This document shows positions 1 to 64,000 of a stretch of DNA of 64,000 nucleotides, one piece after another (within the stretch, counting starts at the first letter, position 1; each line of letters opens with the position of its first letter). A program made the translations under genes and the position numbers. The stretch is from Fimbriimonadia bacterium (GTDB lineage Bacteria > Armatimonadota > Fimbriimonadia > Fimbriimonadales > JABRVX01). A model generated the notes under the pieces. The model had not been told where the DNA came from, ran no database searches, and saw only the letters and a program-made list of their open reading frames with translations. The stretch covers positions 1 through 64,000 of the forward strand of contig JBGPGO010000017.1 of NCBI GenBank assembly GCA_041483895.1, in the 5' to 3' direction.

Positions 1-124
1 AAGTGGGGAGGGGACTATTGGATGCCGCGCGCGGTGGCGGCAACTTTGATGCGACCGGTCTCCCGACCGAGTCGCAAGTGGGGAGGGGACTATTGGATGC
101 CGCGCGCGGTGGCGGCAACTTTGA
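1..124. repeat. 49-bp direct repeat (1-49, 76-124) separated by a REP-like family A element (48-76)
   Basis: aagtggggaggggactattggatgccgcgcgcggtggcggcaactttga occurs twice, 75 bp apart; the second copy contains the 3' end of the 90..1460 gene. Confidence 0.9.
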
Positions 125-1460
125 GCAGCTCCTCTTTGGACAGCCCCGAGGCGGTGAGAGCCAACCAACTGCTGCCGAATTGCCAAACGAGGGTGAATCG
201 CTGGAACGGACGGTCGATTTCGTACAGTTTACCGGCAAAGCTACCGATCTGGACCTGTTCGGCCTTCGCCGCCAATGAGCGGGACACGACGGCGCTGGTC
301 GGGTCGGAATGGTTCGATTGATAGAGAACGAGAGCTGTTCCTTTCGAAGGACCGATGAATTCGCTCACGAACATCCCGTCGCTGATGGAGGCGACTCGCA
401 CGGTGGTGTCGACCTGAGGCCGCACCCAATTTGGTTCGCCGCCGCCTTCTGGCGACTGTTGCTGGTTGAACTCTTTTTCCGCAATCGTCTGTTGGATTGC
501 CGCATCGTTCTCCGTTCTGCTTCCTACCGGTATGGCGGCAATTGCGGCGGCCTGTTCCTCTGTTTGCTGTTGCGCCAGCGCGAGGCTTATCTGCGCCGGC
601 GAGCCTTCCTGCGTTTGGCGCCCGGTGCGAACAGTTCGGATCTCAAATGTCCGAATGGGGGGCCGGGACCAGCTTGTGGCGAACTTCATGCCTTCCGGCA
701 GCGCAATCGCGGCTACCCAGGACTGGCTCTTTTGCTTGACCGCCAGCGCCTGCAGAGCGGCGAGAAACTCCCGATCGCCGCCTAAGGAGTTGATCTTTTC
801 GAAGGCCTGCGGAGAGACGATCCCAGGAATTTTCTGAGCGGCCGCGGGCACCGAGAACTGGGAGGCGGCAATCGGCTGGTTGACCGCGAATTCCAATACC
901 TCTCGCTCCGCGACCACATTTCCCTGCTCCAGCGATTGGCTCTTTAGTACAAGACCATACGTGTCGTCGATCCATAGCTTTTGCGCGTAGGCACTGTTGC
1001 CGTCGCGAGAGGTCAGGACCACCCAGCAGGTGCGGTCCGCAATCTTCTCCTGCCCTTGCAGCCTTGCTGGCTTTCCGTATTCGCGGCAGAAGACTTCCTT
1101 CGGCGCGGTAAACAGGTCTTTCGGCAGTTTCACCGGGTTCGCCATGGTCAGCCGATCGCCATCGAACGGTTCGGACAGCTCTAAGGAGGCGTTGAGCGCG
1201 GGCGCATAGACAAACGAGCCGGCTGCTGTCTGGAGTTCGACATGAGGCGTATCGGCGAAGGCCCCTCGGCAAGGAAAAATCCCTTCCACCCGAACGTTCT
1301 CCCCATCCCGGAGCAACGTGAAGGTCTTGGTGCTGACACGGGCGCCCGACTCCCGGACCTTCATTTGGACCGTGCGGACGTTGTCCCATCCCTGCCGGCC
1401 CCATGCCGCCGACAAAAGTACCAGCGGTAACAGAAGTACCATCCTTCGAAAATTGAACAT
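90..1460 (-). CDS. Secreted LolA/MucB-RseB-like (lipoprotein-sorting fold) protein
   Basis: Signal peptide, GGAGG RBS, motif GQEKIADRTCWVV...KLWIDDTYGLVLK...FAVNQPIAASQF. Confidence 0.6.
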   Translation of the reverse strand: MFNFRRMVLLLPLVLLSAAWGRQGWDNVRTVQMKVRESGARVSTKTFTLLRDGENVRVEGIFPCRGAFADTPHVELQTAAGSFVYAPALNASLELSEPFDGDRLTMANPVKLPKDLFTAPKEVFCREYGKPARLQGQEKIADRTCWVVLTSRDGNSAYAQKLWIDDTYGLVLKSQSLEQGNVVAEREVLEFAVNQPIAASQFSVPAAAQKIPGIVSPQAFEKINSLGGDREFLAALQALAVKQKSQSWVAAIALPEGMKFATSWSRPPIRTFEIRTVRTGRQTQEGSPAQISLALAQQQTEEQAAAIAAIPVGSRTENDAAIQQTIAEKEFNQQQSPEGGGEPNWVRPQVDTTVRVASISDGMFVSEFIGPSKGTALVLYQSNHSDPTSAVVSRSLAAKAEQVQIGSFAGKLYEIDRPFQRFTLVWQFGSSWLALTASGLSKEELLKVAATARGIQ

Positions 1461-1517
1461 GCCCGCCTCCTAGGTGGGGATTATTCCATGTTGGGGCGGT
1501 TCGAGTACACTTTCATT

Positions 1518-2444
1518 ATGGCCGACCGACCCCGCCTGGCAATCGTTATTCCCGCTTACAATGAAGAGGAACGGCTTCTGCGCACCTTACGTCGCTGTGC
1601 GGAATACTTGGATTTGAGCCCCCACCCCAACTCTCTCCCGCAAGCGGGGGAGGGGGTTAAGGCAGCCCCCGATGCCCCGGATGCGACCGGTCTCCTGACC
1701 GAGTCGCAAGCGGGGATGGAACTTGTGGACGCGACTCGGTCAGGAGACCGGTCGCATAGTGAATCCTTTGACGCGACTCGGTCAGGAGACCGGTCGCATC
1801 CAAATTACACCGTCACCATTGTCAGCGATGGCAGCACTGATGGCACCAATCGGATCGCGGCCGAATTCGCCAAGGAGCATCCCAATTTCAAGCTTCTTTC
1901 CTATGAGCCGAACCGGGGCAAGGGGTGTGCGGTCCGCAAGGGCATGCTGAACGCGGAGGCCGACCTGCTGCTGTTCATGGACGCCGACCTGGCCACGCCG
2001 CTGGAGGAGTTGACGAAGCTGGAATCGGCCATCGAAGCGGGCGCGGACATCGCGATTGGTTCCCGTCCGTTGCGCGAATCAAACTTGCTTGTACGACAAC
2101 CGTTCTATCGGGAATGGCTTGGACGAGGCTTCAACAAGGCGGTGCAGCTTCTGGGAGTGCCGGGCATTCAGGACACGCAGTGCGGGTTCAAGCTGTTCAA
2201 ACGGGATGCGGCCCACGACGTGTTCTCGCGCTGCACGTACAATGGGTTCTCGTCGGACATCGAGGCTTTGTATATTGCTCGAATGCTTGGTTACAAGATC
2301 GTAGAGGTGCCCATCGCCTGGGCGCATCAGCCGGGCTCGAAGGTCAGCCTCCTGCGCGACGGCGCCCGGATGATGTGGGACCTGATCAAGCTGCGGTCCA
2401 AAGGCCGGGCCAAATTTGCCGCTCGCCGGCCGGAACGCGCCTAG
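1518..2444 (+). CDS. GT2 glycosyltransferase (dolichyl-phosphate beta-glucosyltransferase-like) with a ~60-aa repeat-derived insertion
   Basis: IVIPAYNEE, DGSTDGT, NRGKG, MDAD and DTQCGFKLF motifs; TACACT 6 nt before ATG 1518. Confidence 0.9.
   Translation: MADRPRLAIVIPAYNEEERLLRTLRRCAEYLDLSPHPNSLPQAGEGVKAAPDAPDATGLLTESQAGMELVDATRSGDRSHSESFDATRSGDRSHPNYTVTIVSDGSTDGTNRIAAEFAKEHPNFKLLSYEPNRGKGCAVRKGMLNAEADLLLFMDADLATPLEELTKLESAIEAGADIAIGSRPLRESNLLVRQPFYREWLGRGFNKAVQLLGVPGIQDTQCGFKLFKRDAAHDVFSRCTYNGFSSDIEALYIARMLGYKIVEVPIAWAHQPGSKVSLLRDGARMMWDLIKLRSKGRAKFAARRPERA
1619..1800. repeat. Cluster of REP-like elements (one family B, three family A) inside the GT2 reading frame
   Basis: B ccccaccccaactctctcccgcaagcgggggagggg about 1619-1657; A gatgcgaccggtctcctgaccgagtcgca 1680-1708 with inverted copies 1731-1757 and 1773-1800. 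Confidence 0.9.
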
Positions 2445-2452
2445 CCCCGTGT

Positions 2453-3160
2453 ATGAATGTCGAAGAATACGACCGCCTTTACCGCTATGAAGACAGCTAT
2501 TGGTGGTTTGTCGCGCGCCGGGAACTGGCGGTCCAGCTTGTTCGCGATGCCGCGCCGGAACTGATCCTAGATGTGGGCTGCGGGGCGGGGGCGGGGGCAA
2601 GGGACCTTTCGCAAATCGGGATCGTTGTGAGCTGCGACCTGAGCGATTTGGCTCTGGGTTACTGCCGAATGCGTGGACTGGGCCGACTCGCGAAAGGCGA
2701 CCTGCAGCGGCTGCCGTTCGCATCCGATTCCTTTGACTGTGTGGTTGCGTTGGATGTGATCGAGCATGTGGAGGATGACGCGCGGGCCTTCGCGGAGATG
2801 GCGCGAGTGCTGCGGCCCGGCGGGAGATTGGTGTTGACCACGCCTGCCTATCCTTGGATGTGGAGCGGCCATGATGTGGCTCTGCATCACTATCGGCGCT
2901 ACTCGATGGGACAGGTGGAGCGGCTGGCCCGGTCCGCCGGCTTCGAGAGCATCGGTCAGAGCTATTCTGTTTTCCTTCTCCTTCCCCTCGTTGCTTTGGC
3001 TCGTTTGCTCTGCCGGGGTTCTAAGAGGGCAAGCCTTTGGTGGCCAGGGGGCGTTGTCAATCGGCTCTTGCTGGGGCTGATGCGGTTTGAAAACCGGGTC
3101 CGGGGCTTCGTGGTCTATCCGTGGGGTGTGAGCATCGTCTTGGTCGCGGAGAAGCGCTGA
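2453..3160 (+). CDS. Class I SAM-dependent methyltransferase
   Basis: ILDVGCGAG, LPFASDSFD, DVIEH, RVLRPGG and HYRRY motifs; the upstream extension in the ORF track overlaps GT2. Confidence 0.9.
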   Translation: MNVEEYDRLYRYEDSYWWFVARRELAVQLVRDAAPELILDVGCGAGAGARDLSQIGIVVSCDLSDLALGYCRMRGLGRLAKGDLQRLPFASDSFDCVVALDVIEHVEDDARAFAEMARVLRPGGRLVLTTPAYPWMWSGHDVALHHYRRYSMGQVERLARSAGFESIGQSYSVFLLLPLVALARLLCRGSKRASLWWPGGVVNRLLLGLMRFENRVRGFVVYPWGVSIVLVAEKR

Positions 3161-3966
3161 TGGTCCTTGAGGCGTTCGCCGGGCTGATGGGGTATGCGGC
3201 GCTGATTGAACCCGGACTAATGGCGCACCGACGGTTTTCCATCGAGCTTCCCGGACTGCCGGAGGGTTGGCGAGGGGCAACGATCCACTTCGTGACGGAT
3301 ATTCATTGCAACCGATGGACGCGGATGGAGGCGCGGATTCAGAAAGCGCTGTCGGAGCCCGCTGATCTGATTCTCCTTGGTGGAGACATCATCCATGACA
3401 ATGCTGCGGTCGGACATATCAGACGGATCCTATCGACTGCGCGGAGCAGGCATGGGGTGTTCGGAGTCTTGGGAAACGCGGAGCGGAAAGGCTGGGTTGA
3501 TACCGAGGGGGCGGTTCGAGACTTGGAGGCTATTGGCGTTGAGATGCTGGCCAACCGCCACGTTTGCCTCGAACGGGATAATTCCGTTTTGCGGCTTGTC
3601 GGCGTCGACGATCCGTACAAGGGTCGGCCGGACCTGGCGGCGGCGCTGCCGAAAGAACCTGGTTTCCGAATCCTGTTGGCGCATGCCCCGCAAATCCTTC
3701 GCGATCCTTTGGTGCAGGATGTGGACCTGATTCTGGCCGGACACACGCACGGGGGCCAAGTTCGGCTGCCGTTCTTCGGACCGCTCGGGGCTCATAGCGC
3801 GTTTGAGTTCCGGTGGTCTGCCGGTCTTTTTCCGCCGGAACGCATTATGAAGGCGTTTCGATACGCGCGAGCGCCGACCCTTTACGTCTCCAAGGGCATC
3901 GCAACGGGCACAATCCACTTCCGATTTTGCTGCCTGCCGGAGATTCAGACGATCACGCTCGTGTAG
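3160..3966 (+). CDS. Metallophosphoesterase (YkuE/YaeI-like)
   Basis: DIH, GGD, GNAE, LAHAP and GHTHGGQ motifs; TGATG coupling to the upstream gene. Confidence 0.85.
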   Translation: MVLEAFAGLMGYAALIEPGLMAHRRFSIELPGLPEGWRGATIHFVTDIHCNRWTRMEARIQKALSEPADLILLGGDIIHDNAAVGHIRRILSTARSRHGVFGVLGNAERKGWVDTEGAVRDLEAIGVEMLANRHVCLERDNSVLRLVGVDDPYKGRPDLAAALPKEPGFRILLAHAPQILRDPLVQDVDLILAGHTHGGQVRLPFFGPLGAHSAFEFRWSAGLFPPERIMKAFRYARAPTLYVSKGIATGTIHFRFCCLPEIQTITLV

Positions 3967-3997
3967 GAGCCGCCGGTCGTGTGACGAAGCAGAACGC

Positions 3998-4189
3998 ATG
4001 ATCACGATAGCAAGACCTGATACCGAGCGACTTGGGCAGCTTCTGCGAATTCGAATGAAATGGACCCCCTCTGAAGTGGCCCATTTTGCCGAGGCCATTT
4101 CCGGAATCGTCGATCCGATTTGCGAACAATGTGAGCAACAGCTTTCCCGATTGGAACAACGGATTGAAGAGTTGGAGCGGAAGGGTTAG
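3998..4189 (+). CDS. Small hypothetical coiled-coil protein
   Basis: 63-aa ORF filling the gap, ending LSRLEQRIEELER. Confidence 0.5.
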   Translation: MITIARPDTERLGQLLRIRMKWTPSEVAHFAEAISGIVDPICEQCEQQLSRLEQRIEELERKG

Positions 4190-4485
4190 GCAAGCCGCCC
4201 GAAAGAAAAAACGTCCTCCACCATTCGGATGTCTCCATGGGCGTTAATATACCGCTCCGCCTTCTCGACGTCCTCCGGGGTAAAGCCGTACAGTCGGTAG
4301 GCGATGAGGTCGATCAGTTCGCAGACGTCATCGACCGGCTGCCCTTGCCGCTTTCGATCGGTAGCCTCTTTTGCGAGCCATGCGAGCAGGTCGTGCACTT
4401 CCATCGGCACTTCCCTTACCGGTCCTTCCGGCAGGCTGCGGCCGAGTTCCGATTCGAGAAACTGCTGGTAGCGTTCCGGCGTCAC
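4186..4485 (-). CDS. Hypothetical protein; C-terminus resembles the tail of Eco57I/TaqI-like methylases
   Basis: IDLIAYRLYGFTPEDV motif; TATTGT 6 nt before the GTG start. Confidence 0.55.
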   Translation of the reverse strand: MTPERYQQFLESELGRSLPEGPVREVPMEVHDLLAWLAKEATDRKRQGQPVDDVCELIDLIAYRLYGFTPEDVEKAERYINAHGDIRMVEDVFSFGRLA

Positions 4486-4505
4486 GGGCTAACAATAGCA
4501 CAAGA

Positions 4506-6230
4506 TCAGGCGGTTAGGCGATGGTCGTTCGGCGCAACGGCGATGCGGTTGCGGCCGGAGCGCTTCGCAATGTAAAGGGCGTTATCAGCGGCCTTGACCA
4601 AGTCATTCGGGTTTGTGAGGAAGTTGGTGTCGAGGGTTGCGACGCCGCCGCTGATAGTGAGCGGCTCGCCGCTTGGAAGAAGATTCTGGACCTTCTCGCG
4701 AATTCTTTCCGCGAGGACGGTGGCTCCCTGTAGATCGGTGTGAGGCAGCCCGATCGCGAATTCTTCTCCGCCATATCGCGCCGCGAAGTCGCTTTCGCGG
4801 ACGACCTGTTGGATCACCTGGGCAACTTCACGAAGGGCCACGTCTCCGGCCGGGTGGCCTAGGCGGTCGTTGTATTGCTTGAAATGATCCACATCCAGCA
4901 TAATCACGCTAAACGGAGCTGAATACCGGACTGCCTCGGAAAAGGCGGAGGCCAACCGCTCGTGGAAGCTTCGGTGGTTGAGGGCGCCGGTCAAACCGTC
5001 TGTGAGCGCAAGCTGTTTGAGGCGCGAGTTCAGTGTTTCCAATTGCGAATTTTGCCACTGGAGGCGCTCGTTCAGGTCTTGCGACTCCATGCCGTAGTTG
5101 ATCATTTGGTTGTGCAGGGTCTGGAGAGTCGCGAACTGCGCCTCAATCTCCTGTTTCTGCTGATCGGTCTTGAGAAAGGCTTCGTCAAGCTGTATCGCCA
5201 TTGTGTTGAAGCTCTTGGCCATTGAATCAAATACATCCCCCGAACCGTTCTCATCTACGCGCGTTCTGAAGTCGCCATCCGCAAGGGTCTTTGCCCTGTT
5301 GGCGAGCAGTTTGAGCGGATTTTGGACCATTCTCGTCAACGGGATTGCGATCAGTAGCGCTACGACAACAGCAAGGATGGCGCCGACGATTGTCCTCCAT
5401 CGCAAAATGATGTCCCGAAATGCGGCATCGGGATTGGGATCGATCGTGATCAATGTGGCGACCTTGTGGCCTTCTCGATCCATTATGGGCGTCGCGACGG
5501 CTTTCTTGTGGCCGGCCAGATCAATGACCCGTTCCTCGGTCGCCGCCTTGCTCCAACTTTTGATATCGTCCGGCGTCGCATCGGACGGAAAGGTTCCTTT
5601 TGCGAACTGTTCGGCCCCGGAGCAAAATGCGACCGGCCTGCCGATCGTGTCAGCGATTCCTGCGACAAAGTCGTTGTCAATATACCGCGCGAACAGGAGA
5701 ACTCCGACCGACGGCCCTTTCCCATCCTTCGTCAGGATCGGGGAAGCGGCGACCATTGCAGGCCTGTTCCCCAGAAGCTCCAACCCTGAGCAGGCTCTGC
5801 CGCGTGCGGCGGTTCGATAGGCGTAGAGACTTTGCAGCTTCCACTCTTCCTGATCCCCCGTGATCCCACGGCGGCCGAGCAACGTGCCATCCGGAGCCGC
5901 GACGCGTATAACGGACGGGGGAATGATCCATGTAGCGTCGAGGAGATTGGTCTTGATCCAAGCCGTGTCGCGCTTCTGGGCTGCTTCGTAGAATTCTTTC
6001 CACATGCAATTGTCGTCGACCAACTGTCCGAGCGCGGCAGTCTCTTTATCCATGGTCCGGCCCGCGACCTGCTGAAGGACCGTCGCTTCGGAGCGGTCCT
6101 TTTCTTCCATGGAACGAGCTGTAATCCATTGCACCATGTATCGTTGGCAGGCGGTAAGCGCCAGCAGACCGATAAGGACGGTCGCCGGCAAACGAATATG
6201 AAATGGCAGCCTTCTCCAGTATTGCGACAT
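4506..6230 (-). CDS. Membrane diguanylate cyclase (CHASE4-like sensor, HAMP, GGDEF)
   Basis: Two TM helices, TDGLTG, DVDHFKQYND, RYGGEEF and ADNALY motifs; start MSQY chosen to avoid overlap with iscS. Confidence 0.9.
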   Translation of the reverse strand: MSQYWRRLPFHIRLPATVLIGLLALTACQRYMVQWITARSMEEKDRSEATVLQQVAGRTMDKETAALGQLVDDNCMWKEFYEAAQKRDTAWIKTNLLDATWIIPPSVIRVAAPDGTLLGRRGITGDQEEWKLQSLYAYRTAARGRACSGLELLGNRPAMVAASPILTKDGKGPSVGVLLFARYIDNDFVAGIADTIGRPVAFCSGAEQFAKGTFPSDATPDDIKSWSKAATEERVIDLAGHKKAVATPIMDREGHKVATLITIDPNPDAAFRDIILRWRTIVGAILAVVVALLIAIPLTRMVQNPLKLLANRAKTLADGDFRTRVDENGSGDVFDSMAKSFNTMAIQLDEAFLKTDQQKQEIEAQFATLQTLHNQMINYGMESQDLNERLQWQNSQLETLNSRLKQLALTDGLTGALNHRSFHERLASAFSEAVRYSAPFSVIMLDVDHFKQYNDRLGHPAGDVALREVAQVIQQVVRESDFAARYGGEEFAIGLPHTDLQGATVLAERIREKVQNLLPSGEPLTISGGVATLDTNFLTNPNDLVKAADNALYIAKRSGRNRIAVAPNDHRLTA

Positions 6231-6337
6231 CGCCCGCAAATCCCTTCGCCTAAGACCAGCGTTCGTAGACGCGCCGATGCCTGTCGCCGCGGACGTCTCA
6301 CGGCAATACTTCCATGCCGCCAATTTGATTTCCCCGG

Positions 6338-7459
6338 TTAATTGACGGGGCTTGCAGTGCGAATCCCGGCGACGATCCGGGCAAGCGTTTCGGCGGCACG
6401 AACCGGATCGTCCGTTGAGTTTGCGCGTCCGAAGCTGAATCGGAGGCCACAAACCGCATCTGCGTCGCTCTTGCCGATGGCGGTGAGAACGTGCGACTTT
6501 TCGACAGCCCCGCTGCTGCAGGCCGCCCCGCTGGAGGCGGCAATGCCTTCCCGATCCAGCGCAATCAGAACGGTCTCCGCCTTGGCGCCGGCAAGTATGA
6601 GGTGGCTGATACCGGGATGGCGTTCGACCGATTCGGCGGTGATGCGGACATCCGGAATTCGGTCCTTGACTTCCTGTTCGAATCGGTCACGCAGGCGTCG
6701 GTTGGTGGTATCCAGCCGCTGCACGGCTTTGGCGAAACCGGCAATACCGATCAAATTCTCGGTCCCCGCGCGCCGCTCGCGTTCCTGGCCGCCTCCGACG
6801 GTGATCGGGTGCAGCCGCAATCCTGGCCGGATTGCGAGGCAGCCGACCCCCTTCGGGCCGTAGATCTTGTGGGCGGAAAGGCTGATCAGGTCGGCGGAGT
6901 TGGCCGAAAGAGGCAGAAAGCCGAATGATTGGACGGCATCCATCAGCAGCGGCGTCTCTTTTTCCCGGCAAATTTGGTGGATGTCCGCAATGGGCTGGAC
7001 TGTGCCGATCTCGTTGTTCGCGTGCATGACACATACGAGCGCCGCCGGCTCCGAGAGCAGTTCCCGGACGGCATCCGGATCGACAACCCCGTTGCTGTCT
7101 ACCGGTATCTCGACGATTTCGCACCCGAGTTCCTGGGCGAATTCCGTCGCACGGATCACACAATGATGCTCGACCGCTGAGTACAGGATTCTACAGCCGG
7201 GGTTGGCGAAGGCAACTCCCAGCACCGCCAGATTTGCCGCCTCGGTGCCGCTGGCGGTGAAGCAGATGTCGGCCTGTTGCGCTCCAAGAGACTTTGCTAT
7301 CGAATCACGTGCATCGTCCAGCAGGGCGACCGCTTCCCGTCCGAAGGCGTGCTGGCTGCTGGGATTGCCGAAGACCGCAGTCTGGCACTCGGTCATTGCC
7401 TCCCGCACTGCTTCGTCAACCGGCGTCGTTGCCGCATGGTCGAGATAGATGCCTTTCAC
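6338..7459 (-). CDS. iscS: Cysteine desulfurase
   Basis: YLDHAATTP, GNPSSQH, SAHKIYGPKG and SSGAACSS motifs. Confidence 0.92.
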   Translation of the reverse strand: MKGIYLDHAATTPVDEAVREAMTECQTAVFGNPSSQHAFGREAVALLDDARDSIAKSLGAQQADICFTASGTEAANLAVLGVAFANPGCRILYSAVEHHCVIRATEFAQELGCEIVEIPVDSNGVVDPDAVRELLSEPAALVCVMHANNEIGTVQPIADIHQICREKETPLLMDAVQSFGFLPLSANSADLISLSAHKIYGPKGVGCLAIRPGLRLHPITVGGGQERERRAGTENLIGIAGFAKAVQRLDTTNRRLRDRFEQEVKDRIPDVRITAESVERHPGISHLILAGAKAETVLIALDREGIAASSGAACSSGAVEKSHVLTAIGKSDADAVCGLRFSFGRANSTDDPVRAAETLARIVAGIRTASPVN

Positions 7460-7641
7460 AAGGTCAATTGTACATGGGATGCGGCTTTCTAGTTCGGCGC
7501 ATGAAGACTCTAACTTAATTTTGCGCGAAACGGCCCAGTTTCTCTTTTCTCTAACATGATGCTAACGATGTGCTAACAGGCGAGCCCCAAAATTGCCCGC
7601 ATTGACATGGCGCGGGAAGCGCGTGGGAAGGAGAATCGACC

Positions 7642-9018
7642 GTGCATATAGTGAAGCGTTTGGCTCCACTTGCCCTCCTCATGATTTGCGGAATTGCGGT
7701 GGGTGCAAGCAACGATCGATCCAGCGACGACGCGGCGGCCAAGAAAGCGAAAGTGGCCGCGGAGGCGAAAGAAAAGTTGGTCGAAATGGGCATCCTCAAT
7801 GCGAAGGCCAAGGACGTGGCGACGGGCGTGAAGACATTGGTGAAGGACGGGAAGGTAGGAACAGATGGGGATTCCGTCGAGTTGATGAAAGCGCTGCTGC
7901 AGCAGATGGACGACATGAAAGAGCAGATTTCGAAGCTGCAGGAGGATGTGACGGGGCTGTTGGGCTGGGTTGAGGGTCAGAACGAGAACCTGCCGATCAT
8001 GCAGAACGATATCGCGACGATCAAGAAATCTACGCCGACGACTTATATTCAATTTCAGTATTCAGACAACCAAACTAACGGCAACGCGGATGGCTTTGCC
8101 ATGCGACGGTTCCGAATCGGCCGAAAACTGACGATTGATCCGAGAACGAAGGTCAAATTGTCGTTCGATGTCGCAACCGGGGGTCAGCGACTCGCCGCAG
8201 AGCTGAAGGACGCCATTTTGGAGTACGACATTCAGCCCTCCGACGTGACCGTCGGCACGGAACTTTTGTTCGGCCAACAACCGCTCCCCATCGGTTACGA
8301 GATAGAACGATCCTCTAGCGATCGGGAATTCCCAGAGCGGTCGCTTTACAACCGGACGATGTTCAACGGCGAGCGGGATCGGGGCGGGCAGATCAAGTAT
8401 GGCATCAGCGACAAGGCGTTCATCCATGCCGGAATTTGGAACAGCATGACGATCCAAGATCCGCAGCAGGTGGCCGCCAATTCGTTTGCCAATGTCGGAG
8501 GGATTCTCGCCGGGACCGCCGGTATCCGAGTCTACGACGTTCACTATGATTTCGGCCTTGCCGGTTTCTTTGGCGAGAGGCCTGCGTTCACCGGTGGCCC
8601 GGCCGGCAACCAAAAAACCACGGACAAGGTCAATCGGCAAATCATCTATGCGGACGGTTCGTATGTCGGCGTTTTGTTCCCCCAACTCACGCTGCGCGGC
8701 GAGGTGATGCTGGGGAAGGACCGAGTTCCGACTAACGCATCAGATGGCACTCCGAGATTCCTTCACGAAACGAATGTTCTCGGCTGGCACGGGAATGCTA
8801 TCTGGAATGTGAACTATCGCAATCAGGTGGCGTTGAAGTTTGAATACTTCGATCCGGACCGCAATTCGCGGAACGACGGCACGAAAGGCTTTGGCATCGC
8901 ATGGATCCACTACCTGAATCCCGGCGTGAAGCTGACTGCCGCCTACGAAATCTTTGACGAAGAGGGGACCGAGTCCCGCAACAACGTCACGACCATTCGA
9001 ATGCAATTCAAGCTGTAG
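7642..9018 (+). CDS. Outer-membrane porin (OprO/P-like) with N-terminal coiled coil
   Basis: Signal peptide, FAMRRFRIG, ELKDA, SSSDREFPERS; amphipathic strand ending QFKL. Confidence 0.75.
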   Translation: MHIVKRLAPLALLMICGIAVGASNDRSSDDAAAKKAKVAAEAKEKLVEMGILNAKAKDVATGVKTLVKDGKVGTDGDSVELMKALLQQMDDMKEQISKLQEDVTGLLGWVEGQNENLPIMQNDIATIKKSTPTTYIQFQYSDNQTNGNADGFAMRRFRIGRKLTIDPRTKVKLSFDVATGGQRLAAELKDAILEYDIQPSDVTVGTELLFGQQPLPIGYEIERSSSDREFPERSLYNRTMFNGERDRGGQIKYGISDKAFIHAGIWNSMTIQDPQQVAANSFANVGGILAGTAGIRVYDVHYDFGLAGFFGERPAFTGGPAGNQKTTDKVNRQIIYADGSYVGVLFPQLTLRGEVMLGKDRVPTNASDGTPRFLHETNVLGWHGNAIWNVNYRNQVALKFEYFDPDRNSRNDGTKGFGIAWIHYLNPGVKLTAAYEIFDEEGTESRNNVTTIRMQFKL

Positions 9019-9265
9019 TTTGAGAAGGGAAACATGAGTAGATGTTTGAGCTTGGCGATAACTGTTGGGTAGACCGGAGGCTAAGCCTCGATCAAGGGCT
9101 TCGACACGTTGAAGCCCGTGAGGCGGCCGACGGAGGACTACATACGCGGTAAGTTTGGGTAGGCTATCGTTCGCGTGAAGTAAACACGTTAGCCAGATAC
9201 AAATATTGGGCTTATCCGTTTCGAATAGGTATAATTGCGAGACGGAGTGCAACTTTTCAGTCGAA

Positions 9266-9276
9266 TGTGGCATAAT
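9266..9276 (+). promoter_or_regulatory. Candidate extended -10 promoter for the DUF3800 RNA/gene
   Basis: tgtggCATAAT (TGn plus -10 box) about 20 nt before the hairpins. Confidence 0.5.
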
Positions 9277-9282
9277 ACAAAG

Positions 9283-9360
9283 TAGAAACGTCTAAAGGTC
9301 GTCCCCGTCTTCGGACTGGGCGGCAGATCCTGTGGCCACGGAAGTGGCCGCAGTTGATAT
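9283..9360 (+). ncRNA. Candidate structured RNA (DUF3800-associated) with two tetraloop hairpins
   Basis: Hairpin 9298-9324 capped by C(UUCG)G; 10-bp hairpin 9330-9353 with a GGAA GNRA loop. Confidence 0.6.
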
Positions 9361-9373
9361 TTGAGGCTAAGAT

Positions 9374-10216
9374 TTGTGGATTTGTTATGTCGATGAGGCT
9401 GGGGATACCGGCGCATTGCCAGCGGTACCCGATCCGTTAGGAAATGATCAGCCGGTATTTGTGATTTCCGGCCTCATGGTGGCTGTCAATCAACTCGATA
9501 CGCTAACAAACGAGTTTCTCAAGGTTAAGAGGCAGTTCTTCCCAAAACTTCCATACCCCTCCGCTAATCACCTGGATACCATCATTCCTGAGATCAAAGG
9601 CCGCGATCTTCGAAGGAATGCAATGACCGGCAACCGAGACCAAATACGTCATTCGATTGGATTCCTCGATCATGTGTTGCGACTACTTGAACGATGTGAC
9701 TCAAGGCTAATGTCGCGAATTTGGGTTAAGCCTCTCGGCGGCGCGTTTGACGGTAAAGCGGTCTACACATCATCGATGCAAACCGTGTGCAGTTGGATGG
9801 ATCAGTTCCTATCCGGCATTGACGACACCGGATTTTGCATCGCCGATGCTCGCAATAAGCCGAAGAATGTGAACGTTTCCCACTCAATATTCACGAAGAA
9901 GTTTCAAGCTTCGACCGCTTTCTATTCGCGGTTGATTGAACTGCCAACATTTGGTCACAGCGACAATCATGCTCCGATTCAACTTTGTGATATCATCTGT
10001 TCCGCGCTCCTATATCCCATAGCGTGTCACGTATACTGCGACGGCTATGTCGCGAACGTCCATGTCCAGCCAAATGCACAGCGCCTGAAGCAACGCTTTG
10101 CCGACAGATTGAAGCACCTTCAATATCGATTTCAAGATGGCGATGGGAGGTTTAGAGGCGGTATTACGGTCTCGGATCCTCTTGAGAAACGCAGTGCGAG
10201 GCTGATGTTCTCATAG
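9374..10216 (+). CDS. DUF3800 family protein (RNase H-like acidic motifs)
   Basis: YVDEAG, FVISG, EIKG and S..IQLCD motifs; visibly lower GC than neighbours. Confidence 0.85.
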   Translation: MWICYVDEAGDTGALPAVPDPLGNDQPVFVISGLMVAVNQLDTLTNEFLKVKRQFFPKLPYPSANHLDTIIPEIKGRDLRRNAMTGNRDQIRHSIGFLDHVLRLLERCDSRLMSRIWVKPLGGAFDGKAVYTSSMQTVCSWMDQFLSGIDDTGFCIADARNKPKNVNVSHSIFTKKFQASTAFYSRLIELPTFGHSDNHAPIQLCDIICSALLYPIACHVYCDGYVANVHVQPNAQRLKQRFADRLKHLQYRFQDGDGRFRGGITVSDPLEKRSARLMFS

Positions 10217-10270
10217 CATTTTTGGGGAACTTTCAATCCACGGCGCAGGGCCACTGATTGGCGATGCTCT

Positions 10271-12460
10271 TCATTTCGACTGGGAAGTTGCATTGATTCT
10301 CGCCAACTCTTTTAGTAAAAAGTCGACGTTTTTGAACGGATCGCCGCCGGTTCTCTTCCACCTCACCTTACCCTCACCGTCGATGAGGATCGTCGAATGC
10401 AGTTCAATGTCCTCAAAGTCGTCGTACGATGCAAATCGCCGTGCGTTTTCATGGTTCGTGTCGGACAGCACCGTGATCTTGATGTCTTTGAGCGCATTGG
10501 AGGGCTTTGTTTGCGATGGCGGCGCGCTGCAGACAGCCAACACCTCCGCATTCTTCTGCTCGAAATCCGTCATGCGCTTATTCATCGCCTCCAACTGCTC
10601 GACGCAATGCACGCAGGAATCGCCCAAGAAAAAGATAAGCACGACGTTTTTGCCGCGATAGTCTTGCAGCCGGATCGGCTTTCCGTCCACGTTGAGAACG
10701 TCCAATTTGGGCGCCGGATAGGGCTGCCAGTTGCTGGGGCCAATCGAGTCGAGGTCTGCCGGGCGATACACGCGCTCCTTCGCAGGCGTCTCGGCGACCG
10801 GTTTTGCAGTAAGCCCGAGCGCCTTTACATCTGCCATCCATTTCAATCCGGGATCGCAATTCGACCAAACGTACATCAGCCGTCCTGCGTAGTGTTCGGC
10901 GTTCATGCGATCACCCATGGCGTTGTAGGCCTTCGCAAGGCCGGCCAAGGAAAACCCGTCGTTCGGTTCGTTTTTCAGCGCACGCTCATAGGCTGCAACA
11001 GCTAAGTTGAACTCGCCGCTTCGAAAGTACACATCTCCCACGAGCCGCATGATCGGCCAGGGTTCGGACGGAGGATCGTCCGTGTAGTTATGATTGTCTC
11101 GCTCATCCTGCTCCATTTTTGCCGCGTCGAGCAGAGCGCGTTGGCCGTCGAGTATATTGCCCTCGGCGGCGAGCAACAGACCCTCTGCGGTATGGAACTC
11201 CGAGCCCAGATAATTCTCCGCCGATTTATCCTTCTCGAGGCGTTTGTCATACATAGTCTTTAAGGATGCGTACCTCTCCTTGGCCTGGACCATGTCCCCT
11301 TTCCCCAGATTCGCCAGCGTCTCCGCATAAGCCTTGCTATAGTCGTCGTCTTCGTTTCCATCCCGCCAAGAGATCGTTCCCGGTTTCAAGATGTCGTCCC
11401 AGCGTTCGAACTTGAGCAGGGCACGCAGCAGGCCAAATTTTCCCGCCTGTGTAAACCCGTATCCATCCGACGGATTGAAGTCGGGGTCTTGCGGCGCTGC
11501 CATCAGATCCCGCGATCCTTTGATCGATGCTTCCGCCATGCCAAGTTGTTCTTGGATGTAACAGAGATAGTTTCGGTTGTGCGCGTAGTTCCAGGTCTCG
11601 AAGGGCAGGGCCAGGCGATCGTTCATATATTTCAGCTCGGTTCGGGTCGCCGAATCCATCGAGATGGCCGCCTCGTGCCACATTCCGATCTTGCTGTAGA
11701 TATGGCCCGGCATGTGGCGCGCGTGGCCGACCGCCGGGGCCGCTTTGCCATATTGTTCACAACTCTTGATCGCCTGAACGGACGAGACATGATCCCAATT
11801 GTGGATGCTGGCGTGATGCGCGCCGGGATGCATCGGATTCTTGGCAAGCACCTGATCGATCAAGAGCTGGTTCGTGAAGGCGCTGCCCTGGCCGATGTTG
11901 TAGAACGCCAAGAGAGCCTTTGCCTCGATATCGTCCGGGTACTTCAATACGATTGCCTGCAACTTGTCCACGATGACAACGGTGCGATTGTCCAGGTCCT
12001 GAGCGTAGCCATATTCCCAGGCCTCGATGTACATTCGTTCCCGATCGGTCACCTTGTCCTTGCGGCGGATGGCTTCGTTGAGAAACTTGCGATATCGGTC
12101 GGTGAACTTCTCGTCCAAATGCTTGGGACTGCGCGTAAACCAAGTGAACCCGCAGCGGGCGAGGCCCCAATAAGCCATCGCGCAGTCCGGGTCCAATTTG
12201 AGGCACCAGCGGAAGGAGCGCTCGGCCTCCTCGAACCAGAAGGAGTGCAGGAGCGCGTTGCCCTGGTTGAACCACTGTTGCACCTCTTTGTTCTTGCAGG
12301 TGATCGGAAATGGGGTGTTTCCGATGCCGTTCATCACCCAAGGCTTCGTCCGCATTCCGGAGTCGAATGCCGAACCATGCTTTGAATGGCCGGGGTCTTC
12401 ATCGGCAACGGCGGCAAGCATGATCGCTAGGGCAACGATGAGGGCGACGATGAGTTTCAT
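10271..12460 (-). CDS. Secreted TPR-rich protein with C-terminal AhpC/TSA redoxin domain
   Basis: Signal MKLIVAL, EAERSF...DPDCAMAYWG, HMPGHIY, C-terminal CVHC. Confidence 0.8.
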   Translation of the reverse strand: MKLIVALIVALAIMLAAVADEDPGHSKHGSAFDSGMRTKPWVMNGIGNTPFPITCKNKEVQQWFNQGNALLHSFWFEEAERSFRWCLKLDPDCAMAYWGLARCGFTWFTRSPKHLDEKFTDRYRKFLNEAIRRKDKVTDRERMYIEAWEYGYAQDLDNRTVVIVDKLQAIVLKYPDDIEAKALLAFYNIGQGSAFTNQLLIDQVLAKNPMHPGAHHASIHNWDHVSSVQAIKSCEQYGKAAPAVGHARHMPGHIYSKIGMWHEAAISMDSATRTELKYMNDRLALPFETWNYAHNRNYLCYIQEQLGMAEASIKGSRDLMAAPQDPDFNPSDGYGFTQAGKFGLLRALLKFERWDDILKPGTISWRDGNEDDDYSKAYAETLANLGKGDMVQAKERYASLKTMYDKRLEKDKSAENYLGSEFHTAEGLLLAAEGNILDGQRALLDAAKMEQDERDNHNYTDDPPSEPWPIMRLVGDVYFRSGEFNLAVAAYERALKNEPNDGFSLAGLAKAYNAMGDRMNAEHYAGRLMYVWSNCDPGLKWMADVKALGLTAKPVAETPAKERVYRPADLDSIGPSNWQPYPAPKLDVLNVDGKPIRLQDYRGKNVVLIFFLGDSCVHCVEQLEAMNKRMTDFEQKNAEVLAVCSAPPSQTKPSNALKDIKITVLSDTNHENARRFASYDDFEDIELHSTILIDGEGKVRWKRTGGDPFKNVDFLLKELARINATSQSK

Positions 12461-12598
12461 GGTGTTTGCTTGGAAAATACTGGATCGTCGCGCTTCCTCC
12501 TGCATTCGGCAGACCCGTGGAGATGCCTGGCCATTGGAACGCTTCCATGTGGAAAGTGAGTTCGGGAGGGTGGCTGGGTTACGCCTTCTACGTTGACT

Positions 12599-14332
12599 AT
12601 GCAGACAGGCGATATCTTTGTTCAAGAGGGTCTCATCACGCGGGAGCAGCTGGATCAGGCAATGGAGGTCCAGCGTGAATCCGGCAGCGGTGAGCCGATC
12701 GCGCGTCTCCTCGTAAAACTCGGGATCATTTCGGACAAGGATCGGCTTCGATGCACCGGCAAAATGTGGGGGGTCTCCTTCCTAGACCTTCAAGAGATTC
12801 CGCCGGCGCCGGAGGCCATCGGTTTGCTCACCGGCTCCGTCGCTCGCCGCCTCAAGAGCGTTCCCGTCCGCATTTACGAGGGCATTCTCCATGTCGCGAT
12901 GGTCAACCCGCTGGACGTGTTCGCCATTGACGAGCTTCGCGCGACCGCGGAGATGGACGTTGAGCCGTTCATCGCCTCGGAAGATGACCTGGTTGCCTGC
13001 ATCGCCGCCAATTACAAGTCCGAGGACGATGTCGGCTCTGCCTTGCTGGGGGTTATTTCTGAGTTCGAGGACGACATCCATGTCTCGGACCTCGAACACA
13101 TCGAAGAGGATGACCTTACCGCCGATAAGCTGCGCGAACTCGGCGGCGAAGCGCCCGTCATCCGTCTTGCCAACCTGATCATCGCCCAAGCCATCGCCGA
13201 CGGAGCCAGCGATATACATATCGAGCCGCAGTCGGATGGTGTGAAGGTGCGGTACCGGATCGACGGAGTCTTGATGGACGCGATGAGCCTTCCCAAGAAG
13301 CTGCTGGCTTCGCTGAGCAGCCGATTCAAGATCATGTCGGACATGGACATCGCCGAGAAGCGAGTACCGCAGGACAACCGCATCGGCGCCACCGTCAACG
13401 GGCGGCCCTACGATTTTCGCGTATCCACACTGCCAGTCATCTATGGAGAGAAGATCGTTCTTCGCGTCCTGGACAAGCAAAGCATTTCGATTGGGCTGGA
13501 AAAGCTGGGGTTCCTTGAAGACACGCTCGAGGGCCTGCGAAAGCTCTGCGCCCGGACATACGGGATCTTGCTCGTGACAGGTCCAACCGGTTCAGGTAAG
13601 TCGACGACCCTCTACTCCGTCCTAAACCAGATTAATACCGGCCTCACGAACATCATCACGATCGAGGATCCGGTCGAGTACGAATTGGCCGGTATCAATC
13701 AGTGCGGCGTGAATGTGAAGGCGGGAATGACCTTTGCCGCCGGATTGCGAGCCATGTTGCGCCAGGACCCGGACATCATCATGGTCGGCGAAATGCGAGA
13801 CGAAGAGACCGCCACGATTGCCATGGAGGCGGCGCTTACGGGTCACTTCGTTCTGTCAACGCTCCACACGAACGACGCCACGAGCGCGCCCAACCGCTTG
13901 GTGGATATGGGCGTGGAGACCTTCCTCATAGCGTCCTCGCTGATCGGGGTTTTGGCCCAGCGGCTGGTCCGAAAGGTCTGCGTCAAGTGCGTCGAGGAGT
14001 ACACGGAGAACTGCGACACCCTTCGTCGATTTGGGTTCCGTGTTTCGGATGCGCTAGAGGCTGAATGCGGTGGAACACTCAAACTCTATCGGGGCAAGGG
14101 CTGCGACCATTGCAAGGGGAGCGGATACAAGGGCCGTTCGGGCGTCCATGAGCTTCTCGAATTCACCGATGAAATTCGCGACCTGGTGCTGAAGAAAGAG
14201 CCGTCCCACCGGCTGCGGGCTTTAGCTGAGCAGACTACCGGGATGCGAAGCCTCCAAGACGACGCGCTGGTAAAAGTATTACGTGGGCTGACGACTGTGG
14301 AAGAAGTAGTCCGTGTGATTTACAGCGGTTGA
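12599..14332 (+). CDS. pilB: Type IV pilus/T2SS assembly ATPase PilB/GspE with MshEN-like N-terminus
   Basis: ASDIHIEP, GPTGSGKSTT, EDPVEY, LRQDPD, two CxxC pairs. Confidence 0.9.
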   Translation: MQTGDIFVQEGLITREQLDQAMEVQRESGSGEPIARLLVKLGIISDKDRLRCTGKMWGVSFLDLQEIPPAPEAIGLLTGSVARRLKSVPVRIYEGILHVAMVNPLDVFAIDELRATAEMDVEPFIASEDDLVACIAANYKSEDDVGSALLGVISEFEDDIHVSDLEHIEEDDLTADKLRELGGEAPVIRLANLIIAQAIADGASDIHIEPQSDGVKVRYRIDGVLMDAMSLPKKLLASLSSRFKIMSDMDIAEKRVPQDNRIGATVNGRPYDFRVSTLPVIYGEKIVLRVLDKQSISIGLEKLGFLEDTLEGLRKLCARTYGILLVTGPTGSGKSTTLYSVLNQINTGLTNIITIEDPVEYELAGINQCGVNVKAGMTFAAGLRAMLRQDPDIIMVGEMRDEETATIAMEAALTGHFVLSTLHTNDATSAPNRLVDMGVETFLIASSLIGVLAQRLVRKVCVKCVEEYTENCDTLRRFGFRVSDALEAECGGTLKLYRGKGCDHCKGSGYKGRSGVHELLEFTDEIRDLVLKKEPSHRLRALAEQTTGMRSLQDDALVKVLRGLTTVEEVVRVIYSG

Positions 14333-14340
14333 GGTACTGA

Positions 14341-15207
14341 ATGTCCGCATTGCCGAACCAACAAGTAGCGATCGATGCCGTCCTCGCCCAGGTAAAAGAC
14401 CTGGCGGTTCTGCCACAGGTCGTGTACAAGATTCTGGAGCTTACGGGCAATCCGACCGCATGTGCCTCGCAAGTTGAACAGGCTGTCTGCATCGACCCAG
14501 GGTTTAGCGCGAGGGTATTGAAGCTCGTCAACTCGGCCTATTACAGCCTGTCCAAACCTGTCGGATCGATCAAGGACGCCGTGATGTTTATCGGGTTCAA
14601 GTCGCTTCGGCAGCTCGCGATGACGATCGGCGCGTTCGACATGTTCATGGGAAAGATGGACAAAGGCAGCATGCGGCGCCGGCTGTTGTGGCGGCATTCG
14701 TTGGATACGGCGACGGTCGCACGGGAGCTGGCGGCACGATTTCAAGATGTCAGTCCGGATGAGGCCCACGCCGCAGCCCTGTTGCACGACATCGGCAAGT
14801 CGATGCTGGAACAGTATGGCTATGTCAGCTATGAGGCGGTGGAGAGCCTGATGGACATGGGGATCAGTCCTCTCGAAGCTGAACGGCAGGCGCTTGGCGT
14901 TGACCATTGCACGATGGGAATGGCGGTCGCGGCGCACTGGCGGTTCCCGTCTTTTCTTACCGAATGCATCGGATGCCACCATGTTCCCGGACCGGACATG
15001 GACAATCCGCAGCTTTGCGCGATCATCGCGATCGCAAACGCATTTGCTCATTTACATAGTTCCAAAGAGGAGGCGGTCCCTCGCGATCGCATCCCGGATT
15101 GGGCGGCAAATCTGCTGGGTCTCAACGATCCAGCAATCGCCAATGCCACGTATGAAGAATGCCGCAACGCCATCGACCAGTCCGCCGCTCTGGCGGGCGC
15201 GTTTTGA
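14341..15207 (+). CDS. HDOD domain protein
   Basis: DPGFSARVLKLVNS, WRHS, LLHDIGK and WRFP motifs. Confidence 0.9.
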   Translation: MSALPNQQVAIDAVLAQVKDLAVLPQVVYKILELTGNPTACASQVEQAVCIDPGFSARVLKLVNSAYYSLSKPVGSIKDAVMFIGFKSLRQLAMTIGAFDMFMGKMDKGSMRRRLLWRHSLDTATVARELAARFQDVSPDEAHAAALLHDIGKSMLEQYGYVSYEAVESLMDMGISPLEAERQALGVDHCTMGMAVAAHWRFPSFLTECIGCHHVPGPDMDNPQLCAIIAIANAFAHLHSSKEEAVPRDRIPDWAANLLGLNDPAIANATYEECRNAIDQSAALAGAF

Positions 15208-15222
15208 GAGGAGTCAGGCACG

Positions 15223-16428
15223 ATGTCCGAAACCTTTGACTGGAAAAAACTGATACCGGCCGATCTTAAAGGCCCATCGCAGGGAATGGCCGAGGCGTTC
15301 GGTCAACCGGACCTGCGCGTTGAGCCCGGAGGAGCATCACAAGTGTCCGAAAACATCCGGCCGATCAGCGAACTGCATATCGACGACCTTCTTCGCGAAT
15401 GCGTCGAGAGAAAGGGCTCGGACCTCCATATCACCGTAGGACTTCCTCCAACAGTGCGAATTGATGGCGAATTGGTGTCCCTCAGCTACGCCCGGCTGGA
15501 GGACAATGACACCCGCCGACTAGTCTACGACGTTCTCAGCGTCGACCAGCTCAAGCAGTATGAGATGACGCACGAATTGGACTTTGCGTACGGCGTCAAG
15601 GGTGTTGCTCGATTCCGATTCAACGTGTATATGCAGCGTGGCGCGGTTGCGGTCGCGATGCGGGTAATTCCTTCGCGGATACCGAGCTTCGAGGACCTTC
15701 GACTGCCGCCGGTTATCCGGGAATTGAGCAAGCGGTCAAGCGGTCTAGTTCTGGTCACTGGGCCCACGGGATCAGGTAAGTCCACTACGATCGCGACCAT
15801 GATCGACGACATCAACTGCAATCGGACTTCGCATATCATCACAATCGAGGACCCGATCGAGTATCTGCATTCGCATAAGAGCTGCATGGTCAATCAGCGC
15901 GAGGTGGGATCGGACACGAAGGCCTTTGCCAACGCGCTTCGAGCCGTTCTTCGGGAAGACCCAGATGTCATTCTGGTTGGAGAGATGCGCGATTTGGAGA
16001 CGATTACCGCCGCGCTCACACTTGCCGAAACGGGCCACTTAGTATTCGGTACACTGCACACCCGGAACGCCCCGCAGAGCATCGACCGAATCGTCGACGT
16101 ATTTCCACCGGAACAACAGGAGCAAATTCGTGTTTTGCTCAGCAACACGCTCGAAGCGATCGTCGCGCAGCAGCTCCTCCCCATGCTGGGTGGAGGGCGA
16201 ATTGCCGCGATCGAGATCATGGTTGCAACCGCCGCTATTCGCAACCTTGTCAGAGAAGCGAAGACCCACCAGATGTACTCCAGCATCGAGACGGGCCATG
16301 AACATGGCATGCAAACGATGGACCGGGCGCTTGCGGACATCCATAAGAACGGGTACGTAAGCTATGAGGAAGCCGCTCGGCGATCCATCGACAAAGACAC
16401 ATTCTCTCGCCTGGTAAAGGGCGGATAG
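15223..16428 (+). CDS. pilT: Twitching motility retraction ATPase
   Basis: GSDLH, GPTGSGKSTT, LREDPD, AETGHLV, AIRNLVRE and GMQT motifs. Confidence 0.93.
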   Translation: MSETFDWKKLIPADLKGPSQGMAEAFGQPDLRVEPGGASQVSENIRPISELHIDDLLRECVERKGSDLHITVGLPPTVRIDGELVSLSYARLEDNDTRRLVYDVLSVDQLKQYEMTHELDFAYGVKGVARFRFNVYMQRGAVAVAMRVIPSRIPSFEDLRLPPVIRELSKRSSGLVLVTGPTGSGKSTTIATMIDDINCNRTSHIITIEDPIEYLHSHKSCMVNQREVGSDTKAFANALRAVLREDPDVILVGEMRDLETITAALTLAETGHLVFGTLHTRNAPQSIDRIVDVFPPEQQEQIRVLLSNTLEAIVAQQLLPMLGGGRIAAIEIMVATAAIRNLVREAKTHQMYSSIETGHEHGMQTMDRALADIHKNGYVSYEEAARRSIDKDTFSRLVKGG

Positions 16429-16441
16429 GCTTCTTTTAACG

Positions 16442-16470
16442 CGAAATCCCCTCCTGAAGGAGGGGATTCG
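16442..16470. terminator. Hairpin between convergent pilT and S8 protease genes
   Basis: cgaaatcccctcc-tgaa-ggaggggattcg. Confidence 0.7.
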
Positions 16471-16489
16471 TGGTTCTGGACTCTGACGA

Positions 16490-18157
16490 TCAGAAGTGCG
16501 TGATCCGGACGTCCATGAAGTCCATGCTAACAAGGTGACCGATCAGCAGATTGGTCTGAATCCTGATCCTCATTTGACCGGTGTTGGAAGTGTAGTCGTT
16601 CGGATCGCCGGGGAGATCGACCGAATATGCCGTCTCCGTTGGACTCAACGGATTACTTGTCGAGGCAATGGCCCACGAGTTTGACGCCCACTTGTAAACG
16701 TACAGCTTGGCGCCGACCGCAACGGTAGATGCCGCCCTGAAATCGACCGTGCCCGCAAGTTTGGTGTTGATCCCTACGTTGAATTCGACATAGTAATCGC
16801 TTCCGAACTGCTCATACGTGCCTTTGCCGGCGACAGTGTACGTTAGGACGACGCCATTGTCGGTCAGCAACACATTGTTGTCGTCGGTGAGAAGTGATGT
16901 GTAGTCGCCTGAAAGGATATTTCCCTTGAGCATCGTGACGCCGGAGGGATAATAGGTATCTTCGGTCGGAGGCGGGCCGATGTTGTTAATCGCATTGCTG
17001 AGATTAATCCGGCCATGGGCGACGAAGGTCCCGACGTTATCGCAGGTGTTTTCCAGGGCGGCTCGGACAATCTGAGCGCTGACCTTGGAACGAGGGCCGC
17101 CCAACTTGCTATAAACCAGAGCTGCGGCCCCAGCCACATGCGGGCAGGCCATCGACGTACCGGAAAGGTTCGTGTAGCCGCTGCCGTAAGTTGAGTAGAT
17201 GTTTTCGCCAGGGGCAGCCACATCGACCCAGCTGCCATAGTTCGAGAAGCTGGACCGCGCATCGGCACTGTTGGTTGAAGCGACGGCGATGGCATTGGCG
17301 TACCAAGCGGGATAAAACGGCGCGGTGCTGTTATTGTTTCCGGCGGCACAGCAAACGACAGTTCCGCCATTCCAAGCACTGGTAATCGCCGATTCCATGG
17401 CGCCGTCACCGCCGCCGCCCAGACTGAGGCTGATGACCTTAGCTCCGTGCGAGGCCGCATATCCGATGCCAAGCGCCACGTTCGATGTGCTGCCCGAGCC
17501 GCCGCTATCAAGTACCTTGACGGCCATCAGCGAGCAGTTGAAGGCGACACCGGCGATGCCGACACCGTTGTTCGTGTTGGCGGCCGCGATGCCCGCACAG
17601 TGCGTGCCATGTCCGTTATCGTCCAAGGGGAAGTCGTCATTATTTACGTAGTCATGACCAAGGGCCACTTTGCCGGTTAGGTCTGGATGGTTGTAATTGA
17701 CGCCGGTGTCGATTATGGCGATCACTGTTCCGACATCTCCCGTCCAGGTATTCCACGCCAAATCGCACTTGATCTTCTTCGGTCCATATTGCGAACCCCA
17801 CGACGGATCGTTCGGCGTGAACGTGGCATGGACAACATGATCCGGCTCAGCATACTTAACGTTCGGCTGCAATGCAATCTGGGCAATCTTGGCGAAAATG
17901 TCGGTATTGGCCGGATATTTGATTCGGACCATGTATATTTCCGGTGCGAATGCATCGACTGTTCCACCAAACATCTGTGAACCTAAGGCTATTTCCGTTC
18001 CGTTGGCCTCTCCGAAGAATCCAACGACAACGGTGTTCTTTACGTATTCAATCCCATTCTTATCGCGGGCAATTTGCAGGGTCTGTTCCTTGCACATTCC
18101 AGTGCAAAGGAACAAGATCGCAGCACCCACGACCGAAAGACTGCGGTAAAAACTCAT
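16490..18157 (-). CDS. Secreted S8 subtilisin/thermitase-like serine protease with extra C-terminal domain
   Basis: IIDTGV, NGHGTHCAG and SGTSMACPHVAG triad motifs. Confidence 0.93.
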   Translation of the reverse strand: MSFYRSLSVVGAAILFLCTGMCKEQTLQIARDKNGIEYVKNTVVVGFFGEANGTEIALGSQMFGGTVDAFAPEIYMVRIKYPANTDIFAKIAQIALQPNVKYAEPDHVVHATFTPNDPSWGSQYGPKKIKCDLAWNTWTGDVGTVIAIIDTGVNYNHPDLTGKVALGHDYVNNDDFPLDDNGHGTHCAGIAAANTNNGVGIAGVAFNCSLMAVKVLDSGGSGSTSNVALGIGYAASHGAKVISLSLGGGGDGAMESAITSAWNGGTVVCCAAGNNNSTAPFYPAWYANAIAVASTNSADARSSFSNYGSWVDVAAPGENIYSTYGSGYTNLSGTSMACPHVAGAAALVYSKLGGPRSKVSAQIVRAALENTCDNVGTFVAHGRINLSNAINNIGPPPTEDTYYPSGVTMLKGNILSGDYTSLLTDDNNVLLTDNGVVLTYTVAGKGTYEQFGSDYYVEFNVGINTKLAGTVDFRAASTVAVGAKLYVYKWASNSWAIASTSNPLSPTETAYSVDLPGDPNDYTSNTGQMRIRIQTNLLIGHLVSMDFMDVRITHF

Positions 18158-18487
18158 TATAAGATTGCTCCTTCATCGACGCTTTAGGACTCAAATCGCC
18201 AGGCAGAATGCGGCCTGACGGTACGAGGGCTTAAGACAGTATACAGGAGAAAAAGGTTCCAGCCCGCCTCTTAAAGGCACCAGGCCTCCGGTGGAGGGAG
18301 GCCTGGAAGGGCTACGCTGCGAGAATAGCCCAGGGGATGAGTCAATTCAATTTTTGTGGTCTGCGACTCAGCGTGCATTGGCATTAAACAGGTACCGAAC
18401 AAAATCCGTTCCCGAAAATTACGAAAATTTGCAGGGAGCGGCCAATCCGCCTGGATTCCGTTGGCCGTCGGGATGGTAGTGTATTCC

Positions 18488-19036
18488 GTGCTTAGTTTTT
18501 TGCGGAGAATTTCGACGCTGCTGCCTGGCATCATTGCCTGTGCCATGCTCGTCGGCGGTTGCGGGTCCGGACCGTCAAAGTCAGCCGCTGCGAGACCCGG
18601 CATGCAGGAGACATCGAAACCGATCGACGAGCGTCCGTGGGCCGATTTCGAGCATGAACTGGTCCGTATTGGGACGGTTTCCCTTCAAAAGCACAGCCAC
18701 CGTGGCGGGAAAACCGCCGCTATCTACGGCACACCGTGGGCCGCGGAGGCGCTGAAGAAGTACATCGCCGGCCCGCGCACTTGGCCGGGGGAGTTCCGGA
18801 CCGGCTCCATGTTTGTGCAAAGCCACGAGGATGGCACCGTGTACGTCATGAGAAAGAGGCCGCTCGGCCGCCTATCGAACTCGAAGGATTGGTATTTTGC
18901 CTTGGAGCGCGAGGGCAGAATCATCCTGCAGTCGGGTACGACGCCGGACAAGACCATCCAAGAGGCCTGTATCAATTGCCACGCAACGCTGGCAGCGAAG
19001 TCGGATTGGGTTATTCCGCCCGGGCGCTCGAAATAA
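18488..19036 (+). CDS. Cytochrome P460-like c-type lipoprotein
   Basis: Lipobox-like LVGGC, VMRK, DWYF, C-terminal CINCH heme motif; start uncertain. Confidence 0.7.
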   Translation: MLSFLRRISTLLPGIIACAMLVGGCGSGPSKSAAARPGMQETSKPIDERPWADFEHELVRIGTVSLQKHSHRGGKTAAIYGTPWAAEALKKYIAGPRTWPGEFRTGSMFVQSHEDGTVYVMRKRPLGRLSNSKDWYFALEREGRIILQSGTTPDKTIQEACINCHATLAAKSDWVIPPGRSK

Positions 19037-19814
19037 CGATCCTCCTTCGAACACGCCAAGCCACTCCCAGCAGGGCCGCTCCCGTGCCGACAAACGTTGA
19101 GGGTTCGGGAATCGGCGGTGGCGGGCTGTGACCCGGATGCAAGAAGATCAGTCCAGGCAGGAATCCCAGCCAGCCGGGGATGCCGCCCACAGCCACCGGT
19201 ACGATGGCCTCTTTCCCCGATTCTTCGATGACATCCGGAGTCTGTACGGATATGTCGGGAATGCTGGGGATGACAGCCGTCACCATTGCCGGCTCATCAA
19301 ATTCGAACTCCGGCTGTGGACTTTGAACCACCTGGACGCGATCCGGCTGCATCATCTCGTCGATGCTGGTTGATAGCGGCAGGTCCGGGTTAAGGTCGAG
19401 CGTGACTGGTTCCGGAGTGAAGACGCTGAACTTCCAGATCATCGGGTTGCCGCAGGAGAATTTCAGGATCGGCACACCCATCGAATTGGCCCAAACGGCT
19501 GTATGCGCCTTGAGCACGAATTCTCGCACCCGGATCTGCCCATTCGGAGTTACGTTGTAGACATCGAAGCGGCCAGCCCTGTCGAGCCGTATCTTTGCCA
19601 GCGCCGAAAACAGCCGGATGACTTCGGCGGGCGAGATGCCGAAGTGCCTCACATAGCGATCCATCACCTGCGGGTCCTTCTTGACCAAACGCACCAGCTG
19701 CGCGGTCGAGTAGGCAGGCTGATTTAGGAACGCGTTCGGCTCGATGGCGAGCGAAGGCGTAGCCAGAGTTAACCAGGTTACAAAACAAAATATTGCAGCG
19801 TATGCCCTCATCAA
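19011..19814 (-). CDS. PEP-CTERM sorting-signal protein
   Basis: Signal peptide; C-terminal IPEPST, TM segment, RVRRR. Confidence 0.85.
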   Translation of the reverse strand: MMRAYAAIFCFVTWLTLATPSLAIEPNAFLNQPAYSTAQLVRLVKKDPQVMDRYVRHFGISPAEVIRLFSALAKIRLDRAGRFDVYNVTPNGQIRVREFVLKAHTAVWANSMGVPILKFSCGNPMIWKFSVFTPEPVTLDLNPDLPLSTSIDEMMQPDRVQVVQSPQPEFEFDEPAMVTAVIPSIPDISVQTPDVIEESGKEAIVPVAVGGIPGWLGFLPGLIFLHPGHSPPPPIPEPSTFVGTGAALLGVAWRVRRRIVISSARAE

Positions 19815-19985
19815 AACCCATCCTCTCTAACAAAACAGACAAAGACGGGACCGTCCAGTGCAATTGCAAGTTCGGTTCTATTCTACAATAACATCCTGCA
19901 ATTCCTATGCCAGAGAGTGCAAGAACCGGTAGGAATCGAATGCGAACCGGCAATTCTGACTGTTGCGGATTCGGCGGCCCTGCAA

Positions 19986-20801
19986 TTAGTCGGATACCAG
20001 GCGGGCAATTTCCACAAGCTGTCTTAGCAGGGGCTCTGCTTGGGCGAGGGGCCACTGGGTTGCGGGGTCGGACAGGGCCCGCTCGGGATCGGGGTGAATC
20101 TCCATAAAAATGCCGTCCACTCCGGCGGCGACGGCGGCGCGGGCGAGTGGGGGGATGGCTTCGCGATTGCCGCCGGATACCGTTCCCGCCGCGCCGGGCC
20201 GTTGGGCGGAATGCGTGGCGTCAAATATTACGGGGACGCCGAGTGAGCGCATGATAGGCAGACCGGCCATGTCGACGATGAGGGTGTTGTATCCGAACGT
20301 GGTCCCGCGCTCGGTGAGGGCGATTCCCTTTGCGCCGGCGTGCCGCAGCTTGTCCACGATGTTCTTGCAGTCCCAGGGCGCGAGGAACTGACCCTTCTTG
20401 ACGTTGACCGGCTTGCCCGTTGCCGCGGCGGCGAGAAGCAGGTCGGTCTGTCGGCAGAGAAAGGCTGGGATTTGCAGCAGGTCCACCACCTCGGCGACTG
20501 TGGAGCATTGGTCGGGAAGGTGAACATCGGTGGTGACCGGAACTCCGAATTCGCGCTTGATAGCCGAGAGGATTTGCAGGCCGTCGTCCATTCCGGGACC
20601 GCGCGGCGTGTCACCGGAGGAGCGGTTGGCCTTGTCGAAGCTGGCCTTGAAGATATAGGGGATCTCCAGCCGGGAGGTGATCTCTACGAGGGCCGCGGCA
20701 ACTGTCCGGGAAAGATCGAGGCTCTCGGCGACACAGGGACCGGCGATGAGCGCCAGCCGCCCGCCGCCTATCTTCACCCCGCCGACTTCTACGACTTCCA
20801 T
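19986..20801 (-). CDS. kdsA: KDO-8-phosphate synthase
   Basis: IAGPC, KASFDKANRS, QIPAFLCRQTDL, KKGQF and FDATHS motifs. Confidence 0.95.
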   Translation of the reverse strand: MEVVEVGGVKIGGGRLALIAGPCVAESLDLSRTVAAALVEITSRLEIPYIFKASFDKANRSSGDTPRGPGMDDGLQILSAIKREFGVPVTTDVHLPDQCSTVAEVVDLLQIPAFLCRQTDLLLAAAATGKPVNVKKGQFLAPWDCKNIVDKLRHAGAKGIALTERGTTFGYNTLIVDMAGLPIMRSLGVPVIFDATHSAQRPGAAGTVSGGNREAIPPLARAAVAAGVDGIFMEIHPDPERALSDPATQWPLAQAEPLLRQLVEIARLVSD

Positions 20802-21023
20802 GCGCCTATTCTGGCACGCGGGCTGGTGTCGTGGTCTTGGTTGTCGGCACGCGACCGGTATCGGAAGCAGTGAACCCCGACACATCGCATGATGAGCGGC
20901 CAGCAAGGGCGTTTCAATGATATTCCGCCGCAAATTCTCCCGAATCTAACCAAATCTTCACAGTCTAGGCCGTATGCTTTAAGAATGACTTTGACCGCAA
21001 GCAATGAGCTTGGAGGTACGGAA

Positions 21024-21710
21024 GTGACGAAGGCCTCCATTTTGGTGGTAGACGACGAAGAGGACATACTCGATCTCGTTCGGTTCAATCTGGGGCGAGA
21101 AGGCTTTCAGATTTCGGAAGCGGCGAGCGGTGAGGCCGCGCTGGCGAAGATCAAGCAGAAGCTGCCCGACCTGATCATTTTGGACCTCATGCTGCCGGGG
21201 CTCGATGGCTACGAAGTTTGCCGGGCTTTAAAACGTGATCCCCGAACGGCCCAAATACCTATTATAATGCTAACTGCCAAGGGAGAAGAAGCAGATATGG
21301 TAGTCGGCCTAGAGCTAGGGGCAGACGATTATTTACCGAAGCCGTTCAGTCCGCGGGTGTTATCCGCGCGGGTGAAGGCGGTCCTGCGTCGCTCCGTGGC
21401 GCCCGCGGCAGACGAGACGGCCACACTGCGAATCGGCAATATGACGCTCGATCCGCGCCGGTATGAAGCCCGAGTCGAAGGCCAAATCGTCAATCTCACC
21501 GCAACCGAATTCCGAATCCTTCACTATTTGGCACGCCGGCCGGGGTGGGTTTTCACCCGCGACCAGATCCTGACCTCGGTCCAACACGGGGAGTACCCGG
21601 TGACGGACCGTTCCGTTGACGTGCACATCGTTTCTCTCCGTCGCAAGCTTGGGACTTGCGCCGAAATGATTGAAACCGTTCGTGGGGTCGGATACCGGTT
21701 CCAAGGGTAG
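21024..21710 (+). CDS. OmpR/PhoB family response regulator
   Basis: VVDDE, LDLMLP, LTAK, GADDY, KPF, winged-helix C-terminus; GGAGG before GTG. Confidence 0.9.
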   Translation: MTKASILVVDDEEDILDLVRFNLGREGFQISEAASGEAALAKIKQKLPDLIILDLMLPGLDGYEVCRALKRDPRTAQIPIIMLTAKGEEADMVVGLELGADDYLPKPFSPRVLSARVKAVLRRSVAPAADETATLRIGNMTLDPRRYEARVEGQIVNLTATEFRILHYLARRPGWVFTRDQILTSVQHGEYPVTDRSVDVHIVSLRRKLGTCAEMIETVRGVGYRFQG

Positions 21711-21714
21711 CGCC

Positions 21715-23478
21715 TTGCGCCGACCGGGTCTCGTCTCCCAACTAGCTTCCACTCACTCGCTCATCCTCGTTCTTGCCGTCGTGCTTGTCACCGTCGCTTC
21801 TTGCTTCGTGTGGGAACGGCCCTATACGCAACAGATCGCGACGTCGCTGGAGCAAGGGACCAAACTGCTCGCTCGGGACGCCGCCGAACTGATCCCCACA
21901 AAGCGGTTCGATATCTTGACGGTTAATTGCGTTGACGCGGCCGCGGGATCGCCTCTGCGATTTTCGTTCATCTTGCCTAGCGGCGAGATCGGAGCCGATT
22001 CGGCGCAGTACGCCGAGCGCGACAGGGCATTGGCGTGGCCGGGAGTGCGTGAGGCGCTGTCCGGCCGAATTGCGCGATCCGGCACGGATATGGAACCGTC
22101 CGCGTCGGAACAAATGTTTGTTTGCGCCCCCGTGAAATCCGGGGACGAGGTGATCGGGGTGGTGCGCGGCAGCGTTCTGACCGCGGCGTTCCGCGAGGTG
22201 ACGGTGGCCGCATATAGCCAGATCGCCATCATCGGGCTGATCGCGCTGGTTCTGACGATCACGCTGTCGGTCCTCACCCATCGCAGGATTTCCCGGGATG
22301 TGTCCGTGATTCGGACCGCCGTTCGGCAGCTCGAATCGGGCCAGGCGCCGAAGTTCCCTCCGATCGATTCGGAGGAGATTGTCGGCCTGGCGGAGACCCT
22401 CGGCGTAACGGCCCGAACGCTAAACGATCGATTCGTCGAACTGTCACGCCAACGCAACGAGCGGGAGGCCATCCTGACCAGCATGGTGGAAGGGGTCATT
22501 GCCGTTGACCTCCAAAATCGAATCGTTCTGGTCAACGATGCCGTGGGACATCTGCTTTCCACTTCGGTGACCGATCCGGAAGGCAAGCCGTTGGAGGAGG
22601 CTGTACGCAATGCCGACCTGCACCGATTCGTCGCGGGCGCCCAGTCTTCGCGCGAATTGGCGCAGGGGGAAATCGTCGTGAGGGACCCCAACGAACGGAT
22701 CATGCTGGCGACGGCGACTCCGCTGCAGGATGCCAACGGCGGACGAATCGGCACACTGATCATGCTGAACGATGTGACTCAGCTCCGGCGTTTGGAGCGG
22801 GTGCGAAAGGACTTCGTGGCCAACGTGACCCATGAGCTGAAGACGCCGATCAGCGCAATACAGGGCGCGGTGGAGACGCTTGGGGATGGCGGACCTCTTG
22901 ACATTGAAGATACGAAGCGGTTTCTGGATATGATTCTGCGGCATTCCAACCGGCTCAATGCGATTATCGACGACCTGCTGTATTTGGCGCGGGTCGAAGA
23001 GGAGGAAGGCCGCTCGACGCTGGATTTGGAGGAGGCGCCTTTGATGCCGTCCTTGCGCGGGGCGGTTGTGAACTGCACGAAGATGGCGATGGATGCTGGA
23101 ATTCAGCTTCGTCTGACGGGCTCCGACGAGCTGCGCGCGGCCATCAACGGGCCGCTCCTGGAGCAGGCCGTCACGAACCTGCTGGAGAACGCGATTCGAT
23201 ACAGCGGGCAAGGGAAAGAGGTAGCGGTCGAGGTGGAGCGGGTGGATGGGGGGATTGAGATTCATGTGCGCGATCAGGGGATCGGGATAGAGGCACACCA
23301 TCTGCCTCGGCTGTTCGAGCGATTTTATCGGGCGGACGCGGCTCGAACCCGGGCCTCCGGCGGGACGGGGCTGGGGCTGGCGATTGTGAAGCATATCGTG
23401 CAGGCCCACGGCGGTGAGATCGGCGTGACGAGCATCCCAGGCAAGGGGTCCGTGTTTACGATACGGCTTGCGGCCTAA
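21715..23478 (+). CDS. PhoR-like sensor histidine kinase (PAS, HisKA, HATPase)
   Basis: DFVANVTHELKTP, NLLENAIRY, DQGIGI and GGTGLGL motifs; start uncertain. Confidence 0.9.
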   Translation: MRRPGLVSQLASTHSLILVLAVVLVTVASCFVWERPYTQQIATSLEQGTKLLARDAAELIPTKRFDILTVNCVDAAAGSPLRFSFILPSGEIGADSAQYAERDRALAWPGVREALSGRIARSGTDMEPSASEQMFVCAPVKSGDEVIGVVRGSVLTAAFREVTVAAYSQIAIIGLIALVLTITLSVLTHRRISRDVSVIRTAVRQLESGQAPKFPPIDSEEIVGLAETLGVTARTLNDRFVELSRQRNEREAILTSMVEGVIAVDLQNRIVLVNDAVGHLLSTSVTDPEGKPLEEAVRNADLHRFVAGAQSSRELAQGEIVVRDPNERIMLATATPLQDANGGRIGTLIMLNDVTQLRRLERVRKDFVANVTHELKTPISAIQGAVETLGDGGPLDIEDTKRFLDMILRHSNRLNAIIDDLLYLARVEEEEGRSTLDLEEAPLMPSLRGAVVNCTKMAMDAGIQLRLTGSDELRAAINGPLLEQAVTNLLENAIRYSGQGKEVAVEVERVDGGIEIHVRDQGIGIEAHHLPRLFERFYRADAARTRASGGTGLGLAIVKHIVQAHGGEIGVTSIPGKGSVFTIRLAA

Positions 23479-23489
23479 TCAAGAGCTTA

Positions 23490-23691
23490 GATGCGACCGG
23501 TCTCCTGACCGAGTCGCAACGAATTCTACGATACGATTGGCGGCTTAATCCCGAGCCTAGATGCGACCGGTCTCCCGACCGAGTCGCAACGATTCTTTAG
23601 GTCTCCTGACCATACTTGCGACGCGGTCGGGAGACCGGTCGCATCGGAGAAGACCCCCACCCCAGCCCTACCCCGCAAGCGGGGGAGGGGG
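23490..23691. repeat. BIME-like REP cluster (family A x3 plus a partial, family B x1)
   Basis: A at 23490-23518, 23560-23588 and inverted 23617-23645; B at 23654-23691. Confidence 0.9.
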
Positions 23692-23699
23692 ATTAGGGA

Positions 23700-25835
23700 T
23701 CAACATCCCACACCGAAGTTTATGAATACGATATTCAGGTCCTGAAGGGTGACGACTCCATCGTGGTCCAGGTCCTCGGGCAGGCCGGAACCGGTCTCGC
23801 CGAAATGCAGAAAAATTAGGTTCATGTCGAGCAAATCTACGCAGCCGTCGCCGTTTACATCACCCTGCGGGAAGTTCTCGAGCGCGAAGAGCTGCGCCTC
23901 CTGCAGCTGCACCCAGTTCTGATCCACATCGCTCACGATGCGCGCGTACCGCCCCCTTACCGGCGTGAAACTGTACTCACACCGATTGCCGAGCCCGGTC
24001 AGCCACTGCAGCTCGAAATCCCCGGCCTGGCGGGTCAGGTCCCAATCGGTCTCCAACGGAACAATGGTCTGCTCACCGGCGAACTTGCCCGTCGTAGAGA
24101 CCTCCAGATGGAACTGGCTGAACCAATCGTGGGTGTTTCCGGCATACGAAAAAATGATCGCCTTGTAGAGCCAGTAGTTCTTTTGCAGGTCCACCTGCCA
24201 CCACTGGTTCGCGAGGCCCAGCGGATACCAGGTGCGCGTTGGATCGGTCGTATCCCCGTTGTTGGCGTTTGCCGCGTGTTGCGCGTCGCTGCTTGCCGTC
24301 GCGGGTTTGCCCAGCGCCACGTCCACGATCCCGAGCGTGGCGCCGTCGGGCGGAGGGAAGATGCTGGTCAGAAACGTGTAGGTCGCGGCGTCGGTCTGCC
24401 CGCTCCAATACGCGAGATTGGGTTGGATGATTTCGAGCCAGCGGTAGTCTTCTTGGCCGTCTTTCACGATTTTTATCATCATCAGCGCGTTGGCGCCGAC
24501 GACGTTGATCTTGCCGAACGGATTTGCGCGGAGGGTATGTCCGGTGGCGGTGGTAGTCGTCGGCGTCGATCGGTTGGGAAGCGCCATGCGCCCGTTCCAG
24601 TCCGACATCCCGGTTATCACCGGGACGTTCGTGATCTGTTCGTTATTCTCGTTCTTTTGGTAGATGCTGATCTGGGCATCCGTCAGCGGGTCGCCATTGA
24701 TATCGTATAGCTGGATCGTGTTGCTGAGAGGCACGTCGTACATGAACTCGCCGTAGTAGCCCCGCCGCTTGTGCAGGTTCCGTTGGAAGAAGCCGGCGGT
24801 ATGGGAGTCATAGTAACTGCCGTCGAAACCGGGCCACACATAGCCCCCGCCCATCAGCCCCGCCGCGTGGAAACCGTGTCCCGAACCCAGCTGCGTGCCG
24901 TCCAGACGCATGATGTGATTCCAGCTAGGGTCCAGGTTCATGCGATATTCGTCGATGGCGCCGAGCTGGTGGGACAGCTCGTGCACGAGACCCCAATCGA
25001 TGGAATTAATGATGGCATTCACATAGGTGTCCCAATCGAGCTGCTTTTGCTCCAAAGTGCTCCCATAGGTGGTGAATTGCCATCGTCCGTCGTTGAGCAG
25101 AACGTGCGGATCGGCGTCCATGTACGCCTGCCAATTGTTGAGGTTGTTGGGATCGAACGGCACGACGTTGATTTCTTCCACTCGAATTCGTTCGGTGATG
25201 CCGTTCGGGGCGACGAGCTGGTAGATGGAATGAGCGAAGTCAAGACGCATCGCGTCGAATTGCCACCGAAGCCAGTCCTCGAATGATTTGGTGCCGAAAC
25301 CGTTGATGCGGGCGTTGAACCGGTCGTATAGTCCCTGCTCGATCCAAATGCAGAAGCTCAGGCCGTTGGTGTAGTCGGCGTAGGTGTTGTTTTGGATGTA
25401 CAGGTCCCCGATCTGATGGTCGGGATCGACCTGGATTCGGACCTTGTGATCGTCCAGGTTCGGCGGCCAGGTCCATTGCAGGGTGACGGTCACAGTCATG
25501 CCCGGCGCGACGTCACCCAAGTACACCTGGTTCTGCGGCGTCTGGGCCACGTCGTCGATGTACCATCGATACGCGAAATTGGTGGCCGCCGTCGTGCCGT
25601 GGTTTCGTATTTGGGCCGTGAAGGTGACCGCCTCGCCAGGGTTGGGCCAATGCTGGTCCAGGATCGGGTCTTTCCCGCCATGCGTCGATGCAAGAGAGGG
25701 GATGCCGTTTCCGTCGTATTGAACGTTGTATCGCCAATACAGCGGCGAGCGGCTGATGCATCGCACGCCCAGATCGACATACGCTTGCGCGCCCGAACAG
25801 GCGAGCACCGAAATCGCGACCGCCCACTTCACCAT
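23700..25835 (-). CDS. Secreted protein: CARDB, HExxH putative metallopeptidase, F5/8-type C domain, dockerin-like EF-hand pair
   Basis: VTFTAQIRNHG, HELSH, VALGKPATASS, GDVNGDGCVDLLD...DLDHDGVVTLQD. Confidence 0.8.
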   Translation of the reverse strand: MVKWAVAISVLACSGAQAYVDLGVRCISRSPLYWRYNVQYDGNGIPSLASTHGGKDPILDQHWPNPGEAVTFTAQIRNHGTTAATNFAYRWYIDDVAQTPQNQVYLGDVAPGMTVTVTLQWTWPPNLDDHKVRIQVDPDHQIGDLYIQNNTYADYTNGLSFCIWIEQGLYDRFNARINGFGTKSFEDWLRWQFDAMRLDFAHSIYQLVAPNGITERIRVEEINVVPFDPNNLNNWQAYMDADPHVLLNDGRWQFTTYGSTLEQKQLDWDTYVNAIINSIDWGLVHELSHQLGAIDEYRMNLDPSWNHIMRLDGTQLGSGHGFHAAGLMGGGYVWPGFDGSYYDSHTAGFFQRNLHKRRGYYGEFMYDVPLSNTIQLYDINGDPLTDAQISIYQKNENNEQITNVPVITGMSDWNGRMALPNRSTPTTTTATGHTLRANPFGKINVVGANALMMIKIVKDGQEDYRWLEIIQPNLAYWSGQTDAATYTFLTSIFPPPDGATLGIVDVALGKPATASSDAQHAANANNGDTTDPTRTWYPLGLANQWWQVDLQKNYWLYKAIIFSYAGNTHDWFSQFHLEVSTTGKFAGEQTIVPLETDWDLTRQAGDFELQWLTGLGNRCEYSFTPVRGRYARIVSDVDQNWVQLQEAQLFALENFPQGDVNGDGCVDLLDMNLIFLHFGETGSGLPEDLDHDGVVTLQDLNIVFINFGVGC

Positions 25836-25931
25836 ACCCGTCCTCCCTTGCCAACACGGCGCCGGCGTTTCTATTGACGGCTGCCGGGTTGCGGCGTTTC
25901 ATACAGGATATCGCAGGTCGGCCGCAAATTC

Positions 25932-26017
25932 GATGCGACCGGTCTCCCGACCGAGTCGCAAGTATGGTGAGGAGACGTCAAGAAACTTTGCGACTCGGTC
26001 GGGAGACCGGTCGCATC
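25932..26017. repeat. Inverted pair of family A REP-like elements
   Basis: gatgcgaccggtctcccgaccgagtcgca 25932-25960 and its reverse complement 25989-26017. Confidence 0.9.
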
Positions 26018-26067
26018 TAACTTGATCTTCGCAGGAAGCGGTGCTCTGGCAACGAATCCCCACTAGC

Positions 26068-26907
26068 GTGAAACGATTGATTGGCGCGCATATGTCCACT
26101 TCGAAAGGCTTCGATGGGGCAATACGGGAAGGAGCCGAGATCGGCTGCGACTGCGTTCAGGTGTTCACGTCCAGCCCGATGATGTGGAAGGGCAAGACGA
26201 TTAAAGAGGAGGACGTGGCGAAGTTCCACGCGGCGATCAAAGAGACGAAGATGGGGGCGGTGCTGACGCACGGGATTTACCTGATGAACCTGGCCTCGCC
26301 CGATGCGACCATCTTAGAGCGCTCCAAACAGGCCTACGTGGAAGAGCTGACGCGCTGCGCGAAGCTCGGCATCCCGCATGCTGTGGTCCACGTCGGAAAG
26401 CACATGAGCTCGGGCGAAGAGGCGGGCGTCAAGACGCTTGGAGAAAGCATCGCATGGGTGCTAGACAATTCCGAGGGGTCGGATATCGCGATGGAGACGG
26501 ACGCGGGACAAGGGACCTGCATCGGGCACAAGTTCGAGCATTTGGGCAAGGTTTTGGAGATGAACAAGGGCCATAAGCGGCTTCGGGTCTGCATGGATAC
26601 CTGCCACATCTTTGCCGCCGGGTACGACATCCGCACGCCGGCGGGGTTCAAGAAGGTTCTGGACGAGTTCGACAAGATCATTGGGCTGGACTGCCTCATA
26701 GGGATCCATGCCAACGACAGCAAGTACCCGCTGGGCTCGCAAAAAGACCGGCATCAGCATATTGGGGACGGGGATATTGGCCTGGAGGCGTTCCGGTTCC
26801 TGGTAAACGAGAAGCGGATCGCCCACGCGCCGATCTATGTTGAGACGCCGGAGATGGAGACGATGCACGCGGAAAACGTCCGCCGGCTGCGGTCGCTGGT
26901 GAAGTAA
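26068..26907 (+). CDS. nfo: Endonuclease IV
   Basis: IGAHMS, HGIYLMNLAS, DTCHIFAAGYD, HANDSK, DRH and ETP motifs. Confidence 0.93.
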   Translation: MKRLIGAHMSTSKGFDGAIREGAEIGCDCVQVFTSSPMMWKGKTIKEEDVAKFHAAIKETKMGAVLTHGIYLMNLASPDATILERSKQAYVEELTRCAKLGIPHAVVHVGKHMSSGEEAGVKTLGESIAWVLDNSEGSDIAMETDAGQGTCIGHKFEHLGKVLEMNKGHKRLRVCMDTCHIFAAGYDIRTPAGFKKVLDEFDKIIGLDCLIGIHANDSKYPLGSQKDRHQHIGDGDIGLEAFRFLVNEKRIAHAPIYVETPEMETMHAENVRRLRSLVK

Positions 26908-26981
26908 GCGGGGATTGAAAGGTTTGAGCCGATGAGTCCGCACCGCGAGACGACTCGCAGCCGCCCGTTGGCATCCCGACT

Positions 26982-28448
26982 CTACGGCACTCCGATCTTG
27001 GCGCTCTGCAGCCAGGCCCCGCCCATATCCGTGACCTTCGTGTTGAACGCCCAGTCGCCGCTGGCATTGGTGATCTTCATGACGAATAGGTTCTTGCCTT
27101 TCCGAAGCTGCACATCGATAACATTCGGCTGGTGGTGCCACTCGCGGTTGGCCGACGACGCGTAGAGCAACTGCCCGTTGTGCCAAAGCTTGAGGCCGCC
27201 GTCGCGTTGGTTCCAGATCTGGGCGAGCTGATCTTTGTCGGACTCGACCTCGAACGCGGCGTATACCACCTGGTCTGTGGTCAGTTCGCCCAGGGCGTCG
27301 GCAAAGCACATGTACTTGCCCGGCGCGGAGGCCAGCTTCCAGGGCCGCCTGCCGTTCAGCGTCGCCAGCTTCGCCCCAATCTGGGCCTCGTCCGTGAACG
27401 CGTGATCGAGGCCATGGTCGGGCTTTCCTTTGGCCGCGAAGGGTCCGAGCACCAGCATGTCGCGCACGTAGGGGTTCAGCCAAGGGTTGTTGGAGCGGCG
27501 GGTGCACGTGAGTTCGCGCCACATCTTGCGGGTGACGTACTCGCGCATGATCTGCTCGTAGAACGGCAGCCAATACTTCTGCCCTTCCTTAAGCCCGAAG
27601 ACGCCCCACAGCTCGCTGGCGCCGCCGCCGTCCGAGGTCCAGTCCATGAGGTCGTCGTAGCCTTGCACCCAGCCCAGGGCCATGCTGACGCAATGGAGCC
27701 ACTCGTGGAGTTGGACTTCGCCGTCGGGACCCGTACAATTGCCCGCGCCACAGTTGAAGCCCACCCAGGTCGCCAGCTTGGTCTCGGGGAACGCGCCCAT
27801 GGTGCCGGCGAGGCAGCTCCAGTTCAAGGGGTCGCTCTTCTCGTTCTTGTCGCCGGCGGCCTTGGCGTAGGCGAAGATGCTGTCTGCATCGCCGCGCTTC
27901 ATGCCCTTGAGCGCTGAGGCGCAGGTGCTGAATCCAGGGTAGCCCTCCCACGAGGTCAGGGGCTTGTCGACAATCTCCATCTTCCATAGGATGCGGAGGT
28001 TGCCGTCGGTGTACTTCCACACGAGGTCCTTGAAGCCGTTCATGCCTTGCCGGATGCCTTCGATCTCGTCGTCGCGGAACTTGTAGACGGAGTGCAGGTC
28101 CTTGCCCTTGTCGTCCTTGTGCTTGACGTCGGTGTTGCGAAACACGAGGACCTTGACCTTCCACTCGCCGGCTTTGGCGGGGTCGGCGTTTGGGGGCACC
28201 TTCGCGCGAAGCTCTCGCAACTTAGCGAAAAGGACGGCTCGGGTGGTCGTCTTCGTGTCGGTGTGGCCCGAGTCGAGGATGTCCTCGTACAACTGAAGCG
28301 CCTTGGCGAAGTCGCCTTGTTTATCGGCCTCGACGGCGGATCGACGCGCGGCGTTGGCGTCGGGCAGGAATGGGACGGTCTTTGGCGCCTCTAAGGCGCT
28401 GAGAGCAGGCAAGGCAATGGACATCATGGCTATCGCGGCAACGATCAT
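26982..28448 (-). CDS. Secreted hypothetical protein with HExxH motif
   Basis: Signal peptide, LHEWLH; strong GC3 coding bias. Confidence 0.7.
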   Translation of the reverse strand: MIVAAIAMMSIALPALSALEAPKTVPFLPDANAARRSAVEADKQGDFAKALQLYEDILDSGHTDTKTTTRAVLFAKLRELRAKVPPNADPAKAGEWKVKVLVFRNTDVKHKDDKGKDLHSVYKFRDDEIEGIRQGMNGFKDLVWKYTDGNLRILWKMEIVDKPLTSWEGYPGFSTCASALKGMKRGDADSIFAYAKAAGDKNEKSDPLNWSCLAGTMGAFPETKLATWVGFNCGAGNCTGPDGEVQLHEWLHCVSMALGWVQGYDDLMDWTSDGGGASELWGVFGLKEGQKYWLPFYEQIMREYVTRKMWRELTCTRRSNNPWLNPYVRDMLVLGPFAAKGKPDHGLDHAFTDEAQIGAKLATLNGRRPWKLASAPGKYMCFADALGELTTDQVVYAAFEVESDKDQLAQIWNQRDGGLKLWHNGQLLYASSANREWHHQPNVIDVQLRKGKNLFVMKITNASGDWAFNTKVTDMGGAWLQSAKIGVP

Positions 28449-28593
28449 GGCACAACCTCTCGGGACTGGTATGCCCACATTATGGCGTCGGACCTGCGGT
28501 GGCCGGTGCGCCACAGACAGCGAATGAGGAGGCAATGCACGATCCTCATCCGCCCTGATCTACTGGGCCGCTAGAAACTCACCGCTCAGCCCA

Positions 28594-29085
28594 TTAGAAA
28601 TGCACTTGCTGATCGCCCCAGCATGTTTGTAGGTAGTCGATCTGCGCGGCATGGGAAAAGGCATGAATCCCCGGCAATTTCATCAGGAATGTCATCGGCA
28701 TGGACCAGCCCAGCGAACTATCAAGAGTAGTGCCGATCGCTTCAGGAGTCAATGTATCGAGGGCAGCGATCACTTCGTCCGTGTTCTTTCGGAACAGGCT
28801 CTCCATCTCGACCCGGCTGGTTAACACCTGTTCCGCGGCCTCTATTCGCGCCACGAACTCGGGTATTTCATCGCCGGTTGGGAGCTTCCGATCGCGAATC
28901 ATCTGTGCAAAGCTGCCGGCACAAAGCGCTGTGTGCGCGGCAATCCGGATGGCGGACTTTGCTGTCGGCGACGGTGTCCAATTCAGCTTGTCGTCCGGTA
29001 CAAACGAGAACGTCTTCAGGAATTCCTCCATTCCATGCACTGCGCTCTCTTTATAGGAAGCAACCAGACTTTCCACTTTTGTCAT
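28594..29085 (-). CDS. DinB family protein
   Basis: PDDKLNWTP, SAIRIAAH and H..SH.AQIDYLQ motifs. Confidence 0.8.
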   Translation of the reverse strand: MTKVESLVASYKESAVHGMEEFLKTFSFVPDDKLNWTPSPTAKSAIRIAAHTALCAGSFAQMIRDRKLPTGDEIPEFVARIEAAEQVLTSRVEMESLFRKNTDEVIAALDTLTPEAIGTTLDSSLGWSMPMTFLMKLPGIHAFSHAAQIDYLQTCWGDQQVHF

Positions 29086-29141
29086 CCTTCCTCCTCATGC
29101 CGATTCTGTTGCGTTTCGGCGGGGCCGCTGATGGTTTTACA

Positions 29142-30089
29142 TCAGACGTCATCAGATTTGAAATAGAGTCGAGCAACCTCGGCAACGGCTTGATCCGCAT
29201 AAAGTGCCTTCTTAGAGCTCTTTGGATTTCCAGGATCGAGTAGCCGGATGTGGCACAAGTCTGCATTCGCCTTTATCTGATTCAGGACTTGTATAAATCT
29301 CGGATCCGCTTTGAATTCCGAATGGTCATCCTTTAGCTTAGTGACGAGCGATTTGTAGTCCAGCGGAAAGACTGTCCTGATGTCCTCCTGGGAGATTTGA
29401 ACCTTTGGAGCCAGTGGATCATGAGTAAGGGCAAGCCCGGTTGTAGCTGGAGTGGAACCACTGGTTTGAATCGGATTGATTTGAGCATTCATGGGACCTA
29501 TCTGGGCAATTCGAGCGAACAAATCCGTCCATCTCCGTTCGACAGAAACTTCGATGTGACGCATCATTTCCGCAAGTTCGGGATACTTGATGCGTTCGGA
29601 CTTTGCTCGGTACCGGTAATAGATGTCTCCCTCTTTTATTTCACCCACATTCTTAGTCGCCATCACGGGCTTTCGGAGGGCCGGCGGCGCATAAATGTAG
29701 CCAAGGGTCACTCCATGGAGCAGGAACGTCCCTCGGACATAGCGCACCTCTGGTGAAAAGTACTCGTTTAGAAACCCCGTTATCGTCGCATCATCCTGCT
29801 GTTCAAAGTTGGCGGTGAGCAATCCGACGAGCTCTCTCGGCTGATTCTTGACGCCGAAAATGAGATACCCACCTGAAGAATTTGCGAAGGCCGCTAGCGT
29901 CTTGCTGTAGCTGTCCTTCGACCCCCAATTGAATGCTTGCTTAAACTCGATGCTAGACCCCTCTCGGGCCAATACTCGACGTGGGGACGAATCGTCGACC
30001 TTCAACCGGCGGACAAGAGTGGTCTCGTGGTCTTCACCGATTTCCGCTTCCTTATGCTGTGCGCTCGTGTACTTCTTCACTTGCGTCAT
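29142..30089 (-). CDS. Schlafen/AlbA_2 domain protein
   Basis: EGSSIEFK, AAFANSSGGYLIFGV and IYYRY motifs; start uncertain. Confidence 0.8.
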   Translation of the reverse strand: MTQVKKYTSAQHKEAEIGEDHETTLVRRLKVDDSSPRRVLAREGSSIEFKQAFNWGSKDSYSKTLAAFANSSGGYLIFGVKNQPRELVGLLTANFEQQDDATITGFLNEYFSPEVRYVRGTFLLHGVTLGYIYAPPALRKPVMATKNVGEIKEGDIYYRYRAKSERIKYPELAEMMRHIEVSVERRWTDLFARIAQIGPMNAQINPIQTSGSTPATTGLALTHDPLAPKVQISQEDIRTVFPLDYKSLVTKLKDDHSEFKADPRFIQVLNQIKANADLCHIRLLDPGNPKSSKKALYADQAVAEVARLYFKSDDV

Positions 30090-30434
30090 TCTTTTACCCG
30101 AAGAAGCAACACAAGTTCCCGACACATCGACAAACCCTGGCGGGGGGGGCATCTGTCCAGCGGCCAGAACAGGGCCTAGGCGAAGCTTGGAAATGGCCGA
30201 GCGAAGCTGGAAATGAGCCGTCAGTCCTGGGAATGACCGCCTAATCCCGCCTCGAGTCGATCCGGTGCGACGCTGCCATGAGGATTCTGGGTGCCTCCGA
30301 GGTATCCTATAACGGTTTCGGGGTAGGGTGAGCTCAGGTTCTTCGCAGCCTCGGCCGAATTAGGACGCCATCGTCGCGGCTGAACCGTCTTTCTAGTCGG
30401 AACGTAGGATCAGCCGTGTTTGGAAGGAAGCGTT

Positions 30435-33155
30435 ATGGGCCGAATGAAGCAGTCGAAGCACAAGTACAGACCAACCCTCTTCGACAGCATGCCGGTCCCT
30501 GACGATCAGAATGCCTACACGACGGCAAAGCACCTCACGAACGAGGCAAGCGTCGAGCAGTTCTTTGTCGCCCCTTTGCTCAAGGACCTGGGTTTTACGC
30601 AAGGGGACATTAAGCCCAAGACGAGCATTAGCGAACTTACGGTTTCCAAAGGAGCACGCAAGCTCAAATACAAACCGGACTACGTCCTACTCAGCGGCAA
30701 AATGCCAGTTTGCGTTCTGGATGCGAAGTCGCCCAACGAGAAGATTGAAGACTGGATAGAGCAGTGCAGCGGCTATTGCCTCGCTTTGAATCGGACAGTA
30801 ACAGGAGCAAACCCGGTCCAGTATTTCCTGCTCACCAATGGATACCGAACAGCTTTGTACCGCTGGGACGCTGAACAGCCAATTCTTGATCTGAACTTCG
30901 CGGACTTCAACTACGGCAACGCTCGGTTCGATGAACTCCGCTCCCTCGTCGGCCCAGCGGGCCTTAAAGCGGTGCTTGCAGGGTTGGCCCCCCTGCCGAC
31001 CGGCCAGCACGTATTCAACCGCGTGACAGGAGAAAAGGCGAGACAACTCTTCGCCCAGTGCCACAAGGCGATCTGGAAATCCGAGGTGTGCTCGCCCTCA
31101 AAGGCCTTCATGGAGTTCATCAAGCTCATGTTTGTCAAGCTGGCCGAGGATAAGCGGTTGCGGCGGTTGGAAGAAACAAAAGCGGTGTTTGCCGACAACT
31201 CGGCGAAGATTTCCGTACCACGCCAGTACGTGCGGTTCTCCTCTCGCTGGATCGACAGTCGTCTTGAAGACGGGATCACCAACCCTATCAACGACATACT
31301 GTTCCACCAGTTGCGAGATGAGATCGAGAGGGGTATCCAGCTTAAGGAAAAGAAGCGCATCTTCGACACAAACGAGGAAATAGACCTGCGTCCCGATACG
31401 ATCCAGGAAGTAGTCCGAAAGCTCGAGGGCTTTGACCTATTCGGGATTGATGAGGACCTGAACGGGCGGCTCTTTGAGACGTTTCTCAGTGCCACGATGC
31501 GTGGTCGCGACCTCGGGCAATTCTTCACGCCTAGATCGATCGTGAAGATGATGACAAAGCTTGCCGACCTCCACGCTGATCGCAGTCGGCAAGATCGGAT
31601 TCTAGACGGATGTTGCGGCACAGGAGGGTTCTTAATCGAGGCATTGACCGAAATGCGGAACCGAATTAGGGAAAACAATTCATTGTCCGAGAACGAGAGG
31701 GACAACCTTTACGGCATCATCGCAAACCAGTGTCTGTTCGGTGTTGACTACGGCAAAGACCCCCCACTAGCGCGGATCGCACGGATCAACATGTATCTGC
31801 ATGGAGACGGCGGCAGTCGCATTTACTATGCCGACACGTTGGACAAGTCCTTCTCCGAGCCATCTGCCACGCCACACGAACTAGCCCAGAATCTCACCGA
31901 GATACGAGACGAGCTGGAGGACGGCAGCTATTTCGACGCTGTGTTAACTAATCCACCTTTCTCAATGGCGAAGGAAGCGAAGAACCCAGCAGAAAAGAAG
32001 ATCCTTGAACCATACGCCGTGGCCCACGATGGCGCGAAAAAGAGGCTCCGGAGCTCCGTCCGGTCGAGCATTCTATTCATTGAGCGGTACTTCGATCTCT
32101 TGAAGCCGGGCGGCTACTTGATTAGTGTTCTCGATGACACGCTCTTGTCGAGTAGTGATTTCCGCTTTGTCCGAGACTTCATCCGAGAGCACTTCCTTAT
32201 TCGTGGGCTGATCTCGTTGCCTGGTGATGCTTTCCGACGCTCGGGCGCACGCGTCAAGACTTCGGCAGTGATACTTGAGAAGAAGCGTAAAGCAATCGAC
32301 AAGCAAGCCTCCTGCTACGGCTACTTTTCTACGGCGTTGGGTGTCGATGACCTAACGCCTCGCGCCGATAGTCTATCTATCGCACGAGCGCGCGATGCCG
32401 CGACGACCGAGATGGACAAGATCGTTGCTGAGTTTCGGAACTTCATGGCGAAGGGCACGGCACCTCTTGTGTTGCCGCCTAGTCGGTTCGCGGATCGGCT
32501 TGACCTGAAGTTTTGCGCGCCGACGCTGAACCGAAAAAGCACGAACTGGAAGAAGGCAGGCTTTGAGGTGCGACCGCTCTCGAAGGTGCTAAAACTAATC
32601 AATTTGGAATGGACTCCAAGCGACCACCCGGATGAACTGCACCGTCTCCTGAAGGTTACATATAATGGCGACTGCCAAGTGGAGCGTGAGATTCTGGGTA
32701 AGCAGAGCAAGGCGTCAACCTTTTACCGTGTCAAAAAAGGCCAACTTGTGTTCTCTACCATTCGTGCCACGGACGGCGCAGTCGGGATCGTTTCAGCAGA
32801 ATTGGATAGCGCGTTTGTCTCGTCGACAAGCTTCAATGTCTTCGATGTTGGCGATGAAGAGACGACGGCATATGTGTGGTCGGTGTTGCGATCCTTCGAG
32901 GTTCGCGCCGATCTCCAATCGCTTTCTCCAGGCACAAACCGATACACATCCTACTGGCCAGATATTGACATCGTTGAGATACCTTGGCCTGACGCCGCTA
33001 CGCGGAAAAAGATCGCGAAGGCCGCGCTCAAGGTTTTAGAAGCTCGTCGTGCTGTCGGAACGCTCGAGTCTGCCGTTGACGATCTATTGAAACCGCTGGA
33101 TATCAACAGCGAGGACTCCAAGTCTCGATTCAGGGCGTCAAAAGCACCCACCTAA
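30435..33155 (+). CDS. Fused restriction-modification enzyme (HsdR_N-like nuclease, N6-adenine methyltransferase, TRD; type IIG-like)
   Basis: KPDY...DAK nuclease motif, LTNG, GQFFTPR, DGCCGTGGF and NPPF. Confidence 0.9.
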   Translation: MGRMKQSKHKYRPTLFDSMPVPDDQNAYTTAKHLTNEASVEQFFVAPLLKDLGFTQGDIKPKTSISELTVSKGARKLKYKPDYVLLSGKMPVCVLDAKSPNEKIEDWIEQCSGYCLALNRTVTGANPVQYFLLTNGYRTALYRWDAEQPILDLNFADFNYGNARFDELRSLVGPAGLKAVLAGLAPLPTGQHVFNRVTGEKARQLFAQCHKAIWKSEVCSPSKAFMEFIKLMFVKLAEDKRLRRLEETKAVFADNSAKISVPRQYVRFSSRWIDSRLEDGITNPINDILFHQLRDEIERGIQLKEKKRIFDTNEEIDLRPDTIQEVVRKLEGFDLFGIDEDLNGRLFETFLSATMRGRDLGQFFTPRSIVKMMTKLADLHADRSRQDRILDGCCGTGGFLIEALTEMRNRIRENNSLSENERDNLYGIIANQCLFGVDYGKDPPLARIARINMYLHGDGGSRIYYADTLDKSFSEPSATPHELAQNLTEIRDELEDGSYFDAVLTNPPFSMAKEAKNPAEKKILEPYAVAHDGAKKRLRSSVRSSILFIERYFDLLKPGGYLISVLDDTLLSSSDFRFVRDFIREHFLIRGLISLPGDAFRRSGARVKTSAVILEKKRKAIDKQASCYGYFSTALGVDDLTPRADSLSIARARDAATTEMDKIVAEFRNFMAKGTAPLVLPPSRFADRLDLKFCAPTLNRKSTNWKKAGFEVRPLSKVLKLINLEWTPSDHPDELHRLLKVTYNGDCQVEREILGKQSKASTFYRVKKGQLVFSTIRATDGAVGIVSAELDSAFVSSTSFNVFDVGDEETTAYVWSVLRSFEVRADLQSLSPGTNRYTSYWPDIDIVEIPWPDAATRKKIAKAALKVLEARRAVGTLESAVDDLLKPLDINSEDSKSRFRASKAPT

Positions 33156-33232
33156 ATGAGACGGTCGCTAGCCGAAAGAGTAACGGTTGCAAAAAGCCAT
33201 ATCGGCCTTTTCTTTCGTTTGTTCGAAACGTT

Positions 33233-33418
33233 GTGAATGGCGAGATCGAGGATGTGGCCGCTGGTTGCCGCTTCGAGCGGGAAGGCGGGCGGCACTCAAT
33301 TTGGCTCAATCCGGCAAACGGCGCGTCTGCGGCTATTCCGCGGCATACCGAGTTGAAGCGGAACACCGTACGGCAGATTTGCCAAGACCTTGGCGTGGAG
33401 AAACCGCTTGGAATGTAA
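33233..33418 (+). pseudogene. hicA: HicA toxin, N-terminally truncated; start codon supplied by the repeat
   Basis: GCRFEREGGRHSIWLNP...IPRHTEL...ICQDLG; first helix missing. Confidence 0.7.
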
Positions 33419-33419
33419 C

Positions 33420-33641
33420 CTAAAAGACCGGCGCGATGCGCTCGATCAGCGTCTTGGGGCCTTTTGCGCGAAGGGCTTGATCGCGCCGATAGGCGGTCAG
33501 CTCGTGAAGGGCATCCAGGACCATCTCCCGCGCTTCTTCGACCGTCTCGCCTTCGGAGACAGCACCGGGCACCTCCGGAATGAAAGCCGTAAAGCCGCCT
33601 TCTTCCGCAGGTTCAAACACGATGGTGATTTCGCTGTCCAT
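33420..33641 (-). CDS. hicB: HicB family antitoxin
   Basis: EEGGFTAFIPEVPGAVSEGETVEEA; TATAAT 6 nt before ATG. Confidence 0.85.
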   Translation of the reverse strand: MDSEITIVFEPAEEGGFTAFIPEVPGAVSEGETVEEAREMVLDALHELTAYRRDQALRAKGPKTLIERIAPVF

Positions 33642-33772
33642 GAGTCTATTATACGCCGAGGACTCGCAGTCGGCGACTCGAAGGTAGGATTTCTTCGTTA
33701 GTTTGCCTTTTCTTAATTCTGTTCGAAACGTCGTGAATGGCGAGATCGAGGAAGTGGCCCGCCGGTTGCGAA

Positions 33773-34111
33773 TCAGTGAAACGGACGCACCTCGACCGGC
33801 GCCCGACAGGCGACGACGGCCTTGCGTCCCCACTCCACCGCCTCGGCCAGGTCAGCGCATTCCAGCACCCAGAAACCGCCCACGTGCTCCTTGGTCTGAA
33901 GGTACGGTCCGTCGGTGATGAGCACCTCCCCATCGGGCTGCGCCCGTAGCGACTTCGCGTTGCGTGCCGGTTGCAGGCCGTCGGCGGAAATCCTGACACC
34001 GGCAGCCACCATCTCGGCGTTGAGCGCGCAGATATCGCGGACCATCGCTTCGTCCTCTGCGACAGACGGGTCGTAATCGTCTGGGTGGTGAATTGCAACC
34101 AAATACTTCAT
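33773..34111 (-). CDS. YciI/DGPF family protein
   Basis: ITDGPYLQTKEHVGGFW and EVRPF motifs. Confidence 0.85.
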   Translation of the reverse strand: MKYLVAIHHPDDYDPSVAEDEAMVRDICALNAEMVAAGVRISADGLQPARNAKSLRAQPDGEVLITDGPYLQTKEHVGGFWVLECADLAEAVEWGRKAVVACRAPVEVRPFH

Positions 34112-34174
34112 GACTTCCCCTTTAACGGTCTTCGGGCGGGCCGGTTGCCCTGCCTTCACGTTATAGTGGCACGG

Positions 34175-34504
34175 CTACGACAAATTGTCCAAGAATTCCT
34201 CCGGCCGCTCGACGAGCCCGGGGCGGACCGGATTCTCGTGGATGTAGTCCAGCTTCTGCCAGAACACCAGGATGTTCCTAAAGCCCACGATCTCGTGGAT
34301 ATCGGGAAGCCGGCCCGCCACTTCCGGAGCGCCATTCTTGAGCTGAGTGGCCGCCTCGCCGACGACGAAGAGCTTGCGCTCTACCATGGCGCGGAGGCCC
34401 TTGTCCTTCAGATAGTCTTCTTGGGTTTTGCCTTCGAGAAACTCCAGAGCGTCACGCCCGTTCGTCAGGATGTCCTCAAGCCAAAGTCCAGGGTCACGGC
34501 GCAT
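34175..34504 (-). pseudogene. HepT/DUF86 HEPN toxin truncated at its RxxxxH motif and fused to a RAYT transposase fragment
   Basis: ERKLFVVGEAA...IVGFRNILV followed by FWQKLDYIHENPVRPGLVERPEE. Confidence 0.7.
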
Positions 34505-34793
34505 AGAGGGTCACTGCGCCGGCTTCGGCGCTGCGGCGGAGCCTGGAGTTCTCGAGCAGGTCCACCTTGCGCCCAAAGAGCTTCTGCATGTCTTCGAGCA
34601 GCCCGAAGTATTGCTTTCCCAGCCTCATGCTAGCGGGAGGCGCGTCGAACTCAACCAGAAAATCGAGGTCGCTGCGTTTCGGGTCGAACTCATCGCCGGC
34701 GGCAGACCCGAACAGTCTCAAACGCCGCACCGCGTATTGGCGGCACAGCGATTCCAGCTTCTTCCGGGTCTCCAGGCTCACCTCGAACGGCAT
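34494..34793 (-). CDS. MNT minimal nucleotidyltransferase (MntA-like antitoxin)
   Basis: LFGSA...SDLDFLVEF and FGRKVDL motifs. Confidence 0.88.
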   Translation of the reverse strand: MPFEVSLETRKKLESLCRQYAVRRLRLFGSAAGDEFDPKRSDLDFLVEFDAPPASMRLGKQYFGLLEDMQKLFGRKVDLLENSRLRRSAEAGAVTLYAP

Positions 34794-34867
34794 GATCGTT
34801 ATTGTAGCCCAGCGTCAGTCCGCATGAAACACTTCTTCCATCGGCGCTCGCCATGGCTGTTCCAAAC

Positions 34868-35989
34868 CTAATACCCACACTCCCTGGCCGCATCCCCAAA
34901 CACCCTCAGATTCTCCACGGGTGTGTCGAAGAAGTGGTCCGAGGCGGACATGATGTAGCCCCCGTCCCGGCCGAAACCCTCGAACAGGCGGTGCACCTCA
35001 CTCCGGATCTGCTCGTGCGTGCCCGTGGTCAGCACGTTGAACTGATCCATGCCGCCGATCATCGCCATCCGCCCGGCATAAAAATCGCGGACACGAGAAG
35101 GCTCGGCGATGTTGCCCCCGACCCCGGGCGGCGACAAGGTCTCCGACGCGTCGGCCTCGTTCTCGACGATCTGATCGAGGATGTGCATCATGCCTCCGCA
35201 CGTGTGGTAGGCGGCGATGTGGCCGGCCGCGTGAAGCGCGCGGTGCATCTCGCGGTCGTACGGCAGGCAGAACTCGCGGTGAAAGCCGGGCGAGATCACG
35301 GTGTCGCTGCCCGCGCCGCCCCCCGTCTCGATAATGTCGAACCGCGCGCCCACGAGCGACTCCTCGATGAACCGCAGCTTCTTGTTCAGCAGCGCCTTCA
35401 GCAGGCTGTGCAGCCACGCGGGGTCGTCGATCCCGGCGAGCACCATGTCCTCAAGGTTCATCAGGCAGCATGCGTGCTGCCAGCATCCGGCCTGGTCGCC
35501 CCAGACGAAGCCGCGCAGGATCCCCGCGTCTCCTACCCGGTCGTACTCCTTTTGGATCGCGTCTTTGCTCAGGCGCGAGACGGGCATGTACTGGTCGATC
35601 AGCTCGACGTCCTCGGGCCGCTTGATGAGGTACTCGGTGATCCAGGTGGTGCGGTCGTTCGCCTCGGTCTTGTAGGTCAGGGCGCCCCCCGGCGTGCTGA
35701 CGGTGTGGTGCACCACGCGGTGGAGGGGGTCGGAATCCACCAGTTCCGCCTCGTCCCGCCAATCGGGCATGGACGCCACGAACCTCTCCGCGTCGGTGAT
35801 CCAGAACTGGCCCATGGCCTCGAAGTACTGGATCGAGGCGTCGAGGCCGCAGACCTTGAAGGCGTCGAGGGGGTCCGCGCCGCCCATGAAGGTGTCGAGG
35901 TGGTATTGCTGCCACTGGTGGATCGTCGCCGGCAGGCGGTCGGGCTTTTCCCGGTGAAGGGCGGCGAGCATGCGGTCTTTGCTGGTCAT
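34868..35989 (-). CDS. Uroporphyrinogen decarboxylase family (MtaA/CmuA-like) protein
   Basis: MTSKDRMLAAL..EKPDRLP, YHTCG, GGYIMS and DTPVEN motifs. Confidence 0.85.
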   Translation of the reverse strand: MTSKDRMLAALHREKPDRLPATIHQWQQYHLDTFMGGADPLDAFKVCGLDASIQYFEAMGQFWITDAERFVASMPDWRDEAELVDSDPLHRVVHHTVSTPGGALTYKTEANDRTTWITEYLIKRPEDVELIDQYMPVSRLSKDAIQKEYDRVGDAGILRGFVWGDQAGCWQHACCLMNLEDMVLAGIDDPAWLHSLLKALLNKKLRFIEESLVGARFDIIETGGGAGSDTVISPGFHREFCLPYDREMHRALHAAGHIAAYHTCGGMMHILDQIVENEADASETLSPPGVGGNIAEPSRVRDFYAGRMAMIGGMDQFNVLTTGTHEQIRSEVHRLFEGFGRDGGYIMSASDHFFDTPVENLRVFGDAARECGY

Positions 35990-36138
35990 GTTGCCTCGGG
36001 GTATGAGTACAGACTTCGACGCCGCGAGACCCCAATCCTCTTGGCTCTTCTCCATCGCTCACCTTGCGTGGGCTCCGCTCAGGACAAGCTCTAACCCTCC
36101 CTCGCAAGCGGGGGAGGGGATTATCGCCGAATTCATTA

Positions 36139-36165
36139 TCCCTTCACAGTCGCACTGTGAAGGGA
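36139..36165 (-). terminator. Hairpin downstream of rnpB
   Basis: tcccttcacagt-cgc-actgtgaaggga perfect stem. Confidence 0.65.
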
Positions 36166-36171
36166 GATTCT

Positions 36172-36591
36172 GGGGAGTTGGCCTGTAAGCCGGGTTCTGT
36201 ATTTGTGCGGCGATCTATCTGGGACCCATGTCGCCATGGGCCTCAAGCAGCCTACCCGGAGGGTCAGCGGGCCGCTTCATCCCCTCCCTATTTGGCCTTG
36301 CTCCTGGCGGGGTTTGCACGGCTGCCTTGTTGCCAAGACACCGGTGAGCTCTTACCTCACCATTTCACCCTTACCCCCTGCCCGGATGATCCGAGAACCC
36401 CCACCCTAGCCCTCCCCCTTGCTCGTTCCTCGCAAGAGGGAGGGGATCTGGGACCATTCGGGCAAGGGGCGGTATGTTTCTGTTGCACTTTCCGTCGAGT
36501 CGCCTCGCCCGGGTGTTACCCGGCGCCATGCCCTGTGGAGCCCGGACTTTCCTCCCCGGCCGAAACCAGAGCCACCGCCCGGCCAACTCCC
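36172..36591 (-). ncRNA. rnpB: RNase P RNA, class A
   Basis: Minus strand carries GAGGAAAGUCCGGGCUC, AGUGCAACAGAAA, GGGUGAAAUGG, GUAAGAGC, GGAGCAAG and ACAGAACCCGGCUUA; complementary P1 ends; TAGAAT upstream. Confidence 0.97.
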
Positions 36592-36828
36592 TCCCCTATT
36601 CTACGTTGTCAGTGCCAAAGATAAGAAATACACTTTTTTTCGTCGGAAAGGTAGCTTACTGGGTTAGCAATCGGGTACATAAGCCGCGTACCGAAAAGCT
36701 CGGTCTATCAGGGACGGCAAAGTTCCAAGTGATCCGCCCGCCAAGAGGCTGGGTGGACATGCGTACCGGCGATGTCTCGTCTCGGAGATGCGAGGCATCG
36801 ACTTATTACTATTGGAGATGCAGCTAAA

Positions 36829-37521
36829 ATGAGAACCAGAACACCGGCTGTTCCGTTCTGGGAATCGCTTGAGATCGACGAGCGACGCCTTCTCGAAGGC
36901 GCCGGCCGCGTCAGCAACATCGAGAGGCGAACACTTCTTTACTCGCCCGGAGATCCCAGCGAATCCATCTATATCGTCAAATCCGGCCTCGTTCGACTCG
37001 TCCGCTCGGTCCAAAAGGGCCGAGAATTGACCCTCGCTCTCTGCGAGAAGGGTCATCTGTTCGGAGAGTCGCCTCTGTTTGAGGAAGGCCCCCGCACTCA
37101 CTATGCCGAGGCGCTGCTGGACAGCGAAATCCTCGAAATCCCGGTTGCAAAGTGCCGCGCTTTGATCAGCAGCACGCCCGGTCTTTCGATGAAGTTCACT
37201 GCGGCGGTTTGGAACCGGAGAGCGGAGACCGACCAGCGCATCGAGGATGTAATCTTCCGAGATGTCCCCGCCCGCCTTGCCCGCTCGCTCATCTGGCTTT
37301 CCGAGAAATACGGAGAGACCAATGGGAAAGGTACCGTCGGCATCGGCCTTCGACTGACCCACCAGGAGCTTGCGAGCATCGTCGGCACCACGCGCGAAAC
37401 CACAACGCTTGTCCTCAACAAGTTCAAGCGCGAAGGTCTGATCGGTTCCTCTGGCAGGAGCCTGTTCATCAAGAAGCCCGATAACCTTCGCCACATGGGC
37501 GATTCACCGGGACGAAGATAG
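36829..37521 (+). CDS. Crp/Fnr family transcriptional regulator
   Basis: IYIVKSGLV, FGE and LTHQELASIVGTTRET HTH. Confidence 0.9.
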   Translation: MRTRTPAVPFWESLEIDERRLLEGAGRVSNIERRTLLYSPGDPSESIYIVKSGLVRLVRSVQKGRELTLALCEKGHLFGESPLFEEGPRTHYAEALLDSEILEIPVAKCRALISSTPGLSMKFTAAVWNRRAETDQRIEDVIFRDVPARLARSLIWLSEKYGETNGKGTVGIGLRLTHQELASIVGTTRETTTLVLNKFKREGLIGSSGRSLFIKKPDNLRHMGDSPGRR

Positions 37522-38343
37522 CGACCATTGGAGGCTGCGGCCATCGGTGACAAACCGAATCGATCCGTCTGTATCTGTTCGCAGAATATGGATGCTTCGA
37601 TGCCGCAGCCTCTCCATCACTTCCGCGCTGGGGTGGCCGAACTGGTTCCCTCGTCCGCAACTGATCACGGCGAATGTCGGCGCTACCTTGTCCAGCCATT
37701 CTTCTGTCGATGCTGTATCGCTTCCATGATGGCCGACCTTTAGCACGTCCGCTCGGATGTCTCGTCCCGTCGCGAGGATTCTCTCTTCTGCCAACGCTCC
37801 AGCGTCCCCGGTAAACAGAAACCGTCGCTCCCCAAACCGCACTCGCACGATGACCGACGTGTCATTCATCTCTTCCACCGGATCGCTAGTCGGTGATAGC
37901 ACCTCGATCTGCGTTCCATCGGACAGATCGATCTCTTGTCCGCGATAGGCCTGTTTCAGACGCATCCCGTTGGTTCGCTCCCTGCGGCTCAGATCGCACT
38001 CGATGCCATTGAACAGCACGAGCTGGACGGGGACCGCGGCGATGAGCTGCTCCGCCCCTCCAATGTGATCGGCCTCGGGATGCGTCCAGATGAACAGATC
38101 CACACGGAGGACGCCAATTTCGCGGAGCGCCTGGAGAATGATGGCGGAGCTGCTCCGGCCTTCCTCGAATTTCGGGCCGGCGTCGATGACGATGATCGCT
38201 CCGCCCGGCGTTTTGACCACTGCCGCGTCCCCTTGCCCCACGTCGAGAAACCGGACCTGCAGCTCCGGATTGGCGGCAGGCCAAAGGAGCGCGGCGACCG
38301 AAGCGCCCCATATCCCGACCGCGCCGAGCTTAAGCCACTTCAC
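37504..38343 (-). CDS. ComEC metallo-beta-lactamase domain protein
   Basis: LDVGQGD, THPEADHIGG, FTGD and KVGHHGS motifs. Confidence 0.9.
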   Translation of the reverse strand: MKWLKLGAVGIWGASVAALLWPAANPELQVRFLDVGQGDAAVVKTPGGAIIVIDAGPKFEEGRSSSAIILQALREIGVLRVDLFIWTHPEADHIGGAEQLIAAVPVQLVLFNGIECDLSRRERTNGMRLKQAYRGQEIDLSDGTQIEVLSPTSDPVEEMNDTSVIVRVRFGERRFLFTGDAGALAEERILATGRDIRADVLKVGHHGSDTASTEEWLDKVAPTFAVISCGRGNQFGHPSAEVMERLRHRSIHILRTDTDGSIRFVTDGRSLQWSLSSSR

Positions 38344-39772
38344 GCTTCGGCTCCCGAGCCAGACCGATGAAGAGCAGGTAGTACGGCGCCAGCCAGATGG
38401 GGCTGAACAGCGGGACCAACACGCTGGACCAAGAGAGTCCGCCGATGGTAGAGCTCACGGCGGCAATCCAATTCGCGCAAGGAGCCGCAATTCCCGCGAG
38501 CCAAAGCGGCTGCCATCCCGGCACGAACGCCAACATAGGCCCGATAAGACCCGCGATGAGACAGGGCGCAACGAATGGCGCGCAGAGCAGATCGCCAATC
38601 ACAGACAGTGTCGGCACGCGACCGAAGTGGTAGGCGATGAGGGGGCCGCTGGCCAACGTCGCGACGAAGGTGGTTGCGGCCGCCGTGGCGACCCAACGCA
38701 GGACCTGTCCGGAAAGACGGTCGTGCGACGATGGGATTCTTTGTCCCAGCCAACGATTGATGGCGGGCATCCAGAGGATGAGGCCCCCGGCGGCAAAATA
38801 CGAGAGTTGAAAGCCCGCATCCATCACTGCGGACGGATCGGTCAATACCTGATAGATTCCGCCTGCGCCGAGGGCGGTCAGTGCGTCGGAGGGCCTCCGG
38901 ACGATGGGCGCCGCGACGTATATGATCATCGCTACCGTCGCGCGCATGACCGCGGGGGCCGCGCCCGCAGCCAACGCATAGGCGATAAGAATAAGTATGC
39001 AGGCGAAAACCGATGCAAATCGTGGCAGAGGCAACAGAGAGAATATCCAGTTCACCAGGATTCCAAGAATGGCCACGTTCAGACCGGATGCCGCAAGAAG
39101 ATGATAGACGCCCGTCCGTTTCATGTTGTCGCGAATCGCCATCGGGACCGATCCTGGGTCGCCGAAAACGATGGCGGTCGTCATCTTGGCGGCCTGCGGA
39201 TCCATGGAGCGGCGATAGGCCGTCTCCATCTGCGAACGAACTCGATAGACAAGGGCGCGGGACGGAGTGTCGGAAGGCGCTCTGAGGTGGACGCTAAATG
39301 CCGTTACGTTTGCGTAAACTTGAAGCCGGCGGCCGTACGCGGGCTCAACCGGATTGACTCTCCCACGAATCTCAATCCGATCGCCGGGTCCAAAACTGCT
39401 GCCCCTCGGCAATGTGACCATGATGTCCGCTTCCACCGGCTCACTGTTTTGGGTTTCGAGATGAACCTTCCACCGGTTGGCGCCGACAGGCCAATCCAAC
39501 CGGCCTTCCAAAACCGACGCTTCGTTCACGGTATCGAATCGCACCGGTGAGTCCAGTGTGAATGCCTGTTGTTGGCCACTGGCAAGTCCCCCCGCGCCCG
39601 CCGCCAGCGCGCATAGCGTCATCGGCCACCACGCGCGCCATAGGCCCGCAACGGCAGCCAGTCCGGCCAAGAGGAAAAGGGAGATGTTCCCGCACAGAAT
39701 GAATGCCGCCGACCCGGCGACGAGGGCGAGGGAGACCTGAAGGAGCGGGCGCGGCCTGATCGTCTCAAACAT
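38330..39772 (-). CDS. comEC: ComEC/Rec2 membrane competence domain
   Basis: TGVYHLLAASGLNV, PAVMRA and GFQLSY motifs; many TM helices. Confidence 0.88.
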   Translation of the reverse strand: MFETIRPRPLLQVSLALVAGSAAFILCGNISLFLLAGLAAVAGLWRAWWPMTLCALAAGAGGLASGQQQAFTLDSPVRFDTVNEASVLEGRLDWPVGANRWKVHLETQNSEPVEADIMVTLPRGSSFGPGDRIEIRGRVNPVEPAYGRRLQVYANVTAFSVHLRAPSDTPSRALVYRVRSQMETAYRRSMDPQAAKMTTAIVFGDPGSVPMAIRDNMKRTGVYHLLAASGLNVAILGILVNWIFSLLPLPRFASVFACILILIAYALAAGAAPAVMRATVAMIIYVAAPIVRRPSDALTALGAGGIYQVLTDPSAVMDAGFQLSYFAAGGLILWMPAINRWLGQRIPSSHDRLSGQVLRWVATAAATTFVATLASGPLIAYHFGRVPTLSVIGDLLCAPFVAPCLIAGLIGPMLAFVPGWQPLWLAGIAAPCANWIAAVSSTIGGLSWSSVLVPLFSPIWLAPYYLLFIGLAREPKREVA

Positions 39773-40280
39773 TGGGAGTGAATCGGCATGCCGGGCAGAG
39801 GTCCGCTCCGGTTGCGTAGCGCGAGCCGCACCGAGGACAGGTTTTGTACCGCTCGTCCGCAGCCCTCCTGGCGTTGGATTCTTTCACGGACTTTTCTATG
39901 GCCGCAAAGAGCTCCGTCAAGGTTTCGTACCGGTTTCTTTTGTGAGGGCGGACATGTTGGACTTCCGTCTCTTTCTCCTTCGGGGCTAGCTCGCCGATGA
40001 AGGTGCGGATGTCCCGAACGATCTCTTTGCCGATCGCCTCGTTGATTTTCACGCGGATCTGTTCGCGGCGAAGGCTGATCTCCTGGTTCCAAGCGCTGTC
40101 GGTCACGGCGACCCAGAGCGTGTCCCCTCGCATCTCCGTAGCCCTCGAGACGCGGGCAAGATGCTCACCGACCGCCACATCCCATTGGGCGATGGCCGAC
40201 TGCATCAGGAGCGGCCGCTCCCATCCGAGACGACGGACCACGCGCACAAGCGCCGAACCGGTTTGAATCAGATTGCTCAT
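39765..40280 (-). CDS. dciA: DciA/DUF721 protein with C-terminal Zn ribbon
   Basis: W..AVGEHLA, LWVAVTDSAWNQE, CPRC..CPAC; follows recF. Confidence 0.8.
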   Translation of the reverse strand: MSNLIQTGSALVRVVRRLGWERPLLMQSAIAQWDVAVGEHLARVSRATEMRGDTLWVAVTDSAWNQEISLRREQIRVKINEAIGKEIVRDIRTFIGELAPKEKETEVQHVRPHKRNRYETLTELFAAIEKSVKESNARRAADERYKTCPRCGSRYATGADLCPACRFTPNV

Positions 40281-41362
40281 TCTTCGGAGAGTATGCTACC
40301 GCACACGCGCACCAGCTTGGCGGATTGTAGGACGGACTTTGGCAGTTGGCCCGGTTCCGTGCAGGTCATGATCATTTGCGCGCTGCCGGAAAACAGCTCC
40401 AGCAGGCGCCCTCTGCGGCCTTCATCCAGGTCCGACAGCACGTCATCGAGCAAGATGACGGGAGTTTCCCCGGTCCGTTGCTCGGCGATGGCAGCCTCCG
40501 CTAATTTGAGCGCCAAGGCGGCGCTTCTCTGCTGTCCTTGCGAGGCAAACTGCCTAACAGACTTCTGTTCGATCGTCAGATCGATGTCGTCCCGATGGGG
40601 GCCGCGGGTCGTGTTGCCGCGCTTGATATCCGTCGCCCTCGATTCCGCAAGGGCCTGCGCGAAGGAGCCCGCCGGGGCATCCGGCTTGTAGGTGACGCTC
40701 AGAACCTCGCTATCGCCGGAAAGCGCCTTGTGCATATCAGTTGCTTTGGGCGCGATGCGGTCGATCCATTGCGTCCTGGCGCTAATCAGTGGTTCTCCAT
40801 ATCCGATCAGGTGTTCATCCCAAACGTCCAAATCCATAACCGACCCGATACGCTGGGCGAGATTGGCGACGAGGCCGTTTCGCTGGGTCAGCGCCCGCTT
40901 GAATCGGGCCAGATTGGTCGCGTACGAACCCATCAGTTGCGCCAGCTCCACGTCCATGAACTCTCGGCGAAATGCGGGCTCCCCTCGCACTATATTGAGG
41001 TCCCTGGCGCTGAAATCAACCGTATGCAGCATTCCGATGATGTCAATCGTCTTCGTGAGCGTCGCGCCGTCCACAGATGCTTGCTTCTTGCCGCCGAGCG
41101 GAAAGCTGACGGCGATCTGCGTTTCCCTTCCGCTCTTGTCCAGACCGCCTTCTACCTGGCAGCCTTCCGAATCCCAACGGATGAGATCGGAATCTCTGCC
41201 GCTGCGAAAGCCTCGCGTCGTGGAGAGAAAGTGCATCGCCTCGAGAAGATTCGTTTTCCCCTGACCGTTCTCGCCGTGTAGAATCGTTATGGACTGCGAC
41301 GGTTCCAACGTGGCGTCGGAATAGCTGCGGAAGTCGGTGGCATGAATGCGGAGCAGTCTCAA
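40277..41362 (-). CDS. recF: DNA replication/repair protein RecF
   Basis: GENGQGKTNLLEA, GPHRDD, SQGQQR and LLDDVLSDLD motifs; TTG start MRLLRI. Confidence 0.95.
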   Translation of the reverse strand: MRLLRIHATDFRSYSDATLEPSQSITILHGENGQGKTNLLEAMHFLSTTRGFRSGRDSDLIRWDSEGCQVEGGLDKSGRETQIAVSFPLGGKKQASVDGATLTKTIDIIGMLHTVDFSARDLNIVRGEPAFRREFMDVELAQLMGSYATNLARFKRALTQRNGLVANLAQRIGSVMDLDVWDEHLIGYGEPLISARTQWIDRIAPKATDMHKALSGDSEVLSVTYKPDAPAGSFAQALAESRATDIKRGNTTRGPHRDDIDLTIEQKSVRQFASQGQQRSAALALKLAEAAIAEQRTGETPVILLDDVLSDLDEGRRGRLLELFSGSAQMIMTCTEPGQLPKSVLQSAKLVRVCGSILSEE

Positions 41363-41364
41363 TC

Positions 41365-41630
41365 GGCGTTCTCCACAATGCTTATTGATGCTCGAACCCA
41401 TAGAGTCTTAATACTTATTATTATAATACAAATCGCAGTACTCCCCAAAGGCTTATACAGATGGCGGAAATGACCAAATTATCAGCCGCAAAACTTGATC
41501 TGTCATTCGTTAGAAAGTTGTTAGAAGAGTGTGGAAAACCGGCCCTAGAGTGTGGAAAAGGAATCAGTTTTCCACACGTTCGTCATCCGGCCCGACTTCT
41601 CCCCACTCTCTCCACCCCTATTCCACAGGT
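41365..41630. other. Candidate replication origin (oriC)
   Basis: TTWTNCACA boxes at 41530-38, 41551-59 and 41568-76; near matches at 41369-77 and 41619-27; AT-rich tract 41408-41432. Confidence 0.65.
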
Positions 41631-41656
41631 CTTTCCCCGACCGCGTCCATGCCATA

Positions 41657-42379
41657 ATGAGTGCCCTAATGACCGGCGAGAATGCCCCCGCGACGTGCCG
41701 TCTTGTGACCGTCATCGTACCCGTCTATAACGAAGAAAAAACGGTCCAAGACCTGATTCGGAGGGTTCTGGATGCGCCATTCGAAAAAGAGCTGCTGGTG
41801 GTCGACGACGGCTCGACGGACGGAACCGCAGCGCAGGTCGAATCGATGGGCGACGAGCGGGTACGGCTGATCTGTTCTAGGAGCAACAATGGCAAGGGCG
41901 CCGCAATCCGCGAGGCCATTCCATACGCCAGGGGGAAGGCCATCGTGATTCAGGACGCCGACCTGGAATATGATCCCAACGAAATACCCCAAGTTGTGGG
42001 GCCGATTTTGGCCGGGCAGGAATCCATAGTGTACGGCAATCGCTTTGAGCGTGGGTTTCCGAAAGGAATGGCTCTGCCGAACCGGGTCATCAATTGGATC
42101 CTCGCAAAGTTGGTCTATGCCCTGTTTGGCTACCCACTTCACGATGAGGCGACCTGCTACAAGGCGTTTCGCACGGACCTGCTGCAGGGAATGGAGCTGA
42201 CCTGCCGGCGGTTTGAGTTCTGTCCGGAAGTGACGGCGAAGGCGCTGCGGGCCGGAGAAAAGATCAAGGAAGTGTCCATAACTTATACACCACGGAGCAA
42301 AAAGGCGGGGAAAAAGATACGATGGTACGACGGCGTGGCCGCAATTTGGACGTTGATAAAGTATAGGTTTTCCCGATGA
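41657..42379 (+). CDS. GT2 glycosyltransferase
   Basis: [21 protein letters not shown] and QDADLEYDP motifs; start may be 41669. Confidence 0.9.
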
Positions 42380-44385
42380 GCAATAGACTAAAGGACGCAA
42401 CGAGCCCGTACCTCTTGCAGCACTCCGAAAACCCGGTCGATTGGTATCCATGGGGTTCGGAGGCGCTGGGGCGGGCGGCGAAGGAAGACAAGCCGATTTT
42501 CTTGTCCATCGGCTACGCGGCCTGCCACTGGTGCCACGTGATGGAGCACCATGTTTTCGAGGATGCCAAGATCGCGGAGCTGCTACGCGCGGGCTTCATC
42601 GCCATTAAAGTGGATCGGGAAGAGCGGCCGGACATTGACGCGCAGTACATGCTGGCCTCGCAAATCCTAACGGGTGGCGGAGGGTGGCCGCTTTCTGCCT
42701 TTCTTACCCCGGAGCTGAAACCGGTCTTTGCCGCGGGCCGATATTTCGATGCGGCGCAGTTCACGGCGCTCATTGGCAACGTCGCGCGGCTGTGGAAGGA
42801 GCGGCGGGCGGACCTGATTGCGGATGCCGAGCGGATTTCGGATGCGATCCGGGAGGTCGCTCGGGCGCGGCGGCCGGGGCTGGTGGGACCGGGCCTTATG
42901 GACAAGTATGTGTCGCAGATGGCTCCCCGTTACGATCCAAAGCACGGAGGCTTTGGCGGCGCGCCCAAGTTTCCTTCTGTTCCGGGCCTATGGCCGCTGC
43001 TTGGCAGCGAGATGCTGGACGGGACTTTGAAGGCGATGGCGCGCGGGGGTATCCACGATCACGTCGGCGGCGGGTTTTTCCGATACTCGACGGACGAGCG
43101 GTGGCTGGTGCCGCATTTTGAAAAGATGCTCTACGACCAAGGGCAGCTTGCCTCCATCTACGCTGCGGCCTTTGCGCTGAATCCGGACCCGGACTACCGC
43201 GCGGCGGCGCTTGGGATTGGCGAGTTCGTGCGGCGGGAGTTGACGGATAAGGGCGGCGGGTTCTATTCCAGTCTGGACGCGGACAGCGAGGGGGAAGAGG
43301 GGAAGTTTTACGTTTTTGCCGTGGACGAGATTCGGGCGGCGCTTGGGGCGGAGGCGCAGCGGTTTTCAGAGCTGTACGGCATTTTGGAACGCGGCAACTT
43401 CGAGGATTCCAATGTGCTGAGTCTCGTCGATCCGCAATCGCCGGTTGGGGCGCTGCCGGACCAGCGGCAACGGCTGTTCGATGCTCGGTCGAAGCGCGTG
43501 CGGCCCGCGACCGACGACAAGGTGTTGTCCGGCTGGAACGGGCTGATGATCGAAGGGTTAGCGCGGGTAGGGCGCGTGTTTGCGGACGAAGCATCGACAG
43601 AGGCCGCCCGCCGCGCGGCGAACTTCGTGCTCGGAACCATGAGGCCGGATGGGGTGTTGCGCCGCAGCTACCGCAATGGAAAGCTGAGCGGTCCAGGCTA
43701 TCTTTCGGATTACGCTTTCGTCATCAATGGCCTCCTGGAGCTTCCCACGCAAGCGGGGGCTGGGGATTACCTCTCGGCCGCCGTCTCGCTGGCAGAGAAA
43801 ATGGTGGAGCCATTGTGGGATCCGATCGGTGGCGGGTTCTTCGATTCGGAGGAATCGCCCGATCTGTTGGGACGGATGAAGTCGGGCGAAGACGGCGCGG
43901 AACCGAGCGGAAACGGCGCGGCGGCGCGTGCCCTCCTTCGTCTTGCGGAGGCCACCGGCGATTCGAAATGGCGGGACCTGGCCGGGGCAACGGTCCGCGC
44001 ATTTGGCGGCCTAATCGAAGCGCATCCCGCCGCCTTCCCCAACCTCGTCATTGCCGCCCATGACCTCCAGCAAGAGACCGCCGAGGTGCGGGTTTCGTTG
44101 GAAGGTTCGTCGGTCGTCATCGACATCCCCGAAGGCTGGCACATAGCCACCCACGGCGACGGACAGACTATGGGCCTAAACATCTCCATCGAATCCCCCG
44201 GCGCCACTGCAACACCCGACTATCCGGCTGGCGAATACGACGAAACCCTGGACCGACAGGTCTATCGCGGCCGCGTGGTCGTCCCGATCGGAATCGACAA
44301 AGATGCCGCTGTGGCGATCACGGTCCGCTACCAGCCATGCACCGAATTCTCCTGCCTGATTCCGCAAACCATGTATCTCCCCTAA
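42376..44385 (+). CDS. YyaL/DUF255 thioredoxin-domain protein with DsbD-N-like C-terminus
   Basis: NRL...[26 protein letters not shown] and C-terminal CTEFSC. Confidence 0.92.
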
Positions 44386-44394
44386 CGCCGCTCC

Positions 44395-44525
44395 GTGTTC
44401 GGGAATCCCGATTACGCCGGTTTCGAGGACGATTCTCCGACAAGGACAGCCCTCAGAGGCGTGGAGCTAAAGGGCCTGTCGGGAACGCGGTCGGAGGTGA
44501 CCGCCATAGCGGATCTGGTGGGGGT
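44395..44525 (+). pseudogene. Possible CHAT (caspase-like) domain fragment
   Basis: FGNPDY...LRG..L..LSGTRSEVTAIADL resembles an internal CHAT segment. Confidence 0.4.
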
Positions 44526-44800
44526 GGCGGGTTCACAAAGCCATCGAGGAAGGCGAAGGAAACCTCGGCCGTCGATAAAATCCATTACGTAATAAGTACC
44601 CATCTGTCATTTAAAATCCCGACACACAGAGTCTTCTAGGATTCGTTAGAATATCTCAGAAAGTGGACAAGCCGGTCGAGTTGACATTCACCGGCGACAA
44701 GAATCTCGGCTGCGGCTGCAGCGTGGTCGTTAAGTCTCTTAGTATCCGCGGAGATGTATCTTGTTAGTGGAGCGGGTTCTTATATTGATAGGAGAAGACC

Positions 44801-47524
44801 ATGTTTGCAACAACCACCTTGACCGACTACGCCGTCGCCGACTCTGAGTTGAAGAGTCTCGACATCATTGCACGTTCACCACTTTTTATCAAGACGATGT
44901 TTATCGGATTGTCGCTGTCGCTAGCCAGCCTTGCGGTTGCGCAAGACCCAATCCGCTTCCTCTTCGCCCCCGCCACGCAGACGGGGCTAGCTCCATATAA
45001 CGCCGCGCTGGCCGACCTCGATGGCGACGGAGATTTGGACGCGGTCACCGCGGACTATGGAGACGGTGAAACTAGCACCGCCACGGTTCTGATCAACCGG
45101 GGGGACGGCACCTTCCTCGCCCCGGTCTCCTATTCGGTGGGCGATGGCGCCGTCGATGTCAAGCTTGGCGACTTCAACGGTGACGGCCGTCCCGACATGA
45201 TCACCGCGAACCAGATGACGGGCCAGAACTTTGGCACTCGCAGCTACTGTACCGTCCTCATAAACAACGGCAATGGCACGTTCGGCAATCGTCATGACTA
45301 CGATGTCGGTTTCAACAGCTACTGCGGCGCTGTGGAAATCGCTGACTTCGATAAAGACGGGAAGCTCGACTGGGCCGCAGCGGCCATGTGGGACGGGTAC
45401 ATCTATGTCTACCGCGGGTTGGGAAACGGCACTTTTGCGCTCCGGAATGCGATTCCCGCTTCGGAGCCGACCGGCGTCGTGGCGGCCGACTTCAATCGCG
45501 ATGGCCGGATTGACATCGCGTTCCATACGGTCAACGACCTTTACGTAATGATGAACAACGGAACGTCTTTCGGGTCCCCCGTCTATTACGACAACTGGCC
45601 GGCGAACGTCGCCGACCTCGCGGTGGCAGACTTCAACAAGGACGGCGCCCCGGATCTCGTATCCGTGGGGTTCCAGACGACGGTCTTCGTCAACGATGGT
45701 TTCGGGGCATTCAGCTCCAAGATCACCTTCCCGGTCGCGGAGACCACGACCGGCGTGATTACCGGAGACTTCGATGGCGACACGTGGATTGACTTCGCGG
45801 GCGCCAACTATGGGGAGAACTCCGCCTCCGTGTATTACAACGACGGCAACCTCGGCTTTCATGATAAGCGGAACTGGGGGGTCGGCTTCGCCCCGAACGG
45901 CCTCGCCGCAGGGGACCTGAACGCAGACGGCAAGCTGGACATGCTCGTCGTGAATAGCCAGATGTCCCAGGACACCGCCACCGTCGTGCTCAACGAAGGC
46001 GACCGGAACTTCTTGGCGCGGCGCGAATACGCGATTCGCGGCTATGGATACGGCATCGACATCGGGGACCTGAACCGCGACGGTTATCTCGACGTGGCGA
46101 CCGCCGTTTACGTCGGAAACGCGGATCGCGTGACGGTCTTTTACGGCACCGCCGACGGCTCATTGTCCGCACCCTACGACGTGGAAGTATTCGGCAACAA
46201 CATTCCCACCGATGTGGCGATCGGCGACCTCAACGCCGACGGATGGCCAGATCTGGTCGCGAGCATCTTTAGCCCTGGGAACAGCATCCGCGTTTGGCTC
46301 AACCGTGGGGACGGCACGTTCAATCCCAGCGCGAGTTACGATGCCGGAGGCAACCCCAGCGGCGTCGGCATCGGTGACCTGAACGGGGACGGGAAGGCCG
46401 ATATCGTTTGCTCCAATGGCTCATCGAACGACAGCAGCGTGTCGATCTTTATCAACAAAGGCAACGGCACGTTCAAGCCACAGATTCGGATCGGCACTTT
46501 GTCCCGACCAAGCGACGTCGTGTTCGGAGACTTCGACCGGGATGGAGACCAGGACTTCGTGGTGACCCACGTGGGTTCCAGCTCTGTCTTGCTGTTCCGA
46601 AATATGGGCAGCGTGACCTTCAGCCTCCAGTCGTTCAACGCCGGAGAAGTGCAGAGTGGCGGCGTCGTGTCCGACTTCAACGGAGACGGGTGGGTCGACT
46701 TTGTCACCGGTGGCGGGCGCCTCAAGTTCCTCCCCAACATCGGCGGCAACTTCGGACCGGCCGTCGAATCCCCCATTGTCGCGGCCTACGTCACGGCCGC
46801 CGATTTGGATAGGGACGGCCTCCTCGATGGTGCGGGCACGAACGGCGTCAGCAGTTACGTCAACTTCGGGCCGGGTGCGGGCAACGGAACGTTTGGGTTC
46901 GAGGGGACGATGGCGGCCGGCTACAACGTTGGCAAGATCGTGGCGGGAGACATCGATCACGACGGATTCATGGAGCTGCTGACGGCCAATGGCGGGCGCT
47001 CCATCAGCGTCTTCACCAACCGAACCTTGGGAACGCCCTGCAAACCCGACGTCATGAGCCTTGAGAACGGGACCGCGATTTCGGGCGGTCTTCCGGAGAT
47101 CCTCCTGTGCGACGACCGCACCTTCGACGTGCGTCCTCTCGCCGCTGCTGTGGCGCCGTCGCCGCCGCTGAGGAACGGGAGTAGGAGCGAATATCCGATC
47201 GCGATCATCGTCGAGGGCACTTCCCCCATAGATTCGCCCTCGTCGCTGGCTATGGTAATCGAGAGTCGAAGCAGCGTTTCTGGGGTTGGCCAGGTCGCGA
47301 GTCTTTGGGATTGGTCCGCGAACATGTACCGGCAGATCGACTCGAGGCTCCTAAAGACCGTCGATGACAGCCTCGTGCTGCTCGCCACCGGCGACTTGCG
47401 CCGATTCGTGCAGCCCGGAACGAACAGAATACGAGCGATGCTGGGTTACCGCCCCTTCGCTTCGTACGTCCCACCAAGCTGGGTCGTAAAGGTCGACCAA
47501 GCCGGCTGGCGGATCATGCCGTAG
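44801..47524 (+). CDS. Secreted FG-GAP/VCBS repeat protein
   Basis: More than 10 GD(L/F)NGDGxxD repeats; RBS ggagaa. Confidence 0.9.
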   Translation: MFATTTLTDYAVADSELKSLDIIARSPLFIKTMFIGLSLSLASLAVAQDPIRFLFAPATQTGLAPYNAALADLDGDGDLDAVTADYGDGETSTATVLINRGDGTFLAPVSYSVGDGAVDVKLGDFNGDGRPDMITANQMTGQNFGTRSYCTVLINNGNGTFGNRHDYDVGFNSYCGAVEIADFDKDGKLDWAAAAMWDGYIYVYRGLGNGTFALRNAIPASEPTGVVAADFNRDGRIDIAFHTVNDLYVMMNNGTSFGSPVYYDNWPANVADLAVADFNKDGAPDLVSVGFQTTVFVNDGFGAFSSKITFPVAETTTGVITGDFDGDTWIDFAGANYGENSASVYYNDGNLGFHDKRNWGVGFAPNGLAAGDLNADGKLDMLVVNSQMSQDTATVVLNEGDRNFLARREYAIRGYGYGIDIGDLNRDGYLDVATAVYVGNADRVTVFYGTADGSLSAPYDVEVFGNNIPTDVAIGDLNADGWPDLVASIFSPGNSIRVWLNRGDGTFNPSASYDAGGNPSGVGIGDLNGDGKADIVCSNGSSNDSSVSIFINKGNGTFKPQIRIGTLSRPSDVVFGDFDRDGDQDFVVTHVGSSSVLLFRNMGSVTFSLQSFNAGEVQSGGVVSDFNGDGWVDFVTGGGRLKFLPNIGGNFGPAVESPIVAAYVTAADLDRDGLLDGAGTNGVSSYVNFGPGAGNGTFGFEGTMAAGYNVGKIVAGDIDHDGFMELLTANGGRSISVFTNRTLGTPCKPDVMSLENGTAISGGLPEILLCDDRTFDVRPLAAAVAPSPPLRNGSRSEYPIAIIVEGTSPIDSPSSLAMVIESRSSVSGVGQVASLWDWSANMYRQIDSRLLKTVDDSLVLLATGDLRRFVQPGTNRIRAMLGYRPFASYVPPSWVVKVDQAGWRIMP

Positions 47525-47684
47525 GCCCACCAAGACAGTGGCCCTTGTGCACGCCGTCTAAGCGGCCGATAGCGACGGTGCATTCCGTCCAAGGCACAAT
47601 TTCCAGGCGCACGGTCCGAACAGTAGGTTCATAGCGGGTTGTTAGAGTACCCGCTACAAGGGTCTGGCAAGTCAAGCAATGGAT

Positions 47685-47903
47685 TTACAGTTCGGCCCAT
47701 TCTTGGGGATCGATGCCGGCCTGCCTGAGAACGGATCGAAGGGTACCGATGACGACTTCACGATGTTTCGGCACGGTTGCGGTACGTGTTACCGCGTCTT
47801 TGGTTTTGGCAAATTTGACGTGGCTACCCTCTTGGCTCACTTCATGGAAGCCCGCGGCCAGAAGTTTTCTGCGGACCTCACGATAGGGAAGCGGTCTAAG
47901 CAG
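47685..47903 (-). CDS. hicA: HicA toxin absent from the ORF track (only CTG available as start)
   Basis: LLRPLPYREVRRKLLAAGFHEVSQEGSHVKF...TVPKHREVVIGTLRSVLRQAGI; overlaps the hicB stop. Confidence 0.8.
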   Translation of the reverse strand: MLRPLPYREVRRKLLAAGFHEVSQEGSHVKFAKTKDAVTRTATVPKHREVVIGTLRSVLRQAGIDPQEWAEL

Positions 47904-48102
47904 CGGCTATCTCGATTTCGAACGGGATTAGTTTCGGAGCGCTTGAAGCGGTTGGCGGTGTGAAATGGAGGGTCAATGCCTCTTTTAGGTTATCGAGGGC
48001 CTCTTGTTCTGTCTCACCTTGGCTGGCGACATCCACCTCGATGCACTGCGCGACATACCAATCGCCCTCCGACCAGACGCTGGCGGTGAACTTCTGCTTC
48101 AT
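47896..48102 (-). CDS. hicB: HicB family antitoxin
   Basis: EGDWYVAQC.EVDVASQGETEQEALDNLKEA; TATAAT 6 nt before ATG. Confidence 0.85.
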   Translation of the reverse strand: MKQKFTASVWSEGDWYVAQCIEVDVASQGETEQEALDNLKEALTLHFTPPTASSAPKLIPFEIEIAAA

Positions 48103-48277
48103 CCCTCCATTATACATGGCGCCGGGCGATGTGTCGGGGTTCACTGCTTCCGGCCACCCATCGCCCGCCGACACCCAAGACCCCAACACATCCAGAGGCT
48201 GGCGATTTGGCGAGGGGCGTGGTAAGATGAATTTCAGTTACTTGCGTGCGATTCAGAGCTGGGTAGGAGGTCGAACT

Positions 48278-50077
48278 ATGAACCGGTGTGGGCGTTCGTG
48301 GGGTTGTGGCTGGCGAGAGGTGTTTTGCTTGCGGATAATCGGGACGGTCATCGTGGGCCTGTTCCTAATCAGTACCGGCATGGCTCAGCAAGGCACGACG
48401 GTCCGCGTATCGGTGTCCTCCTCCGGGGCGCAAGCAAGTCCGGGCATCGCTGACGACTTCACTCCATCAATCAGCGCGGACGGCCGTTATGTCGTCTTTA
48501 CCAATGTGGCCGACAACCTTGCGCCCGGTGACGCGAATGGTAAAACGGACGTATTCGTTCGCGACAGGATGTTGGGAACGACAGAATTGGTGTCGGTGTC
48601 TTCGACCGGCGAGATCGGCAACTCATGGAGTGGAGGTTCGTCTATCAGTTCCGATGGTCGCTATGTCGCCTTCAATAGTTCGTCGGACAACTTAGTCATT
48701 GGGGACACGAACGGCGCCGTTGACGTGTTTGTCCGCGATCGGTTGCTGGGGACCACTGAACTGGTTTCCGTCTCGTCCACCGGGGAACAGGCAGATGCGG
48801 ACAGCTCTCTCGGCGGGCTAACGATCAGCGCGGATGGCCGGTATGTCGTTTTTGACAGTCGCGCGACTAATCTCGTCGCCGGTGACACGAACGGCCACAA
48901 CGACGTGTTTGTTCGGGATCGACAATCGGGGACTACCGAGCGGATATCCGTATCATCTACAGGCGATCCTGGGAATTTCAATACGGTCGGTGGCGTCTCG
49001 ATCAGCGCAGACGGCAGGTATGTCGCATTTGCAAGCGCGTCAACCAACCTTGTTGAATCAGACACGAACGGCGCGATTGATGTGTTTGTGCGGGATCGCA
49101 AATTGGGAACTACGGAACTGGTTTCCGTTTCATCGACAGGAGCGCAAGGCCATGGGTTGAGTTTCCCACCAGTCATCAGTGCGGACGGAAGATTTGTCGC
49201 CTTTAGAAGCAGCGCGAGCAACTTGGTTGATGGTGACACGAACAACGGCACAGACATCTTCATTCGCGACCGGCAACTCGGAACAACAGAGTTGGTATCC
49301 GCCTCCTCTTCCGGTCAAATTGGGAACGGCCAGAGCCAAGATTTCTCAATGAGCCCGGACGGTAGATTCGTTGCTTTTTCCAGTTCCGCGAGCAATCTGG
49401 TCCCGGGGGACACGAACGGCCGATAAGACATATTTGTTGCTGATCGACAACTTGGAACGTGGCAACGAATTTCGGTCTCCACAGACGGGGACCAAGGAAA
49501 CGATGGTAGCGGCTATGCCGCGATTTCTGCGGATGGGCGATTCGTCGCCTTCAACAGCTCGGCAAGCGATCTGGTCGCGGGGGATACGAATGGTTCCGAT
49601 GACTGTTTCGTCCACCAGATCGGTTCGGGGGCTGGATGGGGTGACGCCGAGATCACGCTGAGTGGTCACCTAACCCCTGTGGGGTACGTGGGGACCTTGC
49701 CTGGGAGCATCTTATTCGAATTTCGAAAACTCGGTGACACGGCGCCATTCGATACCCGAATCGCCGCCGTCGCTTTGGATGGAACATACACGGTCACGGC
49801 GTACACGCGGCAGATGGATGCCAGCGTCAAGACTTTGTCATGGCTTCGCCGCACCGTTTCTGTCGATGCCAGTTCCGGCCCTGTGAGCGGACTGGATTTT
49901 GCCTTCACCATCGGCGACACGGACGGGAACAACGCCGTGGACATTGGGGATCTGAACTCGGTTCTCATTGCCTTCGGACAGACGGACGATCCCGCCGATG
50001 TCGATGGCGACGGGACAGTTGATCTCCCGGACCTCAACTTTGTTTTCGTCAACTTCGCGACCGTCGGCGATCCGTAA
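48278..50077 (+). pseudogene. Secreted TolB/PD40-like beta-propeller plus dockerin-like domain, interrupted by in-frame TAA at 49424-49426
   Basis: ISADGRYVAF...DTNG..DVFVRDR repeats continue in frame after the stop and join the 49679..50077 ORF. Confidence 0.85.
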
Positions 50078-50283
50078 CTGTCTGCAGCGAAGCCGGTGGC
50101 CGCGTTTTGAAACATGCCAAGCATTCCGGCGGTGATGACTACAAGTAGCAACCGTGGCATGGGTATCGGTTGAAGACCAACGTGGGGAATGTGAAGTTGG
50201 TTTTGCGGGGCTAGGCGCGCCTCCGATCGGGGTGCACCCTGACGGGGGACTGGGAGTAACGGTGGCCTCGAGCCCGCATTGGA

Positions 50284-50372
50284 CATATAGGACCTATACG
50301 ACCTATATGTCCTATCGCTGAGAGTTGGCCCGCTGGCAGCAAAGGTCAATGCCGGCAAGATGCCAGCGTTAC
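50284..50372. repeat. Short tandem ~9-mer repeat and REP-like palindrome
   Basis: taggaccta-tacgaccta-tatgtccta; gccggcaagatgccagcgttac. Confidence 0.5.
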
Positions 50373-50394
50373 AAGGGACAGGTAAACTGCCCGC

Positions 50395-51999
50395 GTGACG
50401 GAGACGCCTACAAGCGGCAGCGTGGCCCGGGCCTCGGGGCTCATGATCGCCGCGATCTTTCTTTCCCGCGTGCTCGGACAGGTGCGCGACACCGTCATCG
50501 CCTATAAGTTCGGACAGGGCGCGGACGCCGACATGTACCGCGCGGCGTTTACCCTCCCCGATCTGTTTTTCTTTCTGCTCGCGGGCGGCGCTCTCTCGTC
50601 GGCCTTTATCCCCGTCTTCTCCGAGTACCTGCACAACAAGAAAGAGGAGCAGGCATGGGAGCTGTTCAGCATCCTGTCCTCGGTTATGGGGCTGGCGGTG
50701 GTGGCCATCGTCATCGTCATGGCGGTGTTTGCCGTGCCATTGGTGCGACTCGCGTTCGCCTTTCCGGAGGCGCAGATCCAAGAGACGGCACAGCTCAGCC
50801 GCATCATCCTACCGGCTCAAATCGCGTTCCTGATCGGCGGTCTGATGTTCGGGACGTTCTACGCGCGGCACCTGTTCCTGATGCCCGCCCTTGCGCCGAA
50901 CATCTACAACATTGGCATCATCGCCGGCGCGCTGATCTTGACGCCGTTCGTCCACCCGCCGATTTCGGGTTTGGTGTGGGGCGCTCTGGCGGGAGCGTTT
51001 CTCGGCAGTCTGATCCTGCCCGGTTATGTGTTCTTCCGGACGGGCGGGCAGTTCCGGCCAAGCCTCCAACTCAAAAACGAGCAGGTAGTTCGGGTGTTCA
51101 AGCTGATGCTGCCGGTGATTCTGGGCCTTTCCCTGCCGGGCGTGTACGCGATCGTCGTTCGGTCCATGGCGTCGTGGTCGGAGGTGCCGGGGTCGGTGGC
51201 GGCCATCGAGAACGCCAACCGGCTTATGCAGGCGCCGCTCGGCATCTTCGGACAGGCGCTCGCGCTGGCGGTCTTCCCCAGCCTCTCGCTGTTCGCCGCG
51301 CGCAAGGAGATGGAGAACTTTTCAGGCACCCTCAATCGCAGCCTGCGCGCCGTGTTGTTCCTCACGATCCCTGCCGGGCTGTTCCTTGCGCTGTTTCCGG
51401 AGGAGCTGCTTCGAGTGCTGCTCCAGTACGGCAGGTTCCATCCGGAGGACACGGCCTACGCGGCGCAGGCACTTCGGATGTTCGCCATCGGGGTCCCTGC
51501 CTGGTCCGCGCAGGCGATTTTGATGCGGGGCTTTTTCGCACTGCAGGACACGATCACGCCCATTGTCCTCGGCACCATCACCACCCTGATCTTCCTGCCC
51601 CTGAGCTGGTTTCTGCTCAAGTCCCCGCTCGGTTACGCCGGCCTTGCTTTGGCGGTTTCCATCAGCGCGACGCTCCTTTTCGTCTCAATGGTGTTCGCCA
51701 TGCGGCGCAAGCAGGTGGACACGGAGTTCGGAAAGCTCGGTCGAATCATCATCGCCTCGCTCTTCGCATCGGGGGTGGCGGGAGGAATTGGTTGGCTTGC
51801 TTGGTGGGGCATCCACACTTTACTGGCCCACGTTCTGCGCCAACCGAATCTTCTGTCGGCGGCGGGAATTCTCGGGGCCTTCCTCTCCTTGTCGTCGGCC
51901 TATTTGCTGATGGGGAAGGTGCTAGGCATCGAGGAAACCAAGTACGCCACCAATATGATCGCCCGCCGGTTCGGGGCCGGCAAAAATAAAGTCATTTGA
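50395..51999 (+). CDS. murJ: Lipid II flippase MurJ
   Basis: SRVLGQVRD, AF.LPD, GALSSAFIP, ANRLMQAPLG and FFALQDT.TP motifs. Confidence 0.93.
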   Translation: MTETPTSGSVARASGLMIAAIFLSRVLGQVRDTVIAYKFGQGADADMYRAAFTLPDLFFFLLAGGALSSAFIPVFSEYLHNKKEEQAWELFSILSSVMGLAVVAIVIVMAVFAVPLVRLAFAFPEAQIQETAQLSRIILPAQIAFLIGGLMFGTFYARHLFLMPALAPNIYNIGIIAGALILTPFVHPPISGLVWGALAGAFLGSLILPGYVFFRTGGQFRPSLQLKNEQVVRVFKLMLPVILGLSLPGVYAIVVRSMASWSEVPGSVAAIENANRLMQAPLGIFGQALALAVFPSLSLFAARKEMENFSGTLNRSLRAVLFLTIPAGLFLALFPEELLRVLLQYGRFHPEDTAYAAQALRMFAIGVPAWSAQAILMRGFFALQDTITPIVLGTITTLIFLPLSWFLLKSPLGYAGLALAVSISATLLFVSMVFAMRRKQVDTEFGKLGRIIIASLFASGVAGGIGWLAWWGIHTLLAHVLRQPNLLSAAGILGAFLSLSSAYLLMGKVLGIEETKYATNMIARRFGAGKNKVI

Positions 52000-52048
52000 C
52001 GGATCGGCAAATGCTTGATACAATGCGGTGGGAGGATGAATTCATCTT

Positions 52049-53065
52049 ATGAGATATTTACCGGTCCTTGCACTCGTTTTGCCGGCCCTCGCGGCGGCGC
52101 AATACAATTTGGACAGCTCCAAGTGGAGCCAAGGCGGCCTCGTGGACGCCCACTTCAGCAGCATCCTTTATAGCTTCGACCAACTAGACTATCCGGTCGC
52201 CATTGACTGTTCCCAATCGATCCCGTTTGGCGAGGATGGGAACGCTTCAACGCTCAGCATGACCATTGACGTCGGCGCTTTGAGCGGCGGGCAGATCAAC
52301 TACATCGCCACCGCCACAGGGTCCCTCAATACGGCCACCGGCGTGTTCACCACCTCGGTCAACCAGACGGGTCTCAATGTCCCATTCACCGTTAACGTAA
52401 ATGGGACGAACTACAACCTGGTGATGACCAGTGTCGCTGTCACGATGAACGGCACGGTGTCTGGGAGCAATAGCTGTTTCATTGGCAACTCGTGGCGAAA
52501 TCCTGGAAGTCTTCTTACCAGTGACTCGGTTACTTCCAAGGCGACGATCAAAGGGTATTTCGACGTCATATTCCATCCGACTTGGACTTTCACAGCCGAG
52601 AACTTTCGGGTTACTTCTGAACTGTGCGATTGTCCGGGGGTCACGATCGGCGGGACCATCGAGCTGCAGAACATCAGCTGTCCGCCCACAGGTCAGCAGG
52701 TAGAGGTGATCGTGCGGAATGGCACCACATCGGAGACCTCCACGGCGACGCTGGATTCCGGAGGCGGCTATTCTGTGACTACGCACATTGCGGGTCCGGT
52801 CACGGTATTGGCGAAAGGCTCCCATTGGCTGCGCGCGAAAACCACGGCCAATACGTCCGGAGGAAACGTCACGGGCGCCGATCTGTCCCTGATCAACGGG
52901 GATGTCGATGGAGACAATTTGATCGGCCTGCCGGACCTCAACGCCATCTTCATCGCTTTCGGGTCGACCGACGGCGGACCGGAAGATCTGGACTGCTCGG
53001 GCCAGGTCGGAGTTGATGACATGAACATTGTGTTCATCGGCTTTGGGACGCTCGGCGAAAACTAG
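52049..53065 (+). CDS. Secreted protein with dockerin-like EF-hand C-terminus
   Basis: Signal peptide, KGSHWLR, NGDVDGDNLIGLPDLN...DLDCSGQVGVDD. Confidence 0.8.
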   Translation: MRYLPVLALVLPALAAAQYNLDSSKWSQGGLVDAHFSSILYSFDQLDYPVAIDCSQSIPFGEDGNASTLSMTIDVGALSGGQINYIATATGSLNTATGVFTTSVNQTGLNVPFTVNVNGTNYNLVMTSVAVTMNGTVSGSNSCFIGNSWRNPGSLLTSDSVTSKATIKGYFDVIFHPTWTFTAENFRVTSELCDCPGVTIGGTIELQNISCPPTGQQVEVIVRNGTTSETSTATLDSGGGYSVTTHIAGPVTVLAKGSHWLRAKTTANTSGGNVTGADLSLINGDVDGDNLIGLPDLNAIFIAFGSTDGGPEDLDCSGQVGVDDMNIVFIGFGTLGEN

Positions 53066-53113
53066 GTCCTTTCTCGGCACTGCTGAGAGGGGGATTGGTC
53101 AAAATTAGTACCT

Positions 53114-53147
53114 GTTAGCCCATCGACTAAATTTAGCCGATGGGCTA
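53114..53147. repeat. Near-perfect 34-bp palindrome (REP-like) at the boundary of the phage-like cluster
   Basis: ttagcccatcgactaaa-tttagccgatgggctaa. Confidence 0.7.
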
Positions 53148-53243
53148 AATATTGATCAAGGCTCTGTCTGGCCCGTCTTCCAGACGATTCAAGGTCGGCG
53201 AACACGGCCCCTAGTCCATTCGCCCTAAATGCCTCGGTGTGTG

Positions 53244-53280
53244 TTGACTAAAATAGACAACATAGGTAGAATATCGTCTA
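53244..53280 (+). promoter_or_regulatory. Sigma70 promoter with overlapping inverted repeat
   Basis: TTGACT-17-TAGAAT; TAGACAACAT...ATATCGTCTA straddles the -10 box. Confidence 0.7.
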
Positions 53281-53309
53281 CTAATCAGGCACATAGGGCG
53301 GAGGCGGCG

Positions 53310-53552
53310 ATGACATTCAGTTGCAGCGCGTGCGGGGCCGAGCATCTGGCGGCGGGAGAGCACTGCGAACCGTGCGACCGGTTTATTGGGGCGCTCGAAG
53401 GGCTGCTCGACCAATATGAGGACCCGCTGCCGGCGCTCAAACAGTTCTGCCAGGACGAATTCGATTGGGTGGTTTTCGACGGCGAAGAGGAGTACGAACA
53501 GGACTGCGTGGACCGCATGCGCGATCTGCGGGATGAGGGAATCGGCTTATGA
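53310..53552 (+). CDS. Small Zn-finger-like acidic protein
   Basis: CSAC...CEPC; GGAGG RBS; first gene after the promoter. Confidence 0.65.
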   Translation: MTFSCSACGAEHLAAGEHCEPCDRFIGALEGLLDQYEDPLPALKQFCQDEFDWVVFDGEEEYEQDCVDRMRDLRDEGIGL

Positions 53553-53884
53553 GGCAGGCTGCGAAGCAGGGGGTGGATGGCGCCAAGACCAAGGCGGCTG
53601 GTCGGCGTCGTGTCGCGGCCAAGGCGGAGGAAACGCAGGCGCTCTCTTTGGAATCTGCATTCCTCCGAGTGTCTGAGCGGCGAGGAACGACCCCGAGTGA
53701 GCTGTTCACGAGCGTGATTGACTCGGGGCTCGTCGCCCAGGCGGAAAACGGGCATGGCTGGGCGGTGAAGATGCTCCTGGATGGCCTGTGCGGCGACGGG
53801 GTCAGCGCGGATCCCGACCCACCACTCAGCCCGGCCGCGGGACTGCGGATCTACGAGATTGTGCGGGAAGAGAAAGGGGAATGA
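53549..53884 (+). CDS. Probable terminase small subunit
   Basis: Position before TerL, ATGA coupling at both ends, AQAENGHGWAVKMLLD. Confidence 0.5.
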   Translation: MRQAAKQGVDGAKTKAAGRRRVAAKAEETQALSLESAFLRVSERRGTTPSELFTSVIDSGLVAQAENGHGWAVKMLLDGLCGDGVSADPDPPLSPAAGLRIYEIVREEKGE

Positions 53885-55350
53885 TAGGCCCCCACCCTAG
53901 CCCTCCCCCGCAAGCGGGGGAGGGGATTTCTTGTGACGGCCTCTCGTCGAGAGGTGGGTCGCGCAAGAAGGCTTTGGCATCCATGACAACGGTGGAAGCG
54001 ACACGATTGTCGGCTGCCAGCTCTCTTGCGGCCTACGCCGAAATCGTTCACGGCCTCTCGGCTGCGCCGCATCATCGCGAGTGGATCGAGGCGCTGGAAG
54101 ATCCGGATCGCAAACGGATTTTGATCACCGCGCCGCCGGGGCATGGTAAATCAACCTGGGTGGCCGTCATCTATCCGGCCTGGCGTCTCGCGAGGAATCC
54201 GGCGGAGCACATCGTGCTGACGTCCGTCACGGATAACCAGGCCGAGGACCGGGCGAGCGCCGTCGGCTCCGTTGTGCTGTCAAAAGAGTATCGCCGTCTA
54301 TTTCCTCATGTGCGGCAAGGCAAGAGATGGACGCGCGGGGATTGGGAGCTCGCGAGATCGCAGGTGGACGACAAAGACGCCACGATGTTCGCCTGCGGCG
54401 TGGGGAGCTCTTCGCTGATTGGCAGACGGGCGGATTGCATACTTATTGATGATCCGATGTCGGAAGAGACCGCGCGCAGCGCGATTGGCCGCGAGGCGCT
54501 TGCGACATGGTTTCGCCGCACGCTGCTGACCCGCGCCGCGGGCGACGCGAAGATCGTCTGCATCATGACCCGATGGCATCAGGACGACTTGGCGCCGGTT
54601 CTGATCGAGGCCGGATTCGAACATATCCGAATGCCGGCGGAAGATTACTGGTCGCCGGGCGGGGCTCTATGGCCAGAACTGTACCCACCCGAATTTCTGC
54701 TCGAAAGAAAACGGGACATGGGGACTGCGCTATACAACTGCATGTATCTTGGCGACCCGTCGGGATTGGAAGGCAGGCTGTTCCGTCGAGAATGGTTTGA
54801 GATCGTGCGGGCCGCGCCGGCGATCACGCACGTTGTGAGCGGATGGGACCTCGCGGCCAGCACGCGAAACGAGTCGGATTATTCGGTGAAGACGACTCTC
54901 GGTCTCGGGATCGATGGGAGCGCCTATGTGCTCGGCGTTTGGCGAGAGCGGAGGGAGTTTCCTGTCATCCGCCGAGAGATTGCGTCACAGGGGGTTTTGG
55001 ACTCCGTTGCCGCGGTCGGCATCGAAACCAACGCGTTTCAGTTGGCGGCGGTGCAGATGCTCAAAGAGGACCAACTGCCGTTTCCGATACTGCCAATCTC
55101 CGCCGACAAAGACAAGGTGAGTCGCGCTTTGGAATGGATTGCCGCTGCGGAGGCGGGACGGATCAAACTGGTCTCCGGCGGATGGAATGACGCCTGGCTT
55201 TCGGAAATAACCGGCTTTCCCGATTCGCCGCACGATGATCAGGTGGACAGTTTCGGCGTGGCATGGCGGGTTGCGAATCGATTCCGTGGAAGTCGGCGGG
55301 GACTGTTGGCGGGCGAAGAGCGGCTTGCGTCCGCATCGATGGATTGGTAA
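53881..55350 (+). CDS. terL: Terminase large subunit (family B repeat in N-terminus)
   Basis: APPGHGKST, GRRAD.ILIDDP, MTRWHQDDL, WDLA and HDDQVD motifs. Confidence 0.92.
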   Translation: MIGPHPSPPPQAGEGISCDGLSSRGGSRKKALASMTTVEATRLSAASSLAAYAEIVHGLSAAPHHREWIEALEDPDRKRILITAPPGHGKSTWVAVIYPAWRLARNPAEHIVLTSVTDNQAEDRASAVGSVVLSKEYRRLFPHVRQGKRWTRGDWELARSQVDDKDATMFACGVGSSSLIGRRADCILIDDPMSEETARSAIGREALATWFRRTLLTRAAGDAKIVCIMTRWHQDDLAPVLIEAGFEHIRMPAEDYWSPGGALWPELYPPEFLLERKRDMGTALYNCMYLGDPSGLEGRLFRREWFEIVRAAPAITHVVSGWDLAASTRNESDYSVKTTLGLGIDGSAYVLGVWRERREFPVIRREIASQGVLDSVAAVGIETNAFQLAAVQMLKEDQLPFPILPISADKDKVSRALEWIAAAEAGRIKLVSGGWNDAWLSEITGFPDSPHDDQVDSFGVAWRVANRFRGSRRGLLAGEERLASASMDW

Positions 55351-55359
55351 GGGGGAATT

Positions 55360-56565
55360 ATGGCTGGGAATGGTGGGTTGTTCAAAGAGCGGGCGCCGTC
55401 GTTTTCGAGCGGAGTCTTGGCATCCGCCCGGTATCCGATCGGCAGCGGTGGGGAGCCGATTGTCGGCTATGATGAACTGCGCCGGCGATGGTCGGTGTTG
55501 CGCAAAATCGAACGGGATCCGGTGGTTTCCGCCGCGCTGGCGTTTAAGAAATGGCTGCCGGTAGGGGACGGTTGGCGGGTCTATTCGGCGGACGACAGTC
55601 CGGAGGCCGTCAAACAGGCGGAATTCGTCCGGTGGTGCTTCGCGCAGATGGAGGGGACGGTCGAGGAGCTGATCTCGAATGTGCTCGATGCCGTTGCGGT
55701 GGGCTTTAGCGTTGTGGAAAAGGTGTACCGGATCGTCGACCGGGGAGAATACGCGGGTTTTCTCGCGCCGGTCCGGTTCGTTCCGAAAGACCCTTCCACA
55801 ATCGGATTCGAGCTGGGCGCCAGCGGGCAAGTGGAAGCGATCACATTTACGGTTCCGGGTAGAGCGAATGCCGAGCCTCTGCCGCCCGAAAAGTTCATTC
55901 ATTTTGTGTACGAAGGAAAATATCGAAGTCCGTACGGATGCGGCGATCTGGTGAAAGCCTACCGCTCGTGGTGGTCGAAGGACAATGCGCTACGCTGGTG
56001 GGCGATGTTCGTCGAAAAGTATGGCGTTGTTCCCCGAATCGGAAAATATGAAGACGGCGCAAGCCAGGAGTTTCAGCAAGAGCTGCTGGACCAACTGAAG
56101 GTCTCCGCGGCGAACACGGAATTTGTCGTGCCCAAGTCAGTCGAGCTGGAGCTTTTGCAGCCGGACGGAGATGGCCAGGCATTCGAGCGTTTTGTAACAT
56201 ATCACGACAAAGAGCTTGCCAAAGCGATTCTGGGAAACACGCTTCTCGTGGATGAGGGACAGCGGGTTGGCAGCATGGCGCTCGGGAAAGTGCACTTGGA
56301 GGTGCTCCGGGCGCAATTGCGAAAACTGAAGCGCATATTGGAAGACCGGGTTATGGGCGAACAGATCATTCGCCAGATTATCGATATCAATTACACCGCA
56401 ACCGACCGATATCCCAGATTCGTGCTGCCGGATGCCCGCAAAGAGGAGCTGACGGAGCTGGCGAAAGCCATCGCGCTGATGGTAGACAAAGGAATAGTAG
56501 AACCGACCGAACCCTGGGTGCGGGAATGTCTCGGATTTCCCAAGCAGGAGGAGTATGCATCCTAA
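55360..56565 (+). CDS. Portal protein, Mu gp29/DUF935-like
   Basis: W.MFVEKYG.P.RIGKY, DKELAKAILGNTL and GSMALGKVH motifs. Confidence 0.88.
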   Translation: MAGNGGLFKERAPSFSSGVLASARYPIGSGGEPIVGYDELRRRWSVLRKIERDPVVSAALAFKKWLPVGDGWRVYSADDSPEAVKQAEFVRWCFAQMEGTVEELISNVLDAVAVGFSVVEKVYRIVDRGEYAGFLAPVRFVPKDPSTIGFELGASGQVEAITFTVPGRANAEPLPPEKFIHFVYEGKYRSPYGCGDLVKAYRSWWSKDNALRWWAMFVEKYGVVPRIGKYEDGASQEFQQELLDQLKVSAANTEFVVPKSVELELLQPDGDGQAFERFVTYHDKELAKAILGNTLLVDEGQRVGSMALGKVHLEVLRAQLRKLKRILEDRVMGEQIIRQIIDINYTATDRYPRFVLPDARKEELTELAKAIALMVDKGIVEPTEPWVRECLGFPKQEEYAS

Positions 56566-56785
56566 CATGACACGTCTGCAGAACGCCATCGAAATGATTC
56601 GTTTCGGCAAAATCACGGAGATACACATCGCCGACGGAATACCGCTGCGATTCAGAGTTGAACAGATGATTGATCTGAGCCGTGACGAATCGGTTGCCGC
56701 GCTGGATCAAGACGGTATCGTGCCCAAGAGAAAAGCCGGTCCGCAATTGGACCGGCTGACTCGTAAAGCAAGATTAGCAGGTTAA
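56555..56785 (+). CDS. Small protein resembling DUF2292 (YezD/OscA)
   Basis: AIEMIRFGKITEIHIADGIP; GGAGG RBS. Confidence 0.5.
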   Translation: MHPNMTRLQNAIEMIRFGKITEIHIADGIPLRFRVEQMIDLSRDESVAALDQDGIVPKRKAGPQLDRLTRKARLAG

Positions 56786-57264
56786 TTCTTGCAAAGGATC
56801 TTGATGTTGCCACTGGCCACATACCCGACACGCAGATGATAGAGCGTACCGTGTGCGACATCGCCGACAACCAATGCAATCAGATCGATGCTAAAAATGT
56901 TGTCGGTGATAACGGCTGCCATCTGAGCAGGCTTGCCATTGTAGATCACCTCGGCGACGAATGCGGCGGCGGCAAAGTTCCACGCCTGGGCGCAAACGAA
57001 CTTGCCGAACCGAGTGACCCGCACGTCTATGCGGACAGGGCTAAGTGTCGCCGCGCGCATTTTACCAGCGACCGGCCAGAATTCCACATAGTGGAAACGG
57101 CCAAAGCCAATGCCATTATTTACGCCGGCAACCCAAAAATCGGCAGCCGCCTGTTTGCCGTCGGAAGTCCAGATGCCTGGCGACCCATAGGCAATCATGC
57201 TATCGGCAAACGCAGCGCCAACTGCCGAAACGGCTACAACGGCAGCGATCAAAGTTCTTTTCAT
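56782..57264 (-). CDS. Secreted hypothetical protein inserted antisense in the cluster
   Basis: AAGGAG RBS, signal MKRTLIAAVVAVSAVGAAFA. Confidence 0.7.
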   Translation of the reverse strand: MKRTLIAAVVAVSAVGAAFADSMIAYGSPGIWTSDGKQAAADFWVAGVNNGIGFGRFHYVEFWPVAGKMRAATLSPVRIDVRVTRFGKFVCAQAWNFAAAAFVAEVIYNGKPAQMAAVITDNIFSIDLIALVVGDVAHGTLYHLRVGYVASGNIKILCKN

Positions 57265-57522
57265 TATGATTCTCTCCTTCATGAATGAGATGGCCAAATG
57301 GCCACGAGCGGTTCGCGCAATCAACGCGTAATCCTAATAGTAACACAGTAGTACTTCTCGGTCAAGTTTTGCCAGGTGAGTTTTGTACATAATGGTAGTA
57401 GTACTTGTGGTAGTAGTACTGATAGTTGTTTTGACAGGAAGATCATGATCTGGCTTGCTTTACCAGATTTTCGGTGACTGTCCTTGGAGCGGGTCGGGAC
57501 CAAAGTCCTAAAGTTTCATTCT

Positions 57523-57545
57523 ACTAGACGCACGTCTGGTATACT
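57523..57545 (+). promoter_or_regulatory. Extended -10 promoter with palindrome, upstream of the head genes
   Basis: ACTAGACG-CA-CGTCTGGT overlapping TGG-TATACT. Confidence 0.55.
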
Positions 57546-57637
57546 GTTGTCAATAGGAACGCGGGATGGCTTCGGTTCGGCGGTAGACGTGTAGCGAAGC
57601 GGAAGAAGCGATTGGCAAAAGGCTGGCCCGACAAACG

Positions 57638-57683
57638 GGAGGTCTTCGGCGAGATTGGGCGCCGAGGGCCTCCTTATTTTTTT
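57638..57683 (+). terminator. Intrinsic terminator in the leader of the head operon
   Basis: 14-bp stem GGAGGTCTTCGGCG/CGCCGAGGGCCTCC plus TTATTTTTTT, ending 14 nt before ATG 57698. Confidence 0.8.
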
Positions 57684-57697
57684 GAAGGCGGGGTGGA

Positions 57698-58660
57698 ATG
57701 CGAGAAGTGATTAAACACGCAAAGCTGTTTGAGGCGGGAGTCTATGAGGACAAAGGGCTCGAAATGACGGAAGAGGACATTGACGAATTGATCGAGGCAT
57801 CGGGCCCAGTGCCGCTTACGATCGGGCATTTGGATCCGGAAACGGAGAACCCGCTGCGACTCGGTGTTGTGAGCGGCCTGTATCGGAAAGGCAAAGAGCT
57901 GTTTGGCGTGATCCGATTTGTGCCGGAAGCATGGGCGCTTGCGGTCAAGTCCGGCGCCCGTTGGCTGTCGATCTGCCTCGACATGCTGCGAAAGCGGCTA
58001 GTGGAGGTTTCGCTCGTTACGAATCCACGAGTCAGCGACGCGAAGGTGAAATTCGACTCGTCGGAACCGATCGAATTCACCGTTCCCTTTGACACGACGC
58101 TCGATGATCGCGCGTCCGTGGTGCGTCAATCGATTTACGATGCGTATGGTCCCGACGTGTGGGTTTCGGAAGTGTACGATGACAGTGCGATTGTTGAACG
58201 GGGCGGCGAGCTTTGGAAAGTTCCTTATCAGTTGAATGCGGACAATGTGGCTGTTCTTTCGAATCCGATACCTGTAGAACGCCAGTATGTCCCGACGAAA
58301 TTCAACGCCCAGGTCGTAGAGGCTTTGGGCCGGGAACGCGAGGCCTTTCGGCGAGTGCGACGCGATCGGATGGAAGAAACAATACTGCAGTGGAAGCGTG
58401 ACGGCAAGCTGCTGCCCGCCGGCGAGAAGACGGCGCGAAGGATCTTGTTCGGTCCCGCGGATGGCGCGGAGCTGTTTCAAAAGTTCCTAGATGATCAACC
58501 GGCGGGTCTTCTGTTGCGAGAGGTCGTTCCGTTTCATGGGGAGTCGCTCGACGGCCTCCCCGAACTGGATGCCTCGGAGGCCTCGTTCTGTGACCGATCG
58601 GGGATTCCTCTGGACGAGTACCGGCGCATGAAGGCGGGACCGCCAAAGAGAAGGCGCTGA
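57698..58660 (+). CDS. Mu gpI-like prohead protease/scaffold
   Basis: PLTIGH...LG.V..L...G.ELF, VSLVTNPRV; position in the cluster. Confidence 0.75.
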   Translation: MREVIKHAKLFEAGVYEDKGLEMTEEDIDELIEASGPVPLTIGHLDPETENPLRLGVVSGLYRKGKELFGVIRFVPEAWALAVKSGARWLSICLDMLRKRLVEVSLVTNPRVSDAKVKFDSSEPIEFTVPFDTTLDDRASVVRQSIYDAYGPDVWVSEVYDDSAIVERGGELWKVPYQLNADNVAVLSNPIPVERQYVPTKFNAQVVEALGREREAFRRVRRDRMEETILQWKRDGKLLPAGEKTARRILFGPADGAELFQKFLDDQPAGLLLREVVPFHGESLDGLPELDASEASFCDRSGIPLDEYRRMKAGPPKRRR

Positions 58661-58726
58661 AATCACGCGTCTTCGGCTCTGACGAATGAGAAGTCAACTT
58701 GAAGGTAGTTTCAGGAGGTGTGATCG

Positions 58727-59161
58727 TTGGCTGCATTGACAGCAGATTTGAATCATCCCATAAAGGATGGCGTGATCGTGAGCCAAAAGATGGCTGCGGT
58801 CAAGATTTACAAAGGCGCAATGGTGGGTATGGCGGATGAAACCACCGCAGGCGTACCTGACACAGGATACGTGACAAACCTGGCGACCGGCACAACCAAC
58901 GCGATGATATTTGTTGGTGTGGCGGAAGAGATGGTGGACAACTCCGGCGGCTCCGCCGGCGCGAAATCGATCAAAGTACGTCGGACCGGGAGATTCGTCT
59001 TTCCGAAAACCTCCGCGGTACAGGCGGACGTGAGTCGGGAGTTCTACGCGTCCTCGAATCAGGACCTAACAACAACGGCAACCAAGAATGCGAAGGTTGG
59101 CAAATGCACGGCATTGATCGACAGCAGCCACCTCGAAATCGCCATCAGCAACTACGCCTAA
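58727..59161 (+). CDS. Head decoration/cement protein (DUF2190-like)
   Basis: MAALTAD, KIYKGAMV, FVGVAEE.VDNSGG and VRRTGRF; GGAGG RBS. Confidence 0.7.
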   Translation: MAALTADLNHPIKDGVIVSQKMAAVKIYKGAMVGMADETTAGVPDTGYVTNLATGTTNAMIFVGVAEEMVDNSGGSAGAKSIKVRRTGRFVFPKTSAVQADVSREFYASSNQDLTTTATKNAKVGKCTALIDSSHLEIAISNYA

Positions 59162-59179
59162 GGAAAGGGGGACAGATTA

Positions 59180-60145
59180 ATGCCTGTTGCAAATTCAGAC
59201 GTCACTGACTTCATCGGTCCGGTCCTTCGGAACGATTTTTATGAAGCGTACTATCAAGCGCTCGACGGAGCGGATCAGCGCGGAGTTGACCTGCTCTCTT
59301 CGACCATCGCGGTGTCCGGAAATACGGCAAAGTTTCCCTTTGCCGGCGATATTCCGCAGATGAGCCGATGGTCGGACGAGCGCGCCTACGACGCCTTCAG
59401 CACGTACAGCTATTCCGTGACTCTCGGGGATCCGTGGGAGGAGACCGTTGCCATAAAGCGGACGGCGCTGCGCGATGATTTGACCGGCCAGCTCCGCCAG
59501 CGAGCGCGGGATCTCGGCGCGGTGGCGATCTCGAATCGCCTCAAGCAGATCATCAGTTCGCTGGAGACCGGAATTTCAAACAAGTGCTACGACAGCCAAA
59601 ACTTCTTTGCGACCAGCCATCCGGCAAGGTCTACGGACGGAACAAGCACCACCTATGGCAACTCCGGAACGTCCGCCCTGGATGCGGCGAGTTTGCAGGA
59701 TACGGTGCAAACGATGCGGCTATTCACGTCGGATCAGGGCCATCCGTTGGGCATCACGCCATCACACCTTTTGGTCGGTCCCAACCTGGAATGGCGGGCA
59801 CGGCAACTCCTCGAATCGCCCGTCGTGATTGTCAACGTGGGGGACTCAGCGGTCGGTTCCGGCGCAACGGCGGCGACGCCCTATAAGAACGTTCTCGTCA
59901 GCACCCTGGAGCTGATCGTCAGTCCTTGGATCGGCAACTTCCATTGGTACGTGATGGACCTGATGAAGCCCATCAAGCCCGTGGTGTTGGTTACCGAGAT
60001 GGGCGAGCTTATCGAGTTCCAGTACCTGGAAGAAGGCAGCGAGCATTCGTTCAAGCGGGACGAGTTCGTGTTCGGCGTACGCGATCGTTTCGAGATAGGG
60101 TACGGCCTGTGGCAGGTCGCGTACTATCAGGGAGGCACGGCCTAG
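59180..60145 (+). CDS. Mu gpT-like major capsid protein
   Basis: IPQMSRW, WEETVAI.R..L.DD, CYDSQNFF.TSHP, PSHLLVGP and GYGLWQ motifs. Confidence 0.9.
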   Translation: MPVANSDVTDFIGPVLRNDFYEAYYQALDGADQRGVDLLSSTIAVSGNTAKFPFAGDIPQMSRWSDERAYDAFSTYSYSVTLGDPWEETVAIKRTALRDDLTGQLRQRARDLGAVAISNRLKQIISSLETGISNKCYDSQNFFATSHPARSTDGTSTTYGNSGTSALDAASLQDTVQTMRLFTSDQGHPLGITPSHLLVGPNLEWRARQLLESPVVIVNVGDSAVGSGATAATPYKNVLVSTLELIVSPWIGNFHWYVMDLMKPIKPVVLVTEMGELIEFQYLEEGSEHSFKRDEFVFGVRDRFEIGYGLWQVAYYQGGTA

Positions 60146-60146
60146 C

Positions 60147-60404
60147 ATGGATTGGCTGCAACTGGCTGGTCTTTTGAGTCTTGGAGGGGTGGTCGGCGCA
60201 ATCGTTGCGCTGGCCTCCGCCGGGGCCCGTCTGAAGACCGATTGGGAGACACTGCGCGATTCGCTGGTCCCGTATTTGACACAGCGAAACGCCGCCGGCG
60301 ATATCGATGCGGAGTTCCTTCTTTCCGCCATCGGTCCGGTGGATGCGGATATGAAGGCGTCGGCACAAGCATTGCGATCTGTGCAACAGAGAATCCGGCG
60401 GTGA
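60147..60404 (+). CDS. Small membrane-anchored hypothetical protein
   Basis: N-terminal TM helix; GTGA coupling to the next gene. Confidence 0.6.
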   Translation: MDWLQLAGLLSLGGVVGAIVALASAGARLKTDWETLRDSLVPYLTQRNAAGDIDAEFLLSAIGPVDADMKASAQALRSVQQRIRR

Positions 60405-60859
60405 GCATTTCGATCCCCGTCGCGGAGATGAAAAGCGCTATCGAAGGATTCATCGCGCTGGCTTGGACCGACGTGACAAGTCCCATCAAATACGAGCGAC
60501 AGGCGGACAGGATTCTTTTGGACAAGGCGGTGACGCCGAACGCGGCGGTCGTCTGGAGAGATCCGGAATCCCAACCGCCGTGGTCGCCGGAGATCGGCAC
60601 CTACCTGTTCCCAATCGACGTGTACTACCTGGTTCAGTCGGAGACCCCTGGGCAGTTGGAGTCGACGGTGCAGGGCAAGGCCCGGGATTTTTTGAACCAA
60701 GCAATTGCGGCGAGGAATCGGTGGGCCGGCGTACCGGAAATGCACAGCTGGAGATTGGTAGGCAGTGAAACAGAACACAAGCGCGCGGACGCCTGGCGTG
60801 CATCCGGATGGGCAAGCGCCCGGATCGCGCTGGAGGTCCAACTCGACTATGAAAAGTGA
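60401..60859 (+). CDS. Probable tail terminator/completion protein
   Basis: Size and position; coupled GTG start. Confidence 0.5.
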   Translation: MSISIPVAEMKSAIEGFIALAWTDVTSPIKYERQADRILLDKAVTPNAAVVWRDPESQPPWSPEIGTYLFPIDVYYLVQSETPGQLESTVQGKARDFLNQAIAARNRWAGVPEMHSWRLVGSETEHKRADAWRASGWASARIALEVQLDYEK

Positions 60860-61088
60860 TGGCCGTGAAGGGGTCACCCTGTCCTGGCTGCAGTTCGGTA
60901 TCGGCGTAATGGGTCTGTTCGTTACGATGTTCAGTGGTTGGCATTCGATCGTAACGCAGTTGGAAATCAACACCGCGGTGCAGCAGCAGGATCTGTCGGA
61001 AGTAAAGACCGCTGTGAAGGAACAATAGTCTGTGTTGACCGATTTGCGCGATCGAGTCGTGCGGATGGAAGAGAGGTCCAAGCGATGA
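60849..61088 (+). pseudogene. Small TM/coiled-coil (holin-like) gene with internal TAG at 61026-61028
   Basis: Frame continues SVLTDLRDRVVRMEERSKR to a TGA overlapping the next ATG. Confidence 0.65.
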
Positions 61089-61498
61089 GCTACTTTGCCG
61101 ATGCGGATTTGACGGAGCGGATTCGTGGGACGAACGTGACGCCGACCTCCGGGGAGATTAGCGCGGCGCGGGCGTTTGCGGAGGGGTATGTGGATGCGGC
61201 GCTGACACCGAAATACAAGTGCCCCTTCAACCCTGTGCCGGACCTTGTCAAGTTCATCGCGCTGGACATAGCGGCTTACGACGTTCTGTGCAAGCATTTT
61301 TCGATCGAGGACCCGAACGTCGGGGATCTGATCCAACAGTTTTGGTCCCGGGCCCACGAGACGATCGCGCGGCTGCAGGCTGGCACTTTCAACTTGCATG
61401 ACAACGCGATCGTTGACGAGGCCGCGGAAAAACAGATCATGGCTTCTAAGACGACCGACCAGATTGTGGTAACCGACGAGGCGCTCACGGACTGGTAA
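61085..61498 (+). CDS. Head-tail connector, Mu gp36/DUF1320-like
   Basis: MSY...A.GYVDAAL..KY..PF.PVP.LV...ALDIAAY. Confidence 0.8.
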   Translation: MSYFADADLTERIRGTNVTPTSGEISAARAFAEGYVDAALTPKYKCPFNPVPDLVKFIALDIAAYDVLCKHFSIEDPNVGDLIQQFWSRAHETIARLQAGTFNLHDNAIVDEAAEKQIMASKTTDQIVVTDEALTDW

Positions 61499-61510
61499 GG
61501 GGAGGAATGG

Positions 61511-61930
61511 ATGGCGCAACGACTGATCGCGGAAGACGCGACGATAACGATTACGCCGGGTGGTCCGGATGATGGGAGCTTTACCGCCGGCACGCCGGTT
61601 ACGCTGAAGTTCCGGCAGGCCCGGTTTATCTTTGACAACGAACTGGTGGATGTGACGGCGGCCGGGGATCAATACCTGTTCCACCGGATTGCGCACAAGG
61701 ATTTCACTGTTGTGTGCGAGGGATTGGTGCATACGACGAACACCAACTATCCGGACATGACCTACCTTGCTTTCGGCAACGACCTCGCGCGGCTGACATG
61801 CACGCTGATCGGGTCCGGCAAAGTGGTTACGATAGACGGGATGGTTCAGAAGCTGTAGCTCAATGTTGATGAGCCGAACACGGAGAGCATCACGCTGAAG
61901 CCATACGGCATCGCGCCGTCGCTGGCGTAA
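61511..61930 (+). pseudogene. Probable tail tube protein with internal TAG at 61856-61858
   Basis: VDVTAAGD tube-like motif; frame continues LNVDEPNTESITLKPYG to a TAA overlapping the next ATG. Confidence 0.65.
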
Positions 61931-62247
61931 TGGCAATTGAGGTCCAACGGATCGATGATCTGAGAACATTGATCCAGGTAGCCGCCAATCAGCGCGAGGC
62001 GCGTTCTTTGGCGGTGCACTTCAGTGGACTGTACGGCTTCGAAGTAACGCCGGAAGATGTGAAAGTGGCATCTGTGATCGCGGGGTGCTCCGGGAAATCG
62101 CTTGAGGAGATCGTGCAGCTATCTCGGACGGAGGGCCCGTTGTTGGTGGAGACGCTGCGCAAGTGCAATGAACTGAACGGGTGGGAGAGTGGCGGAGGCC
62201 CTTTTGGGAGTGCCGGTGGTGGGACCGGCTCCTCCGCGCCTCGCTAG
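61930..62247 (+). CDS. Tail assembly chaperone; predicted -1 frameshift product ends at 62336
   Basis: Position after the tube gene; in-frame slippery C CCT TTT at 62199-62205. Confidence 0.65.
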   Translation: MAIEVQRIDDLRTLIQVAANQREARSLAVHFSGLYGFEVTPEDVKVASVIAGCSGKSLEEIVQLSRTEGPLLVETLRKCNELNGWESGGGPFGSAGGGTGSSAPR

Positions 62248-62325
62248 CCGGGTTGGGACGCCACCCGTTCGAACTGGCCCACCCCGGCTCGGCGTTGCCC
62301 CGGTGGGCGTTGGAGGAGGTGATGG

Positions 62326-62748
62326 ATGGTCATTGATTTTGGTCCGCTATTGGAACCTGCGGCGACCTACTTTGGCGAGATCGATCGGTTGGTATCGGCT
62401 GTGAGTCCTGTTGAAGAAATGCCGAACCCCGAAGAGCCGCTCGCAGATGGCAACTTCGGCACAGCGCAGCGGAATTGAGAACATATCTCGACCCCGGTAA
62501 ATCCAAAGGGCGACTTCCTCCGGACGGATGCAGCGCCGGGAAGAAAACGTGGGAAATCGGAAGCGGCCCCGCATGTTGCTCGCGCTTCCGGCGCCGGTCC
62601 CTCATCGGAGCAGGTTGACCTCCAGCGCCGGACAAACGAACTGCTGGAGCGGATGATTACGGCGATTACCGCAAACGGATCACCGTCGCGAAGCCGGGCC
62701 CATTGGATCGGACCGTCGATCTCCGAGCAACTGGCAACGGACCTATAA
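62326..62748 (+). pseudogene. Very short ORF at the tape-measure position with internal TGA at 62476-62478
   Basis: GGAGGAGG RBS, MVIDFGPLL...; frame resumes after TGA and stops 6 nt before the next ATG. Confidence 0.5.
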
Positions 62749-62754
62749 CTACAG

Positions 62755-64000
62755 ATGTCACTGCAACTCAACCTAAACATAAACGGATACGATCTGATTG
62801 AGGCCGGATGGGGAAAGACCCTATCCGCGCAGCAGTTCGTCGTCGATGGGCCGCTGGACAAAGACCTATGGCGGGAGCCGCTGACGGGCGCGCTGATGCT
62901 GCGGCCGGCGCCGTTCTCGGCGGAGTGGCGGGAGAGTCTTTCGTTCGAAGCGAGCAAGCTGGACGCGACCGATTTCCATCTCCAATCCCCCTATTGGGAG
63001 ACGATCCTGACCAAAGGCGGCGACAGCGATCCGTTTCTCTCCACCGTTTATGCCGCGGGCAGCACGACATCCGGAATCGAATACAGCACCGGGATAGACA
63101 TCGCAGGCCTGAAGACCAGCTACGGCGATAGTCTCGTCTGGGCGCTGCAGTCGAAGACGAATTCGGAGCTCAACCAGGGCCTCTACGCTGAGGTCCGGAA
63201 CTTTGGATACAACTTCGAGAAGGTCTCCAACTACCTGGCGATCATGTTTGGCCAATACGCGATTCGACTTCAAACCGACGGCATCGCCATTCTATATAAG
63301 TATAAGCCTGCCGCAAATAGTTGGACATTTCTCAAAGAAATGCGGTTTGCGGGTCAATCGGAACAGCACGGGACAAGCCTGTCGCTGCTCATCCTTCCCG
63401 TTCTTGGAAACCGGCTGCATTTCTATTTTTCGACCGGCCGCGCCGTCAACGCCGCCTATGACAATCAGCGGTCGCCCGGGCCGCGCGACAGTTACTATTC
63501 GTACCGGATGCCGATTGAGGAAGAGACCTGGGACAACAGCGCTAAAGTGTGGCGGGTCGTCGACCAATCCCCCATCCGAGTGGCCGTAGCGCCGGGCCGG
63601 CGGTACCTGATGCAGATGGGCCGCGTCGTCTTTCCGACCGACGCCAAGTCCGCGACGCTTGGGCACGATGACCTCGGCCTGCCGCGATCGAATGACCCTT
63701 CGGCGACTCTCTACGGATACGCGCCGGGAAATTCAAGCGTGGACAGCACGATTCTGGACAAGACGACCGGTGTGGAATTCCTGTCCGGAACGGATACCAA
63801 GCCGCAGCCAAGGGTAACGCTCCAGGCAGCGTCCAACGGCATCTGGAGCCCGGAGGTGCACGGAGTCGCCCTTGATTTTCCGGAGCTTATCTTTGCCATC
63901 AGCCGTAGCCAGATGAACGCTTCCGTGGACGTATTGCGGGTCCGCTTGCGGCTTCATAATGAGCTGGAACCTCAGGAGATGGAGGTCTATCTGCGAGATC
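62755..64000 (+). CDS. Large putative tail/baseplate protein, partial (not in the ORF track)
   Basis: MSLQLNLNINGYDLIEAGWGK... stays open for 415 codons to the window end. Confidence 0.75.
   Translation, partial: MSLQLNLNINGYDLIEAGWGKTLSAQQFVVDGPLDKDLWREPLTGALMLRPAPFSAEWRESLSFEASKLDATDFHLQSPYWETILTKGGDSDPFLSTVYAAGSTTSGIEYSTGIDIAGLKTSYGDSLVWALQSKTNSELNQGLYAEVRNFGYNFEKVSNYLAIMFGQYAIRLQTDGIAILYKYKPAANSWTFLKEMRFAGQSEQHGTSLSLLILPVLGNRLHFYFSTGRAVNAAYDNQRSPGPRDSYYSYRMPIEEETWDNSAKVWRVVDQSPIRVAVAPGRRYLMQMGRVVFPTDAKSATLGHDDLGLPRSNDPSATLYGYAPGNSSVDSTILDKTTGVEFLSGTDTKPQPRVTLQAASNGIWSPEVHGVALDFPELIFAISRSQMNASVDVLRVRLRLHNELEPQEMEVYLRD

Follow-up and report, generated by a model that had tools for sequence, protein, structure and literature searches.

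Does a run of phage head and tail genes in a Fimbriimonadales (Armatimonadota) genome belong to a virus, to the wreck of one, or to the cell that carries it? An initial annotation of the window, that is, the whole 64-kb stretch of DNA analysed, had read the cluster as a host-domesticated, Mu-like gene transfer agent (GTA). To our knowledge, the GTAs known so far are few and almost exclusively alphaproteobacterial. Furthermore, distinguishing a GTA from a dead prophage by sequence is a difficulty stated in the accessible text of PMC12946183.

In the source genome the cluster forms a single 16.7 kb block (Table 1), whose right end lies beyond the window at about 69.9 kb of the contig (69907), with host genes following. 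The downstream DNA, which the initial annotation had wanted inspected, holds neither an integrase nor a replication module, and a search of the whole contig found no integrase, serine recombinase or Mu transposase, bearing out what had been seen at the left side; as a positive control, the search did detect the transposase belonging to a genuine Mu prophage in the complete genome G020. The reported lack of an att site also holds: the right-hand 17.8 kb is free of tRNA genes, and no 12-mer is common to both cluster ends. Read depth in four sequencing runs, a weak measure, is similar over cluster and flank except in repeat bins.

Table 1. Features of the cluster in window coordinates, with the evidence for each; G001 and G002 are relatives of the source genome.
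Feature	Position	Strand	Evidence
Sigma70-type promoter TTGACT-17-TAGAAT, terminase/portal operon	53244..53272	+	TTGACT-17-TAGACT at the same place in G002
Palindrome GTAGAATATCGTCTAC over the -10 element, candidate SOS (LexA) box	53266..53281		recA-site matrix
80-aa CxxC-x9-CxxC ORF, possible regulator (predicted)	53310..53552	+	Conserved in family; no Pfam family
111-aa ORF, TerS by position	53549..53884	+	42-50% to G001/G002; no family match
Genome-wide hairpin repeat between TerS and conserved TerL start	53888..53930		Repeat search
TerL, phrog_38 type	53984..55350	+	E 8e-95; 70-71% to G001/G002
Mu-type portal	55360..56565	+	Portal_Mu PF06074, E 7e-70
Unrelated 180-aa ORF between operons	56782..57324	-	Not found beside relatives' modules
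Second promoter region, weaker box copies	57524..57554	+	Box scores 9.0-9.2, below cut-off 10
Terminator-like hairpin and T-run, head-operon leader	57637..57674	+	Kept in 3/3 family genomes
Prohead protease/scaffold, Mu gpI-like	57698..58660	+	phrog_976, E 8e-5 (weak)
Capsid cement/decoration protein	58727..59161	+	phrog_1731, E 2e-20
Major capsid protein, Mu gpT family	59180..60145	+	PF10124, E 1.5e-48
85-aa membrane-anchored ORF	60147..60404	+	Homologs after capsid gene in several families
152-aa ORF, tail terminator-like by position only	60401..60859	+	43% to G001/G002; no family match
Small membrane/coiled-coil ORF, in-frame stop	60849..61088	+	Intact in G001/G002
Head-tail adaptor, Mu gp36 family	61085..61498	+	PF07030, E 7e-11
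Tail tube protein (likely)	61511..61858	+	67-70% to G001/G002
Tail assembly chaperone pair, -1 slippery site 62199	61930..62336	+	Conserved site
Tape-measure-slot ORF, in-frame stop	62326..62748	+	Intact, ~123 aa, in G001/G002
747-aa baseplate hub protein	62755..64000, ends contig 64998	+	Fold match
Past window, after hub: 75-aa ORF, broken ~970-aa tail gene, 397-aa ORF, 103-aa ORF	ends contig 69907		

The particle that these genes would build is Mu-like in its head alone, which corrects the original description as a Mu-like head-tail cluster. The TerL, portal, decoration, capsid and connector genes named at the outset are all matched by family profiles, and the protease gene weakly so; its orthologs precede the capsid gene across the phylum, and PF10124 is itself matched by solved gpT-family capsids. 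TerL retains its ATPase and nuclease motifs in a frame open from 53881. The host repeat that TerL was said to carry is real (64 copies of at least 28 nt on 24 contigs) but lies upstream of the ATG matching the relatives' TerL start, outside the conserved enzyme; similarly, an ORF does occupy the suspected TerS position, but its label is positional only. Since a minus-strand ORF and a second promoter separate portal from protease, there are two operons here. The neck genes are of the type found in long-tailed phages. Likeness to Mu extends to the families of the portal, the protease, the capsid (gpT) and the adaptor (gp36) and to a hub fold like that of Mu gp44, whereas transposases A and B, a sheath, a long tape measure and gpF (which family searches did not match in the cluster, as previously noted) are missing. 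The true Mu-like prophage in G020 has those genes, with a capsid that shares only 27% identity; the cluster, with neither transposase, is not a transposable prophage of that kind.

Three of the tail genes proposed earlier are well founded: the tube (ESM Atlas match to viral clusters, 0.97; 18-28% to Phage_tail_2), the chaperone pair, presumably of the G/GT type, for which 3/3 family genomes have both CCCTTTT and an open -1 frame, and the large tail gene, a baseplate hub by fold (AlphaFold pLDDT 92; Foldseek to Mu gp44/T4 gp27-type hubs, E 6e-15). The fourth, a ~140-codon ORF in the tape-measure position, is cut to 50 codons by an in-frame TGA at 62476-62478; its homology to the relatives' ORFs is marginal (24/500 shuffles score equally, the proteins being about half identical), and its label is therefore positional. 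Altogether, the source genome's copy carries four lesions, three in-frame stops and one frameshift, and is without two genes, the holin-like gene and the amidase. The terminase, portal, protease, cement, capsid and adaptor genes are intact. None of the lesions falls in the ~6 kb of head genes, but four are too few to separate decay of tail and lysis genes from decay of the whole cluster. Given the broken tail genes and the missing holin-like and amidase genes, this copy, judged from its sequence, probably no longer makes complete particles.

Beyond this genome, the proposed search for a syntenic cluster revealed clade-wide presence without conserved synteny. Capsid and portal genes occur in 35/41 and 36/41 Fimbriimonadales genomes, nearly always in single copy, and TerL of either family in 34/41, two non-orthologous or fragmentary matches having been set aside; the TerL of the source family differs from that elsewhere in the order. 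The flanks differ between genera, the locus is not fixed, and megabases often lie between the operons of TerL, portal and capsid, which occupy two or three loci in many genomes (2.27, 1.23 and 1.41 Mb, respectively, in G020). Across the phylum, the capsid gene recurs family by family in 113/301 genomes, and the widespread gene set comprises TerS, TerL, portal, protease, capsid, adaptor and a head-closure-like protein, with no tail; lysis genes close the module in several families. The tail type of the source family is confined to that family, and most relatives look tail-less: the hub family occurs in only 6/41 genomes, even with a 100-sequence profile, which leaves most members without a visible injection device. 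Dispersed tail genes in other families were considered and rejected, as hub profiles reached 4, 5 and 6 of 41 genomes and a second tail gene 6/41, two of them weak. PF10145 and PF06199 searches gave no matches, but their silence carries no weight, as they also failed to recover the tape measure known from G020 and the window's own tube. A look for close phage relatives yielded 7 proteins in the protein search, and the nearest phage capsids are at most 33% identical (8 IMG/VR loci at 33% or less; GenBank phages at 31% or less among the matches listed).

The two evolutionary checks originally suggested, tree comparison and dN/dS, gave concordant answers. Supported splits shared with RecA number 11/13 for capsid, 14/18 for portal and 12/13 for TerL (permutation maximum 2-3), and 24/29 for capsid across 57 phylum genomes. 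In congeneric pairs, dS of the module is host-like (0.09 versus 0.05-0.11 for recA, 0.16 versus 0.10-0.18, and 0.59 versus 0.48-0.82), and dN/dS, mostly 0.04-0.15, indicates purifying selection. With no downstream mobility module, clade-wide single-copy presence, RecA-congruent trees, purifying selection and host-like dS, these are very probably phage DNA-packaging genes domesticated by the host, and to this extent the initial annotation is borne out. A defective prophage decaying in place without host function is most improbable: the source copy's lesions, the long branch and replaced TerL of the source family, and sporadic loss (presence falls to 0/7 genomes in genus g7 and 19/39 in family f2, and copies in G012, G023 and G027 look broken) would suit it, but not a single copy kept across many families in separate operons with such trees and rates, nor the intact, selected tail and lysis genes of G001 and G002 (dN/dS 0.07-0.21). 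Decay is thus largely refuted for the module, and may describe the recent fate of the source genome's copy. An independent origin of the source family's head, suggested by FastTree, found no support in AU tests, which are compatible with, and no proof of, the host position for its long branch (p 0.62 capsid, 0.18 portal).

How might the host control such a module? The left-hand promoter is near consensus (10/12 positions), as first described, although 4 promoter-like sites in 5 kb against 2.3 expected make a call from consensus alone weak. The palindrome over its -10 element, with perfect copies in G001 and G002, has the form GTAGAC-N4-GTCTAC and scores highest among 32 genome sites under a matrix derived from recA upstream sites. 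This motif occurs upstream of recA in 34/41 genomes versus 17/1500 random windows, though upstream of lexA in only 8/30 (nulls near 1%); it is a likely SOS box and our candidate for Fimbriimonadales. Many top sites in the source genome precede genes without an evident repair role, and boxes scoring at least 10 precede the protease operon in only 4/34 genomes and the other TerL family in 0/32. In G001 and G002 the second promoter reads TTGACA-17-TATAAT, with a box inside the spacer. The Zn-finger gene noted earlier is indeed present next to the first promoter, and the leader was rejected as a riboswitch (no Rfam match at E 1; folding z -1.9).

We lean, by no great measure, toward a module that works like a GTA, DNA damage de-repressing it and capsids being filled with host DNA; this functional half of the initial proposal stays a prediction from gene content. 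LexA or another damage-responsive repressor would bind the box on the cluster promoter, DNA damage would lift repression, and the leader terminator may add a second control layer. The terminase would package fragments of the chromosome with no site preference, lysis would release the particles, and the delivered DNA would be used for recombination or repair. In the source family, the head would bear a non-contractile and very short tail built from the tube, chaperone, hub and ~123-aa tape-measure-slot protein genes, and the module would include an amidase. Among six GTA features taken from the accessible text of PMC9662315, derivation from tailed-phage proteins appears in the family and fold matches, known here from genes; full endogenisation over several loci is seen, family f32, with some copies multiple and near serine recombinases, being a possible exception; and vertical inheritance with co-diversification appears in the trees. 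The others are packaging of mostly random host DNA, own genes that are not fully packageable, and delivery of DNA to other cells (PMC9662315); relatives whose loci lie as much as ~1.8 Mb from each other could not package them together, but the source genome has its cluster in one 16.7 kb block. Against a GTA stand the lesions, the rarity of the hub, the sporadic losses and the few boxes before the protease operon, and DNA delivery by the source genome's broken copy is doubtful. ComEC (38333-39772, minus strand) and two PilB/PilT-like T2SSE ATPases (at 12593 and 15223) are encoded in the window as stated, but competence genes are too common to lend the GTA reading much support, DprA being present in 5/5 genomes and also in 11/14 unrelated controls.

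All evidence for domestication fits equally well a serious, if unlikely, alternative in which heads made after damage serve not transfer but PBSX-like killing, decoying or jamming of invading phages' assembly, or protected DNA release. The missing tail of most members is in its favour, as is PBSX of Bacillus subtilis, a mitomycin-inducible resident element that packs random host DNA as evenly dispersed 13.4 kb fragments without injection, according to the accessible text of PMC12946183. However, killing requires the tail that most members lack, and selection on terminase, portal, adaptor and head-closure-like protein fits DNA-filled, tail-ready heads. The module is, like PBSX, a resident element and may share its damage induction and host-DNA packing, but PBSX is a tailocin, whereas the module has no sheath, usually no tail, and a range far beyond one species group.

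Tail-less, DNA-filled heads could instead take the tails of passing phages through their adaptor and closure proteins, as in capsid-forming PICIs (cf-PICIs), the source family having fixed its own short tail. We regard such host-owned piracy as quite unlikely, even though the phylum-wide gene set matches the cf-PICI packaging module in the accessible text of bioRxiv 10.1101/2025.02.11.637232, prophages with a patchy distribution in the order carry tail genes like those of the source family, and some f32 copies lie near recombinases. Most relatives, unlike the source family, resemble cf-PICIs in being tail-less while carrying genes for head, packaging, adaptor and connector. Yet cf-PICIs are mobile and self-packing, with integrase and replication genes, and by definition exclude lysis genes; the module is fixed, dispersed and host-congruent, has no integrase or replication module, and bears lysis genes in several families, and tails of an unrelated type may be encoded elsewhere in these genomes.

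The favoured GTA reading finds partial parallels. RcGTA and CcGTA (Rhodogtaviriformidae, Caulobacter) share a structure-only cluster of ~15 kb, extra loci, vertical inheritance, a short tail and host control, and the leader hairpin recalls the early terminator of CcGTA, which needs anti-termination (PMC11150451, accessible text). The module differs in its Mu-type portal, gpT capsid, other TerL families and phylum, a recA-type box directly on the structural promoter, mostly tail-less relatives and a function that is so far predicted; portal, capsid and Armatimonadota host, as gene families and host, place it outside Rhodogtaviriformidae. FpGTA of Faecalibacterium is likewise a near-ubiquitous GTA-like operon outside Proteobacteria, its particles lacking identifiable tails (PMC12946183, accessible text), but it has podovirus-type tail proteins and observed particles, while the module has a long-tailed-phage neck and is known from genes alone.

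No earlier description of such a module was found in the literature searched. Its domestication is apparently independent and very old, spanning many families of one phylum. A fuller history is conceivable but improbable as a whole: much of Armatimonadota would descend from an ancestor that turned a Mu-type phage head into a gene transfer system, separately from all described GTAs; most descendants would keep only a tail-less, DNA-filled head with adaptor and closure proteins and borrow passing phages' tails, while the source family fixed a miniature tail under direct SOS control and the source genome is losing it. For annotation, this is a warning that what is called an "incomplete prophage" in these genomes consists of host genes. 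Furthermore, the coexistence of tailed and tail-less forms, with and without a DNA-damage box, permits direct tests of whether DNA repair is the reason why GTAs are retained, and of whether selection can act on the head alone.

Among 41 Fimbriimonadales genomes, the cluster's Mu-type capsid (gpT) is present in 35 and the portal in 36, with all five families represented. The unpublished genome G036 forms one row in tallies and trees, and no claim depends on it alone. Where a genome gives two capsid matches, the gene is split (G012, G023, G029) or the extra match belongs to a prophage (G020). The operons are scattered within genomes (portal at 0.10 Mb and capsid at 1.88 Mb in G006, 1.67 and 2.69 Mb in G034, three separate loci in G020), and in G001, a member of the window's own family f1, the two operons stand in reversed order with host genes in between. 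Flanking genes are common within a genus and differ from genus to genus. All three f1 genomes (G001, G002 and G000, the 3.95 Mb, 95% complete genome that contains the window as positions 1-64000 of contig C17) share one TerL type, which finds weaker, unrelated matches elsewhere among the 41 genomes. A second TerL family has matches in 33 of the 41; two of these, G028 (another element) and G021 (a 37-residue piece), were set aside.

Across 301 genomes of the phylum, the capsid profile matches 113 in a pattern that follows family: rich in f18 (14/15), f25 (20/21), f22 (9/10), f9 (6/6) and f32 (20/26), about half in f16 (8/16) and f2 (19/39), and poor in f8 (0/16), f27 (0/10) and f30 (1/18). A scan with the capsid alignment placed 68 of the best 80 loci in records named for Armatimonadota groups, the closest of the 80 (69%) in one named Fimbriimonadales, and the window's host was assigned on these titles; another capsid gene (L093, 34%) sits in a record labelled as a methanogenic archaeon, probably a mislabelled bin. 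Twenty loci from other orders were inspected. They typically run from TerS and TerL through portal, protease, cement, capsid and adaptor to a 100-aa head-closure-like protein, often followed by holin-like and endolysin genes and then host genes, with no tail genes seen. Variants were also noticed. Genomes of f32, including G134 (L269, L270, L303, L304), hold one to four copies, which may still be mobile; the one inspected has serine recombinases and a methyltransferase in its vicinity and no TerL visible alongside. A head-only f11 locus (L268, G061) combines a GH25 lysozyme and a divergent gene at the portal position with a TerL closer in type to the window's. In five f18 loci (L067, L074, L080, L256, L258) the capsid and adaptor genes are separated by small ORFs and a ~355-aa beta-rich ORF, the latter a possible head fibre or adhesin.

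The initial annotation had proposed comparing TerL and capsid trees with the host tree and measuring selection, and both comparisons agree with host inheritance. With RecA as the single-marker stand-in for the host, FastTree splits at support of at least 0.9 (partial sequences, G031 and G028 left out) recur in the order's RecA tree for capsid (11/13), portal (14/18), TerL (12/13), protease (13/18) and cement (9/11), against 2–3 at most under label permutation; strongly supported conflicts number one each for portal and protease and none for capsid, TerL and cement. In the phylum-wide capsid tree (57 genomes), 24 of 29 splits are common to RecA, none conflicting at 0.95 in both. In ten congeneric pairs, head-gene dS tracks recA dS, and dN/dS (custom Nei-Gojobori script) is mostly 0.04–0.15, with extremes of 0.004 and 0.41, the latter in a comparison whose dS is below 0.05; saturation affects several of the distant pairs. 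Purifying selection also acts on active phages. It is the host-like dS, single copy and dispersal that set the module apart from them. In free trees the f1 head genes fall outside the clade of the order, at the end of a long branch; their host position is not rejected by AU tests (p 0.36, 0.62, 0.18). The simplest reading is that the f1 head is orthologous and accelerated, its TerL replaced, and its tail kept or newly gained.

The visible left side of the cluster had been described as lacking integrase and transposase, and profiles for tyrosine integrase, serine recombinase and Mu transposase indeed have no match on the window's contig C17, including the part downstream of the window, or on the G001 and G002 cluster contigs. 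The Mu transposase profile does detect a true Mu-like prophage in G020, which holds that prophage and the single-copy module in one genome.

Features of the cluster and of other loci (window positions unless marked)
Feature	Position	Strand	Content
Left flank			MurJ and other host genes
Operon 1	promoter 53244-53272	+	zinc-finger ORF, TerS (positional), TerL, Mu-type portal
ORF between operons 1 and 2		-	unrelated
Operon 2 start	promoter region ~57520-57555; leader terminator 57637-57674		
Operon 2 genes in order			protease, cement, gpT capsid, small membrane ORFs, terminator-like ORF, gp36 adaptor
Operon 2 continued			tube, chaperone with slippery site, tape-measure-slot ORF, hub
Cluster right of window	to contig 69907		4 further ORFs
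Right flank	past contig 69907		145-aa membrane ORF, then host genes: cyclase, epimerases, PilZ, haem A/O synthesis
Lesion, small membrane ORF	61026		stop
Lesion, tape-measure-slot ORF	62476		stop
Lesions, second large tail gene	contig ~67.5 and ~67.9 kb		frameshift and stop
REP-like hairpin repeat	53888-53930; 1618; 23654; 36095; contig 65296		64 genome copies
Small defence or toxin-antitoxin patch	29145-34793		AlbA_2 gene, Eco57I/N6-methylase gene, nucleotidyltransferase-HepT pair
Second, unrelated TerL	contig C39:2191-3663 (3.7-kb contig)		30% identical; methyltransferase-like ORF
Mu-like prophage of G020 (L251)	G020:C1 668-688 kb		transposase, B protein, 1094-aa tape measure
HK97-head element of G028 (L234, L293)	G028:C2 ~579-598 kb		structure-only
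Candidate SOS box before mraZ (L315)	G000:C1 ~399 kb		

The window's TerL retains its Walker A, Walker B and nuclease motifs. A Mu-like head-tail cluster had been proposed; the head is Mu-like and the tail is not, since no sheath gene is seen in the cluster. The 747-aa baseplate hub-like protein is predicted at pLDDT 92, about half of the model resembling hubs of the Mu gp44/T4 gp27 type (E 6e-15), while two uncultured-phage proteins resemble it over its whole length (TM 0.77). Its family has 188 representatives in a large library, yet occurs in just 6 of the 41 genomes. G028, from a genus (g7) without the Mu-type capsid and with tail genes seen in one of three genomes, carries a fuller prophage with the hub family, a primase and a 563-aa gene in tape-measure position. 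Its second element, also with the hub family, pairs an HK97-type head with a short-tail layout like that of f1, a 96-aa gene in tape-measure position, an HTH-S24 repressor gene and a strong copy of the box described below, with no integrase nearby. The 563-aa gene set against the 96-aa one makes the miniature tape measure look derived. The C39 TerL contig is either a prophage fragment or a binning stray. In sediment runs, other organisms give the REP-like repeat a high depth.

Comparison of the G000 and G002 cluster promoters yielded a palindrome, GTAGAC-N4-GTCTAC, a candidate SOS box of the Fimbriimonadales. In 34 of the 41 genomes a copy with no more than two mismatches stands 320 nt or less from recA, compared with 17 of 1500 random windows, and before lexA a score of at least 10 is reached in 8 of 30 (11 of 1500); these upstream regions are covered by L144-L173, L216-L225 and L323-L351. 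Weaker copies precede recA in f11 and f18, and none is evident there in the remaining families tested. By the recA-site matrix, the cluster promoter ranks top of 32 sites in the window's genome. Further sites stand before recA, mraZ, an Mrr gene and a weak IMS_C (Y-family polymerase-like) gene, and many are upstream of genes that have no obvious part in repair. The position of the mraZ site suggests that the division cluster is tied to the damage response. We infer LexA as the binder; LexA also affects RcGTA. The box precedes the TerL operon in 3/3 f1 genomes, the other TerL family in 0/32, and the protease operon at a score of at least 10 in 4/34, all f2 (f1 copies are weak); it is also found at the protease operon in G311, G246, G090 and G262, and is absent there in f4 and f5. 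From this pattern, DNA-damage control of the f1 cluster is likely, and restricted to some lineages. The leader hairpin and T-run are kept in all three f1 genomes, resembling the anti-termination layer of CcGTA described in PMC11150451.

The window's copy is damaged relative to G001 and G002, whose tail genes are intact (dN/dS 0.07–0.21). Both relatives also have an Amidase_2 gene and a holin-like gene of 59 aa, neither of which is in its assembly. Contigs in two of four sequencing runs, which may be source samples, cover the last stop, that in the second large tail gene, without difference; the pieces listed show no coverage of the other breaks.

Searches of the openly accessible literature turned up neither a GTA nor an SOS box described for Armatimonadota; supplementary tables of GTA or provirus surveys could still list these loci. 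For a Fimbriimonadales bin, PMC8597652 reports an incomplete prophage of 7.1 kb ("portal; head; capsid") and leaves it uninterpreted. The module shows three of the six defining GTA features given in PMC9662315. It has very probably been domesticated by its host; we lean slightly towards a GTA-like function, and its proper label is GTA-like, not GTA.
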